Part shown: positions 1 to 64,000 of the stretch, one piece after another
Layout: every line of letters begins with the position of its first letter
Numbering within the stretch: position 1 is the first letter of the stretch
Source of the DNA: Prorocentrum cordatum
Lineage: Eukaryota
Direction of reading: 5' to 3'
DNA: 64,000 bases
Assembly (NCBI GenBank): GCA_963575745.1
Contig: CAUYUJ010000277.1
Location: 1-64,000 of the forward strand
Made by a program: the position numbers and the translations under genes
The notes under the pieces: generated by a model
The model's database searches: none
Told to the model about the DNA's origin: nothing
Seen by the model: only the letters and a program-made list of their open reading frames with translations

Positions 1-179
1 TGCACGATCGCCCCCCCGACCTGGGAGCGAGGATCATCATCCTACTACTCACTCAAACTTCTTTCGCTGGGCGGTAGCCGCAGGGTCGCGCCCCCGCCCC
101 CACCGGTCCCACTACGGCACCACAGGGCGAAGGGGGGGGGGGTCCTGCGCGCAGAAGCCTCTGTGTAAAGATGCTGCCG

Positions 180-406
180 GCGGCGACGGCGTTGACGAAG
201 ACGAAAACGACCGACGACCAACGACCGACGACGACGAAGACGACGACGAGGACGACGACCGATGACCGACGACCGACGACCGACGACCAACGCCCGACAA
301 CTGACGACCAACGACCGACGACGACAACGACGACGACGGCGACGACGACGACGACCAACGACGACGACGACGACGACGACGACCACGACGACGACAACGT
401 CGACGA

Positions 407-468
<62 letters not shown>

Positions 469-575
469 GCGACGGCGATGGCAACGGTGACGGCGATGGC
501 GACGGCGACGGACGCGACGTAGGCGGCGACGAAGGGCGGCGACGACGGCGGCGACGACGGCGGCGACGGCAACGG
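180..575. repeat. Degenerate (GAC)n/(GGC)n microsatellite
   Basis: Long gacgacgac run that produces poly-D/T/R pseudo-ORFs. Confidence 0.95.
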
Positions 576-586
576 CGGCAAGGTTC

Positions 587-641
587 CTGCGTGTTATAAT
601 CCCATATGAAGATGTTGCCGGAGTAGAGGGCCGACAGAGTC
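587..641 (-). CDS. COPB2: Coatomer subunit beta', second coding exon; the gene continues beyond the left edge of the window
   Basis: AG|G acceptor (AG at 643-642). Encodes (W)TLSALYSGNIFIWDYNTQ, the direct continuation of HPTEPW in beta'-COP. 86+55 nt = 47 codons in frame. Donor CAG|GA. Confidence 0.85.
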
Positions 642-1629
642 CTCCCAGGGGTCCGAGGGTTGGGGGCCGAGACTCGCGAAAGCTCCTCGCCATGCTCAGC
701 CTCGGAAGAGGCCCGGCCCCGACCCATAGAGGACCCCGAAAACTGCCGCCAGACGCCGAAATCCAGTCGGAACTAGGACAGGAGAACATCCTTCACGAAC
801 ATGAGACCCTCCGCTGGCCAGAACACATAGAGCATCCAAGGGTACCCTCCCCAGGATGCACAAGAACGTCCAACGAACACGAAGAACATCAGGGTGTCCT
901 CCCCGATTCGACCTCGACCTTCCACCCTGGCCCGACAGCAGAGGGAAGACGCAGGGACTGAAAACAAAAAAACAATCCGCGGACCAGCTGGGTTCAGGTC
1001 CGGGCTCCGCGGGGGGGGGGGGGGGAGGACGGAACAACAAAGCAAAATGCAAAACATTCAAAAGAATGCCCCGCCTCGGGGCCCGAGGATCCTCGCCGAC
1101 CAACGCCGACCCGAGGAGTCCCGCCGAGAAACGGTCACCCCTCCCCGACAGCTCGTCTGGGCACCGCTTCCCGGTGGGCTGGTACGGATCCTCACCGCTC
1201 GGAAGAGGTGGGTAGAACATGAAGTAGGAATGCATGGCTTTCGCCCGCCCCCTGAAGAGGAGGAAAGAGGGAAAGCCGCTCGACTCTTAAAATTGTACTG
1301 CCCCGAACGTAACCTGGAACCAAGGGTCCCGAAACACCTACTTTCAACGAACGCTGGGTACAGGAAGCGTCGGGACATATTGGCACGGCATTGAGCTGCT
1401 CCTCCTCACGGCGTCGAAAGTCAGGGCACGGCGGACCGTGGCGGGAAGCTGCTCGCCCTCGGCGAGGGGGGCTGACACCTGTCGGCGCTCAAAAAAGAAT
1501 ATTGCTCTTCTCTCTCCCCTGACTCAGCGCGGACGATACTCGGCCCTCTCCGCGAGCTGTTTTATACGCAGGATTGCAAAAGTAAAGTTGTCGTCTGTAT
1601 GTTTACCATCCGATTGTTGCCGATTCTTC

Positions 1630-1824
1630 AAAAATGGTGTTCCCGCTGAAGCGTGGGCCTCATTTTCGGATCGGCGCCTTGCTCCCGTCGTGCAGAATGG
1701 CGCTCTCGCCCAAGCGTAGGCCACTTTTCTGAACCCGAGTCTTTCTTCATCGTTGTCGCCCCCTCCTTTCTCCTCCGCCTCCTTCCCCTGGTCCTCCTGT
1801 TCCTCCCGCTCCTTTCACTCCGGT

Positions 1825-1876
<52 letters not shown>

Positions 1877-3712
1877 CGGCCTCCTCCTCCTTTTCCTCCC
1901 GCTCATCCTCCTGCTCACCCGCCACCTCCCTCATGCCCACGCAGCTCACCTTTTCCGATTGCGCATGACACGATGGGTCTTTTTGGGGGGAGTCGCAGGT
2001 CGGCTATGACACGCGTCCGCGGATAGAGAAAACAAAGAACAAAAAAAAGCGCAATGGGAATGGATGGGAGGGAGGGATAAGATGTCAGATGAGGCGCGAG
2101 CGAACCTGGCTTGCCTATCCCCTCTCTCTCCCCATCTCCTCCCCCCTCGCTGAGGCTCGGCGCGGCGTCGCGCCGGGGCCCGCGCAGCCCCGACGTCTGA
2201 CGACGGGAGGAAAGAGGAGACCCAAACCTCCTCCTCCTCCTCCTCCTCATCCTCCTCCTCCTCCTCCTCCTCCTCCTCCTCCTCCTCCTCCTCCTCCTCC
2301 TCCTCCTCTAACGACGGGAGAAAGATAAGACCCAGCGCCGTCAGACCCAAACGTCCCACGCCGTGGTCTTTGCACAGCGTGGCCCCCCCGAGGTCTGGGG
2401 CCCCTCGTGGGGCCTGGCTCCTCGTCCCGAGCCGTTTCCCGAGGGCCAGGCTTGAGGCCACCGCAAGAGGCCGCAGACTGCCCCAGACCGTCCGCCGTGA
2501 GCTTTTCTCCATGGCGCAAGCGGGTCCGGGAAGGTCACGACCAGAGCGCGTGGCGCTTTCTCTCTGCGGGCTCCCAGAGCTCCTGAAGCTCCCGGAGCTC
2601 CTGGCCCTGTCTGCCTTATGTTTTATCTGCCACGCAGATGCATTTTGGAGCTAGGAGAGCTGTGCACATTGGAAGAGGAAGACGACGCCGATGACGACGA
2701 AGACGAGGACGAAGAAGAGGAGGAGATGGATGGCGGATGAGCAAGAGTATGAGCAGGAGGAAGCGGATGAGGATAAGGAAGAGGAAGAGGAGGACCAGCA
2801 GCAGCAGGAGCAGGAGTGGGAGGAGCGGGAGAAGGCGGAGGCGGGGAAAGGAACGGGACGACAACGACGGTGAAGGGCTCAGATTCAGAATTGAGGTCCG
2901 CGCTGGGGCGGAAGCGCAATTGTGAACGATAGGAGCAAAGCGTCGATCCTAAAATGAAGCCAGCGCTGCAGGGGGGAGCATCTTTGCGGAACACTGGACA
3001 TGCTCCGATTGGAGATCCCATCGTAAAGGCCGCCTTTTCAAATCTCAGACGCTACAGAGAACTGTGCGGGAGGAAAGGCGCCCCGCTCGGACAGGATCGG
3101 GGGAGAGAGGAGAGTAGTGCTCAAATCAAGCCAGGTGCGCTCGCGCCACATCTGACATCTGGCCCCTCCCTCCCATCCCCTCCCATTGCGCGGTTTTCTC
3201 TCTCCGCGGACACGTGTCATAGCCGAACTGGAACTCCAAAAAGGACCCTATTATGTTATTCGCAGTCGAAAAAGAGAAACTTGTGGGACCAGTGCGACCT
3301 GGGGGACCTCTGTGGCCTGTGGGGCCTGTGAGACCTGCGACACCTGTGGGACCCGTGAACCTGCGGGACCCGTGGGACCTGTGGGACCTATGGGACCTGC
3401 AGGAACTGAGGGACCTGTGAGAGCTGCGACACCTGTGATGTACGATGTGTGGGGCATGCGAGACCTGCGACGCTTGTGGGACCTGTGGAACCTGTGGAAC
3501 CTGTCAGACTGGATGTACCTGTGGGACCTGCGGGGCGACCTGCGACACTTGTGAGTCGGGTGGGACCCGTGGGGCCTGCGAGACCTGCGAGCCCTGTGAG
3601 CCCTGTGGGATCCAGAAAAGTGACCAAAGCTGGGGCGGACCGCCATTGAACGACAGGGACAGCGCCGATCCGAAAATCAGGCCCTCCCTGCAGCGAGAGC
3701 ACCATGTTGAAA
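1630..3712. mobile_element. Foldback-like element with two pairs of nested inverted arms
   Basis: 1630-1736 is a diverged reverse complement of 3607-3712, and 1950-2113 of 3127-3274. The arms are separated by different micro/minisatellites. Confidence 0.65.
3281..3610 (+). repeat. 9-bp minisatellite (GGGACCTGT-like)
   Basis: Degenerate gggacctgt/gagacctgc units. Confidence 0.85.
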
Positions 3713-3983
3713 AACTGCCAACGTTCGGATCGAATGAAAAATCCGCCAGCCCCCTTGTGGGGCCACCAGGCTGTAGGCCTAAGCTTCGCAGTTTCCTGTA
3801 CCAGTTGCAGCTTCCAGTTTCCACTGTTACAGTTCTGCTTCTTGCTGCTTAATGTTCCTTGTTGACTTCTTGCTGCTTACTGTTCCTTGTTGATGGACCG
3901 CGCGAGTGGGGGGAGGACCAAAACGGGCATTTCTACTACAAAGAAATCGTATGGTCTGAATTGCTGGGGTGGGTAAAAAGTAA

Positions 3984-5120
3984 CACCCCTCACGCAGATC
4001 GGCGGGGTCAGGGTCTAAAAACACAAGGGATTTGCCACATTTCTGAAATGCGGTGGCACCCCTCACGCAGATCGGCAGGATCAGGGTCCAAAAACACAAA
4101 GGATTTGCAACATTGCTGACATTCGCTGTCACCCCTCACGCAGATCGGCAGGGTCAGGGGCCAAAAACACAAAGGATTTGCCACATCTCTGACATTCGCT
4201 GCCACCCCTCACGCAGATCGGCGGGGTCAGGGTCCAAAAACACAAAGGATTTGCCACGTCTCTAACATTCGGTGGCACTCCTCACGCAGATCGGCAGGGT
4301 CAGGGTCCAAAAACAAACGAGATTTGCTACATTTCTGAAATTCGGTGGCACCCCTCACGCAGATCGGCAGGGTCAGGGTCCAAAAACAGACGAGATTTGC
4401 TACATTTCTGAAATTCGGTGGCACCCCTCACGCAGATCGGCGGGGTCAGGGTCCAAAAACGCATGGGATTTGCAGCATTTCTGACATTCGCTGTCACCCC
4501 TCACGCAGATCGGCAGGGACAGGAGCCAAAAACACAAAGGATTTGCCACATCTCTGACATTCGCTGCCACCCCTCACGCAGATCGGCGGGGTCAGCCCAA
4601 AAACAGACGAGATTTGCTACATTTCTGAAATTCGGTGGCACCCCTCACGCAGATCGGCGGGGTCAGGGTCTAAAAACACAAGGGATTTGCCACATTTTCC
4701 AAATTCGCTTGCACCCCTCACGCAGATCGGCGGGGTCAGGGTCCAAAAACACAAAGGATTTGCAACATTGCTGACATTTGCTGTCACCCCTCACGCAGAT
4801 CGGCGAGGTCAGGGTGCAAAAACACAAAGGATTTGCCACATCTCTGACATTCGGTGGCACTCCTCACGCAGATCGGCAGGGTCAGGGTCCAAAAACAAAC
4901 GAGATTTGCTACATTTCTGAAATTCGGTGGCACCCCTCACGCAGATCGGCAGGGTCAGGGTCCAAAAACACACGGGGTTTGCCACATTTCTGAAATTCGG
5001 CGGCACCCCACACGCAGATCATTAAGGTCAGGGTCCACAAAAACATGAGATTTGACACATTTCTCAAATTCGGCGGCACCCCTCACGCAGATCCGTAGGG
5101 TCAGGGTCGAAAAACAAACA
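3984..5120 (+). repeat. 73-bp tandem repeat array, about 15.5 copies
   Basis: CACCCCTCACGCAGATCGGC recurs at 3984, 4057, 4130 and onward with a 73-bp period. The remainder of each unit is also homologous. Confidence 0.95.
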
Positions 5121-7399
5121 GGTCCCGACACTGCTTCACGGCGGCGCCCAGACCTCATGATTTAGCTGTTGCATCTCCCATTATCCGAGACAGGGGGCCG
5201 GCGGCATGGGGCGAAGCCCTTACGGATAAAAATGAGAAGCCAGATCGCGCAATTCCAAAGAGAGAGAGAGAGAGAGATAGATAGTTTTAAGAATATGAAT
5301 AGTCATCAAGAAATATAGAATCGAGAGAAAAAAGAAAACAAAAAAGGGAAGCACTGGGGGGGGGGCGAACTCTCTCAGCACAGACTCGGGGGAGAGAGCA
5401 GAGTAGTATTCATAGTGATAATTTTGCATATTTGAACAAGATGAGTACGAAAAGATAACAGGGCCAAACTAATCAGGTGACAAGCGAGTTCGCGCCGCGT
5501 CTGACGTTCCGCGTCCTCTCCAATTGCGCAAATTCTTTGCATGCTCACGGAGGCGTGTGTCGACCCGTCGCTTACTGTGTACAAGAGGCCAGGGGGCGGA
5601 GGGTATCATGCTGTGCCGAGGAGCTCGGGCGACATCTTGTGAGAAAGCGACGTGCACCCTCACACCAAAGCCAACGCCTCGAAACAGGTATGACGTAAAG
5701 CACAAGGGGGACGGCAGGAGGAAGGAAGGAGCGCGAGATTGCCAAGGAGGAGGGAAGAACAGGACAGTTACAGAAGGGAGGCAAAGGGAACGGAGGGGGA
5801 GAAGAAGACATGGGAGGAGAAGGAATGGGAGAAGACAAGTTGAGAAAAGGCAGAGGAACGGAGGCGACAGGGCATGGGAGAGGGAGAAGGACGATGATGG
5901 AAGTAGATAAGGGTGTGGGGCAGAAAGAGGAAGAGGAGGAGGAGGAGGAAGAGGAGGAGGAGAACGACGGGGCGGGGGGAGGAAGGGAGGGAGGGAGGAG
6001 AAGGAGAAGAAGGAGGAGGAGGAGGAGGAAGAAGAAGAGAAGGCGGCCGTTTTGCAAGTGAGGAAAGCCCCCACGCGACGCGCAGGCCAAGGGCCTTCGC
6101 GGCATTCTGCGCAAAACGCGACCTGGGTCGACCGAATCTGCACGCTGGCGGGGGCGCCCGCCGGCCAGCGCCCGCCGGCGCACGCTCACGCCGAGTTCTT
6201 CGATGATCGTGGGGACCCCCAAGAGTCGGCCGAGTCGGCCCTCCGCATGAAGAGGGTCCCGGAGGAATGGGGCCAAAGAGTCCTGTTCGCCACCCTCGAC
6301 CCTGCGGGGCCCGAGCGGGACAGGGCGAGAGCGGCGGCACATGCGTCGACGCAGCTGCTGGGGCGCGCGCGGGACACGAGGGCATCGCCCGAGTGGGCGA
6401 GCGCGCGCAGCAAATGTGGGCACGCCGAGCAAGGCGAATTCTCAGGGGCGGCGCCCATGGCGTCATGTTCGCCGCCCTCGGGCCCCCGGGGCCCTCCGCT
6501 GGCCCAAGGGCAGCCAGCAAAACTGCGCACCTGGAACGAAGAGCCGATGCTGGTGAAAGCCCCCCGGGGTCTGGGGCCGCTCCCTTCGGGACCCCTCTCC
6601 TTAAAGGCGGTTCCACCTCGCCTCGCCGAGCGCATCGCGCTGGAGGGGTGCTGTGCATTCGGAGTGGCCCCTGGGAGCGGTGCACCGACCCTCCGGGCAT
6701 GCTGCAGGACTCGGGGTAGACAGGAGGACGCCATCGGGAGAGAAGGGCGGGCGGTGCTCACGATGAGCAATTTCGCTCATCATCTCGCTGATGGCACCCC
6801 ACGGTGCGCCGCCGCTGGCATCTCTCGGGGAGCCCGCTTTCATTTCTTTTTCTACCACGCTAAAACCTTTAAAAAAAATCGAACGGGTGTCTTACGACGG
6901 GCCCAACAAAAAAAAACACCGACAAAACGGCGCTGCACGGGAGACTGAAGGGAGCACGGTAGCAAGGGAAAGGAAACGAACGCCATGCCAGAGTCATACC
7001 CACATGATCCTACACTGGAGACCCTCCCCTGCAGAATGGCAGTACGGAAGCAGCCACCTCAAGACCCTGTAGTCCTGCGGTGGGCCCTCCTCCCAGAAAA
7101 AGCTAATCCGAACTATCTCGAGCCCATTCTAAAAGAGCCCATAGGAACTCCCGACGTGAAATCAGCCAGCCAGCCCAGACGATGAGCTGGCTTCTGACGG
7201 ATTCTGCGAAGGGGCGTCGGGGGGCCCGACTACTGTCGGCAACCTCACTCACTTCTTGGCACGCTTCAGTTTTCTGCCGCCCACCCCCTGAAAGAATGTC
7301 CTCGAGCTTTCGTGGTCTTAGACCTCTGGGTCGCAGATTTAGAACACCCCTTCTGGGTATTACGTAGCTGCGAATATACACATGGCCACCTCCGCGGGC

Positions 7400-10380
7400 C
7401 CCTCGCCCGTCTCTGCCATCGCCACGACGTCGAAGCAACGGGCCGCCTTGACCTTCACCCCTGCGTCGCTTGCGCCCTTGCCGAACTCCACCATCGCCCT
7501 CGGCGTCTCCACGGCCTTTGCGGGGCTAGGCCCCTAGGCGATGGCCAGCCCCACGCCCGTCAGCCCCCCCACCCCCGCCACCTCGCGCACCCCCAACACC
7601 GACGCGCGGAGGCAAGCGTCGGGGTTCTTTCCAAGAAGATTGCTGCGGCACTCGCCCGTCTCCTCCTTGTCGCGGCAGCCCCCACCGTCCCCCGGCAGCG
7701 CTTGGCGCGCGCCACCAGCGCCAGATGCATCCAGGGGCCGATCTCGAGCTCCAGACGAGCGCGTTCCACTGCTCGCAAAGCAACAACTCGCAAGTGGCCT
7801 GGATCCCCCGCAGGAGATCCACGATACATCACACCGAAGAGCAAGCAGGTGTTTGTTTTGTTCTGACGTTTCTGAATAAGATATTTGCGAGTAGTGGAAC
7901 GCGCGCGGCGAAGCCCGGCCACAACGTTGTCGCCCTTAGCCGAGCTGCGGACGCTATCTTCGCGATGGATATTGCCCTTCTTCGCGATGCCCTTCGGTTC
8001 CTCGCCCTCCTCGCCCCTGCCCTGGGCCCCCGCGTCGGCGCCCGTCGCACCCCGCCTCGCGGCCGGCTCCGCCGCCGGCGCGAACATGGTCGACGGGCAC
8101 CTGCGGCGGCACCGGGGGATTTGGCGGCGGCGAAAGATCAGCCCCTCCCCGCTCTGACCCTCGAGCCCGGATGGACCCTGGGCCCCGCGCCAGCCCCCGG
8201 CAGACCAAGAGGGGGCGGGCGCCCCCCTGCAAGATCCGACGCAGCAGGGCGCCCTTGCGAGGGAAGGTCGTCGAGCAATAAGGGCATCTCTCGGCGCTGA
8301 GATCGCCCTCTGGAACGTTGACCCGCTCGGCGGCGATGGACCGCGCAGCGCATCGATGTTTCTCGAGACACGCCCCCCGACACATTTTTCCTCATTCTGG
8401 GCCATGGTGCCGACCGATTACACTCAACGATCTATCTGGCTTCTCGCGCCAGGTCGCGCCCTGCTTCGCCCGGGAGCATTTTCCTGCAAGTCTGCGTCGG
8501 AGAGGAAAAAAAACAGATATGCAATGCCCAGGAAGAAATCGACGACTCGCTCGGCGCCGCCACCCAGCCCACCGCAGCGAGGGGAGGCCACGGCACGCGC
8601 ATGTGCCCCAGCAACTGCCTCAAACGCCCGTTCGTCGTTCTGCAATTCGGATCCTCAAACCAAAGCTGTCCGAAAATCAACCACGCGACTGCCTCCGACG
8701 GGCCACGTCGGGAGGCATGGGGCAGCAGTCCAGGGACAAGGCAGATGCTTCGGCCATTTCGAACGGCGATGCAGCGACGGCCAATTGACACCGAAGACTT
8801 TAGCTCGACGGCGTATTCCAGCATTGGGGGTGTGGCGCTAGTGGGATGAGGACTTGAGGGCGCGTCTCAGTTTACGCATCTGTCATCGTTCCGACTTGTC
8901 CATCCATCTCCGCCCTCGCCACAGAACCGGCGCCCTCGAGCGCGCGCGGGGCTGTCGGCCTCACCAGAGAACACTGACAAGGGTGCTGACGTTGCCTGTC
9001 AAGACCCTGGGGGAATCACCCGCGGGCCTGACTGGCGCCTAGAAGTCCGGTCTAGACCTCTGTCGAATACGCGCCTGTAGCCCAGAGCGCGCCGCCGGGG
9101 TACTTCACGTCGGCGCAGGGCGCATTGCTCGGGGCCGCCTGTTTGTCTGTCCCAGGTTACCACCAGCTGGCTTGGACGACATCTGATCCCGAACCTTTCG
9201 GCACCCCTGGCCCAGAAAAATCAACATAATATCGTTGTTGTTAAGGACATCCACCGTAAAACCACCGGCGAAAAATCACCCCGCAAGGACTCTAGGAAAG
9301 AAGCGGCGTCTCCAGAACATCAACAAAAGTCAAGCGATGAAACAATCACCGAACTCGACCTGGGACGCATCTACGTCATGCTGCGTGACCTCCGAAAACT
9401 CCCCCGAGACCCTGAAAATTCTGGACACGGGATCAAGCTTCATCTGGATGCCCGAGAAAATGTCCACCGCAGCCTTAGCAACGATGTCCTTAATGAGACG
9501 GTCGTAGATAGCTATAGGTAGACTTGGTCCTTCCACGCCCCCATGCCTCACCCCTTCCTGCTGAGCAGTTGTCTCCAGGGCCCGTCAAAGCAAACATCAC
9601 GTTGTATGTAACAGGCGCGATTTGGACAAGTCTTCTACAGCACCACGGGTTCTTCGCGAAATGGTCAACTCATCGATCCAGGACGGCCCACACCTGACTG
9701 CGAGCCAAAGACCGAACGCCCTCTCCAAACCGATCAACGCTGCAGCGAGGATCTTACTATCCATTTCGGTGCGACTCGGGTCATCTCTGAGACGCCTGCC
9801 GATCTCGAACCAGCGCGATAACATCACGACAAGTTAGTCACCATTGGAAGGCCCCGAGTTGGGTCGTTGAAACCTGGCCCGCCGACGACCTGAGCTCGGG
9901 CACGATGACAGCATCCGAGACCACGTTTCCGATGTGACCGATGAGGCTCTTCGTACTCTAGCAGTCTTTATCATTATGCCCGCCCCTTTCGGCTTTATCA
10001 AGGACACTGTTTCCCCATGTTTGAAACGCTGGCGCGCTTGAAGTTGAGGGGCTCGTCAATGGCTCACACGATGTCGTCTACCTCGCAGTTCCCAAGAAGC
10101 TCCTCATCGGGGCCCTCTGGTTTAATTCGGGGCATGCCATTCTCATGCATCGGTACTTCAGTAGTCTCGAAGATTGTACACTAGGCGTCCGTTCTGACCA
10201 GCGCGTCCTCAACGTCAACGAAACACAAGGCATCTGTCACTAAGATATGGACCGTGAGCATGGGCATACGCGTTTGAGAGGTCAGCGCGTTCGCTATGGA
10301 ATAACAGCGGCGGGTATAATCCACGGCATACGCTCGTTTTGCGGCTGCTACTAAAGCAACCGTCATCAACTCTTACTGCT
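7400..10380 (-). mobile_element. Non-LTR retrotransposon copy 3: 5'-truncated and heavily decayed (RT, C2H2 fingers, downstream ORF)
   Basis: Fragments collinear with copy 1: YTRRCYSIA..TVHILVTDALCF, FKHGETVSLIKPKG, LIGLERAFG, RHGGVEGPSL..IYD..EFGD, LIFGQLWFE, CPYCSTTFPRKGALLR, then MFAPAAE..REDSVR..DNVV..GSPAG. Confidence 0.8.
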
Positions 10381-10909
10381 GTCTTGCCTTGCTTGGCTGC
10401 GCGCTTCAATCCGACGCCTTTGTTTCCGCTGGCTCCAGCCAGCGGAGCCACCCCTGTTCTTTTTCCACGCACATTTTTTCCGTCGGCGGCTGGGCAGAAG
10501 GCGACTGCCTTGGCGGATAGGCAACAGGGGACACGCAGTATGCAAATTAAGGCCGCAACGCACGGAAGGAGGAGGAGGAGCCCCGGCGCGACGGGAAAAG
10601 AGGAAGCCGCCAATTTTTACACCCAGACACACAAGCCACCGCCCCTTATCGTCCACAGCTCTGAAAGCCTAGTGTTGGGCTAGTAACATACCGAAGCCTA
10701 CACACGAACGCGAAAACATCGGCGCAATCGAATCTAATCGATCGGAGCCCTCGAATGCACAAGGCCGGGACCGACTCCCAGGACACTGACCCCAGGAAGA
10801 GCGCCCAGATCCCAACCTCGCGCACCCCATCCTCTTGGGGGGCGGCACTGCAATGGCAGGCCCCCCGAGCCCGTCTAGGCCCAGGAGGGCCAACGGCCAC
10901 ACGAGGAGC

Positions 10910-12230
10910 CCACAAAAAAAAACGCAACAACGCAACAACCGCTAAGTGCCACCCCCACTAGGTGAAAAAAACGATTGGCTCAACTGTGTTTGATTCGAAC
11001 TACTGGACCCCGCGAGCCCCCTCACTTCTTCTGACGTTTGGAGCCCTTGCATCTGGCCTTGGCCTGTTTTCTCGCCTTGAACGAGATCCTTTCCACCGTT
11101 TCCGCCGCTTTGCTCCTGGGCGCCGCGTCGCGCTCGAGCGAGAGGCCGGCTGCGAGGGCGCCCCCGTTGTCCCTCAACTGCATGAAGACTTGATGAAATT
11201 TGGGGTGGTGGCACACTGCGAAGGTCAATTGCTTGACCTCGTTGACCGCGTTCTCCGTCGCCGTGATCATGAAACTCCTGAACCCTGGTGATCCCCCCCC
11301 GCGATGCGCTTCACTGCCTCCATCGTGGCCTCTGGATCGGGCCCCTGCTGGATGGCCGCCGCTACCTCGGCCTCGTTGGCGAGGAGGGCTTCCGTCACGC
11401 GAATAGCACCATCTTCATCTGCGCGTCTGGGCGCTTGCCCCATGGGTGGCCTTTGAAGTCGCCCTTTTCCCGCTCCTGCTTGCCCATCTCGTTGTACTCG
11501 TCGGCGCCCTCCTCCAGCGCCAGCTGGATCTTGGCGTCGGCGCGCAGGGTGAGCACCACGTTCACGTCGCGGTTCTGGTTGCGAAGATTGTCCCCGTGCT
11601 GCAGCACCAGCGAGCTGATCGCTCACGTCAGCTGACGGTGTTCCCCTACCTCGGCCGCCTCATCGGCCCCTGCCACGGGCCTGCCCTCCTTCTCGGGGCG
11701 GCGCTCCTCGACCGAAACCTCCGCCATCGCCGCGAGCATCACTCCAGCGGGGCGAGCTCCGTACCGCAAGATGCCTAACTGCAGCGGACGGCTGTGCGCA
11801 AAGCTCCCGCTGCTCAATTCCTGGCGGGCTCGTAGTAGCTGAGTCGAGCGAGGGGGCAGAATGGTCTTCTCGAGCCACTGAAGCCTGAAGCTTTGCACTG
11901 ATGTGGCGCTGCAAGGAATCTTTTCTGGCGAAGACCTGTTGGCAGTACGGGCACGTCTTGTTTTCCAAGTTGTTCAGGGGAAGGTCGAGGCGATTGGCCA
12001 CGATTCCATGGGCTTGAAGTCGGTGACTGTTGAGGCCCTTCGGGCCCCTGCACACGTGACCGCATTCGGGACACTGGAGCATCACAAGCTGCAACCCGTC
12101 GGTGCGCTTCCCACCAGCGGGCGCGGGGTCGTTCGTAGCGTGAGATGGCAAAACCAGTTCAAGATCAGCCAGGGACAAGTCACAGAACCATCGAAGCCAT
12201 GGTTTAGATACTTCTGGTTCGGGTCCAGGG
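10910..12230 (-). mobile_element. Non-LTR retrotransposon copy 2: 3' fragment (C2H2 fingers plus disrupted downstream ORF)
   Basis: KPWLRWF..CPECGHVCRGPKGLNSHRLQAH..CPYCQQVFARKDSLQRH is homologous to copy 1. It is followed by MLAAMAEV..GHPWGKRPDA..FAVCHHPKF..LRDNGGALAAG..RSKAAETVE (stop at 11022). Confidence 0.85.
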
Positions 12231-12301
12231 CCGCCGTCACGAATACTGTTAACCTTCTTATGTTTTATATATATATATATAACAACAACAACAACACACA
12301 C

Positions 12302-12326
12302 AAAAAAAAAAAAAAAAAAAAAAAAA

Positions 12327-12396
<70 letters not shown>
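12302..12396 (+). repeat. ~95-nt poly(A) tract, preceded by (TA)n/(AAC)n; poly(T) on the LINE sense strand
   Basis: Directly visible in the sequence. Confidence 0.95.
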
Positions 12397-12397
<1 letters not shown>

Positions 12398-12840
12398 GCG
12401 ACCCCATTCCCAAGGAAGTTTTGCGAGGGCAGTCTGGAAGAAATCCACCGCAAGAAACGCGGCGCCACCGATAAGATCGGAGGAGCCCTGAGACACAAAA
12501 CCGACGGAAACGCGTGGGCGGTGGCCGCTGGGCCGTTGCCCCGCGCCTCACGCTCCCCTGCCTCTGCAGGGGAGGCACAGTGAAGGCGGCTCCCCCCTCC
12601 CTCTGGTGGAGAGAGGCGCACCCCCACAGAAGCGAGGCCCCAAAACTGGCCACAGGAATCCAGGCTCGAAGGAAGTTTACTGAGCGGGACCCCTGGGCTG
12701 CAACCTGAAAAAGCTCGTGAGAGCTCTCTGACCAACCGAGGGGCGAGAGAGGGGACGAGACGTCACCGTCGTCGGAGGAGGACGAGGGGAGAGAGCAAGG
12801 CAGGGTTCCCGAGCCTCGACTGGCCTGGCTGCTCCTGTTC

Positions 12841-13605
12841 TCACTTGCGTTTCTGGTTCTTCTTGCCGCCGCTGGCGGAGCCACTGCCCGATCGGAACGC
12901 CAGGGTCTCTACCAGCTTGGCTGCCTTGGACCTCGTCGCGATGTCGAACTGGAGAACGATACCCGCGGCGGCCAAGGCTCCGTTGGTCCGCAGCGTGTTG
13001 AGCGCTGCCTTGAACCCTGGGTAGTGATTCACCGCGAAGATCCACCTGGTCTCGCCCTCCTCGTTGCTGTCGCCCTCGTTGCGGCTGGCCTGGATCCGAA
13101 AGCAGCGAGTGGCCACGAACTTCGCCTCGGTGTTCTGTGCCAGCTTGCCCATCTGCAGCAGCACCTCCAGCGCTGCCTGCGCTGCCTCGGGTTCGGCCCC
13201 TTGCGACACGGCCTCCGTCACCTGCTGCCGCTTGAGGAGCACCGCCTCCATGATGCGAAAGACCACGGCGCGGGCCAGCGCGTCGGGCCGCTTGCCCAGC
13301 GGGTTGCCCAAGAACGGGCTGCCCAGCTCGCTCGCCTTCTCCTTGGCCTTGCGACCCTCGTCCTCGCACGTCGTGATGGCCTGCTCCAGCGCGTTCGCCA
13401 GGGCGCACTGCGGCTTGAGAACCATCACGAAGTTGTCGTCTCGGTGACCTGCTCGAGCGAGGTCCTCGCGCTGGAGGGCGAGCCTGGCGAGTGCCTTGGC
13501 CAGCGGGCCCACGATGTCGTTGCCCTCGCCCTTGTCCTCCGAGTTCGGGGCCGCCGCGCGCTTCTGGCTGGCTGCCACCTGCACCTCCGCGATCGGCTGG
13601 AACAT
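12841..13605 (-). CDS. Intact 254-aa LINE-borne downstream ORF ('ORF-X') of unknown function
   Basis: MFQPIAEV...GNPLGKRPDAL...WIFAVNHYPGF...RSKAAKLVETLAF..KKNQKRK. Homologues lie in copy 2 (11022-11739) and copy 3 (~7420-8087). Confidence 0.75.
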   Translation of the reverse strand: MFQPIAEVQVAASQKRAAAPNSEDKGEGNDIVGPLAKALARLALQREDLARAGHRDDNFVMVLKPQCALANALEQAITTCEDEGRKAKEKASELGSPFLGNPLGKRPDALARAVVFRIMEAVLLKRQQVTEAVSQGAEPEAAQAALEVLLQMGKLAQNTEAKFVATRCFRIQASRNEGDSNEEGETRWIFAVNHYPGFKAALNTLRTNGALAAAGIVLQFDIATRSKAAKLVETLAFRSGSGSASGGKKNQKRK

Positions 13606-16600
13606 GACTGGCAGGAACAGGAGGAGATGCTGCAAGCTCAAGTTGTGAATCTGCTTGAGCCTGAACGCCAGCGAGGACGGGGCAACGGCCAAGTTTGACA
13701 TGGCGGATCAACGTGTCCTTGCGAGTGAATTGTTTCGCACAGTGTGAGCAACGCTTCTGTTGAAGATCGACATCCGAAAGAAAGTTGGTCGTGGGATTCG
13801 CATAGGTGTTGTGTGCAGCATGTTTGTGATTGGCGAGGCCCTTCTCTCCATTGCAATTTTGTCCGCACACATCGCACTGAATCCAGACAACAGCAACAGG
13901 TTCGCCAGCTGCGACCTCGCCAAAGGTGAGAACACGACGAAAGCAGCGCTGCTCACAGGAGGCAAGCCAGCGAAGCCACGGCTCAGCAAGGTCAGGTAGG
14001 TCACCGTGAAGAAGGAAGAGGCGGCGGGCCTCCAGCTGCTCGTGCGCCTCCACAGTGTTCCAGAGCTGGCGCAAGTCGCCCTTCAGCAAGGGAAGGAGGC
14101 CGCGGGGCTCACGCGGGCCAGGAGGCTCGAAAGAAAAGCGGCCGAAGATGACGGCGCGGACCGCCAGCGTGGCGTCATAGAGGTCGGGTGTGGGCCCACG
14201 GAAGACTGGCCAAAGGACTCGTCGCCACCATTTAAGTCGTCAATGCTGAAGTGTGCTCTCCACTGTCGGGACACGGGCCTTCCTCCTGATCTCGCGGTTG
14301 GTGAGCTTGTTGATGTGGGCAGGGGAGTGGAGAAGCCCTCGGAGTTTCCGAACTTGCCAGGATTCCAAGCAGAGGAGCTCACGCTTGGACATCACAGCGA
14401 CTTCCAACGCATACAGGCCAACTGAACGAACCAACGCCTTCCACAAGCGTATCTTCATCTTCGGGCTGAACCCCCCTTGAAAGCACGTCGGAGGAGTCGA
14501 GCATGGGCTTGGTTGGCGCTCTGGAGCCGGTGGGTAATCTCAGTCTGGTAGCTGCCTGATGCGGCCATGCGAACGCCTAGGTACTTGACCGTCGGCTGCG
14601 GGTGCACGGCGGGGGCCTCGTCATCCTGCCAGGTCACGATGCCCGTGGAGTGTGAGTTGATGGACTTCTGGCGTCTCTTGCTTCCCGTGCCGCCGGGGAT
14701 GAGGAGAAGCTCAGTCTTGTTCGCGTTGACCTTCATGCCACCGAAGGAAATCTCGCCGTTCACTAAGTCAAGCAGCTGGGACGCCTCGTCAAAGTGGTTT
14801 ACCTCTCCAAACGTCAGCAGGTCGTCCAAGAACTCGAGGTGGGTAACGTCCAGGCACTCGCAGGAGTCATTCAGCAGCGGGTCCGAGGTGCGGATCTTCT
14901 TGAGGCTGGGGTCAAAGTAAACGAAGATCCCAGGAAACTCATTCTCGCGCTGACGTTCTGCCACCTCGGCAACTAGCTTGTCATAAGCAGCAACAAAGAG
15001 ACCAGGGCTTTCCACTCCTCCCTGGCGGACGCCGCGCTGAACATGAATGCGAGAGCAGGGTAGGCGAGTGCGCACATCACGATAGAGGCAGCACATGCCG
15101 TCATGGAGCTCCTCCAGCGTCTCACGTGCATCAGGCCGTAGTTGGAGGGACTCCAGGCTGTCCCAGATGGACTGCCGTGCGATGATGTCGAAAGCCTTCT
15201 CCAAGTCAGTGAGGATGACCAGCAGCATAGGTGGAGGGTCCGTGGCTCGTCCGCGTACTCGAACTCGATGGGCATGCTGATGACGGGTGATGACCTCCAT
15301 CGCAACCGAAATTGCGTCCCGAGTGCCACGGCCAGGCATGGCGCCGACCTGGGTTGGGGAGATCCTGTGGGAGATATCGCGCATGGCGTCGAGGGCGGTG
15401 ACCCGCGCGAAGACCTTGCCTATGTGGCTGATGAGGCTGATGGTGCGGTAGTCGTTCATGGCAGACTTCCCATCGCCTTTCGGCTTGCGCAGGTGCGCAG
15501 ACTCGCCATCCTTGAACCGCTGGGGTGCGGAGCCCAAAGCTTGGCTGCATCGAAAGATCTGGAGTAGGGGCGGGCTGACGTTCTCTAAGGCAAGCATCCA
15601 AGTCTCTGCAACCGCACCAGTAGGAGGAGCCTCTGGAAACCACTGTAAGGTAGGGCCTCCCTTGAAGTTCGGAAGGTTGCGAATGCCCTGCTTGATGTCG
15701 GCCAAGTCACACGGCCCGATGCGATCAGCATCACGGCCCATGTCACGGGCTCGGACTGGCAGTTCATGGAGCGCCATCGCCGTGCCATTGCACAGCGAAC
15801 AGATACTCGCCACTCGGACTTGGTTATCACGTTCTGAGTCGAAGCATGGGAGGCCTGTCTGCGGGTCGCTGACGGTCACGATGGGTGCAGGTGGATTGGG
15901 TGCGAGACGGCGCACGATGGAGAACAGGCGCCGCAGGTTATTCTCGCCAGCCGAGCGCTCGGCAAATGCTGCAAGATGTGCCAGACGCTGCCGCTTCTCA
16001 CTCCTGATGGCCTCGGTGCAGATCTTGGACGCCTCTAGGAACTTCTGGTGGAAGAAAAGGGTCAGCCATCTCGAGCCCGAAGAGAGCGCGGCCAGTTGAT
16101 ACTGCCAATGATGCTTCATCTTGATGAGTCGCATAGTGGCCTCCGAGAAGACTGGCCCCGTAGAAGCACCCCGCGGCTGTGGCATGTCGATGTAGTCCTG
16201 GGAGGCGGCCTCAATGATGACGCCCTCCATCGCGTTGAAGTACTCGGAGGGGTCGGCAAAGCGTTTGCCACTGCCGCAGACGTCAATCCAATCCCCATGC
16301 AAGCTCATCGCCTCGATGCCCTCCTGGACCTTGGTGCGGAAAAGATGCACACGATCAGGGATGGGATGGCTGTGCTCGAAGTCATCCTCTGCCAATTGGA
16401 CTGCGCGCAGGTCTTGGATGAGAAATTCACGGCGCCAGCGGGGTCGTGCAGATGGTTCAGAGGACTTCAAGCGGGCCCCGATGAACATTTTCGTCTGTAG
16501 AGGGCGGTGGTCCCGATATCCCCCGAGGTTGACTGGAAGGTCGAAGCGAGGGCGGGAAGCGTGGCCGTATCCACCTTGGCGTCGGACAAGAACATAGTCG

Positions 16601-17856
16601 ATGGTGGTCCAGGCTCCTGCGGGGCTCCTCCATGTGCCATTGCGGCGGCCTTTCTTCCCGAACGTATTGAGTGCCGCCAGCCCGAAATCCTCTAAGATGT
16701 CCATCAGAGCGCGCCCGTTGTTGTTGATGGGAGGACCATGCCCGCGAACGCCAGCGTGGCCCACCAGAGGAAGGTGGGGAGGCAGGTGAGCATTGGCGTC
16801 CAGCGTGACCACCAAAGAGGTGCGAGCAGGGATCTGACCAATCGCGTGGCCGCATGCGCGCCAGAAGGTCTCCTGCTGAGAAAAATGTGCTTCGCGGAAG
16901 GCGCCAGCATCCACTCCGTTCGGGGGCCGACCAGGGTCATTGGTGGGCGCGTAGCCGTTCAGGATGTAGAGGTCGCGCTCAAAGCGACTGTGGCCGAGGC
17001 TGCGAATCCGAATGCCTTGGAGCCTACCAGGCAACCACGAATGCTCGCACCTGATCTCGCCAGGCTTGAAGTGGCGCGCGCTGATGGCAATGAGGCAGCC
17101 GTCACGGTGGCCGACTCCCGACCGAGGGCGAGAGTGGACGCTGTATCCGCACGACTGCCAAGACATGCCTAAGTCCATCTGGGTGCCCTGCATCGCGAAG
17201 ATGGCCACGTTCTCTGCCTTTGCCAGCTCGAGAAGCTCCTCCAAGCGGCCTATGCGGCGGAGTGGTTCAGCATTGAAGCTCCAGAGCCGCACCGTCCTCT
17301 CTTTGAAGCAAGTTGCGTCGTTCCGAGCTGGCGCGCGATCGAGCTCTTCAGGTTGTTGGCGCAGCTGGGGCGGTTCGCTGGTGATCAATCCTGGGAGGAG
17401 TTGTGCTGCATCAGCACGAGTATATCGTCGTCCTCGGTACCAAGCAGCGCCCACCACCAACGCGAGCCGCACAGCCCGCCTCAGGGCACGCTTGCCGCGC
17501 ATGCCGATACGCCCTGCTTCCAGCGGCCTGAAGCAAACGGCTCCAGTAGTGCTGTCCTCGCGGGTCGGGCTGCCCGCGAACGCTCGCCTCGCAGCGGGCC
17601 CTGAGTCAGCAGCCCCGCCAGCAGAGTGCAGCAGCGGCAGCCATGGTGCAACTGGCGGGAGGCCAAGGGCTGGCCAGGACTTGCGACCTGGCACGACCGT
17701 CCGCTGGGACGGCAAACGTCTCGAGCCGTCGAGGCTTTGTTCTCCTTCCGCCAGCTTCCGCCGACCTTCCGCTGGCCTCCGCCGAGGGCGAGATGTCCAC
17801 TTCCCGATTCCTCTAAGGCGAGGCTGTTGTGGGGACGCTCTTGACGGCTGTGGCAC
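13600..17856 (-). pseudogene. LINE ORF2: AP endonuclease, reverse transcriptase and two C2H2-type zinc fingers, with one frameshift and one stop
   Basis: APE motifs: LWSFN, NGYAPT, TLDANAH, TWRSP..IDYVLV, DHRPL. RT motifs: KPKG..YRTISL, DLEKAFD, GVRQG..SP.LF, FLDD, KYLGV. Frameshift at the G6 run near 14471-14476, continuing KIRLWKALVRSVGLYALE. TGA at 14240 (QH*RLKWW). Fingers: CDVC..NHKHAAH and CSHCAKQFTRKDTLIRH. Confidence 0.92.
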
Positions 17857-18084
17857 CGCTCGAGCAGAGACGATTACGGACCCTTCTCTGCCTGGTCGGC
17901 GCCTGCAGACATACGCACTACCCAGCGCTCAATGAGTCGTTCCTCCCACGACGCCCCAGGCCATCTGGAGACTCACCCATCCCAAGCTATCTCCTCCAAA
18001 CTCAATGGTAGGGTCAGCAATCCCCGTGTTATTATAATTAATAATATCATGATTGGTATTCCTCCTTCTCAGCATCATAATATA

Positions 18085-18143
18085 ATCATCATCAGCGTCT
18101 TCATCATCATCAGCATCAGCATCAGCATCAGCATCAGCATCAG

Positions 18144-18201
<58 letters not shown>

Positions 18202-18249
18202 GTCGTCATCATCATCATCATCACCAGCATCATCTCATCATCATCCTCG

Positions 18250-18290
<41 letters not shown>

Positions 18291-19818
18291 GTCGTCATCA
18301 TCATCATCATCAGCAGCAGCAGCATCGTTACCATCATCATCAGCATCAGCAGCATCATCATCATCATCAGCAGCATCACCATAATCAACAGCATGGTCAT
18401 CGTCACATCATCATCGTCATCATCGTCAACATCAACAACGTCAGCATCAGCATCAGCACCAGAATCAGTATCGTCAGCATTATCATCGGCTGCATCATCA
18501 GCATCATAATCATAATCCGCAGCATCATCATCAGCATCATCATCATCATCATCATCCTTACCAGTATCATCATCATCATCATCCGCATCATCAGCATCAT
18601 CATCACCATCATCATGATTATCATCATCAGCATCATCCTCACCAACAGCATACTCATCATCAGCATCATCATCAGCAGCAGCATCATCAGTATCAGCATC
18701 ATCATCATCAGCATCATCATCATCAACGGCATCATCACCATCATCAGCAGCAGCATCATCAGCATCATCATCATCAACGGCATCATGATCAGCATCACCA
18801 TCCTCATTATCGCCATCATCCGCATCATCATCAGCGTCATCGGCGTCGTCATCATCATCATCATCATCATGAGCACCATCATCATCAGCATCATCATCAT
18901 CGGCGTCAGCATCATCAGCATCATCAGCACCAGCAACATCACCATCATCAACAGCATGGTCATCGTCACATCATCATCCGCATCATCGTCATCATCATCA
19001 TCAACATCAGCATCAGCATCATCATCATCATCGTCATCATCATCGTCATCATCATCATCATCATCGTCAGCAGTATCATCATCGTCACCGTCATCACCAC
19101 CATCATCATCATAATCATAATCCGCAGCATCATCATCAGCATCATCATCATCCTTACCAGTATCATCATCATCCGCATCATCAACATCATCATCACCATC
19201 ATCAGAATTATCATCCTCATCATCAGCATCATCATCAGCAGCAGCAGCATCTTCTCAAAATCCTCACCATCATCATCAACAGCATCATCATCAGCAGCAG
19301 CATCATCGTCACCATCACGTTCAGCATCATCATCATCATCATCATCATCATCAACATCATCATCATCATCACCATCATCACCATCATCATCACCATCATC
19401 GGTCATCGTCATCAGCATCGTCATCATCATCATCAGCAGCATCAGCATCAGCATCGTCATCACCACCATCAACCGCACCATCACCATCACCATCATGTAC
19501 ACAAGTGCACAGCTTGTACTGACCGATGCCTCCTTGCATCGACTGAAGCATCATCATCACCACCATCAACAACATCATCATCAGCAGCAGCATCATCATT
19601 ATCAGCATCAACATCATCAGCCGCAGCATCATCATCAGCAGCAGCATCGTCATCATCCTCATCGACAGCATCAGCAGAATCATCATCATCAGCAGCATCG
19701 TCATCATGATCTTCATTAGCATCATCAGCATCATAATCGTCATCATCGTCATCGACATCGTCGTCGTCATCATCAGCATCATCATCAGCATCATCATCAT
19801 CGTCGTCGTCATCGTCAA
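18085..19818. repeat. Long degenerate (CAT/CAG/CGT)n microsatellite
   Basis: About 1.7 kb of catcatcat with variant triplets. Confidence 0.95.
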
Positions 19819-19866
19819 CAGAGCAGCACAGTCGTGATCCTGACTTGTTTTGCGTGTCCTCCCCCT

Positions 19867-19897
<31 letters not shown>

Positions 19898-20025
19898 CTC
19901 CTCATCGTCCCCTCTCTCTCTCTCTCCTCTTCCTCTCTTGATGCTCAGCCTGCTCTGGTTCGCATGCGTCCATTCCGTTGCTCCATCAGACACTGTCTCC
20001 GCTGAATACCAACACTCCCAACGTC

Positions 20026-20111
20026 CATGGCTCTGTGGGATGGAAGTCTACGCACTTCACGCGGTCGCTTCTCGCTGACAACTTCTTTTTGATGTCGAGT
20101 CGGAGCGGCAT
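20026..20111 (-). CDS. COPB2: Coatomer subunit beta' (COPI WD40 protein), first coding exon
   Basis: Translates [28 protein letters not shown](W), the characteristic beta'-COP/Sec27 N-terminus. ATG at 20111-20109. Predicted phase-2 donor TG|GA. Confidence 0.9.
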
Positions 20112-22194
20112 GGTCCTCCCCTCCACGTAAGCTCGGCGCACCAAACTTGCGTCAGCCTCTCCGATCAGGGAGCACACTTGACTTCACGGCACCATAATGG
20201 AATCTTGGAGGACGTGCCACGCTTCCCGCCGCGCACACTCCTGCTTCCTGCCTGCTTTCGCTACACATGGTGCGTGCAAACAACAGGAAATCAACAACCA
20301 CGCAGCACCAAATTCGAGCGCACAGCACACCAAACGCAGCACCACGGACAGACGTCATGACTCGATGGGCTCAGGATACGCTCCAGGAATACTGGGGCAT
20401 CCCGCGGCCCCCGCTTCCTTCTGGAGCCCTCTCGGAAAGAAGTTGAAATCTTGAAGAGGCCGTCGAAGTCCTGGAACGTCAAAGCAAGGGGGGGCCGAAC
20501 GATTTTGCGTTTTCCCTGCGCGCGCGTGGCTGGATGGAGGGCTCGGTCCTTGGCAGCGATACTTGGAGGCACTCTTAGGGGCGACACTCGGGGGCTATAC
20601 ACGGGGGCAATCCTTGGGGACAATACTCGAGGGCATTGCTTGGGGCAATACTTGAGGGCAACACTGGGGGCAGCACATGGGAGCCTTACATGAAGACTAC
20701 ACACGGAGACAATACTCAGTGGCAGTACGTGGAGGCGGTGCTTGCCACCCCCGCACTCTTGTTCGCAAGTGCGGGGTGCCACGCACCGTCGTCGTGATCT
20801 CCTGCCCCTCTCGACCTCACCGCACGCAAGAGTGCGAGCGCGCGCGCACCCGGCGGCAGGCTGAGGCCCTGCACGGCCTCGGCTCCCGGCTTCCGCCACC
20901 GCGCAAAGCGTCCCGTACAGAGCGACCTCCGCTGCCAGAGGTCTCCTGGAGGCTACCGCCCCTGGGTTAGGAGGCAACTGCTGTGAGATCTTCACAGGAA
21001 CGACGAAGGGCTACTGAGCCCAAGTGAAGGGCCATCGGGCAAGATCGGTCTGGATTCAGCCAATATTGAACCCGACTGAGCCAGATCGAGCGGGATCGAA
21101 CGGAAGTGAGCAGGATTATGCCTGAGCATGCCTGGTCTCGAACACGAACATACCAGCGCCGATGCTGAAGTGAAGCTCCCAGGAGCTGCATCGTAACCTG
21201 GGGGAGCAAAAAGAATACCCATGAGACGCCGCTGTGGGGAACCCATCCGCGTGTTCCTGCTGAAGCCAAGACCAGGCCCTGACAGGATCCCAACAGCAGC
21301 GTGCATTGATACAGTACTCTTTTCCCTTCTAGAGACCTCATCTCTCTTCGTCGAGGGCTGCAAGACCTCTGCTGTCCCTCGACTCGCGCTGAAACGTCCA
21401 TACATTCCAAATATATCTGGATACCTCCAGGTCGATCTATCTGGACTCACATAAACTTCCGTGCATCGGCTTGTCTGGTTTAATCCTAGAGATCAAATGA
21501 GCAAGAGTCGTCACGACCTTAGAGAATCCGTACAGCCTTCTCGGCTCGAGATGTTTGCTGTGGGCCCCTGGCAGGCCCGAGCTGGATCGAATCGCGAAGT
21601 CGGATCGGATCGCTAACGGATCGGATACGCCAGCGAATCGTCCCGAACCGAAGCGAAGTCGGATCGCCTCGCCGAGACTGGTTCAAGCTGGCCCCGGCCG
21701 ATGCCGGCGAATCGAATCGCGGCCCCAACAAGGCGAATGAAACCGCACCGAATCGGATCGCAGGCGGCCCTGCTGGCCCGAGGCGGTTCCATGGAGGCTG
21801 GCACGCTGGGCTTCAACATTGAGCACCAGCGCGTACGCTGCCGAGACTCTTGGGAGGCCTCTTGGACCAACTTGGGACCCTCTTGCGCTGGCCCGGGGCC
21901 GTCCTGGGGCACTCTTGGGCTGCCCCCAGCCTCGCTGGAGAATCCCGACGGGAGCACGTCGTCGTCGCCGCCGCCGCCCACGCCGCCGTCGTCGTCGTCG
22001 TCGTCGTCGTCGTCCCCCACACCGCCCCGCCACGAGGTGAGAGCAACGGGACCCTAGCCTGACGTCTCGAGCCAGGCCTGAGCCAAAATCCCTGCCCTGG
22101 CGGCGGCCGATCGCGCCCGCGCCTGCGCCCACGAAGCACCAAAGCCACAGTGTGGGGGGCTCGCCCCAGTCACTTCTTCCTGCTCCGCTCTCCT

Positions 22195-22473
22195 CTACTC
22201 CTCCTGCTCCTGGTCCTCGCCCCCCTCCTGCTCCCCTTCCTCCTCCTCCTTCTTCTTCTTCTCCTCCTCCTCCTCCTCCTCCTCCTCCTCCTCCTCCTCC
22301 TCCTTCTCCTTCTGCTCCTCTCCTCCTCCTCCTTTCTCCCCTCCTCCTCCTCGCCCCCCTCCTGCTTCCCCTCCTCCTCCTCCTCCTCCTCCTCTCCTCC
22401 TCCTCCTCCTCTCCTCCCTCCTCCTCCTCCTCCTCCTCCTCCTCCTCCTCCTCCTCCTCCTCCTCCTCCTCCT
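22195..22473. repeat. (CCT)n microsatellite
   Basis: Directly visible in the sequence. Confidence 0.95.
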
Positions 22474-22599
22474 CGGTCCGCCATTGCCATTAGAAGTGGC
22501 TCTTCCTCGTCTGACCGCCAGTCGTATCGGCAAAGCGGGCCAGACGATTCGCATCAGACGTCCTCCCCGCCTATGACCTGGAAGCTTGAAAACTCCGAC

Positions 22600-23540
22600 A
22601 GCTACACGGATGAAGAGGGTCTCGCTTTCACAGTGTGGCTCACGCCGCGCCGCGCGCATTCGTCATAACACTTCCCGACACTTGCACGGATGGAAGGGGG
22701 TCGTTATCAAACTCTGCCATTTGCCGCAGCGCCAGATGGAGGGGGGGCGATTACGAATGTGGTTGTCGCCAAAGCGCCGCGCACACCCATCTCCAAAGCT
22801 TCCAACAGCGGCACGGATGCAGGGGGAATCGTCTTCAAAATGTGGCTCTCGCCGTAGCGCGACGCACATCCGTACGGAAAAAAACGACAGCTATACGGAT
22901 GGAGGGGAGACGTGTTCAAAAGGTGGCTCTCGCTGGAGCGCCACGCACACTCGTCTTAAAAGCTCCTGAATGTAAAACGGATGGATGGGGTCTTCTTCAA
23001 TACGTGGCTCTCGCCTCAGCGCCGCATCATTCGTACTAGAAGCTTCCAACCGAGACACACATGGAATGGGGACGTTATTGCTTTCACTGTGGCTCTCGCC
23101 GTAGCGCCGCGTACAGTCATCTGAAAGCCCCACCGCTACACCGCTACACGGATGGAGGGAGGTCGTTTTTTGTGTGGCTTTCGTCTTGGAGCCGCGCGAA
23201 CTCGCTTTTAAAAGCTTCCACTGTACACGGATGGATGGTGGGTCGTTTTCAAAATGCGGTTACCCACCTCAAGGCCACGCACACCCGTCGTAAAATATGT
23301 CAAGAGTTACACGGATGGAGGGCGGCTCCTTTTCAACGTGGGACTGTTGTTTGAGACGTCGCCAAGAATTATGACGAGACATCTAAAATTACGCAAAAGC
23401 TACCCAAATGTATGGCGGTACCTTTTCACATCGGGGCTCTCGCTTCAGATTTGTTTTGGTTTTTCGGCCAGACGTCTTTGGATAAAGGCTGCTGCACGAA
23501 TTGATGGCGGCCCTCGGTTTCAAAGCGCGGCTCTCGCTGG
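22600..23540 (+). repeat. Degenerate ~82-bp tandem repeat, about 11-12 copies
   Basis: Recurring (ta)cacggatggaggg ... tgtggctctcgccgtagcgccgc ... aaagcttcc at about 22603, 22684, 22811, 22892, 22975, 23056, 23144, 23224 and 23308. Confidence 0.75.
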
Positions 23541-23889
23541 GTGTGTCCTTTGATTGTGTGATCATTCCTCGTCGCCGTCCTTGTAGCCATGAGCAAAAAG
23601 TGCACTTCCTCTCAGAAGGGATCTCTTGGCTGAACTGTGGGAGCATAGGGGCGCCCGTCTTTTAAGGGAGCACCTCCCGTAGGGAGCAGGAACTCTTGAA
23701 GAGGCTTGCGCGGAGGTGACTTCAAAACTTTCTGGACGTGTGGTGCATCTTGAGATCACCATGGTCCTCTTCCCCACTATCCCATCGTCCTCCTCCTCCT
23801 CCTCCTTCTCGTCCTCCTCCTCCTCCTCCTCATCATATGTATCGCCCTCCTCCTCATGTTCCTCCACTTCCTCCTCCTCTTCTTCATTA

Positions 23890-24078
23890 CGGCAGGTTCG
23901 CGTCGTGTCGACCCCGGCGTTGGTTTCTGACACCGCGGGGATCGTTCAACCTTGAACGATCGGCCGTTTCCGAAACGTCCAAATCGTTCCACATCGAACG
24001 ATTCTGGGTCGCCCACGGCGTTCAAGGTTGAACGCCGCTGGCGGGGTCGCCGCCGGTCGACACGACACGAACCTACCG
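23890..24078. mobile_element. MITE with ~24-bp TIRs and TA flanks (Tc1/mariner-type)
   Basis: TA|CGGCAGGTTCGCGTCGTGTCGACC ... GGTCGACACGACACGAACCTACCG|TA, with 2 mismatches. Internal hairpins are present. Confidence 0.75.
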
Positions 24079-24081
24079 TAC

Positions 24082-24621
24082 CATGATCAACATCATGATC
24101 ATCACCACCACCGCCACCATCATCATCGTAATCATCATCATCACCACCACCACCATCACCATCATCATCACCACCAGCATCATCATCATCATCATCATCA
24201 TCAGCACCACCACCACAACCATCATCATCATCATCATCATCAGCAGCAGCATCATCAGCATCAGCATCACCATAATCAACAACATCATCACCACCACCAC
24301 CATCTTAATCATCATCATCATCATCATCACCACCACCACCATCACCATCATCATCACCACCACCACCAGCACCATCATCGTCACCACCACCACAACCATC
24401 ATCATCGTCATCATCTGCAGCGTCATCATCATCAGCAGCAGCATCATCATCAGCATCGTCATCATCACCATCATCAGCATCACCATCACCATCACTATCA
24501 TCCTCAGCATCATCATGACAATCATCATAAAACTCAACATCATCAGGATAATCATCGAAACTCAGCATCATCAGCATCCGCATCGTCTTCATCATCATCA
24601 GCAGCATCATCATCATCATCG

Positions 24622-24668
<47 letters not shown>

Positions 24669-25150
24669 GTCATCGTCATCGTCAGCATCATCATCACCAT
24701 CAGCAGCATCATCATTATCAGCATCAACACGAGCATCATCATCATCATGAGATCATCAGCATCATCATCATTATCAGAATCATCATCATTAGCATCAGCA
24801 TCAGCATCATCATCAGCAGCATCATCAGAATCATCATACCCCTCCTCCTCCTCCTCCTCCTCCTCCTCCTCCTCCTCCTCCTGCTCTCTTCCTGCTCCTC
24901 CCTCCTCCTCCTCCTCCCCCCTCCTCCTCCTCCTCCTCCCTCCTCCTCTCCTCCTCCGCCTCCTCCTCCTCCTGCTCCTCCCCCCCCTCCTCCTCCAAAC
25001 CTGCTCCCTCTCCCTCCTCCTCCTCCTCCTCCTCCTCCTCTCCTCCTCCTCCTCTCCTCCTCCTCCTCATCCTCCTCCTCTGCCTCCTCCCCCGCCTGCT
25101 CCCCCCCCTCCTCCTCAGATCTCTCATTCTCCTCTTCATCATCATCATCA
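24082..25150. repeat. (CAT/CAC)n followed by (CCT)n microsatellites
   Basis: Directly visible in the sequence. Confidence 0.95.
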
Positions 25151-26485
25151 TCCTTCTGTACCCCCTAACCTCCGATGCCGTGGGCTATACTTATGTATAA
25201 ATATCTTCTAGAACCATCGCGCGCGCTTCTCGCGCGCTCAGGTTCTAACAGGCCCCAAGCCTTGACGCGTTCACTGCTCCGCTGAAGTAATGGACCACTG
25301 ATGTTTTGAACGAGAAGTGAAGAAATGCCCATAACGCCGAACGCATTATGGGCAATGCGAAGCCCATGCGTGTCAATCCGAATTCCGGAAGGCTTTCAGG
25401 AAAGATGGTTGCGTAGGGGGGCTGGGGCCTGATGAATCGGTTTCCCAGAAGGTCTTCTAGGAACATGGGTTTGGGGGGCGTCTTGGGGCGCCTGTTGGGG
25501 CGTGCCGTCGTCGTTATAATGTCGTCGTCGCCTCTTGAGGCGCACCGTCGTCTTCGTCGTCATCGTCGTCGTCGTCCTCGTCGTTGTCGCTTCGTCGTCA
25601 TCGACGTCTTCGTCGTCGTCGTCGTCGAGGGTTCAAGAGGGCACTTGGGGCAACTTTGTGCGAAACGATCCGCGGAAGGCCGCGAGGAGGCGATCAATTT
25701 CCCAGTAAACTTCCCAAACAACTCTCCCGTAGCGCGATGGTAACTACTTCGGAGCCTCCGGAGAGTCTCGGGCCCATGATGAACCATGTTCCCAGATGGC
25801 TTTCTGGGGACATGCTTTGTTGAGGGCTTTCTGGGGACATGATTTGTTGAGGTGTGTTGGGGGGCGTCTTGGGCGTTCCCTGCATGGGGGCCCCTTGGGG
25901 CTTTCTGGGGCCCTCTTGGGGACCTCACGGTGCTTCGTGTCAGCCTCTTGGTGGCCTCCGGGGGCCTACTGGGGGCCTCTAGTGCCAGAGACTTCGAAAT
26001 ACCGGTTCGCGGTCCCCTTCTGGGCCCCCTGTTGGGGCACACTTGGGTTGTCTGGGGAGCCTCCTGGGCTGTCTTCGGGCCCTCTTCGGGGCCTCGTGTG
26101 CCGTCTTGGAGCGATCTGAAGGGCCTCCGAGGCCGTGAGGGAGCGCTGGGAAGCGGGAAAAGCGAGAACGCTAAAATCCTTCAAATAACAGAAACAGTAC
26201 ATGCATTTTGCCTCCCAGGGCCTTCTTGGGGGGCCTCTTGAGTCCGCCCTGGAGCGCGTTGGAATCCTCGTCGGCCGTCTTGAAGGCATCTTGGGCGTCT
26301 TCGGGGCCTATTGGGGCCGTCTTGGGCCCTCTCCACTTGGCTTTTCGTGGCCTGTTTCGGAGCGGGCCTGGGCCGTCTCGGGGGCTCTGGACCTTCCCAG
26401 AACCCCCTGGGGGCGCCCATGGGGGGTACAAGCAGCGGCCCGCCCCGAACCCAGCCTACTCCGATATCGATATATCAATATCTCG

Positions 26486-27356
<871 letters not shown>

Positions 27357-28454
27357 TACTTAGAGGCCTCTCAAGGGCGTCTTCGAGGCAGTTTGGGAGC
27401 CTCTTGGGATCCTCCTGGGGGCCTCCTGGAGGCCTCTTGGGAGCCTCATGGGGTTCTCTTGGGGGCCTCTAGGGGCCTCTTGGGGGCCTCTTGGGGCCTC
27501 CTGGGGACCCAATGCAAGACCCGGACATCTGGCGCTCCAGTTTTTCTGGTGCGTGGGCCCCCAGAGGCCTGGCCACCTTCCCTACGGCCGGCTTTTCAGC
27601 GTGAGTCGTTTTTGACGGTCCCGGGGCCCGTTCATGGCCCCCTGAGGTCGACAACGACCAAACTCCGGCCGGCCCAGTTTTTTTCCGGAGCATCGGATCT
27701 CGGGGGACGGACGGAGGAGGGGGAGGAATCGACTACACGTAAGAGTGACCTCTCGCCAAAGTGACCATAGGTGCAGGCTCACTGGGGTCCCTCGATCGCC
27801 GGGGTGCTTCAATCGTGCTCCGCCTCGGGTTTCTGTGTTTCACGTGGTACCGCCGTGGAGCCCTGGGTTCTTGGTCCTGGGCTGAAGGCCGCGGACGGTC
27901 CTTTGGGAGAGTTCCTGCGTGGACATCGGCTGTGGTAGAGTTTCACGAGACCCACCGCTCTGTCGCACGCTGAGGACACTGAGGAGACGAGGAACGCTGC
28001 GAGCCACGTCGCTCAGAGTCTGGCCACTGCAAGACCCAGACATCTGGCGCTCCAGTTTTTCTGATGCGTCCCTTAACCTCTCTGCAATCAGCCTTGAATC
28101 ACTCTTCGTGCTGATCCTTTGAACTCGCGACGTCTTTTTGGTGCGGGATTCTATCAATGTGGCCTCTCCATGAGACGTCTGAGTGCGCTCGACTATAACC
28201 ACGCACGCGCTTCGCGGGCGCCAAGGTTCTAGTCGAGCACATCCGCAGCGGGGCCATCTTGGGAGACCTTGAAGCCCACAAGAAGAGCCTCGGCGGGGAA
28301 TGAGCCTTGCATGTGCTCTGGGTGCCCCGGGTTTGGGGGGAGGCCCTAGGGCACCTGGGCTGGCGCTCGCAAAATATGGATCGCGTGCTCTGCGCGCGCT
28401 CAAGTTCTAGTTGATCACCGCACGACTGGGCAGTCGTCGTCGTCGTCGTCATGG

Positions 28455-28495
<41 letters not shown>

Positions 28496-28496
28496 C

Positions 28497-28530
<34 letters not shown>

Positions 28531-29029
28531 CGTCGTCATCATCATCGTCGTCGTCATCGTCGTCGTCAATCGTCGTCGTTACCCCGTTCGTCGGTCGTCG
28601 TCGTAATCATCTCGCTCGTCGATCGTTGGTCGTCCGTTTTCGTCGTCACCACCCATTCCCGATAACATCAGGAGCGCCTCGGATCGGCGGCTCTGGCCGG
28701 AGGCCACTGCCAACATGGATCGCGCGCCCCGCGCGTGCTCAAGCTCTGATTGATCACCGCACGACTGGGCAGTGGATCGTGGTACACGCCCTGAGTCCTG
28801 CGTGAAGGCGCGCTGTCAGACTTCTTCGCTGCTGCTTCACCTCCCCCATTGTGCCAGTCTGTCCAAAGTGAAAGGGCAGGATTCATGACAGCAGGAATGA
28901 ACAGGCAGAGGGGAAACAGGAGGCGGAGGAGGAGGAGGAAGAGGCTGCGGAGCATGGCGAAGGGGGGAGAGGGTGTGCGCGCAAGGATGGGGGAAAGAAA
29001 CTGCTGCTCTGGACTGAGAAGGGGAGGCC

Positions 29030-29250
29030 TCCGCTCGGCGCGCACTTGTCTGGTCGGTCGCCCACACGTGTGCGCACAAGGCGGAACGAAAAGATCCGCT
29101 CGGCACACACTTGTCTGATCGGTCGCCCAAGTGTGTGAGCGTAGGGCGGAACGAGAGCAGCTGCCCTGGACGGAGAAACGCAGGCCCCCGCTCGGGGCAC
29201 ACTTGTCTGGTCGGTGGCCCAAGGGTGTGCGGGCGGCGCGGAACGAAAAT
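29030..29250 (+). repeat. Three degenerate copies of a ~65-90-bp repeat
   Basis: cgctcgg..cacttgtctggtcggtcgccca..ggcggaacga at about 29032, 29097 and 29190. Confidence 0.7.
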
Positions 29251-30089
29251 TTACGTTAACGCATCTACTAAATAGCCAGCTTTGTACTGAAAGCTCGGGG
29301 GGGACCTTTTAAAGGGGGGCAAGCGGAGCTGGAGCGACAACCCTACATCATAGCGGGACGCGATGCCGCACCACCACGGCGCCTGAATATCCGACGCAGC
29401 AGCGGGAGCGACCGGGAGATTGCCGCAAGCCGAGCTAGCGGGGGCAATCCCCCCCCGAGGTGTTCAAAAGCGGGACCGAGCCACCGTGGGCCCACGGCCT
29501 CGAGCGGTACCTGACCTGGCCACAAGGCCTCACCAGGGCCAGCGAGAAACTCGGAAACGCAAAGTCACAGCCCCCGACTGTGGAACCAGCCTGGCACACA
29601 TAGGGTGGGAGGGTTTGGGATATTCATCTATGCTGTGATCCAGCCCCCCTGTTTTATTTCAAAACCCCCGGTCTAAATATTTCTCTGCTCTAAATCCTGA
29701 GGAAGACGAGAGAGGACAGGGGGGCGCATCAACACGCCGCCAGCACGCTTCGGCTATTTCAACAGATAGGGCCCCACGGCCACACAAAAGCGAAAGCTGA
29801 GCATCCAGCACGAGAGAAAGGCCATCACGGCTCAAGCGAGGCGCCTTCCTTGCGCCCGTGACGGGCACGGGCTGCGGCGCTGGGGCGGCCCGTCGTCAAC
29901 GCCCGCCCGCCGTCGAAGTTCGGGAGTTCGACCTCCTGGCCACGCGCCCGCCCCAGCTCCTCCAGCAGGCGCCTCGCCAGAGGGGTCTGAGCCGCGGGCG
30001 ACTCCTCGATGAACGACCTCAGCGCCTCGGCCGGCGCCGCCCAGAAGCGGGCGCCTGCCCGCGCCTGCTCGTCCGTCATCCTGCTCAAC

Positions 30090-30880
30090 TTATTGATGAG
30101 AATGTGAGTCCTGGTGTAGCGCGCCAGCGCCGTTGTCGATTGCCACCTGCCCATGCGCCGCGGGGCCACCAGACAGCCGCCTCCCGCCACGAAGCCGGCC
30201 GCCCCCGAATACCGAATGGCGCGTGGGAGGCCCATGCCGGCCAGCCCCACCTCGCCCAGCGCCTTGCGCCACTCGCGTCTGGACTTGTCCTGCAAGATGG
30301 GGAAGACGAGGCCCCTGCTGGCACCGCCCCGCATCGGGGCCCGCACCGCGGCACCCGTCACCGGCCACGAGATCACGACGCCCTGGTTCGCGCACGTCTT
30401 GACCCCCCCCCTCTCGCGCCCGCCGAGGGTGAAGGCCAGCTGGCCGCCAGGCCCCTCGGACGCGTCCTCGGCCCTGAGCTGGCCCCAGAGCCATCCGCCC
30501 AGCTGCGCGAGCACCGCCGAGCCCTCGATCAAGCCGCACGGGGAACAGTCTGCCGATCACCAGGCCGACCGCCTCCATGGGAACAGGAGCGCCTTCGCAC
30601 AGCTGCCCAAGCCGCTGCCGCGACTTCAGGGCCCTCGCCGATGTCGGCAGCCGGTCACGGTGGTCCTGGAAGACATGCGTGAAGCCATTGAACAGCATGT
30701 TGGCGCGCCCGAAGCCCAGCTGCCGCACGTCACACATGTCCGAGATGTGGTCCGCCAGCGCCTGGCCCCTCGCCTCAAATGTGGTGAAATCGAGCTGGTT
30801 TCTCTTGACGTCCACCAGGAACTCGCGGACCGCCTTCTGGTAGGCCAGGTTGGTCGCGTCGTCCACTGCGTGAATGACCA
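30090..30880 (-). pseudogene. Tyrosine recombinase of the DIRS-like element
   Basis: N-terminal VDDATNLAYQKAVREF, then LPTSARALKS, KTCANQGV, RAIRYSGA (degenerate HxLRHxG) and GRWQSTTALARY (catalytic Tyr). Confidence 0.8.
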
Positions 30881-31164
30881 GGCGATTCGCGTGGGGCAGC
30901 TTGTCTCGCTGCGCCTCGCCCCAAGCCCGCGCCCCCTTTTTGGCCAAGGGAGGCGGCGCGATCGCCCTTTGATCGGGATGCGCGCGGGCTCTGGCCGCCT
31001 TGGTCACTGACGGCCCCTCCGCGCGCCACCAGCATCCCGAAGGCTACACATGCCGACCCAGCCACTGCACCCTGACGATCTTGACGATGATTTAAGAGCC
31101 GCTGGAGTCGTTGCGGGACGCATCGGGCCACATGGAGCTCGTTTCCCCCGCCGCACCGATGGGT

Positions 31165-32460
31165 AGCCCCCTCGAAGGCCCGTCCGCCAGATTGAGCTCC
31201 GACGGCACCCAGCGGCAGTAGCCCCTGCACCTGCAGACCATCTGGATGATACCCGCGATGCGGCACAGGTGCAGGACGTCCACGGCCGAGGACCGGCCTT
31301 TCTGCAGCGAGCCCAGCGACGCCATCGAATACGTGAAAATCAAGATGGTGCGGCCCCAGGCTTGCGATGTCCTGCTCAGGTGCCTCAGGGTGGCCACCAC
31401 CGTCCGCAGCTCCAGGATGTCGCTGTGCTCCTGGTGCCTCCGCTTCCCGCAGAACAGGATGCGCCAGTGGTGCATCAACCAGTCGCCCTTCAGCGGGATG
31501 GTGGTACCCGTGGCCTTGGCCATCTGTGGCCGACCTCCTCACAGCCTCAGTCTCGCCCCCGCTGGTATCGTCCCCCAGGAAAGCTCGAGCTGCTTCACGA
31601 TCTCCGCGTAGCACCTGCACAACTCGAGCGGGCACGCACACGCCAACTGTGTCCACCCGAGCCCGCATGGCGACTTGCCCCTCAGCTCCTGGCGTGGCTT
31701 TTGGGCGCGGCCGAAGCACTGAAAAGACCCCCTGCACCTCCTCGCCAAGCTGGTCACCTCTTTCACGCTCGCGACGAATGCGGTGGGCTTCTTCCAGATC
31801 CCCCCGAACATGCAATAGTCCAGCTCCACCCTCCAGACGTCTACGTTCGCCAAGACCTTGACGAGGGCCGGAAAGGCCCAGATATAGCTGCCAGCCGGTT
31901 CCTCCAGCGTGAAAGGTATCGCCATGGTCACACAGATCTTCAGCACCTCCACCGCCACCAAGCACAGCAGGTTCCCCTCCTCGAGCTTCGCCTGACTCGA
32001 CTCGCCCAGGTCCTCGAAGCCCCAGATGTGCTCTGCTGACCGCAACGGCGGTGCACGCGCCTTCGAAAAAGTAGCGCAGGGGGGCGCGGTGTGCACCCGC
32101 CAGTACCAACCTTGGCGAAGCCTCCTCAGCAGCACTTCCAGGTTCTCGCTGACCAGCACGTCGCACCCGCCCCCCTTCCGAAATGCCCCACGCTTCGCCC
32201 CAGGAGTCCGCGAGCTCCCTGATGGCGCCCAGCAGCCTCGACGAGCCCGGAAACAATTCCAGCACCCCTGGGCGACCCGCTCGAGGTCGGGCAGGTAGGT
32301 CCTCCTCGTCGCCGACTGCCTTCACCCCTCTCTCCACCTCGGCGTGGACCTCCTCCATCTGCGGGCCCCAGAGCCCCTCCGTTCCACGACCTGCCTCTGC
32401 CCGTGCCTCCTCGGGGTCGCAGTCGCAAGCCAACGATCCACATCCACTCTCCGAGGCGTC
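31165..32460 (-). pseudogene. DIRS-type RNase H split by the DNMT domain
   Basis: N part ADASESGCG (~32460-32435). C part HSDILELRTV, IFTYS (canonical DS), KGRSS, WVPSELNLADGPSR (~31430-31168). Confidence 0.8.
31585..32265 (-). pseudogene. C5 cytosine DNA methyltransferase-like domain, frameshifted near 32160
   Basis: Motif I-like VLELFPGSSRL, motif IV APPCATFS, motif VI-like LEEPAGSYIW, YCMFGGIWKKPT, and a C-terminal CPLELCRCYA. Confidence 0.8.
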
Positions 32461-32579
32461 GGCCATGTGCGCACGCGGCCACCAGGGCGCCTCCAAGTCC
32501 GACTCCACGTAGATCGAGAGGCTCACCAACGCCAAGAGCTCGCTCTTGACTAACCCGGGCAACCTCCGAGGCACCACAG

Positions 32580-33800
32580 ACCCCCCCCACCTCGCAGCCC
32601 CTGATCCACCTGCAGGCCATCATCGTCCACGTCCAGCGGCCCACCAAGCTTGACAGGACAGAAGGTGGGATGTCACCCTCCAGCAGAAGCGCCTCCGTAG
32701 CCAGGACCAGCTCCGCAAACTTCTTCGTCTGGACACTCAGCACGCACGGCCTCGTCGCTGGAATCGCGAGCCCAACTCCCCCATTGAGCCCCTCCCCCCA
32801 GCCCTCCTTGTGGATGGCGAGGCCCTTCTGGTTCAGAAGCTGCTCCACCCCCTCCTCCGCCTGCAGGATCTCCTCCTCCTCGCCGGGGCCCTTCAGCGTA
32901 AAGCCGATATAGTCGTCGATGTACAGCATCAGGATGAGCCTCACCGCGGCCCCCACAGGCGCCACGCCCTCCACCGCCTCGGCCTCGCTCGAGGGAGGAT
33001 CCCCCTGCTGCGGCGAAGGTCGAATGAAAGAGGCCGGACTACAAGAGCTCGGGGTCGGCTTCCCGCATGCAATGGTCGGCGCCTTCAGGGCCTCGAAACT
33101 CGCCTTCAAACATGCATGAGCCAGAAAGACCGCCCAGGCCGAGCCCATCACCAGGCTCGCTGCTCCAAGTCCAATATCCAAGGCCTCGGGCTTCTTGAAG
33201 TCAAGCCCCTCCACCTGGCCACACTGGCGTAGCTCCTGCGGCGAGACGCCCTCCACGACGAAGAACTCCGCCAGCTCCGATCCCCAGCGCAGCCGATTGC
33301 ACCAATCCCACACGTCGCCGTGGAAAGAGAAGAGCCGTCGCCCACGCAAGATGGCCTCGTCCAAATCCAGCAGAGCCAAGCCTGCGGGGCTCCCAAGCGG
33401 CACCCACGGCGGTTCGCGAAAAAGAACGTTGACATTCCTGCAGTCCCAGCTCAGGCGACTCTTCAACACTTCCACTGAGTCGGGGTCGACGTCGTTGGCC
33501 ACCGTGAACCAGTCCCACCTTCTCCCGCACCTCCTTCACGTAGTCCAGCATCCCCGCTTAGTACATGCGGGACAGGAGCTCCAGTCTCTCGGCCTTGCTC
33601 TTCGGCGCCGCGTCCGAGTAGCTCTTCGTGGTCTCGTATCGCTCCCAGTCCACCTCGCCTGCGCTCTGGATCACCAGCTTCTCGAACGAATCGATGTAGC
33701 TGCGCGCGCAAGCCGACAAGTCCTGGACACGAACCGGCGTCGTCCCTGGGCTGGGTAGTGAGACTTGCCCGGCTCGGAGGGGGCAGAGATCCCCCTTCTT
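32580..33800 (-). pseudogene. DIRS-type reverse transcriptase
   Basis: RLSWDCRNVNVLFREPP, GDVWDWCNRL, LVMGSAWAVFLAH, and YIDD at 32912-32923. Confidence 0.85.
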
Positions 33801-34732
33801 GAATATCGTCGCCTTCTTGCTGTCCTCCTTCCTCTTCACCGTTGTAAAATAGCCGCGGCCCGTCGTCTCCTCGAGGCGGCTCAGAGCCACCTTCCCGTCG
33901 TTGATGTTGCCCCAGCTCGCCCGAGTGGCGCGCGGGTCCCAGATGTCGCTGATGGTATTATTCTGGAGCGGGCTGCTCGCCGCCCACGCCTCCTTCGCTT
34001 CCTCCACCGTCTTGAGGGGGGGCGGCTGCAGCCAACCCTTCGCACGGCCCACGGCCATGCTCCTAATTCCCGAGATCGCCCTCGCCACCCTTCTCCAAGT
34101 CACGCGCAGGCTGACGGAGCTCAGCCTGGCACTCGATCTTCTTGTAGTCATAGGGAAAGGGAGGCTTGGCAAAGTCCTCCGCGGGCCTCGCTCCCGAGGA
34201 TCCATTGGCGACGTCCAGGGCGGGCCTCACCTGGTGACCTGCACCACGACGCACTGGTTGACCAGCTTGCAGAAGAAGAGCCTCAGGGAGATCCACGTAG
34301 ACCTCCTCCGACTCGAAAATCGCCTGGACAAGGAACTCCTCCCAGGCAGGCTCGCAGAACACCCAACCCAGCAGGCCCACGAGGAGCCCGACCCAAATGG
34401 CGGTGCGCGGCGCGCGAGCAGCGGCCGTCGACCCGCCCAAGCCGCGTCGATCGCACCAGCCGCAACCTATTCGCTGTCCGCACCGCCTCCCCCTCCACCA
34501 CCTGGGCTCCAGTGCTTGTTCAGGGTCGCGCGGCGCTTCAGCTTCTCCAACACCTCCTCGTTGGCCGTCAAGTTCTCGCTGTCACGGTCGCCGTCGAGGC
34601 GCAGGTACTCCACGGCCAGGCTCCAATCGACCTTGGACTTCCACTTGCCCCCGTTCTGCGCCTTGGGGCGCTGCCACTCGGCACGACACTGCACCCGCTT
34701 GTAGGCCACACGGGGCCCCAAAATAGCCGAAC

Positions 34733-35272
34733 AGGCTTCCGGATTGCCCCAATGTGGCCTCAAGCCCGGCCTCCACGCAGCCAAGACGGCCAATTGACTG
34801 CTTCAGACTGCAGAACATCACTTTCCGACTGCCGGAGAACCCTGACGATGCCCCCAAGGGACCCCAAGAAGCCTCAAGATGCCCCCTTGATAAGCACCCA
34901 AGAGGTGCCTCCAACAGCCAATTGAGGAAGCCCAGACCGGGGGCGCGCTAAAAGATCTCGGACAGCGCTATCAAGCACAGGCGCGTGACATAGTCGTGCC
35001 TCCTGAGGGCCTCTTGGGAACCTCTTGGGTCTTCGTGGGGGCATCTGAAGGGCTTCTGGGGGGCTCTCCGTGCTTCCTCAATTGGCTGTTGGAGGCACCT
35101 CTTGGGTGCTTCTCGGGGGGGGCATCTTGGGGCTGCTTGGGGTCCCTTGGGGGCATCGTCAGGGTTCTCCGGGCAGTCGAGAAGTGATGTTCTGCAGTCT
35201 GAAGCAGTCAATTGGCCGTCTTGGCTGCGTGGAGGCCCGGCTTGAGGCCACATTGGGGCAATCCAGAAGCCT
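34733..35272. repeat. Inverted repeat with ~200-bp arms and a ~140-bp spacer
   Basis: 34733-34931 is the reverse complement of 35072-35272 at high identity. Confidence 0.9.
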
Positions 35273-35279
35273 TCCAGGG

Positions 35280-37020
35280 CCTCCTTGAAGCAATTTTGAT
35301 GCATCGAGAGCACTGTTCGGCTGTCTTTGGGCCCCGTGTAGCACGTCTCCCGTGAGCCTTTTGGGGCCTGGTGGGGGGCTTTGGGGGACCTCGTCGGACC
35401 ACTTGGGGACTCTTGGGGCCTCCTGTGGCCTCTTAGGGCGGGAAGCTCTGCTGTTGGGTTCGCGTTCCCCTTCTTGGTGCTCTCTTGGGGCCCTCTTGGG
35501 GCACTCTCGGGCCGTCTTGGGCGCCTCGGGCACCGTCTTGGGGCCCTCGTGGGCCGTCTTGGGGCCCTCTTGGAGGCCTCTTCGGCTATCTTGGAGCGGC
35601 CGTGGGGGCCACTTGGGCCGTCTTGGAGCGTCGGGATGCCAAAAGGCTGGGAACCCCAAAATCCATCAAAAGCCGATGGGAAAACAATGCTTCTTGGAAC
35701 CTCTTCGGCCTTCTGGGGAGCTTCTTGAGGGCCTCTTGGGTCCCATTTGGGGGTCTCTGGGGCTTCATGAGAGCCTCTCGGGGTGGAAGGCTCGGATTTT
35801 CGGTTCGTCTTACCCCTCTTGGGCCCCCCTTGGGGCCGTATTGGTGCCCTCTCGGGCTATCTTGGGCCCTGTTGGAGGCCTCTTGGGCTATCTTGGATTG
35901 GTCTTGGAGGCCTTTTGGGCTGTCTTGGAGCGTCAGGACGCCAAAAGGCTGAAAACGCGAACACCAATCAAAAACCGATGGCAAGACATGGATGTTTGCC
36001 GCTTGGGGCCTTCGTGGGAGGCCTCTTGGATACTCTTCGGCCCCCTGGGGGGCTTCTTGGGGGCCTCTTGGAGCCTGTTAGGGGCTTCTCGGGGCCTCCT
36101 GAGAGCCTCTCGGGGTGGAAGACTCGGATTTTCAATTCGTGTCAACCCTCTTGGCTCCATCTTGGGGCCGTCTTGGCGCCCTCTCGGGCCGCCTTGGGCG
36201 CCTCTGGCGCCGTCTTGGGACCCCTGTGGGCTGTCGTGTGACCGTCTTCAAGGCCTCTGGGGATGCCTTGGAGCGGAAATTGAAGCCTCTTGGGCCGTCG
36301 TGAAGCGTCAGGAAACTCAAAAGGCGAGAACTCGAAAATCGATCAAAAACCAAAGGAAAACACATTAGTTGTGCCTCCTGGGGCTCCTTGGGAGCCATCT
36401 TGGAGACCTCTTGGGGCGTTTTGGAGGCCTCTTGGACAGTCAGGGACCAAGTCTGGGGTGATCTCGGGCGGTCATTGGTCGTTTTCGTTGTCTGGAAACG
36501 CCAGGGCCGTCTTCGGGCGACTTTACAAGGCCCCCAGCGCGACGGCAGGGCCCCCGGGCCCCCCAGTGCGAGGGCCCCGTCCCGGGCCCCGCCTCGTGCC
36601 CGCGGCAGGGCGTCCCTGGGCCGTCTCGGCGCCCTCGTGAGGGCCTGTTGGGGCGACATTGGGTGTCTGAAATCCATCAAAAACCTAAAGACAACCAATG
36701 ACTTTGGCGTCCCTTTGGGCCGTGTTGGAAGCCTTGTGGGCCGTCCGGAGGCCATCTTGGGCGTGTTCGAACGATATGTCCTCGTTTCAAGGCCTCTTGG
36801 GGGCCTCTTGCTGCCCTTTTCGTCTGTGTTGGAGCTTTCTTGGGCCGTCTGGGGGCGGCCCTGGGCTGTCTCGGCGCCCTCTTGGAAGCCTGTTTGGAAG
36901 ATTTCTGGGTGTCCTTGACCGTCCTCCTTCAACGTCGGCGGCACTGGCCGTAAGACTTCCTGGGAACATGATTTGTTGGGGTGTCGTTGGGCGCCTCCGC
37001 AGGCTTCGGGGCCTGATGCG
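35280..37020 (+). repeat. Degenerate GGCC(T/G)(C/T)CTTGGG-rich interspersed repeat family
   Basis: Dense ~11-bp ggcctcttggg/gccgtcttggg units. The same family occurs at 25790-26450, 27360-27510 and 40550-42600, and reversed at 44690-45080 and 63460-63720. Confidence 0.75.
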
Positions 37021-37064
37021 TTTCCGAGCGTGGCGGCAGATAACGCTGCTTGGGACTCTCGTTT

Positions 37065-40000
37065 TTCCCATATCCTAAGATGGGGTTCTTGTTGTTACTT
37101 GGACGCCTCCTACTCCTTCTTCTCCCTCTTCTCCTTCTCCTCCTCCTCATACCCAGACTTACTCACACTCAGATTTACTCATACCCAGACGTACTCAGAC
37201 ACAAACTTACTCATACTCAGACCTACTCATACTCAGACATACTCCTGCTCAGAGTTATTTCCCCATATCCTAAGATGGGGTTATTGCTCCCCATATCCTA
37301 GGATTGGGTTATTGTTTTCCCCCATATCCTAAGATGGGGTTATTGTTATTTCTTGGACGCTGCCGACTTATCCTCCTTCTTCTCCTTCTCATCCCCTCTC
37401 CTCCTCATACCCAGACTTACTCATACACAGACTGACTCACACTCGACTTACTCATACCCAGTCTTACTCACACACACAAAAATACTCATACTCAGACCTA
37501 CTCATATTCAGACCTATTCCTACTCAGACTTACTCATGCTGAGACTCACGCACGCCCCGTTCGCGCCTGTTTTGTGGGGATGCCTCTGGCTTCAGCCCCC
37601 CCGAAGGGGAGTCGCCAGGGGTATTTTCACGGTCCCGTTCGCGGCCGCTTTGTGGGGATGTCTCAAGCGGTTTGCCTGTGTTCTGTCCCAACACCCTTCG
37701 CTTTCGGAGCAGATTTGGAGGATGTCTCGAGCGAGGCGCTCATGTTCACCCCCCAGGTGGGCCAGATTTTGAGGATGTCTCGATCAGTGGCCAGACTCGT
37801 GGGCACAGATTCTCCGCAGGATGCCACTGGAGGCTCCAACAGGCTCCAGGAGGCCCCAGGGGACCACATGAGGTCCCAGGAGGCATCAGGAGGCCACAGG
37901 ATGTCCCAAGAGGCTCTAGGAGGCCCCAGGAAGCTCCGGGAGGCCTCAGGAAGCCACAGGAGGCCCCAGGAGGCCAGAGGAAGCGCCAGGAGGCCTCGGA
38001 AGGCAACAGGAGGCCCCGAGATGCCCCAGGAGCAGTCCCAAGCGCCCAAATGGCTAGACGCGCATTCCCAGATCCCACTGACAATTATCATTTTAAAAAG
38101 ATGCAAATATAGGGATCTCCACGCAGTGAGTAATTGCTTGGACGCCGCCGACGTCTCCTCCTTCCTCTCCTTCTCCTCCCCTCTCCTCCTCATACCCAGA
38201 CTTACTCATACACAGACTGACTCACACTCAGACTTACTCATATCCAGTCTTACTCACACACAAAATTATTCATACTCAGACCTACTTATACTGAGACCTA
38301 CTCCTACTCTGATTTACTCATGCTGAGACTCACGCACGCCCCGTTCGCGGCCGTTGTGTGGGGGGATGCCTCAAGCGGTTTGCCTGTTTTGTGTCCCAAC
38401 ATCCTTCGCTTTCGGGGCAGATTTGGAGGATGTCTCGAGCGAGGCGCTCAGTTTCACGTCCCGAAGGGGAGCCGCCGAGGGGTGTTGCACGGTCCCGTTC
38501 GCGGCCGTGTTGCGGGGATGTCTCAAGCGGTTTGCCTGTTTTCTGTCCCAACATCCTTCGCTTTCGGAGCAGATTTGGAGGATGTCTCGAGCGAAGCGCT
38601 CATTTTCACGTCCCTACGGGGAGCCGCCGAGGGGTGTTGCACGGTCCCGTTCGCGGCCGTTTTGTTGGAGGATGTCTCAAGCGGTTTGCCTGTATTCTGT
38701 CCCAGCATCCTTCGCTTTCGGAGCAGATTTGGAGGATGTCTCGAGCGAGGCGCTCAGTTTCACGTCCCTAAGGGGAGCCGCCGAGGGGTGTTGCACGGTC
38801 CCGTTCGCTTTCGGAGCAGATTTGGAGGATGTCTCGAGCGAGGCGCTCAGTTTCACGTCCCGAAGGGGAGCCGCCGAGGGGTGTTGCACGGTCCCGTTCG
38901 CGGCAGTTTTGCGGGGATGTCTCAAGCGGTTTGCCTGTTTTCTGTCCCAACACCCTTCGCTTTCGGAGCAGATTTGGAGGATGTCTCGAGCGAGGCGCTC
39001 ATTTTCACCCCCCAGGTGGGCCAGATTTTGAGAATGTCTCAATCGGTGGCCAGACTCGTGGGCACAGATTCTCCGCAGGATGCCACTGGAGGCTCCAACA
39101 GGCTCCAGGAGGCCCCAGGAGCCCAGATGAAGTCCCAGGAGGCATCAGGAGGCCACAGAAAGACTCAAGAGGCCACAGGATGTCCCAAGAGACTCTAGGA
39201 GGCCCCAGGAAGCTCCGGCAGGCCTCAGGAAGCTACAGGAGGCCCCAGGAGGCCAGAGGAAGCGCCAGGAGGCCTCGGAAGGCAACAGGAGGCCCCGAGA
39301 AGCCCCAGGAGCAGGAGGCCTCAGAAGGCAACAAGAGTGGCTCCAATCCCATGTGTTTGACGTATGCTCGTATAGATTGGGCCTCACCTGGAGCACGAAT
39401 CCTTGATGTCATACGTATGTTTCTATACATTGTCCTTCTCCTGTGTATTTATGTTCCTATAGGGCCTCTCCTGGGGCACGAGTCCTTGGTGTTTTACGTG
39501 TGTTCCTATAGATTGCCCCCTTCTCCTGTGGCTCCAATCCGCAATGCTTTATGTACGTCTGTTGCTATAGATTGCGCCCCTCCTGGGGCACGAATCCTCC
39601 CTAGGAGGTCCCAGGAGGCCCCAGGAGGCCCCACGAGGCTCCTGGAGGCCCCAGGAAGCCCCAGCAGGTTTCAGGAGGCCCCAGCAGGCCCCAGGAAGAC
39701 CCAGCCTCATGCGCAGAGACGCGCTCGTACTACTGAGGCTCATTCACACTCCAATTCATTCTCAGTTAGATTCATGACCAGACCGTCACAACTGAAGCCC
39801 GTTTATATTCGAAAGCTCTTGCGCCTAGACATTCACGGCGGACAGGTCCATGCGAATAGACACAAGCTTACTCATACTCAGACCCACTCATACTCAGATC
39901 TACTCCTACTCAGACTTACTCATGCTGAGACTCACTCATACCGAGACTACCTCATACTCAGAATTGCGGGGCGCTGGTTTCAGCACCCCTGATGGGAGCC

Positions 40001-40312
40001 GCCAGGGGTGATTTCACGGTCCCGTTCGCGGCCGTTTTGTGGGGATGTCTCAAGCGGTTTGATTGTTTCTGCCTCAACATACTTGGCTACCAGAGTAGAT
40101 TGTGCGGATGTCTCAGGCGGGGCGCTGGTTTCAGCACCCCTAGGGGGAGCCGCCAAGGGTGTTTTCAAAGCTCCGTTCGTGGCCGTTCTGTGGGGATGTC
40201 TCAACATGATATTCGCATGTTGCGTTGCATGGCTAGACGCGCATTCCCAGATCCCACTGACAATTATAATTTTAAAAAGATGCACATATGGGGATCTCCA
40301 CGCAGTGAGTAA
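37065..40312 (+). repeat. Composite tandem duplication (~787-bp unit) with an internal ~152-bp tandem array and a TACTCA minisatellite
   Basis: Unit starts at 37352 and 38139. CAGATTTGGAGGATGTCTCGAGC occurs at about 37710, 38418, 38570, 38724, 38817 and 38969. ATGGCTAGACGCGCATTCCCAGATCCCACTGACAATTAT occurs at about 38050 and 40229. Confidence 0.9.
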
Positions 40313-42145
40313 TTCTATCCTGGCAGGCGTTTATAAACATGGTTTGGGGAGAGGGCGGCAACCCGAGAATCATGCTCCCGGGAAGCTTTCCGGGAGCATG
40401 ATTTGTTCGGCTCTCTTAAGAGGGGGGGCTCTGGGGGCTTACCGAGGGGCCCTTGTCGGCAAGCCCATTGGAAACATGGTTGGTTGGGGCGGTGGGCGGA
40501 AGCCCAAGGAATCATGTTCCCGGAAAGCTCTGGGAAATACGATTTACCGAGGTCTCTTGGGGGCCCTCAGGGGGCTTCCCTGGGGGCCCCTGGGGGCTTA
40601 TTGGGGCTTCCGGGGGGCCTCTTGGGAGCCTCACGGGGCTTCTTGGGAGCCTCTTGATGGCCTCCGGGGGCGTCCTAGGAGCCTCTCAGGCTGGAGACCT
40701 TGTAATGTCGCGCTCTTCGGGCCCTCTTAGGTCGCTCTTGGGGCTCTCTTGGGGCGCTCTCGAGGCCCTCTTGAATTATCTGGGGAGCCTCCTGGGCCGT
40801 CTCTGGTCTTTCCTTGGGAGCTTCTTCAGCCGTCTTGGAGCGATCTGAAGGGCCTCTGACGCCGTCCGGGACCGTGGGGAGGCGGAACATGCGAGAGCGC
40901 AAAAATGCGGGGCCCTTTGGAGGGGCCTCTGGAGGCGTTCCTGGGGCGTTTTGGCGGCGTCGTCGGCCGTCCTGAGGCCATCTTCGGCGTGTCCGGGGCC
41001 TCTTGGGGCTGTCTTGGCAATCTTTAGGGCCCTCTTGGCGTGTCGTGGCGTGTTTGGGAGCGGGCCCGGGCAGTCCCAGGAGCCCTGAGGGCTGTTGAAT
41101 GCTAGGTGTTGTCTTGGAGGCGGAGGCTGTTGAGTGCAGGGTGGCGCGTGCTACGCGGAAGGCGGGCGAGCGGCCGGGCAGGCGGCGGGCGGGCGGGTGA
41201 CGGGCGGGCGGGCGGGTCGGGATTTGAATGAATTCCTTAAGGGTGCTCTCTTGCAGCGGGAGCTTTTTGAGTACAGGGTGTTGCCTTGAAGACGGAGGCT
41301 GTTGACTACAGGGTGTTATCTTGGAGACTGAAGCTGTTGAGTACAGAGTGGTGCGTGCTACGCGGACGGCGGGCGGGCGGCGGGTGCCATAGGTGGTGGG
41401 TCAGAGGCCTCATGGGTGGTGGTTTGGATTCTCGTGGTTGGCCTGTCGGGGACGTCGTGAAGGCAGTTTCGCAGCTTCTCGGTAGCCATTTTGAGACCGT
41501 TGTGGGACCTCCTCGGGGCTGTTTTGTGGCCTCTTGAGGCCTTGTTTGGGTCTCCCGGGTGCCTCTCGGGGGCCTCTCGGGGGCCTCTGGGGGGCTCCTT
41601 GGGGCCTCCTGGGGCACTCTTCAAGCCGGAGGGTCTAATTTTGGAGTCGTGGTGCCCCTCTTGGGCGCATCTTGGGGCCGTCTTGGGGCTCTCTTGGGCG
41701 CCTCTGGGGCCGTCTGGAGGCCCCCTTGGGCCGTCTTGGGGCGCTCTTGGGAGCCTATGGAGCCGGCCTAAAACGTCGGACAGCCGAAAAGGCTGGAAGG
41801 CCAAAATCTCTCCAAAACCTTAGTAGAATTGACGATTTTGGTCTCTTGAAGCGCTCGGGGGAGGCGTCTTGAAGCGTCGTGGAGTGCCTTGGGGTGCTTC
41901 TCGGGCCGTCTTGGGCCTATCTTGGGCAACCAGGAGCGGTCTTTCGGCGACTCGGGGCCCGCTTGGGCCGTCTGGGGATCCTCTGGAGGCCCTCCTGGAC
42001 TATTTTGGACCTTCCCGGCCGCCCCGTCCTCCCATGGGGGGTCGGGGCAGCTGTTTGTGGGCCCCGGGCCTGCCCCCCAGGCCTGCCCCCAGGGTGTATA
42101 TATATATATATATATATATGATTGATTGATTGATTGATTGATTAG

Positions 42146-42178
<33 letters not shown>

Positions 42179-42604
42179 ATGCAGTCTACGGTGGGTTGGA
42201 GGGGACTTCTTGGGGCCTCCTGGGAGCATCTGGTGCCAAAAGCTCGGAATTTGAATATGGTTTTTCACCTCTGGGACCCCTCGGGGGCTCGTCCTGGGGC
42301 TCTCTTGGGCGGTCTTAGGGGCCGCTCGGGCCGTCTTGGGACCCTGTTGGGTCGTCTTGGAGCCCTCTTGGGAGCCGCAGGGGCAGTCTTAGGGGCCTCT
42401 TGGGGCTGTCCTGGGGGGCCTCTGGGAGCTTCTTGGGGCGTCAGGGAGGCCTCTCGGGGTGTCTTGGGGGCCATCTTGCACGTCTTGGAGCGGCCTGTGC
42501 TTCTTGGAGCGGCCTGCGGGCGTCTCGGGTCCCTCTTGGAGCGGCTTCGAGCTCTCTCGGCACTTTCTGGTGGCGTTTTATGGGCCTCTGGGGCCCCCCC
42601 AAGG

Positions 42605-43234
42605 GCACACACACACACACACACACGCACACACATACGCACACACACACACACACACACACACCCACACGCACACACACACGCACACAGACACACACAG
42701 ACACACACAGACACACACAGACACACACAGACACACACAGACACAACACACAACACAACACAACACAACACAACACAACACGACACGACACAACACAACA
42801 CAACACAACACAACACAACACACAACACAACACAACACAACACAACACAATACAACACAATACAACACAACACCACACACAACACAACATAACACATCAC
42901 AACACAACACACAACACACAACACACAACACACAACACACAACACACAACACACAACACACAACACACAACACACAACACACAACACACGACACACGACA
43001 CACGACACACAACACACAACACACAACACACAACACCACAACACCACAACACCACAACACCACAACACAACACAACACAACACAACACAACACAACACAA
43101 CACAACACCAACACAACACAACACAACACAACACAACACAACACAACACAACACAACACAACACAACACAACACAACACAACACAACACAACACAACACA
43201 ACACACACAGACACACACACACACACACACACAC
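42605..43234. repeat. (CA)n/(CAACA)n/(CACAACA)n microsatellite
   Basis: Directly visible in the sequence. Confidence 0.95.
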
Positions 43235-43336
43235 TTGCGGTAGAGGTCGCGGCCCCTGGGGCCTGAGCCCGGATGCGCCGTTATATGTATACGCCCGGGC
43301 GCGAAAGGCAAACCGACTTATGTGTGTTCGCAATGC

Positions 43337-44484
43337 TCAAGCAGTGAACTTTCCAAAAGACAGCACCGTTGAGGAAGCGTTACAGCAGCTTGTACCAAAT
43401 GACCTGGTAATCCAAAGGCGCGCAAGCGAGCCGTCAAACCCTCTGTCGCTGAAGTACTGCCATTCAGTGCTACTAATCGCGCCTTGCATGTGGCACTTCC
43501 AATACAGTGCGGAGCCGTCGTAATAAGCCTGCACGTTGTTAAGCTCGAGCCGCAGGACGTGCAGGCCAAAATTCTCACAGTCCCCAAACCCGTGCGACAC
43601 ACAGCCCTCGCGAATCTGACGACGAACCTTGGCATCATCCAGGGAGTGAAACCACTGCAGGTTTTCTGAGAAATATATTTCACATTGCTGCGGTAAGTGA
43701 AACCCGTTTTCGCCACTATTTACCATCACCATATATGTGATGGGCGTGTCAACAAACATCTGATCCAGTCGGACCATGAATATGGACTCATATTCCGAAT
43801 TGTTAATGTTTTCCTGGAGGTGCTCTGCAAAAGCAGACTGCCAGAATTCTCCTTTGAACGTGGGGTCGTAAATTCCACGGCGCTTCTTGTGCGCAAAAGT
43901 TGTGTTGTTAAGTAATATGAAGCGCTTGGGCTTGTACCACCGTATCAAGTCTTGATGATAGATTGTGCCATTGTAGCACGGCTTGGTGAATATGTAAGTA
44001 TCAATTGCATAACTGCATAACCTTCTCTCTCCAGAATGTCAATTACATTTATCTTGTGCGACTTCCAAATACCAAATTGCACCTTATATGCGTGGTCACT
44101 GCACGTGTACGCACCCTCGTTTAGATGGAAACCTGAGTTTGAAGAACCAGACCGGAAGCTTTCTCCACGAAGTGCAAGAGCAATTCGTTTGTTTGCGTCT
44201 TGTCTGTTTGCGCGGCGCTCCAGACGCTGAGCGGGCATTGGAGATGCACGGGGGACCCTATGCGAGGCCACACCTCGCACAAACATTTCGGCGTCCAACT
44301 CACCATCGCATTGCGAGAGTTCGGGGCTAGCCAAATCTAGTCCCAAAGATCGTGGAGCTGCGCCAGTGGTCTGGTCGAGCTGCCCCACATTGGACGAGAT
44401 GGGCATGTGGGGTACCAGGCGCACTGCACATGCTGACCAAATCTGTACTGCAGCAAGACAAATGCGCGTCACTTGCAATTGCAT
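43337..44484 (-). pseudogene. Intronless gene for a secreted/type II membrane protein, possibly glycosyltransferase-like, split by one frameshift near 43950-43990
   Basis: Two abutting ORFs (179 and 203 aa) in lower-GC, non-repetitive DNA. Signal-like N-terminus, IALALRGESFR, SHKINVIDILEREGYAV..TY and YESIFMVRLD. Confidence 0.55.
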
Positions 44485-45632
44485 TACGAATCACACAATC
44501 TTCCAAATCCGCGGACCCCCTTTCGCCGGGGATGCAAAGCCGTGTGAGATGATTGGCTGCCCCCTCCCCCTTTGCTCCTCCCCTAGGGTTTGAAGTCCGA
44601 GAAGGGAGGGGGGGCGGGAGGGGGGGGGCCACGGGCTCCTCAACGCTCCCCTGGGGCCATCGGAGCCTCCATTTCTACACTCCGTGGCCTCCAAGATGCT
44701 CAAGATTCCATATAAGCTTGATCAAGCTGGGCTCCAACACGACAAGGAGGCTTCAAAACCAATCAAGATGACCTCAAGACGGCCCAAGAAGCCTCCAAGA
44801 CGCCCCCAGACAGCTCCAAGGGGAACGGAAGAGGACCCCGAGAGGCCAACATCGCCCCAACTCCTTGGGACAATTCTCATGCTTTACATGTCCACCCTTT
44901 TGGTGTCAGCAGCGTTCCAAACGGCCCAAGAGGCTCCCAAGATCGCTGCAGGACCCCCAAGACGGCCCAAGAGACCGCCAGCAGGCTCCCAACAAACATC
45001 CAAGAGGCTCCAAGAGGCCCCCGAGAGGGCCAGAAGATGCCCCAGCCGGCCCCCGGTTCCCAAGAGGCAGAAGACCTCACGCGCGGACTTCTTTTCCCAT
45101 CTGGGGTGGCGCGGATACAGTCAATCGAATTTCGGATTCAGTCAAAATAATAAACAAAACAGATGTCTGGATAAAGTCGGCCTGAGTGGACACGGCTTGA
45201 ACCAGGGAAGACAAGCACAAGGAGGAAGACAAGCAGAAGGACGAGGAGGAAGAGATTGAGAAAACAGTCACTCGGAGGAATGGAGCGGAGAAGGAAGAGA
45301 ACGACGAAAGAGGACAAAGGCACACAAGGAAAAGGACGTCGAAGAAGGGGGGTCCTCGAGATCTTTTGAGGCTACCCTTGGGGCAATTGAGGCCGTGCGG
45401 GGATATCTTGGGGCATCTTGGGGGCCTCATGAGGGCCTTTCGGGGCGCTACTCTATTGGGTGATTATAGTGTCTTCGTCGCCGCGGAGGAGATTGAGGTC
45501 AACCGCGAGGCGCGGTTCGGCGACCGGCTGGGGCAACCGAGCCACGGCTTTCGCTCGAATCCCAAAGGAGGAGGAGGAGCAACAGCAGGAGGAGAAGGCT
45601 CGCGCCGGTTGCAGCCAGGGCGTGCCAGTACG

Positions 45633-45948
45633 TGTGACACGTGTGGTGGAGTCGGACACCTACGTCTAAGCTGCCCCAGCGGTAAGCGTCGAGGCGGGGC
45701 CGATCCGTCGAAGGAGTGCGCCATCTGCTTGGGCAAGCGGCAAGGGGCATACGGCTCTTGATCATCGGCTTCCTGGTGTCGGTCTCTGCGAAGAGGCGGA
45801 CTATCGGGAGCTGGGGCTCGAGGAGAAGTTCGCCGCCGAGACTGCCAGGGACGTCGCGGCCGAAGGAGGGAGCAAGGGAGGGGGGTCTTGTTAGAACTGG
45901 CAGAGGGACGGGACCTGCAAGTTCTGCGATAAGTGCCTGTTTCAACAT
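45633..45948 (+). pseudogene. Decayed zinc-finger region (CCHC knuckles plus CCCH finger), gag-like or RNA-binding remnant
   Basis: CDTCGGVGHLRLSC (CX2CX4HX4C), a degenerate CAICLGK, and C*NWQRDGTCKFCDKCLFQH (CX8CX5CX3H) at 45889-45948. Confidence 0.6.
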
Positions 45949-48220
45949 GAGCCTGCTGATCGTCGACACCCTCACTTCCCGGCTCCGCCGCCCAGTCCAG
46001 CAGCTGGTGGAGGTCAAGGGGGAGGAGGGTTGCCGGTACATCGCTGCGAAGCCTGCGAGAAGGGGCTCTCGCCGGAACATGCACTGTTAGTGCATTCCGT
46101 GACGAAGAATCCTGGGGGCTGGGGCAGACCCGAGTCCCGGAAGGACTCCGCGGCTCCATCTGCAGGCCACGTCGCCCAGAAGCGCTCGCCGCCGCAGCAC
46201 AGGCGCGGCCGCCTTTCCCCCGAGCCGCCCCTGGGCCTTGACGCCCGCCGATCGCGCAGTCGCGCAGCGCCGGCCACTGGTCCGACGGCCGCTCGCTGGC
46301 CGCCGCCAACAGCCGCCGACGACGACGACCACGCCCCCCGCCCCCCGCCTCCGTCCCCGCCCACGCCGTTGCCCCCGCCAGCCTGCGTCCCCGCCCACGC
46401 CGTTGCCCGCGCCCGCCCCGCTTGTCGCCCAGCAGCCGCCGACCACGAGTAGCTGACGACAGCCCCCGCCCGTCCCCCCGTCCGCCCCTACGTGCGTGCT
46501 TGCTGCCCCTGCCGCTCTCCCCTCCCCCTCCTCCTGATTCGTGTCTGTTCGGTGCGTTTTTCCTCGTCCTCCCTCCCCTCCCCCCCTCCTGCAAGCCCGG
46601 AGATCCAACCCGCGGGCGACCGAAGTGCGATCGGCGGGCCAGGGGCTGTCCAAGATGGCACCGAGACTCCCCAGGCGGCTTGCAAAAGGCAAGTGCTCCA
46701 ATCTTGAATTTGGAGGCGCGGAGAGGAGCGGCGTAGTTCGAGGATCGATCTGATTCTGATGTGCTAGGAGGAGGAGGAGGAGGAGGAGGAGGTGGAGGAG
46801 GAGGAGGAAGGGGAGGAGGAGGAGGAGGAGGCGGAGGCGGAGGCGGAGGCGGACGAGCAAGAGGGGAGGAAGGGGAGAAGGATCTTCCCCAGGAGGGGAG
46901 AGGTTAAAAAAAACCTGGATCGGGGGAAACCCGAACCCACACTCACAAAAAGACGCCCCAGTTCGGGGAAAGGTTCTGCCCCGACGGCCCAACTCCACCA
47001 GCGGGGGTGGCCTCTGCAATCCTCCGCCATCATCATCATCCCATTCTTGAACGTGGATCAAACATGAAGAACCGAACTTGTTACGTCGTGAAAGAAACCC
47101 CGTGCAAGGCCTCAAGGAATAAAATAAACACCAACTTGGGCCAGGACAAACAGATTAAGCCGCCAGTGCGGATGAAGATGTGCAAGAAGAAGCGGAAAAG
47201 AATCGTCCTCCCACTCTTTCTCCTTCTCCTACTCCTCCAACTCCAGAGGCCGTCCACGGCGACATCAACCCTGACTCTACCGAAAAAGCGCCCGAGAAAA
47301 GCGCAGCGACGCGGCAACGGCGCAACCGCCGATCGAGCCGAGCCGACCGAGCGCAACCAGCTGCGGCGCGGCCAGCCCGACCGAACGGCGGACACCGGAC
47401 GGCGGACACCCCGCACCAGGGCTCGAGCTAAGCAGTGTGCTTCGTTTTCGTTATGTTTTCGTTTCCATGTGTGACGTCTTAGTTCTGCCTTTGCTGTGGA
47501 ACAAAACCAAGACAAGGAGGGCTCAGAAAGTCGCCAAGACACCGTTTAGCTCAAGCCCTGCCCTGAACGACCCCGGGTCTGGCTCTTCCCATCCTGGTGC
47601 GCTCTTGAGCGTCCCCAGGCTGGGTCCGAGAATCGTGGAAAAAAACGTCGGCCGTGATGCTTGTCGACGACGCAAACAGGTCCTAAGTCGCCAGCGATGC
47701 AAATGTTCCCTTCCCCCCACCCCTCTCTTTGCTCTCCCTCCCACTGTCCCTCCCCCTCTTCCTCCCCCTCTTCCTCCCCCTTTCCTTCCCCTCTCCCTCT
47801 CCCTCCCCTCTCCCTCCTTCTCTTCCTCCCCCTTTCCCTCCCCCTCTTCCTCCCCCGGTCATCCCGCCTTCCGTCCCCCCTTCCACCCACTTCCTCCCCC
47901 CATGCCTCCCCTCCTCTCCTGTCTCGCCAGCGAAATCAGACCTCTGACGCCTGCACCCAGGGCCAGCAGTCACCCGGGACTCGAAGACACCGAAGCCCCT
48001 CCACCGCGATCGCCCCGCCCTCGCCCACGATGCGCTCTCCCGCCCCCCCCTCCTCGGCGGGGCGGGCGCAGACGTCAGAGGCCCGACGACGGCCCACGTC
48101 CGGCCCACGCGCGCGCGCCCTGCGCGCCCTCCTCCCTGCCCGCGCGCGGCGGCACCCCCCCCCTCCTCCTCCTCCTCCTCCTCCTCCTCCTCCTCATCAT
48201 CCTCCTCCTCCTCCTCCTCC

Positions 48221-48315
48221 TGTTGGAAGTCCATCTCTCTCGTCGCTCTCTCTGCCTGCACCGCAGCCGGCTTGGGTCAAGCTGATCCCAGGAAAAGAGC
48301 ATCTGCTGTCTAACA
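48221..48315 (+). repeat. 5' LTR, 95 bp (TGTTGG...CTAACA)
   Basis: Matches 54792-54889 and has TG..CA termini. Confidence 0.9.
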
Positions 48316-48333
48316 TGGCAGCGGAGCAGTGGT
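48316..48333 (+). promoter_or_regulatory. Primer binding site TGGCAGCGGAGCAGTGGT, resembling an initiator tRNA-Met PBS
   Basis: TGG immediately follows the LTR CA. The tRNA identity is inferred. Confidence 0.6.
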
Positions 48334-48631
48334 ATTAGGAAATCGCAGGTTTCAGATCCACGGGGAACCCGGGGAACAGTTCTAGGACGGTCAAGGAAGA
48401 AAGAAATGGCCCAAGGGGTCATAGACACGAAACTTCTCGGAAAGAACGTCAAAGAGTTTCGGGCAGAGATGCTGATTGGCCAGACTGGTCGTTTCAGTTT
48501 GAAAACTATGCAGATGCAGTGAGTAGTGAAATGTTGGAACATGTGGAAATCGCCAGAACGAGGCAGGATCCAATACAACTTTCAGAGATGGCCGCACCTG
48601 TGAGACAGCATGCGGCTAATCTGGCTACATC

Positions 48632-51600
48632 TTGGTAGGCCTTGTCAAGGGAGAGATGGCCAAGGTTTACCGCAAACTTGAAAAGGGAAACGGTTTCGAG
48701 ATGTGGCGGAAAACATGCGCCAGAAACACACGTCGAGGACTCATGAAAGCAATCTTGAGCTACGATTTTTCGACCGATCGTTTGGACAGCTTGCCAGAGA
48801 AGCTGGCCGAGTTCGAAGTTCTTGTGCAGCAGTACGATGATCTCGCGAACCCAGAAGAATGTTCCGATGACGTGAAGATCACAGCAATGATCCAATCAAT
48901 TCCAGAGCCAATGAAAGGACACTTTAAGTTGAACACGGAATTGTATTATACTTATGAGGAGCTGAAACAGAAGATTTTAGCGTATGTCCAAGGGAAGCGA
49001 GACTGGAAAAACTCTTTTGCCAAATCAGGAAGCGATTCCAAAACCAAGCCCATGGAAGTCGATCCGCTCACGTCCGCGTGGGAAGGAGGAAAGACAGGAA
49101 AGACAGGAAAGACAGGAGAAGGGAAAGGATATGATTCAGGAGGAAAGACATGGAAAACAGGAGGAAAACGAAAGGATCAAGGAGGGAAGTACGGAGGCAA
49201 GGGTTACGGAGGAAAGGTCGGATCTGGGAAAGGAGCAGGAGGCCCCCAGCAAGGACAGGCAAGATCCTCTTGGGGGCGTCCCCGCCAATGGTTTCAGAGC
49301 AGTTGGCAGGGAACCGGCAAGCCCTCCGGAAAGACGGCTGGCGGCAAAGCTCAGCCACAGAAATGGTGCGAGATTTGCTGGATGAGGAACCATTGGACTT
49401 CAGAATGTAGGTATAACAGTAAAGGTAAGGCAAGCAAAGGTAACAACAGGTCGGCTGAGGTTGCACCCCAGTCCCATTCGAACGGCCAGGGGGCTTCGGA
49501 GAGCCCGTCCTGGAACGATGGACCACAGTACCAGCCCGAAGAGTTTGCCGCCGTGTGTCCAGCATGTGAAGGAGATGAGGGAGAGCAGTCAGGTGAGAGT
49601 TTCCTTGAAATTGAATTTGGTAGTGTACGTATGCATGCATGCATGGATGTTGGGACGCAGACCGAAAACTGCTCTTCTAAGGAATCCGCCGGTGAAACTC
49701 AATGGTTTCGGTTGTCGTCTGACGGGGATCCCAGCACGGAGGAGGAAAATCTAGGGGAAACCAGCAGTACGGAGTGCGAGCCTGTGCGTAAGTGTGTGCG
49801 CACGCGCATAGTGAACAAATCTCAGAAGTTGCGCGCGCGTACAGCCACACCGCACAACACACATAAGCAGCGCGTAGACCTGAACACCCCATCGGTTGAA
49901 CTCTTGCCGAAAGCAACAGGTTGGAAAATGATGTGTTTGCAGGTGTTCTCGATTTTCTTGTTGGTGTTGGTCGCTGCAAGCAATGCGTTTCCACCACATG
50001 TGTCCCCGGACGTATGTCCTAGCAATCGCCGCTGTCTTATTTCAGTTTTTGAGCCGCCCGGCAATTCAGAAGAAACCCGGGCTTTCAATTCAACGAGACA
50101 TCGAAACACGATGAGTTTTTAGTGTTGTGGTATACTGGCACGTTTGACAATGTGTGTGGACCAGCCTTCGCCCCTCACATCAAAATGATTCCTGCTTCAG
50201 GGATCGACGGAATAACCGCGAGCGGATATGAAATGAAGAGGCTGGGATACAAAGACGTTCCATTACAGCTGATCGGGTCGAATGGTAAAGTTCTGCAGCT
50301 CGTGATTCGGTTCGGGGTGTTTCGGAATGCATCCACCACTTTGATCAGCGTAAGTCACCTAGCTAAGCAAAAGAATATGTCTTTCACATTTGGGAATGCC
50401 CAAGTTGTGGCAACCTCTCCAAACATTTCGGGTGAATTCGTTGTGAAAGAGCAAAATTTCTTATATCGTGCCAAGGCTAAGTTTGTTGACCCAGATCGCG
50501 TCCCCGATAGTATGAAAAATGTCATCTCGTCCGTTGCGTTCCAGAGGCCTCTAGAGGACCCCCCCGCAGATTTGTTAGCAGCGCTTCCGCGGGAAATGCC
50601 GCAGGACGGGAACGAAATGTGGTTCCTGACAAACGACGGGGAGCCATTCGTAGTGCGCCCCCGGACTAATGTGATGCACATTCCGGCTGGTAGGCTTCCA
50701 GGGGGACGGACGAAGGAAACGGTTGCGGAAAAGTTCTCCATCCACATCGCATGGGTTAAATGGAACACATCGCCCTGGCAACTTCTTGAGAATCGAACCG
50801 AGTGGACAAACCTCCAAAATCCGGAGGAAAGCTTAGGTGCATATGGCACTCTTCTCACAGCATTCACCGCAAAAGCTGAGATACGCGGCAATTCCGATGA
50901 GAAGGAAACCGCGGACTCCGAACAATCGTCGTTAGAAGCTGATGAGGCCCATACTCCTGTAGCCCCAAAGATCCCCAAAGGACCCACCAAGAAGGAAAGG
51001 GACGCGCACAATCTTACGCACATGCAATTTCGCGATTGGCGTGAATTCTGCGTCAGAGGCCGGTCGAAAAAATCGCCGTACAAACACGGGGAAGATTCCC
51101 CGTACCCGGTAGTTCAATTAGATTACTTTGTGAAGACGGCAGAAGATGCCAATGTCATAACATACATCTCCATCATCATTGTCGCGCCAGGTTATGGAGC
51201 ATGCACACAAGTGAAAAATAAGGGATCATCCGACACGCACGCGATCGATTTCGTAGTAAAGCATTTGGAGCATGCGGGTTTCACGAGCACGATTGTTGTA
51301 CAGACAGACGACGAGTCCTCCATCAAAGATGTTGCACGCGTGGTAGCAAGTAAGCGTAAAAGTAACACGCAGTTGCGGCACACACCAGCAGGACACAAGA
51401 AAGCCAATGGATCAGTAGAGCGATTTCATCAGAGTGTAGAGGCACTTTTGCGCACGCATAAACTTGCACTCGAATCTAGGTACAGCATGGTACTCACAAA
51501 CACAAGTATTCTCACGTCGTGGTTGATTCGACATTGTGGATGGTTGCACAGTAGGTTCCAGAAGCACACTGACGGTAAGACATCTTTCGAACGTGTAAAA

Positions 51601-54038
51601 GGGCACGCATACCATGGTATGATAGCCGAATTTGGCGAGTGTGTGTCTGGCCGGAAAGCAGGACCAATCACAGCTAAAATGGAGCCCCATTTCGTGAGAG
51701 GCGCGTGGATCGGGAAAACCACAGGCAGCGATGAACACATGATTGCCAGCGCCAACGGGATCTTCCAAACGCGCACCATCCGCAGAAAGGAAAAGAATGC
51801 ACGTTTCGACGTGAATGTTGTCCGGCAGGTCTATGGGGTACCCTGGGACTTGCAATATCGCCCAGGCAATGCCTCTACGGAATCCCCCGTGCCGCCTCCG
51901 CCACCCGCACCTGTGTCTAGGGATCTCGGTGTCACAGCCCAGGAGAGAAATTTACGTTTGTTTTGGCGCGAGTGGGGTAAAACCCCCAACTGCAAGGCGT
52001 GCCAGGACGGTGCGCACGGCAACACACACTCAGCAGAATGTCGGCGGAGACGGCAACAGTGGGAAGACAGCAAACAAGGTGCGGCACAGCGTGTCGCAGC
52101 CCCAACTCCACCAAGCGCCTCCCAGGAGCCCGAAACGTCCGATGGAGCGCCCGACAGACGTGTCCGGATTAGGGTTAAAGGGCCGCCTGTGGCGACTAAC
52201 CCGGGACAGAGCAGCAATAGCAGTAGCGGGGATCCAGGACAGAGTAGAGGTAGCAATAGCGGGGGTACGAAACGGCAGGCAGAAGTTCAAGCTGAGGATT
52301 TGGACCAACAGCGCAGTGAACGGGAAAACGCACAGCACGGAGAGAAACGGAAGGCTGAAGGAGAGCATCCAGAGGATCCAGGATCTGCCACGATGGCAGC
52401 AATCCGCCCTATTTTAGGGCTAACTGAAGATACACATCTTTGCGAAGAGCCAGAGCCTCACGTGTGCGACTTTTATGACACACATGCAGAATTGTTGCGA
52501 CAATGTTACGCCGATGTTGAGCTGATTGACGGCTTGCCCAAACCCTTAGTGGAGGCAGGCATGAAGCGTGAAATGGCCCATCTGGACCATTTTGGCGTGT
52601 ACCAGTGGTGCAAAGAAGAGGAAGCCACATCGCAACCCATAAACTCAGGATGGGTCCACAATAAACGTGGCGAAACGGAGGTCCGATCGCGCATTGTGGC
52701 AAAAGACTTCAAGTGGGCAGCGGTCCGGGATGACGTGTTCGCGGCAACCCCCACTCCCACGGGTTTGAGAATTATCTTAGCAATAGCGATGAGAATGAAC
52801 TATACCATCAGAGTAGGAGATTTCAGTGTAGCGTTCATGCACGCGGATATTAGTGACCAGGAAGTGTTTTGTAGACCTCCGGAACCATGGAAATCCCAAT
52901 ACCCAAAGTGGACTTGGAAGATGCAGAAAGCAATGAACGGGCTCCGGAAAGCACCGCAAAACTTTCAGGATTTTCTGGCTGAGGTTCTCGTGAAACGTCT
53001 GGGTTTCAAGCGGTGCCGGAGTGACCCCCAGTTGTTTGGGAGCGAGAAGAGAAACGTGTATCTCAACGTGCATGTGGACGACCCCATAACAGTAGGTCCA
53101 GATGATGTTGTCACGAGGTTTTTCGATGAGCTCGAGAAGCATGCCCTGTTTCGTAGAGGGGAGCGCTTCAATGCGCAATCGGCCGTCAAATATTTAGGTA
53201 AGTGTTCTAGGTTGCCGGCATTGCAGTGAGCCCAGCGCCGGGATATATTGATGAAGCGTTAGATGTAGTAGGGATGGAAGGATGTTCGGCTGTTTCGACT
53301 CCAGGGCACAAGACCCCAATGCCAGTGCAAGGGTCGGTTGGAGAAGAGTTTGCAGAGCTGACAGGGAAAGATCATCACAAATACTGGTGTGTAGTTGGTA
53401 AGATGCAATACATCCCCACAGAGAGGCCCGACATTCAATTCACGACGAAAGAACTTGCGAGAAAGCACGCGGCCCCCACGAAGGGAGACATGAGGAAACT
53501 AAAGCACTTCATGCGGTATATGCAGGGAACCAAACAAGAATGCCTGCATTTGCAAAACGGCGGAAGTTTGAAAGACGACATTGTTGTGTATGTAGACAGT
53601 GATTGGGCCGGGTGAAAGACAACCCGGAAATCCACATCTAGCGGTTACGTGTTTGGGGGCCCATGTCTCCTTACGAAATATAGTCGTACCCAATCAGTGA
53701 TTGCCCAGAGCTCCGGAGAGGCAGAGCTGTACGCCATCGCCTCGGGAGCGGCCGAAGGCTTGCTAGCGCAGACGATCCTCACAGAACTCGGTCTTGGAGT
53801 GACCGTACGAGTGCGCATAAAATCTGAAAAATCTGCCGGGATTGCGATAGCCTCGCGCCTGGGGCTTGGGAAGCTCAAGCATGTTGACATCAAATATATG
53901 CACGTGCAGCAGCTAGTACATGCATCCCGTGTTCGATTGGGACAGGTGCCAGGCGCAAACAACTGCGCAGACTCAGGAACCAAGTTTTTCGAGTATGCAC
54001 GTCTAGATGAACTGAAGAAGATGATTTGTGTGTGGTGA
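48632..54038 (+). pseudogene. Copia gag-pol polyprotein, disrupted
   Basis: gag PMEVD and CEICWMRNHWTSEC. Protease site LWYTG (D>Y). Integrase HNLTH..WREFC, QLDY, QTDDE, NGSVER. RT RSRIVAKDF, DFSVAFMHA, KAMNGL, HVDD. RNase H DSDWAG*, SSGEAELYA, KHVDIK, NCADSGTK. Frameshifts near 50120 and 53220. Confidence 0.93.
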
Positions 54039-54791
54039 ACGTGCACGATAATTCCCAGCACCACACGATACGAAACTAAAACAAAGCGTATCCGTAGCAC
54101 TTCGGCTGAGTTCACTTTTCTGAGTCCGGATGTCGAAAAGCAGACAATATCAGGAGAGGTGGTTTTAGCTTTCAAGCGATGCCCTTCTTGCACCGACAGC
54201 AATGTACTTTATAGCAAAGCAGAAAGGTCAGAAATGAAAGGAGGCCCAGAACACTTGGGCAAAGCGCTGACATATCGTTTGGTGCAGCACATGATCTCAG
54301 ACAGACACAAGCAGGAACGCAATCCGGCCGAAACCCTAGCGGAGGCCGTACCGATCCAGTATACTTAGTCCAACTGTGGCCTTGGCCAGAAGTGCCGCCG
54401 GAGCTTGCTTGGAAGAAGGCGGCGCCGCCGCCACCGCCACCGCCGCCAATGCCCCACGCTGGGGGTAAGCAGGAAGAGAAGGAAGCAAACGACCCAAAGG
54501 AGCTGCGAGGGCGAGCCCGCTCCAGGACCAGCCGCCGCAGACGCAGTCGCTCGTCTTCCTCTTCGACTGATGAGAAGCCATCATCGGTGAAGCGGCGTTC
54601 GCAGGACGAGGTCCTGAACGACGTCATGGCTGATATCCCATACTTGAACCTTAACAGCCTTGTAAAGGTCCTTGGTAGCGTTACCAGGCGCATTGAGGAC
54701 GTCACTGCCGAGAGGAGAACGAAGCAAGAGTAGTAGGAGCGAGCAGGTTTTACAGGTGACTTGCAAAGCGCGGAATTTCTTTCCGAGGGGG

Positions 54792-54889
54792 TGGAAGTCC
54801 ACCTCTCTCGTGGCTCTCTGTCTCTCTGCCTGCACCGCAGCCAGCTTGGGTCAAGCTGATCCCAGGAAAAAAGCATCTGCTGTCTAACA
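54792..54889 (+). repeat. 3' LTR, preceded by a GAGGGGG polypurine tract
   Basis: About four substitutions and a 6-bp indel relative to the 5' LTR. The first bases are missing. Confidence 0.9.
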
Positions 54890-55082
54890 CCTCCTCCTCC
54901 TCCTGCTCCTCCTCCTCCTCCTCCTCCTCCTCCTCATCCTCCTCCTCCTCCCCTCCCCGCCTCCTCCTCCTCCTTCTCCTCCTCCTCCCCCTCCTCCTCC
55001 TCCTACTCCTCCTCCCCCCCTCCTCCTCCTCCTCCTCCTCCTCCTCCTCCCCCTCCTCCTCCTCCTCCTCCTCCTCCTCCTC
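54890..55082. repeat. (CCT)n microsatellite, continuing the tract at ~48162-48220 that the copia element split
   Basis: Directly visible in the sequence. Confidence 0.9.
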
Positions 55083-56124
55083 GGCGGCGGGGCGCGGGCG
55101 CACGCCAGGGGACCGACGACGGCCCACGTCCAGTCCGCTCGCGCGCGGCGGCCCGGGAGGGGGGAGAGGCGGCGGGCAGCCTCGGGGAGGGCGCTGGGGC
55201 ACGGAGAGCTCTGGGTGCGCTGCTCGGGGCAGCGCGCGGCGGAGCCCTCTGCAGTTTTCGGAGGCCTCCCTGATGGGGTCGGAGAATCGCAACGCATCGC
55301 CGATGCCTCGGAACCGCATCGACAGGGCATCGGCGACGCCTCGCCGATGCAACAACAGGGCATCGGCGACGCCAGCGCGAAGCATGTCGGGCTCCACAGC
55401 GAACCGCCGCGGCGATGCATCGGCGATGCGGCGCTACCCTTCCACACCACCTGCTCGGACCCGACTTGGGAGACCTCGAGCTTCGTGTACCCCGGGGGGC
55501 CCGCTTGAAGCGGAGCACTGCCCAGGATGGACCCCAGGATGCACTGGGAACCGGCTTTGAGCGGACGATGTTCGTCGGAGGGTAGGGAGGGACTCGAGGA
55601 TGAGAGACTCGAGGATGGGCGGCTTTTCAATATTCTCGGCCTTTTCTGAGCCCCCTCGTCGCCGAGGCTGGACCAGCAACGAGGTTCTGTTCGGAGCGCG
55701 CCCCAGGACGGGCCCAGGGGTCAACATTGAGGCCCGGCACCCAGGCCTCTCCCCCCCTCCCCGCCCCCCTCCCCGACGCGCGGAAGCGCACGCACGGCGG
55801 AGGAGGGAGGCTTAGATCGGGCGTCCCCCTACAGGCGGACTTTGGACGAAAAATAAAAATAGTCCAACATACGACAAAATGTGCCCAAAAATGCCCATAC
55901 TATTTTTTGACTACTTCTGAATTTTCCTCCTGTGGAAGGACACGACAAAGCGTAAAGGGAGGCGGGACGAGGACGAGGTATGTTGGACGTTCTCGCCGCC
56001 CTGCGCCTCCAAGAGGGCGGGGCGCCTCGCCGCCACTGCTGAGCTCGCCTCGAAGTCCTGGCCAGATCGCCCCCCCCCGTGACGACCCTGGGGGGGGGCC
56101 GTTGGGCAGGACGGAGGGGGAGGG

Positions 56125-56301
56125 CTCGAGTCAAGGATCGACTGCAGAATTGGTTCACCCTAAGAATGACTTTTCTTGCCGAATCCATGGGAGAGACGTA
56201 GAACTTCGGTCAATGTACGAAGCTTCTCCGTTTTCGTCTACAGATTCGACGTGAAAACTGATGTGAGAGTGAATCATTTCTGTAGTCGATTCCCTACTCG
56301 A
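56125..56301. mobile_element. MITE-like foldback, ~177 bp
   Basis: TCGAGTCAAGGATCGACTGCAGAATTGGTTCAC pairs with GTGAATCATTTCTGTAGTCGATTCCCTACTCGA. The inner part is also self-complementary. Confidence 0.7.
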
Positions 56302-56339
56302 AGGGCGGTGGACGAGGGCCGGGAAAAAGCGGTGATGGC

Positions 56340-56879
56340 TCACTGGAAGGAGAAATTGCTGGAGATCTTGTCGAACAGATGCTCGCCGTAGGCGATGGGG
56401 GCGCCCCCGAGGGCACGGTCGAGCGCACGGTCTGAGTCCCTGGAAAGACCGTCCCCGCACGCAGACGGAGCCTCGTCTCTCGGAGGTGCTCCGACGGGGC
56501 GGATGACGGCGTCGAAGTTCGGCTCGAAGAAGAAGGCGACGGAGGTGCGGTAGCAGCCCACCTGCGTCTGCCGGACACGGTGCGGGGTCGCCTTGAAGCG
56601 CCTGCCGCTCCACACGTGCAGCATGTCGCCGAGATTCACCACGAATGCCCCGGGCAGCGGCTCGACCGTCGTCCAGTCGCCCGCCGCCGTGCGCACCTCG
56701 AGGGCGCCCGGCGTCTCATCCTGGCTCAGCAGGGTCCACCAGCCGTAGTCGGTGTGCTCGCCGCAGGACTCGACGCCGTCCGCCTCCCTGCCGCCCAGCG
56801 GCGGGTACCCGATGATCCTGGCCACCCAGAAGCTCCGGTCCACCAGCGGGGCCAAGTGGTCGGGGGGCAGCCCAAACGC
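56340..56879 (-). CDS. 2-oxoglutarate/Fe(II) dioxygenase (IPNS/DIOX family), last exon
   Basis: RIIGYPP, GEHTDYG (HxD), FVVNLGDML, ATPHRV (distal His) and RTSVAFF (RxS). AG|G acceptor; TGA at 56340-56342. Confidence 0.92.
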   Translation of the reverse strand, partial: AFGLPPDHLAPLVDRSFWVARIIGYPPLGGREADGVESCGEHTDYGWWTLLSQDETPGALEVRTAAGDWTTVEPLPGAFVVNLGDMLHVWSGRRFKATPHRVRQTQVGCYRTSVAFFFEPNFDAVIRPVGAPPRDEAPSACGDGLSRDSDRALDRALGGAPIAYGEHLFDKISSNFSFQ

Positions 56880-57430
56880 CTCGGCCACACACGCGGGGGC
56901 GGCCCCGAGCTCCGAGTGGCCTCTGGTGCGTGGCCCACGCGGGACCACTGCGGGGCAGGCACGGCAGAGGGGCGGTCCGCGTGCCTGGGTCTGGCCCCCC
57001 CTCGCGGCCCCCCGGGGAGACGCGCGGCAGAGGTCACTCTGGCGAAGGGTCGCTCGGCAGTTTTCGGGCCACGACTCGGGTCTGCAGCGGCCGTTCGGGA
57101 CGATCTGCCACCCCGCCACCCCACCCCAGAGCGCCCTCGGCGACGCGCAGCTGCTGGAGCGCCTGCGGAGGCAGGAAAACCTCTGGAGACCGAGGAAGAC
57201 ATCCGAGGACCCAGGCCGAAGCAACACGTGCAGAGGCCTCCTGGATGGGGTCCGAGGAGATGGGGTCGGAGGATCTCGCCGATGCATCGGCGATGCATCG
57301 GCGCCACCGGCGTGGAGAAAGTCGGGGTCCACATCGAGCCGAAGAATATCGCCAACGTATCGGCAATGCGGCGCGATCTTCCGACCCCACCTGCTCGGAC
57401 CCGACCCGAGCCCAGAGTGCAGCCGAACGC

Positions 57431-57845
57431 CTGCGCGGTGGCATCCATCAGCGCCTGGCCCAGCACTCTCATGCGGGCGAAGTGCGCCTCCGCGGCTGGC
57501 CGCAGCGCGGCCGGCTGCGGCGGCCACAGGTTGCGGGACAGCGCCAGCCGCCTCATGCCCCGCAGCTTCGCGGCGCCGACCCAGGCGCCGAGCCCGTCGA
57601 AATCGATGTCCCCCTCGCCGGGCTCCGCGAGGAAGTCGATGGCCTCGTGCCAGTCGGGCCGGCCCTCGGTGACGTTCTCGCCCAGCCGCTGGTAGCCGCG
57701 GCCGCCCGCAGGGTCACTCGCCATGGATATCGCCGCCTTCTGGCTGGGGGGAAGCGCGAAGAAGTCGCGCGCCAGCCCGTGCAGTGCGCGCACGTCGTCG
57801 CAGGGCACGCCGTGGCCGACCAGGTAGAAGAACCCAGCGCTCTGG
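57431..57845 (-). CDS. 2OG-Fe(II) dioxygenase, upstream exon (DIOX_N); 5' boundary uncertain
   Basis: GFFYLVGHGV, ARDFFALP, RGYQRLGENVT..DWHEAID and NLWP. Donor CAG|GC, in phase with the last exon. Confidence 0.88.
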
Positions 57846-57915
57846 CTCGGAGGCTGCAAGAGGTGACCCTGGCCCACGGTAGCAACTCATGGGAGCCTCC
57901 CATACCATCTTGTCG

Positions 57916-58015
57916 NNNNNNNNNNNNNNNNNNNNNNNNNNNNNNNNNNNNNNNNNNNNNNNNNNNNNNNNNNNNNNNNNNNNNNNNNNNNNNNNNNNNN
58001 NNNNNNNNNNNNNNN
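57916..58015. other. Assembly gap (100 N)
   Basis: Run of N. Confidence 1.
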
Positions 58016-58042
58016 CCTCCTCCTCCTCCTCCTCCTCCTCCT

Positions 58043-58303
58043 CGTATTGTTCTTAGTACTATTGTTCTTAGTAATGTTAGCATGAACAGTTGTCATATTC
58101 TTCTTAATCGTATAAGTAGTGTTCGTAAAAAATATTATCAATAGTATTAGTATCGTTAGGAGTATGAATATCAGTAATATCTGTATATGTACAAGTATTA
58201 TTAGTAGTATTAGTATTGTTATCACTATATGACTATTCTGAACATTATCCGTATTAGTATTATTAATAGTAGTAGTCGCATCAATATAATTATCATTACC
58301 ACG

Positions 58304-58347
<44 letters not shown>

Positions 58348-59259
58348 GACTACTACTACTACTACTACTACTGCTACTACTACTACTACTACTACTACTA
58401 TTACTACTACTACTAGTATTATTATCAGTATTAGTATTATCATCACTAGTATTAGCATTATGCTTAGTATTCTTAGTATTATTAATATTATCATTCGTAA
58501 TATTATTATTAATAGTATTATTAGTCGTGTGACTAGTACTATTATTAGTATTATTAGTAGCAGTATTGTTATGATTATTTGTAAAAATATGAGTATAAAG
58601 GTTATTAGTATATTACTCGTGTTATTAAAAACAATAGTATTAGTAACACTAGTGTTATTAGTAGTAGTACCAGTATTGCGATTAATGTTAGTATTAATAT
58701 TAATATTAGTAATAGTATCAGTATTAGTATTAGTAACGTTATTAGTATTATCATGATTAGTGTTAAAATTATCAGTAATAATACTCTTATGTTAAACATT
58801 AGTATCATTATCGGTGTTCGCATTATTCCTATCAGTATACTTATTACTATTGCCACTACTATTACTATTGTTAATCATTACATTATTCGTAGGTAGTATT
58901 ACTGTTATTACTGGCAGGATTATGATTAACAATAATGGTATTAGTGTTATGTTTCGTGTTAGTAATGGTACTATTATGGTTACTAGTATGATTGGTACTA
59001 GAAATATGAATATGGTTGTTATTATTACTCGTATGCTGATTATTAGTAGTAGAAATATTGTCAGTATAATGATAAGGAGTAGTATTATTCTTATTACGAG
59101 TAGTATTAGTAATATTAGTAACATCATGATACGTATTATGTGTAGTCGTGTTATTATCGGTACTATGAATAATAATATTAGTAGTATTATTATGTTGTAT
59201 TACCATTACTACTAATATTCTTAATAATGGTACTACTATTATTAATATCGCTATTATTC

Positions 59260-59292
<33 letters not shown>

Positions 59293-59930
59293 ATAGTGTT
59301 ATTACTACTGCTAGTATTAATAATAACAGTACTAGTATGTTCATTAGTCTTAGTAGTATTACTATTACTATTATTAGTCGTCCTTTTCGTATTGCCCATA
59401 ATCATATTCATATGTTTCGTTTTATTATTCGTAATAGTCTTCGCATTCCTTTTATTATTGATCGTCTGTTATGCTAATTATTACTATTCCTCTTCCTCCT
59501 CCTCCTCTTCTTCCTCCTCCTCCCCCTCCTCCTCCTGCTCCTGCTCATGCCCCTGTTCCTGCTCCTGCTCCTGCACCTGATCCTGCTGTTCCTCCTCCTC
59601 CTGTTGCTGCTCCTGCTCCTGCTCCTGCTCCTGCTGTTCCTCCTCCTCCTCCTCCTCCTCTCCTCCTCCTCCTCCTCCTCCTCCTCCTCCCTCAACTTCG
59701 TCTCCTCCTCTCCTCCGCCTCCGCCTCCGCCTCCGCCCCGCCTCTCCTCCGCCTCCTCTTCCTCCTCCTCCTCCCTCCTCCTCCTCCTCCTCTCCTCCTC
59801 CTCCTCCTCCTCCTCCTCCTTCTCCTCCTCCTTTTCTCCTCCTCCTGCCCTCCTCCTTCTCCTCCTCCTCCGCCACCTCCTCCTCCTCCTCCTCCTCCTC
59901 CTCCTCCTCTTCGTCCTCCTCCTCCTTCTC
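58043..59930. repeat. AT-rich degenerate (TAT/TAG/TAC)n tract followed by (CCT)/(CCTGCT)n
   Basis: Directly visible in the sequence. Confidence 0.93.
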
Positions 59931-62900
59931 GTCTTTCCCGCGCCCCCACGCGGACCCCAGGGATGACCCGAAGAGGCCTTCCAGGGACACCCTTTTGCTC
60001 TCAGAGATCTCTCCGTTCACCATGGCTGCCCAGTTTGTTTCACTACGCGTCGTTTCGTCCTTTTTCCCGTCAGCTCTCAGGGGCAGGGTTTCTGACTGGC
60101 CAGGTGGGGATACTTTTTTGGCTGGCGAGCGACGCGGACAGACGCGCGCCGTCTAACAAGTCGTGATGGTGCAGGCCAACCGCAGGCAGCACGCGGAAAG
60201 GGGGGCCACAACGCTGGCGAAAACAACGCGGCGGAAGCGAAAGAGAAAGAGACACACGAGGAGAGCAAGAAGGGCGAAACGAAGCGAGAAAAACGGAAAC
60301 CAAGGACGAGACTGAAGAGAAGGCAAGCCGCAGCTCACGCGCAAACCGGGCAAGAGACGAACGCCCCTTGCCGAACAACCGGAACTTGTATCAAGGCTGA
60401 CCCAAGCCAATCTAAGGCACGCAGTTTAAACGTCACAGAGTGGCCGCTGGTACGAGGGGCGCGTGAGCGTTCGGCAGCTCCAGGAACACGTAGTCAGCCG
60501 CAAGGTCGCTGCCACCGCGAAACGCGAAGGGGCAAGCCACGAGCCCGGCCAAGCCAGCGCGCAGCACCGTCTCGAGTTCACCGCAGAAGGAGCACACTCC
60601 GGTGGCAACAGAAGCATACCAAGTCAGCCGGGGGGGTGACCAGCCTGGGCCTGCCAAGTACGCCAGCTCAGGGCGGGGGGGTGCGCCGCCTGGGACATGA
60701 AGCTCTCTGGGGGTGATCAGCCCTAGCCCGCCGGGCGAGCAGCCTTAGGGCGATAGGGGGATTGCATTGCCTGAGACCTGCAGCTCGAGAAACTTACGCC
60801 TGAGACATATTGGTGGCTGGCCTGGGAGCGGCGAGCGGGGGTGGGGATCCAAACGCCGTCCTGTGCCAAGAGCGGGGTAAAGCAGCCAGCTCGCGGTTGC
60901 ACCGCATGAGAATGCCTGGTGCTCTGGTACGGTGCAGCTAACAGCCGCAGAAATGTGGGAAAGAGGCTGTCGCATGAGACATACTGGAGGTCAGACTGGG
61001 AGAAGCAAGCGGGGGGGAAGCCGATTGCCGCCTACGACCAAGAGTGGGGTGGAGTGTGGATCACCCCTCCTTCTTTCCAGGCCGATCTTTGTTGACTACA
61101 TCTCTCCATGGGGTTCGCCTGCCGCCGTAGTCCACTCGCAGGCTCGCGAATTGCGAGGCAATGTCCGCTGTAAACCACCTTAACTGATAGTATTGCCTTC
61201 CTCGGAAGCCTGATCGTACATGTGACCATATCTGAAATTTCAATGCTAGTGTTCCCACTCTGTTGCATTGCAGCGTCGACGTGTGTCCTAGAGGTACTAT
61301 GTAACCCACGTGCGAAAGAGCTTCTGTCGCTCTGCAACCTCCTGTTTAGTTTTCTTGATCACTATCGGACCCTGCCCGCTCATGTTTGTAACGGGCTGGT
61401 CGGGATACGCGAAGCGTGAAGAATTATACTTCCCGCCCATTGGCAAGCTCCCACGTCGACGCCCCTGAAAGAAAAAACACAAGACGAACCGGTTACCTTC
61501 TCGGTTTTTTTCCTTTCTTTCAGACTGGAGCTCGCGTCCATGGACTGCTTGTGCTATACTTCTCCAGGGACGGATAGGCGACGCTATGTGCTAGGACTGC
61601 TTGAAGGGCGGAGAGGGTGAGGCGAGGAGAGAGCCGGCAAAGGAGAAGAGAGAGGAGGAAAGGGCACTCAGAGGAGCCTTCAAACCTGAGACCTTCATTT
61701 TTCTTCAGGGCAGAGCCCCCGAAGTCCCAACACTTTCTCCGAAAAGGGGGGCTCCTCGACGATGCAGGCAGGCAGGTACCTCCACGATCTGTTTATGCAA
61801 TGGCTCTCGATTCAAGCTGGCACTCCTGCAGAAAGTGAAATGGTGTTTAGAGTTAGATCCTGTTACAACTCTGAAAGTCGCGGCACCTTCCCCAGGGCCA
61901 GGCCGAACATGGCCAAAACCCTGCCGTCGTTATTTTGTCATGACTTGAGGGGGTCTGGGCACCGAACTCCCTGGTCGATCCAACAGCGTGGTGGACACAT
62001 CGAGACCCTCTCAGTGGAGCGAGAGGCCGAAAACTGCCAACAACCTTCCAGCGTGACCTTGTCCCGACACGGGCATGCCTGTGAAGGGCGGCCTCCACAT
62101 CACCTCTCGCGGCCTCTGGCTGGCAGGCGTTGCCGAGCGCCGCCGCCGCCGCGGCCCGCGCTGGGCAGCCCGAAGCGCCGCGCGGGACCAGCCGCAGGAA
62201 TGGCCCGATGTCCTGAGAGGCGTCGATCGGGGGGAATGGCTCGGGGGGGGGGGGGGGAACATCGATGTGGAATCGGCGATACACCGCCGATTTGTCGGCC
62301 ATGGGTCCCTGATAGCGAGTCCGCACCTTCACGGGCGGGGTGGGGCTATCAAGCCCCTGTCAATGATCTATGGGCGATGAGGCGTCGATGTCCCCCCCTG
62401 AAACTAATCCCCCGATGGGTGCCCCCTGGCGGTCGGGTCATCACTCGACTCTCCGGCGGCCGCTCGGGGCGATGTGGTGCCCAGAACGCCCTCGGCGAGG
62501 CGCAGCAGCTGGAAGGCATCCCGAGGCTGGGACACCGCCGAAAACCGACGAAAACGCCCAGATACCTCGAACATCCCAGCCATTCTCGAAAACACCTGGA
62601 AGACCCGAAACGGGTATGGAAAAAATAGGCACGATGCCCGCCAACAAATGTTGTCCAAAACCGACGACAGCGGCCGCTGTTGGACAGGCGGCCTTCTGTC
62701 TCAAATGGACAATCCCCGTAGCGGCACCGACAGCAAATCCTGTTCAGAGTGGACAGGAAACGCAGTCGGTCCCTGCACCCATTGTTTCCGTAACAAGTTC
62801 GAACGTCCCGACATCCCCCCCCATCGTTGCCCCTGACGTCCACGACTGGCAGCGCCACGCCGCGCGCGGCGCCAGCCGCGCCGCGCGCGCGGGGCACCGC

Positions 62901-63855
62901 CACAGCCCGCGCCGGGCAGCGCGGCGCGGGCGGCCCGGCGGCCACGAGCGGCAGCGCCGCCGCGCCGCGCGAGGTGCCGGCCGCGCCGCGTACGCCAGCG
63001 GCTCGCGCGCGCCAGCCAAGCGTGCGGGCGGCAGCGGCCCGCCCTGACAGCGGCATCCGCGCGGGCGGCTAACGCCCGTCTGCCCTGACAACCTCGCGTG
63101 ATGAGCAACCAAACCACCGACAACCACCACAGCAAACCACCACCACCACCACCACCACCACCACCACCACACACACACACACACATTGAAAAAATAACAC
63201 AACACGACTATTTAGATCCGCTGGCCCCCTTGTGGGGCTATCAGGCTGCGAGGCTGACTCTTGCTGCTCCCAGCACCACATTTCCAAGTCTCCAATGTTT
63301 GAGTCCTGCTTTCTGCTTCCAACTGTAGATTGTTGGAGGTCCGCGCGAGGGGGGAGCCAAAAAGAAGCCAGTTACCAGCCCCAACAGGCCAACATCGTTA
63401 ATTTTACAAGTGATTGAAGGAGTCTGGGGTTCTCGCATTTTCGATTTTTCCACGCTCCAAGATGGCTCAAGAAGCTCCAAGACCGCCCCAAGACAGCCAA
63501 AGACGGCCCGAGAGAGTCCCTAGATGGCCTAATGCCCAAGGAGCTATCCGAGAAGCCCAGAGAAGCCCCCAGGAGGCCAGAGGCCCCAAGAGGCGCCCAA
63601 TACGCGCCAAACAGGCCTCCAAGAGGCCCAAAAGATCCCCACGAGGCCCCAAGAGGCGCCGAAACCGCCTCCAAGAGGCCTCCGAGAGGCTCCCCACGAC
63701 ATCCCGACACTTATACAACGGGCCTCAAACCCACAACCCAAACACGGTGGTGGGATGTGCCGAAGGCCACTAGGATCCGCCGCCCCCTGCTGGCTTGCCA
63801 CAGGGGTGCCCGGCGTGCTTGACGCTACCGTTTTTGCCTTCGGTTCTCTTAATAA

Positions 63856-63857
63856 AC

Positions 63858-63912
<55 letters not shown>

Positions 63913-63922
63913 CTACAACATC

Positions 63923-63989
<67 letters not shown>

Positions 63990-64000
63990 GCAACAACCAC
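63856..64000. repeat. (CAA)n microsatellite
   Basis: Directly visible in the sequence. Confidence 0.97.

What the first reader, a model, noticed from the sequence alone, without database searches (positions are those of the whole stretch)
7400..13605. LINE family with a conserved extra ORF downstream of the RT ORF, overlapping it in the +1 frame in three diverged copies
Seen: each of the three copies has a homologous ORF-X right after the C2H2 fingers of ORF2 (12841-13605 intact; 11022-11739 and ~7420-8087 disrupted). Shared motifs are MF.P.AE/MLAAMAE, (Q/H)(R/G)(E/D)..R....D.N.V, G(N/H/S)P(L/W/A)G(KRPDA), FAV.H.P.F...LR.NG...AAG, RSKAA..VE or SPAKAVE, and a basic tail. In all three the ATG sits at codon position 2 of the still-open ORF2 frame (AGT CAT GTT; AGT GAT GCT; GAC CAT GTT), although the copies differ greatly in DNA sequence. 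Established: non-LTR elements normally place any accessory ORF1 upstream of the APE-RT ORF. Copy 1 has no recognisable upstream ORF1. Inference: ORF-X is a selected component of the element, such as a relocated ORF1/RNP chaperone or a targeting factor, expressed by reinitiation, +1 frameshift or a trans-spliced subgenomic RNA.
Basis: partly seen in the sequence, partly recalled or inferred. Interest (0 to 1): 0.9.

Follow-up and report, generated by a model that had tools for sequence, protein, structure and literature searches.

The report
Dinoflagellate LINE with a downstream protein gene
A group of jumping genes (LINEs) in a dinoflagellate carries a second, well-conserved protein gene after its reverse-transcriptase gene instead of before it, and relatives suggest that this gene is read from its own short, spliced-leader-capped messenger RNA.

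Summary
Three very diverged, head-to-tail LINE copies on the minus strand each carry an ORF-X homologue just after the two C2H2 fingers of ORF2. In all three the ATG lies one base into the still-open ORF2 frame.

ORF-X is a real protein family: 103 cluster representatives, typically 240-260 aa, a conserved Met-Phe start, and no Pfam or PDB sequence match. AlphaFold models are confident (pLDDT 85). They show a disordered N-terminus, a long helix, a ferredoxin/RRM-like beta-alpha-beta-beta-alpha-beta domain with a helical insert, and a basic tail. The best beta-sheet match in two independent models is the human L1 ORF1p RRM, but only at noise level (Z 4.7-5.1).

ORF-X divergence tracks RT divergence in five elements, and copy 1 has no upstream ORF1. 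The most likely expression route is an SL trans-spliced monocistronic mRNA. Support comes from relatives: a transcript-like contig starts with the 3' end of DinoSL, a genomic stand-alone copy carries tandem relict DinoSL, two relatives are complete MMETSP transcript ORFs, and the leaders of all three window copies are ATG-free.

The +1 overlap is not universal: one relative (P0104) has the finger and ORF-X in frame. I found no printed description. Verdict: a new variant of a known kind, of high interest. The mechanism is inferred from relatives and not shown for this locus.

The parts
12300..18020 (-). LINE copy 1, apparently full length. It comprises about 450-500 nt of 5' leader, ORF2, ORF-X, a 3' UTR and a terminal T-run. 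Both ends are approximate.
   Evidence: ORF layout. The 5' flank is a (GAT)n-type microsatellite from about 18090. The 3' end is a run of about 95 T at 12300-12398, followed by copy 2.
14458..17501 (-). ORF2 of copy 1, endonuclease-like plus reverse-transcriptase part. The first in-frame ATG is at 17501 and the frame is open from 17928.
   Evidence: RVT_1 E 7.5e-19. L1 ORF2p and R2 RT chains in PDB at E 5e-6 to 8e-5. Exo_endo_phos only E 0.011, 16 bits, below the cut-off, though covering profile positions 5-204 of 225.
14240..14472 (-). Two lesions in copy 1's ORF2: a 1-nt frameshift at about 14470 and an in-frame stop at 14240-14242.
   Evidence: Three-frame translation. Contigs of DNA run X1 at 90% identity or more carry an extra base behind 14470 and A>G at 14242. 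These changes restore one continuous RT-thumb frame and remove the stop.
13606..14457 (-). ORF2 thumb and two C2H2 fingers of copy 1 (fingers at about 13811-13876 and 13682-13750), followed by a Pro-rich spacer up to the ORF-X ATG.
   Evidence: Translation. zf-C2H2_4 E 2.9e-5 and zf-C2H2 E 1.2e-4, both just under Pfam's gathering scores. Junction printout.
12841..13605 (-). ORF-X of copy 1: intact, 254 aa plus stop, +1 relative to the finger frame.
   Evidence: Family HMM E 3.5e-81. 103 relatives. AlphaFold2 pLDDT 85.2.
13606..13701 (-). ATG-free leader upstream of ORF-X in copy 1, 96 nt. It contains a candidate acceptor TTCAG|G at about 13661 and a 9-mer one mismatch from the DinoSL 3' end (13654-13662).
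12300..12840 (-). 3' UTR of copy 1 ending in the run of about 95 T, then (TG)n, (TTG)n and (TA)n.
   Evidence: An RNA-library contig (X11, 230 nt, 1 mismatch) spans 12761-12990, covering the end of ORF-X and the start of the UTR.
10900..12250 (-). LINE copy 2, 5'-truncated inside the ORF2 thumb. It holds thumb/finger remnants at about 11662-12250, ORF-X remnants at 11025-11739 (one stop, two frameshifts), and a 3' T-run motif at 10902-10925.
6890..10354 (-). LINE copy 3, 5'-truncated and heavily decayed. It holds RT remnants at 9108-10354, finger 2 at about 8230-8290, ORF-X remnants at 7255-8087, and a 3' T-run motif at 6895-6917.

Best explanation
ORF-X is a genuine, selected accessory gene of a dinoflagellate LINE clade whose order is 5' leader, APE-like domain, RT, thumb, two C2H2 fingers, ORF-X, 3' UTR with a T-rich end. 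The clade has no upstream ORF1.

ORF-X most likely is not translated from the full-length RNA. The host spliced leader (DinoSL) is trans-spliced to an acceptor inside the last part of ORF2, between finger 2 and the ORF-X ATG. This gives a capped monocistronic mRNA of about 1-1.7 kb in which the conserved Met-Phe codon is the first AUG.

The protein has a disordered N-terminus, a long helix, a ferredoxin/RRM-like domain with a four-helix insert, and a basic tail. It probably binds the element's RNA, as an ORF1p or gag analogue placed 3' of pol.

The short mRNA keeps the element's 3' end, so it can itself be retroposed. That would explain the many stand-alone ORF-X copies with relict leaders.

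Shown here: homology, conservation, position, frame, linkage, and the predicted fold class.
Shown only in relatives: the SL-capped or relict-SL stand-alone forms.
Inferred: trans-splicing at this locus, RNA binding, and any role in retrotransposition.
For: (1) Real protein family.
- 103 of 1.84 billion representatives match at E<=1e-3 (57 at <=1e-10, 11 at <=1e-30). Most are 230-270 aa and align from residue 1.
- 25-member alignment A1 has 5 invariant and 13 near-invariant columns.
- Met-Phe stands at the aligned start in 56 of 77 proteins that carry the N-terminal part: 37 at residue 1 and 19 internal. The other 21 lack it.
- Two AlphaFold2 models of members only 29% identical each reach pLDDT 85 and pTM 0.75 with the same topology.

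(2) Part of the LINE.
- ORF-X follows the fingers in 3 of 3 window copies, including the 5'-truncated copy 2.
- No ORF2 follows ORF-X of copies 1 and 3, so it is not the ORF1 of a downstream element.
- ORF2 pieces and ORF-X share one model in P0003, P0040, P0062, P0071, P0089 and P0104.
- Identity to copy 1, ORF2 part versus ORF-X part: P0003 76/74, P0040 36-38/31, P0089 28/30, P0062 29/36, P0071 37/37-59.
- Copy 1 has no upstream ORF1.

(3) Own mRNA.
- Contig L002 (1214 nt) begins at base 2 with an 11-mer that is 10 of 11 identical to the DinoSL 3' end, 86 nt before the ORF-X ATG.
- L001 carries the exact 15-mer that spans an SL end joined to a truncated relict SL, at 1162-1176 on the ORF-X strand, about 110 nt before the ATG. 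It occurred in 0 of 200 shuffles. No RT or finger lies within 1.3 kb upstream.
- The DinoSL sequence and the meaning of relict and repeated SLs are given in PMC5585692 (passages read).
- P0029 and P0037 are MMETSP transcript ORFs labelled complete.
- 15 of 20 representatives looked up sit on contigs of 911-1675 nt.
- The stretch before the ORF-X ATG is ATG-free for 96, 270 and 200 nt in copies 1-3. In copy 1's ORF2 the mean gap between ATGs is 61 nt, and only 6.6% of gaps reach 150 nt.
- A purine stands at -3 in 5 of 5 starts read.
- An RNA-library contig with 1 mismatch covers the end of ORF-X and the start of the UTR.

(4) Fold.
- Strand and helix order is beta-alpha(n)-beta-beta-alpha-beta.
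- Among 48,161 PDB chains, the human L1 ORF1p RRM 2w7a_B scores Z 4.7 (94 of 99 residues, rmsd 3.8) and Z 5.1 (92 of 99, rmsd 4.2) for the two models. The ORF1p trimer 2yko_A scores Z 4.7 and 5.1.
- Other sheet-covering matches are ACT, RRM, PII and Cas6 ferredoxin-like folds at Z 3.2-3.9.
Against: - No transcript start, SL junction or protein was seen for the window's own element. The SL evidence comes from two distant relatives (28-29% identity) of unknown organism, and L002's leader match has one mismatch; the 11-mer at up to one mismatch occurred somewhere in 16 of 200 shuffles, so it rests mainly on its position at the contig's first bases.
- The structural matches to ORF1p are at noise level by the tool's own guidance (Z under 8) and tie with many long-helix hits. 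Foldseek found nothing at E<0.1.
- Pfam finds nothing in 25 of 25 members.
- Linkage to RT is documented for only about 9 loci, several through intron-containing gene models. Most family members are on contigs too short to show a neighbour, and L001 is unlinked.
- P0104 shows finger 2 and ORF-X in one frame, so a fused product is possible in some lineages.
- In copy 1 the ORF2 frame has no stop across all of ORF-X (P(0 stops)=0.0068 in 5000 synonymous shuffles). The model does not explain this.
- Copy 1's ORF2 is itself broken, so this locus is not an active element.
Confidence: 0.55

Rival explanations
1. ORF-X is basically an independent gene: a much-retroposed cellular or selfish retrogene family with its own SL-capped mRNA. 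The LINE-ORF-X units arose as chimeric retrocopies. Reverse transcriptase copied an ORF-X mRNA to its SL-capped 5' end and then jumped onto a LINE RNA, either once long ago or repeatedly. ORF-X need not serve the LINE.
For: - Stand-alone copies and transcripts are common: L001, L002, MMETSP ORFs, and 15 of 20 looked-up representatives on contigs of about 1-1.7 kb.
- L001 carries tandem relict SLs typical of recycled retrogenes.
- In the spacer between finger 2 and the ATG, copies 1 and 2 each hold a 9-mer one mismatch from the DinoSL 3' end (13654-13662 and 11869-11877). About 0.07 are expected in the 426 nt of the three spacers, given 20 expected per 128 kb searched. This is a post hoc count of my own.
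Against: - ORF-X divergence parallels RT divergence within one genome lineage. Repeated capture of one host gene would not give this.
- The ORF2 frame runs through the junction without a stop or 3' UTR in 3 of 3 copies.
- A single ancient capture followed by co-evolution is compatible with, and merges into, the main explanation.
Confidence: 0.15
2. ORF-X is made as the C-terminal part of ORF2. This would be either an in-frame fusion in intact elements, with the +1 offset here a product of decay, or programmed +1 ribosomal frameshifting in the overlap.
For: - P0104 has finger 2 and the Met-Phe start in one frame with no stop.
- P0062 runs from the thumb and fingers into ORF-X in one frame.
- The ATG lies inside the open ORF2 frame in all three copies.
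Against: - The start Met-Phe is conserved in 56 of 77 members and is residue 1 in 37.
- Complete stand-alone transcript ORFs exist, and an SL-like 5' end lies 86 nt before the ATG in L002.
- The same +1 offset holds in three lineages that share under 40% protein identity. Copies at 90% identity or more in run X1 show no listed indel between 13000 and 14400, though the list is incomplete.
- In P0062 the first 25 or so ORF-X residues are not in frame. This fits a secondary indel, or the gene caller's frameshift handling.
- I saw no conserved slippery motif in the three junction sequences I read.
Confidence: 0.1
3. ORF-X is translated from the full-length bicistronic LINE RNA by termination-reinitiation or internal entry, as ORF2 is in mammalian L1. 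No subgenomic RNA is involved.
For: The two ORFs overlap, and the ORF2 stop lies 26 and 42 codons after the ATG in copies 2 and 3. The ATG-free leader would also suit internal scanning.
Against: - The ORF2 stop is not close to the ORF-X AUG, and in copy 1 it is 309 codons downstream.
- Reinitiating backwards over that distance is not a known mechanism (general knowledge, recalled).
- Dinoflagellate nuclear mRNAs are SL-capped (PMC5585692), and relatives show such short RNAs.
Confidence: 0.1
4. ORF-X is not functional here: a chance open frame in GC-rich DNA, or a dead relic without selection.
For: GC3 is 0.886 and several overlapping frames are open in this region, including a 325-aa antisense frame that cannot contain stops given the codons used. 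Copies 2 and 3 are decayed, and copy 1's ORF2 is broken.
Against: Family conservation, a conserved start and length, a confident coevolution-based fold, and transcript ORFs all argue against it.
Confidence: 0.02

Closest known systems
L1-type LINE ORF1p (coiled coil, RRM, C-terminal domain; Pfam Transposase_22 group)
   Same: Both are small proteins encoded by a non-LTR element beside the RT ORF. Each has an N-terminal helix leading into a beta-alpha-beta-beta-alpha-beta domain and a basic region. The human ORF1p RRM is the best sheet-covering structural match in two independent models.
   Different: ORF-X lies 3' of ORF2, not 5'. It has no sequence or Pfam similarity. About 90 residues of helical insert replace helix 1, and no CTD is recognisable. 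The structural score is at noise level. Expression is probably from its own trans-spliced mRNA, not as the first cistron.
Ingi/L1Tc-type elements of trypanosomatids (single ORF: APE, RT, C-terminal C2H2 fingers with nucleic-acid chaperone activity). Recalled from the literature; not read or tested here.
   Same: Both have the order endonuclease, RT, two C2H2 fingers at the C-terminus, with no upstream ORF1.
   Different: No separate ORF after the fingers is described for them, as far as I recall. Phylogenetic relation of the RTs was not tested.
SymbioLINE-Dnmt of Symbiodinium (de Mendoza et al. 2018, PMC5890265; passages read)
   Same: Both are dinoflagellate LINEs with an unconventional accessory ORF, conserved UTRs and no poly(A) tail. 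Transcription of SymbioLINE-Dnmt is reported as biased to the 3' end.
   Different: Its accessory ORF is a DNA methyltransferase and lies upstream of the RT ORF as ORF1. ORF-X is unrelated and lies downstream.
Dinoflagellate retrogenes with relict DinoSL (Slamovits and Keeling 2008 as cited in PMC5585692; passages read)
   Same: L001 carries tandem relict SLs about 110 nt upstream of ORF-X, and L002 starts with an SL-like end. Stand-alone ORF-X copies therefore look like recycled processed mRNAs.
   Different: Here the parent of the processed mRNA would be an internal part of a retrotransposon, not a cellular gene.
Spliced subgenomic mRNAs of retroviruses (env) and the second genes of other retroelements (general knowledge, recalled)
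   Same: A 3' gene of a retroelement is expressed from a shorter, processed RNA that shares the element's 3' end.
   Different: Here the processing is trans-splicing of a host leader instead of cis-splicing, the element is a LINE, and the product resembles gag or ORF1p, not an envelope protein.

Membership tests
Non-LTR (LINE) retrotransposon, APE type | Reverse-transcriptase domain of the LINE kind | tested here: met
   RVT_1 E 7.5e-19, 68.7 bits against a cut-off of 29.6. Best PDB sequence matches are L1 ORF2p and R2 proteins, E 5e-6 to 8e-5.
Non-LTR (LINE) retrotransposon, APE type | Apurinic-type endonuclease N-terminal to RT | tested here: inconclusive
   Exo_endo_phos E 0.011, 16 bits, below the 24.5 cut-off, but covering profile positions 5-204 of 225.
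Non-LTR (LINE) retrotransposon, APE type | Copies truncated at variable 5' points with a shared 3' end | tested here: met
   Copy 2 starts inside the thumb at about 12250. Copy 3 lacks the endonuclease part. All three keep the fingers, ORF-X and a T-run 3' region.
Non-LTR (LINE) retrotransposon, APE type | Target-site duplications and a defined 3' tail | tested here: inconclusive
   The 3' regions end in T-runs, with a shared T-run plus GT(T)GGGCYC motif in copies 2 and 3 and in L002. No duplications could be defined. An 11-nt candidate around the L001 copy is within chance.
L1-type ORF1p (Transposase_22 group) | Sequence membership (Pfam models) | tested here: not met
   No such family at E up to 10 in 25 of 25 members. 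None for the window protein. No PDB sequence hit below E 0.28.
L1-type ORF1p (Transposase_22 group) | Central RRM-like domain preceded by a long helix | tested here: inconclusive
   The topology fits. 2w7a_B scores Z 4.7 and 5.1 with 94 and 92 of 99 residues aligned. 2yko_A scores Z 4.7 and 5.1. All are under the tool's trust level.
L1-type ORF1p (Transposase_22 group) | Encoded upstream of ORF2 | tested here: not met
   ORF-X is downstream of ORF2 in 3 of 3 copies. Nothing lies upstream of copy 1's ORF2.
L1-type ORF1p (Transposase_22 group) | Trimerisation, RNA binding and chaperone activity | not testable with these tools
   Needs purified protein.
DinoSL trans-spliced mRNA / relict-SL retrogene | DinoSL at the 5' end of the transcript | tested here: inconclusive
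   Relative L002 starts with 10 of 11 bases of the SL 3' end at bases 2-12. No transcript end was seen for the window's element.
DinoSL trans-spliced mRNA / relict-SL retrogene | Relict DinoSL within about 500 nt upstream of the genomic ORF (9-mer exact in PMC5585692) | tested here: met
   Met for relative L001: an exact 15-mer spanning an SL end and a truncated relict SL at 1162-1176, in 0 of 200 shuffles. In the window there are only 9-mers with one mismatch at 13654-13662 and 11869-11877, which fails that paper's criterion.
Ingi/L1Tc-like LINE clade | Two C2H2 fingers C-terminal to RT | tested here: inconclusive
   Two CX2C...H motifs are visible. zf-C2H2_4 scores 24.9 bits against a cut-off of 27, and zf-C2H2 22.8 against 25.2. 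Placement of the RT in that clade was not tested.

The most novel reading that the evidence does not exclude
A whole clade of dinoflagellate LINEs has the reverse gene order, pol first and a gag/ORF1p-like RNA-binding protein last. It uses the host's spliced-leader trans-splicing to cut a capped subgenomic mRNA for that protein out of its own transcript. That mRNA keeps the element's 3' end, so it is itself retroposed, seeding a large family of stand-alone ORF-X retrogenes. The same machinery may contribute to the massive retrogene load of dinoflagellate genomes. In some lineages the overlap with ORF2 may be dual coding, with an RG-rich ORF2 tail over ORF-X.
Probability: 0.35. Interest if true: 0.85.

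Novelty: new variant of a known kind. Interest (0 to 1): 0.72.

Why it matters
LINEs are thought to place any RNA-binding accessory protein upstream of the RT ORF and to translate both from one RNA. A conserved protein gene downstream of RT, probably expressed from its own trans-spliced mRNA, would be a new architecture and a new expression strategy for non-LTR elements.

It would also name a widespread, so far unannotated dinoflagellate protein family: 103 clusters with no Pfam entry. That would improve repeat and gene annotation, because several Prorocentrum gene models now fuse ORF-X to RT or to unrelated genes.

It offers a concrete molecular handle on how retroposition works in genomes where over 20% of genes are retrogenes (PMC5585692, passages read).

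Literature checks, each of which turned up no description of a LINE with such a downstream ORF:
- Six full-text searches (one search was for the leader sequence).
- Passages of PMC5890265, PMC5203782, PMC7998251, PMC10449503 and PMC11453091.

Repbase and Dfam could not be consulted.

Tried and rejected
- Own genome: none is held, so no genome-wide survey of position and frame was possible.
- Earlier findings of the scan: none by sequence, place or words.
- Viral contigs: 27 pattern matches, 0 relatives.
- ESM Atlas: no usable hit.
- Pfam: nothing for ORF-X or for 25 of 25 members.
- PDB by sequence: best E 0.28.
- Foldseek: nothing at E<=0.001 against PDB or BFVD.
- Complex prediction with three copies of ORF-X: 'no answer', score 0.00. 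The alignment was not used and the fold was uncertain in that run. No conclusion on oligomerisation.
- Read laying: in the RNA run X11 and the runs of unrecorded kind X10 and X4, the laid contigs fell only on 12428-13567 (ORF-X and its UTR), apart from short repeat-like pieces at 17550-17798. None fell on the RT part, whereas DNA run X1 covered 28 of 30 bins. No loose end resembling a leader was listed near 13600.
- Full DinoSL in the window: the 15-mer gives only 4 hits at 3 mismatches against 2.0 expected, none near the elements.
- A 23-mer SL-relict composite did not match L001 at up to 3 mismatches. A 13-mer did not fit L002's truncated end. Shorter patterns did match.
- Target-site duplication around the L001 retrocopy: the only candidate is an 11-mer with one mismatch, within chance.
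- dN/dS: not computable. Window copies are saturated, relatives are available only as proteins, and the read table lists only 5 differences within ORF-X.
- ORF-X as the ORF1 of the next element in the tandem array: rejected, because only ORF-X of copy 2 is followed by an RT.
- SL-encoded peptides in N-terminal extensions: only P0053 (IWLK) of 116 proteins. This is a hint that needs the DNA.

Full report
**What is there**

The window is GC-rich eukaryotic DNA. The closest database proteins are from the dinoflagellate Prorocentrum cordatum. No whole genome is held for it.

Three non-LTR elements lie head to tail on the minus strand between about 18020 and 6890.

Copy 1:
- ORF2 is open from 17928, with its first ATG at 17501. 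It has a weak endonuclease match (Exo_endo_phos E 0.011, below the cut-off) and a clear RT (RVT_1 E 7.5e-19; L1 ORF2p and R2 chains in PDB).
- A 1-nt frameshift near 14470 and a stop at 14240-14242 break the ORF. After them the thumb and two C2H2 fingers continue in the next frame.
- Contigs of a DNA run, at least 90% identical, carry an extra base behind 14470 and A>G at 14242. These give one continuous RT-thumb-finger frame, so close relatives have, or recently had, an intact ORF2.
- The intact 254-aa ORF-X starts at 13605, one base into the finger frame.
- A 440-nt UTR and a run of about 95 T follow.

Copy 2 begins abruptly inside the thumb at about 12250. It has the fingers and a decayed ORF-X.

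Copy 3 has decayed RT, finger and ORF-X remnants.

The copies share almost no DNA similarity and 25-40% protein identity. They represent old, separate lineages of one clade.

Yes.
- The family HMM finds ORF-X pieces only at the three stated places in the 64 kb.
- Copy 1 has no upstream ORF1: about 450-500 nt of leader and then a microsatellite.
- The frame agreement alone is weak evidence. Chance is 1 in 9, and the copies share ancestry.

**Is ORF-X a gene?**

An exhaustive HMMER search of 1.84 billion representatives gave 103 proteins at E<=1e-3, 57 at <=1e-10 and 11 at <=1e-30. Most are 230-270 aa and aligned from residue 1.

Alignment A1 (25 members, 23-54% identical to the window protein) has invariant R55, N58, F169, I189 and D221. 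Near-invariant columns are M1, G100, P102, G104, K105, P107, R167, C168 and W188.

Of these 77:
- 56 have Met-Phe at the aligned start (37 as residue 1, 19 after an in-frame leader);
- 21 do not; many of those are truncated or degenerate.

There is no Pfam family, no PDB sequence relative, no Atlas hit and no viral-contig relative.

Two members are MMETSP transcript ORFs marked complete.

**Is it part of the LINE?**

For:
- It lies 3' of the fingers in 3 of 3 copies, including the 5'-truncated copy 2, which looks like an ordinary truncated LINE insertion carrying ORF-X as its 3' part.
- ORF-X of copies 1 and 3 is not followed by any RT, so it is not the ORF1 of the next element.
- At least six database models join ORF2 pieces to ORF-X: P0003, P0040, P0071 and P0089 from P. 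cordatum, and P0062 and P0104 from assemblies.
- In P0003 and P0040 the join needs a predicted intron that lands in the ORF-X frame just upstream of Met-Phe. This implies the same out-of-frame layout there.
- Identity to copy 1 runs in parallel for the ORF2 part and the ORF-X part: 76/74, 36-38/31, 28/30, 29/36 and 37/37-59.

Against or limiting:
- This is only about nine loci.
- Most family members sit on contigs too short to show neighbours.
- L001 (3183 nt) has ORF-X with no RT or finger in 1.3 kb upstream or 1.1 kb downstream.

**How is it expressed?**

All direct evidence here comes from relatives.

L002 is 1214 nt and holds only ORF-X plus UTRs.
- It begins at base 2 with 10 of 11 bases of the 3' end of the dinoflagellate spliced leader, 86 nt before the ATG.
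- Assemblies of dinoflagellate transcripts often end inside the leader. This last point is my own knowledge.

L001 carries, about 110 nt before the ATG and on the same strand, the exact 15-mer that spans a leader end joined to a truncated relict leader.
- It occurred in 0 of 200 shuffles.
- Such repeated relicts mark mRNAs that were retroposed more than once (PMC5585692, passages read).

15 of 20 representatives looked up are on contigs of 911-1675 nt.

In the window:
- The stretch before the ORF-X ATG is free of any ATG for 96, 270 and 200 nt in copies 1-3. In copy 1's ORF2 the mean spacing is 61 nt, and only 6.6% of gaps reach 150 nt.
- In copy 1 the nearest upstream ATG is in frame with ORF-X.
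- All five starts read have a purine at -3.
- Pyrimidine-rich stretches ending in CAG|G lie just after finger 2 in all three copies, at about 13661, 11885 and 8228. These are candidate acceptors only.
- An RNA-library contig with one mismatch covers 12761-12990.

These points fit an SL trans-spliced monocistronic mRNA whose first AUG is the Met-Phe codon.

Other routes fit less well:
- Reinitiation fits poorly because the ORF2 stop lies 26, 42 and 309 codons after the ATG.
- A frameshift or fusion product fits poorly with the conserved initiator and the complete stand-alone transcripts. However, P0104 has finger 2 and Met-Phe in one frame, 15 residues apart, so a fused form may exist in some lineages.

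**What might the protein do?**

Two AlphaFold2 models were made: the window protein, and P0048, which is 29% identical. Each has pLDDT 85 and pTM 0.75.

They agree on:
- a disordered first 30 or so residues;
- a helix of 21-32 residues;
- strand 1;
- about 90 residues of helices;
- strands 2 and 3;
- a helix;
- strand 4;
- a helix;
- a basic tail.

This is the beta-alpha-beta-beta-alpha-beta order of ferredoxin-like folds such as RRM and ACT.

Structure searches:
- Foldseek finds nothing significant.
- The Foldseek-independent search of 48,161 chains puts the human L1 ORF1p RRM (2w7a_B) at Z 4.7 (94 of 99 residues, rmsd 3.8) and Z 5.1 (92 of 99, rmsd 4.2).
- It puts the ORF1p trimer (2yko_A) at Z 4.7 and 5.1.
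- A second look lists ACT, RRM, PII and Cas6 domains at Z 3.2-3.9 over the same sheet.
- By the tool's own guidance these Z values do not establish relationship.

I read this as an RRM-like fold class with a coherent but unproven resemblance to ORF1p. Conserved aromatic and basic residues on strands 2 and 3 (R167, C168, F169, W188, I189) and the basic tail would suit nucleic-acid binding. That is inference.

**Unexplained**

In copy 1 the ORF2 frame has no stop across all of ORF-X.
- With amino acids and codon usage kept, 5000 synonymous shuffles gave a mean of 3.6 stops and zero stops in 0.68%.
- This could be context-dependent codon bias or selection on an RG-rich ORF2 tail (dual coding).
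- The two decayed copies, and L001 and L002, close that frame 16-54 codons after the ATG.

In copies 1 and 2 the spacer between finger 2 and the ATG holds a 9-mer one mismatch from the leader's 3' end.
- About 0.07 are expected in the three spacers together.
- This is a post hoc count.
- It may be a relict leader marking an ancient capture of an ORF-X mRNA by template switching, or a coincidence.

**Comparison and novelty**

- The element works like a LINE and meets the RT and 5'-truncation criteria.
- ORF-X is not a sequence member of the ORF1p family and is on the other side of ORF2.
- SymbioLINE-Dnmt shows that dinoflagellate LINEs can carry odd accessory ORFs, lack poly(A) and are transcribed mostly at the 3' end. 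Its extra ORF, however, is upstream and unrelated (PMC5890265, passages read).
- Trypanosomatid ingi/L1Tc elements end in C2H2 fingers with chaperone activity (recalled, not read) but have no further ORF.
- Six full-text searches and passages of five papers gave no description of a LINE with a conserved downstream ORF (52, 53, 54, 79, 80).
- Repbase and Dfam were not available.

**Verdict**

- The best explanation is a 3' accessory, probably RNA-binding, gene of a LINE clade expressed from its own trans-spliced mRNA, at confidence 0.55.
- This is a new variant of a known kind, interest 0.72.

Noticed in passing
window 14240-14472 (-): Copy 1's ORF2 has a 1-nt frameshift and a nonsense codon while its ORF-X is intact. 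Contigs of a DNA run at 90% identity or more carry the intact versions of both sites.
   Followed up: partly
window 12677-13605 (-), frame of ORF2: The ORF2 frame has no stop over the whole 254-codon ORF-X and encodes an Arg/Gly-rich tail. Zero stops occurred in only 0.68% of 5000 synonymous shuffles. This could be dual coding or codon-context bias.
   Followed up: partly
window 13654-13662 (-) and 11869-11877 (-): 9-mers one mismatch from the 3' end of the dinoflagellate spliced leader lie between finger 2 and the ORF-X ATG in copies 1 and 2. They may be a relict leader at the ORF2/ORF-X junction.
   Followed up: partly
window 10902-10925 (-), 6895-6917 (-); L002 about 1150-1175: A T-run followed by GT(T)GGGCYC recurs downstream of ORF-X in copies 2 and 3 and in the distant relative L002. 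Copy 1 has a run of about 95 T instead. This may be the element's 3' recognition or end motif.
   Followed up: partly
window 6890-18020 (-): Three very diverged LINEs of one clade sit head to tail, each starting right after the T-rich 3' end of the previous one. This suggests insertion into, or template jumping at, LINE 3' ends.
   Followed up: no
window 18090-18500: A long (GAT)n/(GCT)n-type microsatellite lies directly upstream of copy 1. The 18-20 kb bin has GC 0.45 and GC skew -0.53.
   Followed up: no
window 50053-53226 (+): A 1058-aa open frame with a copia-type reverse transcriptase (RVT_2, E 5.7e-17), which is a second, unrelated retroelement.
   Followed up: no
window 56343-57713 (-): An open frame with a 2OG-Fe(II) oxygenase domain (E 1.4e-20), probably a cellular gene. 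A run of 100 N lies at 57916-58015.
   Followed up: no
window 22066-22091 (-): Two adjacent leader-like pieces: a 15-mer with 3 mismatches and two 9-mers with 1 mismatch each. This is a probable relict DinoSL of a retrogene on the minus strand.
   Followed up: no
window 37659-40054 (+): TGTCTCAAG recurs five times at spacings of roughly 150-1100 nt, which suggests a tandemly repeated unit.
   Followed up: no
proteins P0003, P0004, P0040, P0071, P0089 (P. cordatum gene models): Public gene models splice ORF-X onto RT fragments, or onto unrelated sequence (P0004, P0071 and P0072 carry unrelated C-terminal parts). The family is likely mis-annotated in the assembly.
   Followed up: partly
ORF-X family N-terminus: The conserved Met-Phe-x-Pro start is the kind of N-terminus that NatC-type acetyltransferases modify (recalled knowledge, not tested). 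P0053's leader translates to IWLK, as a relict leader would.
   Followed up: no

What the first reader, a model, noticed from the sequence alone, without database searches (positions are those of the whole stretch)
31165..32460. C5 DNA methyltransferase nested inside the RNase H domain of a DIRS-like element
Seen: the first RNase H catalytic motif (ADASESGCG) is in the same frame as DNMT motif I (VLELFPG). The complete DNMT (PPC, EEP, YCMFG..KKPT) follows, and only then the rest of RNase H (HSDILE, KGRSS, WVPSELNLADGPSR), so the enzyme is split by about 300 codons. Established: DNMT-carrying DIRS, LINE and LTR elements are known in Symbiodiniaceae (de Mendoza et al. 2018). Inference: domain-in-domain insertion into an RNase H loop would place the methylase where new cDNA emerges, possibly self-methylating it. 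I do not know this nested topology to have been described.
Basis: partly seen in the sequence, partly recalled or inferred. Interest (0 to 1): 0.75.

Follow-up and report, generated by a model that had tools for sequence, protein, structure and literature searches.

The report
Methylase-like domain nested inside RNase H
A decayed copy of a dinoflagellate-type jumping gene whose copying enzyme carries a DNA-cytosine-methylase-like domain spliced into the middle of its RNase H domain, an arrangement that many intact relatives share.

Summary
On the minus strand (about 34205-29825) lies one dead copy of a DIRS-like tyrosine-recombinase retrotransposon. It has three frameshifts, one in-frame TGA and mutated catalytic positions. 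The order along Pol is RT, RNase H strands 1-2 (ADASESGCG), a roughly 230-aa domain X, then the rest of RNase H.

The layout is not private to this copy. An intact 1044-aa protein (P0001, 60-74% identical) and 59 of 270 X-bearing proteins have it. They fall in one RT clade, and one is an intact ORF on a metagenome contig.

Pfam PF00145 and NCBIfam do not recognise X, and it has only a short Cys/His segment where the target-recognition domain should be. The same domain sits at other positions in sister lineages. The nesting therefore looks like a tolerated insertion site and not a mechanistic necessity.

Methyl transfer is inferred, not shown. Whether X equals the published SymbioDIRS-Dnmt3 domain stays open.

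The parts
29825..34205 (-). Coding body of one decayed DIRS-like retrotransposon copy: Pol, then the tyrosine-recombinase ORF
   Evidence: Three-frame translation. tblastn of P0001 gives four collinear pieces. It is the only copy in the window. No terminal repeats were found in 27500-36500.
33456..34205 (-). Pol N-terminal region of unknown function; begins MDPRERGPRR at 34176-34205
   Evidence: 67% identity to P0001 residues 1-254. No Pfam family.
32525..33508 (-). Reverse transcriptase, with LYIDDY at 32909-32926
   Evidence: 60% identity to P0001 residues 238-550. Homologues give weak to threshold-level RVT_1 matches.
32359..32472 (-). RNase H N-terminal part: strands 1-2 with the first catalytic Asp (ADASESGCG at 32437-32463), plus a lineage-specific helix
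   Evidence: In the P0001 model these are strands at residues 21-30 and 35-41 and a helix at 44-58, with pLDDT 94-98. RNase H1 chains align from model residue 20.
32266..32358 (-). Acidic linker between RNase H(N) and the inserted domain
   Evidence: Corresponds to model residues 59-84, pLDDT under 50. Length varies among homologues.
31584..32265 (-). Inserted domain X, C5-cytosine-methyltransferase-like. Motif I is VLELFPG (32245-32265). Motif II is EAWGI (32182-32196; D changed to G). Motif IV is APPCATFS (32064-32087). Motif VI is LEEPAGS (31887-31907; N changed to E). The motif-VIII-like stretch is DYCMFGGIWKKPT (31782-31820). A Cys/His segment lies at 31677-31742. The motif-X-like stretch is ACPLELC (31617-31637).
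32166..32181 (-). Third frameshift, inside domain X between motifs II and III
   Evidence: EAWGI and CDVLV lie in different frames 16 nt apart, where P0001 has six codons. tblastn pieces 3 and 4 overlap here.
31539..31541 (-). In-frame TGA in the linker between X and RNase H(C)
   Evidence: P0001 reads through at this place.
31140..31493 (-). RNase H C-terminal part: strand 3, helix A with the Glu (HSDILE within 31410-31466), strand 4 (FTYSMAS at 31317-31337, catalytic Asp changed to Tyr), KGRSS (31287-31301) and NLADGPSR (within 31170-31211)
   Evidence: 69% identity to P0001. RNase H1 chains align to model residue 460. The Glu, Asp and Asp are invariant in 32 of 32 nested homologues.
31092..31094 (-). 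Stop codon of the Pol frame
29930..30902 (-). Remnant of the tyrosine-recombinase ORF, itself frameshifted; IRYSGAAGF at 30191-30217 and GRWQSTTALARYTR at 30110-30151
   Evidence: phmmer matches the C-terminal region of P0009 (E 1.4e-19 and 4.7e-6). That region is similar to regions of P0057 and P0265, which give sub-threshold Phage_integrase matches (best E 8.7e-6, 26.1 bits against a cut-off of 27.1).

Best explanation
The window holds one dead copy of a DIRS-like, tyrosine-recombinase retrotransposon of the kind abundant in dinoflagellates.

In its lineage ('type A') the Pol polyprotein reads: N-terminal region, RT, RNase H strands 1-2 plus a helix, an acidic linker, a roughly 230-aa domain X, a linker, then RNase H strand 3 to the end. 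X is a compact, divergent C5-cytosine-methyltransferase catalytic domain. It keeps the cofactor-binding F-x-G and acidic residues, the PC nucleophile and the E-N-P glutamate. Where other DNMTs have a target-recognition domain, X has a roughly 50-aa Cys/His-rich segment.

Shown:
- The order of the parts and its conservation as one ORF in relatives.
- The predicted re-formation of RNase H from both halves.
- The DNMT fold of X.
- The conservation of catalytic positions in both enzymes.

Inferred:
- Active elements make a Pol whose split RNase H still works.
- X transfers a methyl group from SAM to cytosine C5 in the element's own cDNA during or after reverse transcription, as was proposed for SymbioDIRS-Dnmt3.
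- The hairpin between strands 2 and 3 was simply a tolerant place for the insertion. Sister lineages already carry about 60 extra residues there, and they carry X elsewhere in Pol.
For: - **Layout in the window:**
- **Intact single-ORF relatives:** P0001 (1044 aa) and others. Type A accounts for 59 of 270 X-bearing proteins among 314 retrieved. P0054 lies in an intact 1083-aa ORF on metagenome contig L002.
- **One lineage:** all 23 type-A rows sit on one side, and all 55 rows with X after RNase H on the other, of an RT-tree branch with SH-aLRT 92 (90 rows). X domains also cluster by architecture (70 rows).
- **Model:** P0001 residues 544-1010, pLDDT 86.6.
- **Sequence level:** the X profile against PDB sequences puts DNMT2 (E 0.015) and DNMT1 first. 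hhalign against E. coli Dcm gives probability 79.6%, E 1.5e-5, with motifs I, IV and VI in register.
- **X conservation over 210 domains:** G of F-x-G 175 of 177, PC Cys 178 of 192, ENP Glu 192 of 197.
- **RNase H catalytic residues in 32 nested rows:** Asp 25 of 25 rows with the N-part, then Glu 32 of 32, Asp 32 of 32 and Asp 32 of 32.
- **Pre-expanded loop in non-nested relatives:** DAS to ADGPSR spans 170-215 aa, against 412-475 aa in type A.
- **Published activity of other DIRS-borne DNMT domains:** de novo CG methylation in yeast (PMC5890265, section 10 read).
Against: - No enzymatic activity was tested.
- Library HMMs fail. PF00145 was below its cut-off in all 142 homologues and 6 window pieces scanned; it showed weakly in 4 of 72, best 15.7 bits. 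NCBIfam dcm matched 1 of 20 at E 0.22.
- The canonical motif VIII (Q-x-R-x-R, recalled) is replaced by C-x-x-G...W-K-K-P-T. The Gln after PC is absent.
- The target-recognition region is minimal, so the substrate and even catalysis could differ.
- The fold evidence rests on AlphaFold models, not solved structures.
- The window's own truncated X model gave no Foldseek match at E <= 1e-3; the best was 1.8e-3.
- hhalign probability is below 90%.
- The window copy itself cannot be active.
- The protein sample is biased, because it was retrieved with X- or RH-containing queries.
Confidence: 0.7

Rival explanations
1. X is simply the already published SymbioDIRS-Dnmt3 domain. The nested layout would then be one of the two Pol domain orders that de Mendoza et al. 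2018 drew, so nothing is new except the wording.
For: The paper reports a DNMT in the same ORF as RT and RNase H in Symbiodinium DIRS-like elements. It describes two structures that differ in domain order and in the order of the integrase and Pol ORFs (PMC5890265, passages). The best methyltransferase matches by VIA are DNMT3B and DNMT3A. Several architectures are seen here too.
Against: - That study found its DNMTs with PF00145.
- None of the 142 X-bearing or related Pols scanned reaches PF00145's cut-off. This includes three S. kawagutii gene models: P0057, P0233 and P0234.
- None of the 199 rows listed carries a precomputed PF00145 (a few proteins recur between the lists).
- The named type-A proteins are from Polarella and Prorocentrum, not Symbiodinium.
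- The passages read do not mention nesting in RNase H.
Confidence: 0.3
2. X is an active methyltransferase, but its substrate is not double-stranded cDNA. It would act on the RNA template (as DNMT2 does), the RNA:DNA hybrid or single-stranded cDNA.
For: The best sequence-profile match in the PDB is DNMT2, a tRNA methylase (E 0.015). X lacks a sizeable target-recognition domain. DIRS-1 of Dictyostelium makes mostly linear single-stranded cDNA (PMC7192593, abstract).
Against: DNMT2, DNMT1, DNMT3 and bacterial enzymes are not separable by the scores obtained. No substrate evidence exists either way. Published DIRS-borne DNMT domains methylated yeast DNA.
Confidence: 0.2
3. X is a pseudo-enzyme: a DNMT-fold nucleic-acid- or SAM-binding module without methyl transfer, kept for binding or for structure.
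For: Motif VIII is non-canonical, the Gln after PC is missing, there is no proper target-recognition domain, and library HMMs fail.
Against: The nucleophile Cys (178 of 192), the Glu (192 of 197), the F-x-G glycine (175 of 177) and the motif II acid (182 of 189) are kept across domains only about 30% identical, in four architectures. That pattern is expected for catalysis, not for mere binding.
Confidence: 0.12
4. The nesting is an artefact. Either a separate element was inserted into this copy, or a complete RNase H lies after X and the upstream DAS motif is a relic.
For: The window copy is frameshifted exactly in this region.
Against: - The same order occurs in one ORF in 59 proteins from many contigs and on L002.
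- The model has no strands between X and strand 3.
- RNase H1 chains align 121 of 133 residues only by using model residues from 20 onward.
- The upstream Asp is kept in 25 of 25 rows.
Confidence: 0.02

Closest known systems
SymbioDIRS-Dnmt3 retrotransposons of Symbiodinium (de Mendoza et al. 2018, PMC5890265)
   Same: A DIRS-like element of dinoflagellates. A cytosine-methylase-type domain lies in the same ORF as RT and RNase H, the tyrosine recombinase lies in a separate ORF, and several domain orders exist. Self-methylation of cDNA was proposed.
   Different: The published domains were found with PF00145 and fall in the Dnmt3 clade. X is invisible to PF00145 at its cut-off in every protein scanned here. 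Nesting inside RNase H is not stated in the passages read; the figures were not seen. The A-coding-B-A-B repeats were not found around this copy.
DIRS1-group elements with a Dam-like N6-adenine methyltransferase domain after RNase H (Goodwin and Poulter 2004, cited in PMC5890265; bioRxiv 10.64898/2026.05.21.726589, passages)
   Same: A DIRS-order Pol carrying a DNA-methyltransferase-type accessory domain.
   Different: A different fold and a different target base (adenine N6). The domain is appended after RNase H, not inserted in it.
Catalytic domains of DNMT3A/3B, DNMT1/MET1, DNMT2, M.HhaI and M.HaeIII
   Different: X has about 230 aa and only a short Cys/His segment in place of the target-recognition domain. 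It has a non-canonical motif VIII and no Gln after PC. It is embedded in another enzyme's hairpin.
Type 1 RNase H of retroelements and cells (for example Halobacterium RNase H1 4e19, HIV-1 RT RNase H)
   Different: The chain is interrupted between strand 2 and strand 3 by about 320 residues (helix, linker, X, linker). Non-nested relatives already have about 60 extra residues there.
KnitGypsy-Dnmt3 of Klebsormidium and the DNMT-carrying chromovirus-like elements of Cymbomonas and Euglena (PMC5890265; the 2026 preprint, passages)
   Same: Independent capture of a cytosine-methylase domain by a retrotransposon Pol.
   Different: These are LTR (Ty3-type) elements, and the DNMT is appended to the polyprotein.

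Membership tests
C5 cytosine methyltransferase (DNMT; Pfam PF00145) | Recognised by the family HMM at its curated cut-off | tested here: not met
   0 of 6 window pieces. 0 of 142 homologues. Weak PF00145 in 4 of 72, best 15.7 bits against a cut-off of 22. NCBIfam dcm in 1 of 20 at E 0.22.
C5 cytosine methyltransferase (DNMT; Pfam PF00145) | Fold of the catalytic domain | tested here: met
C5 cytosine methyltransferase (DNMT; Pfam PF00145) | Motif IV Pro-Cys nucleophile | tested here: met
   Cys in 178 of 192 and Pro in 180 of 193 aligned domains. The window has APPCATFS. It aligns with GFPCQPFS of Dcm.
C5 cytosine methyltransferase (DNMT; Pfam PF00145) | Motif VI Glu (E-N-V) | tested here: met
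   Glu in 192 of 197, present as E-N-P. It aligns with LENV of Dcm. The window copy reads EEP.
C5 cytosine methyltransferase (DNMT; Pfam PF00145) | Motif I F-x-G-x-G and the motif II acid (cofactor site) | tested here: inconclusive
   F in 161 of 177, first G in 175 of 177 and the acid in 182 of 189. The second G is not conserved. Cofactor binding was not tested.
C5 cytosine methyltransferase (DNMT; Pfam PF00145) | Motif VIII Q-x-R-x-R and a target-recognition domain between motifs VIII and IX (features recalled) | tested here: not met
   X has C-x-x-G...W-K-K-P-T instead (C 194 of 196, K 189 of 196). About 50 residues with conserved Cys, Cys and His follow.
C5 cytosine methyltransferase (DNMT; Pfam PF00145) | SAM-dependent methyl transfer to cytosine C5 | not testable with these tools
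   This needs a bench assay.
Type 1 RNase H | Fold | tested here: met
Type 1 RNase H | Four catalytic carboxylates (D-E-D-D) | tested here: met
   Nested homologues: 25 of 25, 32 of 32, 32 of 32 and 32 of 32. The window copy has three of the four (TDS changed to TYS).
DIRS-order (tyrosine-recombinase) retrotransposon | RT plus RNase H in Pol, with no DDE integrase or protease | tested here: met
   LYIDDY and RT similarity. RVT_1 is weak to threshold-level in homologues. No integrase or protease family appeared in any Pfam scan.
DIRS-order (tyrosine-recombinase) retrotransposon | Tyrosine recombinase ORF | tested here: inconclusive
   The window's downstream ORF matches the C-terminal region of P0009. 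That region matches regions of P0057 and P0265 whose Phage_integrase scores are just below the cut-off (26.1 against 27.1 bits). There is no direct Pfam hit on the window pieces.
DIRS-order (tyrosine-recombinase) retrotransposon | Inverted or split direct terminal repeats with an internal complementary region | tested here: not met
   No repeat pair brackets the coding body in 27500-36500. None was found on L002 either. The copy is decayed, and the contig may be cut.
SymbioDIRS-Dnmt3 (de Mendoza et al. 2018) | DNMT domain detectable with PF00145 and placed in the Dnmt3 clade | tested here: inconclusive
SymbioDIRS-Dnmt3 (de Mendoza et al. 2018) | DNMT in the same ORF as RT and RNase H, recombinase in a separate ORF | tested here: met

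The most novel reading that the evidence does not exclude
X is a separate family of compact C5-methyltransferase-fold domains that library HMMs cannot see. It is distinct from the PF00145-detectable SymbioDIRS-Dnmt3. It is widespread and long retained in dinoflagellate retroelement polyproteins, and it has been relocated repeatedly. It is found inside the RNase H hairpin, directly after RNase H, after a fused recombinase, before RT, and in Copia-type polyproteins. Under this reading, many elements counted as 'DNMT-less' would in fact carry a methylase. The nested clade would also show that a retroelement RNase H can host a whole second enzyme between strands 2 and 3 and stay under selection for catalysis.
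Probability: 0.4. Interest if true: 0.75.

Novelty: new variant of a known kind. Interest (0 to 1): 0.6.

Why it matters
Retrotransposons that carry their own cytosine methylase challenge the view of DNA methylation as purely a host defence.

If X is active, the capture is much broader in dinoflagellates than screens based on PF00145 could show. The phmmer search with X plus the RNase H C-half found 4613 cluster representatives at E <= 0.001, although many of these match only the RNase H part. In a biased sample, 179 of 204 Pols with RT and RNase H carried X.

The nested clade is also a clean natural example of domain-in-domain insertion of one enzyme into another within a replication polyprotein. 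It marks a tolerant site in retroelement RNase H that could be used for protein engineering.

For genome annotation, it shows that these Pols are largely missed by standard domain libraries.

Tried and rejected
- **Own genome:** none is held for this window, so copy number and intact copies in the host could not be examined.
- **Library HMMs (Pfam, NCBIfam):** no recognition of X.
- **PF00145-positive DIRS Pols for comparison with the published SymbioDIRS-Dnmt3:** none among the rows (92; 83; 24), nor in the Pfam scans. The relation stays open.
- **Supplements of PMC5890265:** three files were searched. They are the peer-review file, a small PDF and a species table. They hold no gene identifiers and no domain drawings. 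The file with the supplementary figures was too large to read, and figures are not held.
- **Terminal repeats around the element:** none found.
- **Other copies in the window:** none. Two motif look-alikes are chance.
- **The search for related loci:** With P0054 it gave only its own contig.
- **Upstream 763-aa ORF of L002:** no Pfam family and no similarity to the recombinase region of P0009.
- **ESM Atlas:** the nearest cluster (score 0.90) is automatically named a cytosine-5 methyltransferase family but has no common Pfam. This is a lead only.
- **Earlier findings of this scan:** nothing on this genome or on these words.
- **Literature searches for nesting in RNase H:** (listings), plus passages of PMC9998398 and the 2026 preprint, found no description. 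This covers only the held library.
Full report
**What is in the window.**
Translating 29800-34400 on the minus strand shows one retroelement coding body spread over three frames.
- It starts with an N-terminal region (MDPRERGPRR, 34176-34205), followed by a reverse transcriptase (LYIDDY, 32909-32926).
- Next come the first RNase H motif (ADASESGCG, 32437-32463) and, in the same frame, VLELFPG (32245-32265).
- In another frame follow APPCATFS (32064-32087), LEEPAGS (31887-31907) and DYCMFGGIWKKPT (31782-31820).
- A TGA lies at 31539-31541.
- The rest of RNase H follows: HSDILE within 31410-31466, KGRSS at 31287-31301 and WVPSELNLADGPSR at 31170-31211. The stop codon is at 31092-31094.
- A further ORF, itself frameshifted (about 30902-29930), resembles tyrosine-recombinase regions.

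**The copy is dead, but the layout is not an accident of decay.**
tblastn of the best homologue, P0001 (an intact 1044-aa protein), gives four collinear pieces in frames -3, -1, -2 and -3. They cover P0001 residues 1-1011 at 60-74% identity. This means three frameshifts, within 33456-33508, 32525-32580 and 32166-32181, plus the TGA. The window copy also has substitutions at otherwise conserved positions:
- RNase H TDS reads TYS.
- ENP reads EEP.
- The motif II acid in EAWDI reads EAWGI.

It is the only copy in the window. No genome is held for this window.

**Relatives.**
- A word-indexed search with the read-through X-plus-RNase H(C) piece found 92 long proteins.
- An exhaustive phmmer search found 4613 cluster representatives at E <= 0.001 and 1173 at E <= 1e-10.
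- The named hits are all dinoflagellates: Prorocentrum cordatum, Polarella glacialis, Symbiodinium, Durusdinium, Amphidinium and 'Skav' gene models.
- Ten sequences printed show RT, DAS..G.G, F-x-G, PPC, ENP/EHP, KPT, then EH.N..E, TDS, KGRSS and ADGPSR in one ORF.
- One of them, P0054, lies at 100% identity in an intact 1083-aa ORF on a 6119-bp metagenome contig (L002).

**Architectures.**
I built an HMM of X and used phmmer seeds for RT and the RNase H C-half on all 314 proteins then held. Of these, 270 carry X:
- 109 have X 206-491 residues after RNase H (type B). In at least P0144 and P0021 the spacer is a recombinase-like region.
- 70 have X directly after RNase H (type B'). These are mostly the Symbiodiniaceae-centred set: 68 of the 83 proteins carry X.
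- 63 have X before the RNase H C-half. In 59 of these the gap is 17-116 residues (nested, type A). In 4 the gap is 592-709 residues and contains RT (type C: X, RT, RNase H).
- 26 have X alone.
- 2 are truncated.

25 of 204 proteins with both RT and the RNase H C-half lack X, so X-less Pols exist. The sample is biased by the queries used.

A later profile search also found X in front of Copia-type RT (RVT_2) in P0333 and P0334, and behind a DUF4326 domain in P0318 and P0321.

**One lineage, old.**
An RT tree of 90 rows (quick search) separates all 23 nested rows from all 55 rows with X after RNase H, by a branch with SH-aLRT 92 on each side. Rows without detected X fall on both sides. An X-domain tree of 70 rows clusters by architecture:
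- Type B' forms one clade (support 100).
- 21 of 22 type-B rows form one clade (support 95).
- The nested rows fall in three groups.
- No starred branch forces more than one origin per class.

X has thus diverged together with its element lineages. It has not been swapped recently.

**Is RNase H really split?**
An alignment of the RNase H region shows that non-nested relatives already have 170-215 residues from DAS to ADGPSR. Their extra stretch lies after a conserved helix-like segment (E.R....ERW). Nested proteins have 412-475 residues, with the extra material in the same place.

I predicted the structure of P0001 residues 544-1010 with 31 nested homologues as the alignment (mean pLDDT 86.6, pTM 0.55). 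Along the model:
- Strands lie at 21-30 and 35-41, and a helix at 44-58.
- A low-confidence stretch covers 59-84.
- A well-predicted domain covers about 88-323.
- Another low-confidence stretch covers 330-344.
- A strand at 361-366 and the usual RNase H helices and strands run to 457.

In the 32 nested rows, the four catalytic carboxylates are present in 25 of 25 (rows that have the N-part), 32 of 32, 32 of 32 and 32 of 32. This fits an RNase H that still works.

**What is X?**
Library HMMs do not recognise it:
- PF00145 never reached its cut-off in 6 window pieces or 142 homologues. Weak matches appeared in 4 of 72, the best being E 0.011 at 15.7 bits against a cut-off of 22.
- NCBIfam dcm appeared in 1 of 20 at E 0.22.

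More sensitive comparisons all point the same way:
- A 20-sequence X profile against PDB sequences puts DNMT2 (E 0.015) and DNMT1 (E 0.15) on top.
- hhalign against E. coli Dcm gives probability 79.6% and E 1.5e-5, with motifs I, IV and VI in register.
- Foldseek with the P0001 model returns only C5-methyltransferases in its top 50, including MET1 at 1.3e-5, DNMT1, DNMT3A/B, DNMT2, M.HaeIII and M.HhaI. There are 75 matches at E <= 1e-3.
- The window's own 203-residue translation lacks motifs I-II because of the frameshift. It folds at pLDDT 88.8 and again returns only C5-methyltransferases in the top 50, but at E 1.8e-3 or weaker.
- The ESM Atlas lead agrees.

Over 210 X domains the key positions are kept:

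| Position | Kept |
|---|---|
| Motif I Phe | 161 of 177 |
| Motif I Gly | 175 of 177 |
| Motif II acid | 182 of 189 |
| PC Cys | 178 of 192 |
| ENP Glu | 192 of 197 |
| Motif-VIII-like Cys | 194 of 196 |
| Motif-VIII-like Lys | 189 of 196 |
| Motif-VIII-like Thr | 184 of 196 |
| Following Cys | 184 of 193 |
| Following His | 170 of 183 |

X differs from canonical DNMTs in three ways (the canonical motifs are recalled, not looked up):
- It has no Gln after PC.
- It has no Q-x-R-x-R.
- About 50 residues stand where the target-recognition domain would be.

**Mechanism.**
- *Shown:* the architecture, its conservation, the two folds (predicted) and the conservation of catalytic residues in both.
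- *Inferred:* active elements make a Pol in which RNase H works despite the insert. X then methylates cytosines of the element's cDNA.
- *Precedent:* isolated DNMT domains of two SymbioDIRS-Dnmt3 copies methylated CG de novo in yeast, and the authors proposed methylation of cDNA upon reverse transcription (PMC5890265, section 10 and discussion passages).
- *Possible substrate:* DIRS-1 of Dictyostelium produces mostly linear single-stranded cDNA (PMC7192593, abstract). A methylase without a large recognition domain might act on such DNA. This is speculation.

- The inter-domain geometry is not fixed by the model (pTM 0.55).
- The turn between strands 2 and 3 lies, as I recall the RNase H fold, at the end of the sheet away from the active site.
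- X evidently serves from three other positions in sister lineages.

A tolerant, already expanded loop is the simpler reading.

**Comparison with what is known.**
DNMT-carrying DIRS-like elements of Symbiodinium are published. The text states that the DNMT shares the Pol ORF with RT and RNase H, and that two structures with different domain orders coexist. The passages I read say nothing about insertion within RNase H. Fig. 1e and the supplementary figures were not available to me.

That study found its DNMTs with PF00145. The X-bearing proteins scanned here are PF00145-negative, including S. kawagutii gene models. So either X is a different, more divergent family that such screens missed, or the published domains are a better-conserved branch that I failed to retrieve. 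I could not decide between these.

Four literature searches of the held library and passages of two further papers showed no description of a methylase nested in RNase H.

**Verdict.**
It is not supported for the geometric argument.
- The feature is a new variant of a known kind: a retrotransposon-borne cytosine-methylase-type domain, here as a domain-in-domain insertion and in a form that standard annotation cannot see.
- The copy in this window is a fossil.

Noticed in passing
Proteins P0144 (803-1095) and P0021 (1160-1459); type-B Pols generally: In the lineage with X at the far C-terminus, the 206-491-residue spacer between RNase H and X is, at least in these two proteins, similar to the tyrosine-recombinase region of P0057 (E 1e-30 and 5e-19). 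Pol there seems to read RT, RNase H, recombinase and X in one protein.
   Followed up: partly
Proteins P0333, P0334, P0318 and P0321: The X domain also occurs about 800 residues upstream of a Copia-type RT (RVT_2, E 4e-9 and 2e-21). In proteins of about 1170 aa it occurs behind a DUF4326 domain. The module is therefore not confined to DIRS-like Pols.
   Followed up: partly
Proteins P0077, P0078, P0091 and P0218 (and probably P0075): A fourth order has X at the N-terminus, then RT, then RNase H, 592-709 residues downstream.
   Followed up: partly
L002:1-2292 (+) and L002:246-6119 (+): On the metagenome contig with the intact nested Pol, a 763-aa ORF open at the 5' end lies upstream. It has no Pfam family and no similarity to the recombinase region of P0009. 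A second frame stays free of stops for 5.9 kb.
   Followed up: partly
window 34733-34936 and 35067-35272; 34950-36450: Just upstream of the Pol start lies an inverted repeat of about 200 nt (three adjoining arm pairs, 91-96% complementary). Beyond it is a 1.5-kb stretch of degenerate 10-11-nt periodic repeats (GCCTCTTGGGG-like) with internal 125-256-nt direct repeats. Whether any of this belongs to the element is unknown.
   Followed up: no
window 28413-28568; 29003-29249; 28373-28434 and 28712-28773: Downstream of the recombinase remnant lie a 12-nt tandem array (TCGTGTTCGTGT-like), three copies of a 90-nt repeat and a 62-nt direct repeat pair at 87% identity.
   Followed up: no
window 18069-19817; 24082-24837; 26486-27353; 3984-5116; 42606-43234: The window has long simple repeats: (TCA)n of 1.75 kb with strong GC skew, (CAT)n of 0.75 kb, an AT/ATAC array of 0.87 kb, a 73-nt satellite of 15.5 copies and (CA)n-like arrays.
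   Followed up: no
window 57916-58015 and 58001-60000: A run of 100 N (an assembly gap) lies beside the window's lowest-GC stretch, 36% against about 60% elsewhere.
   Followed up: no
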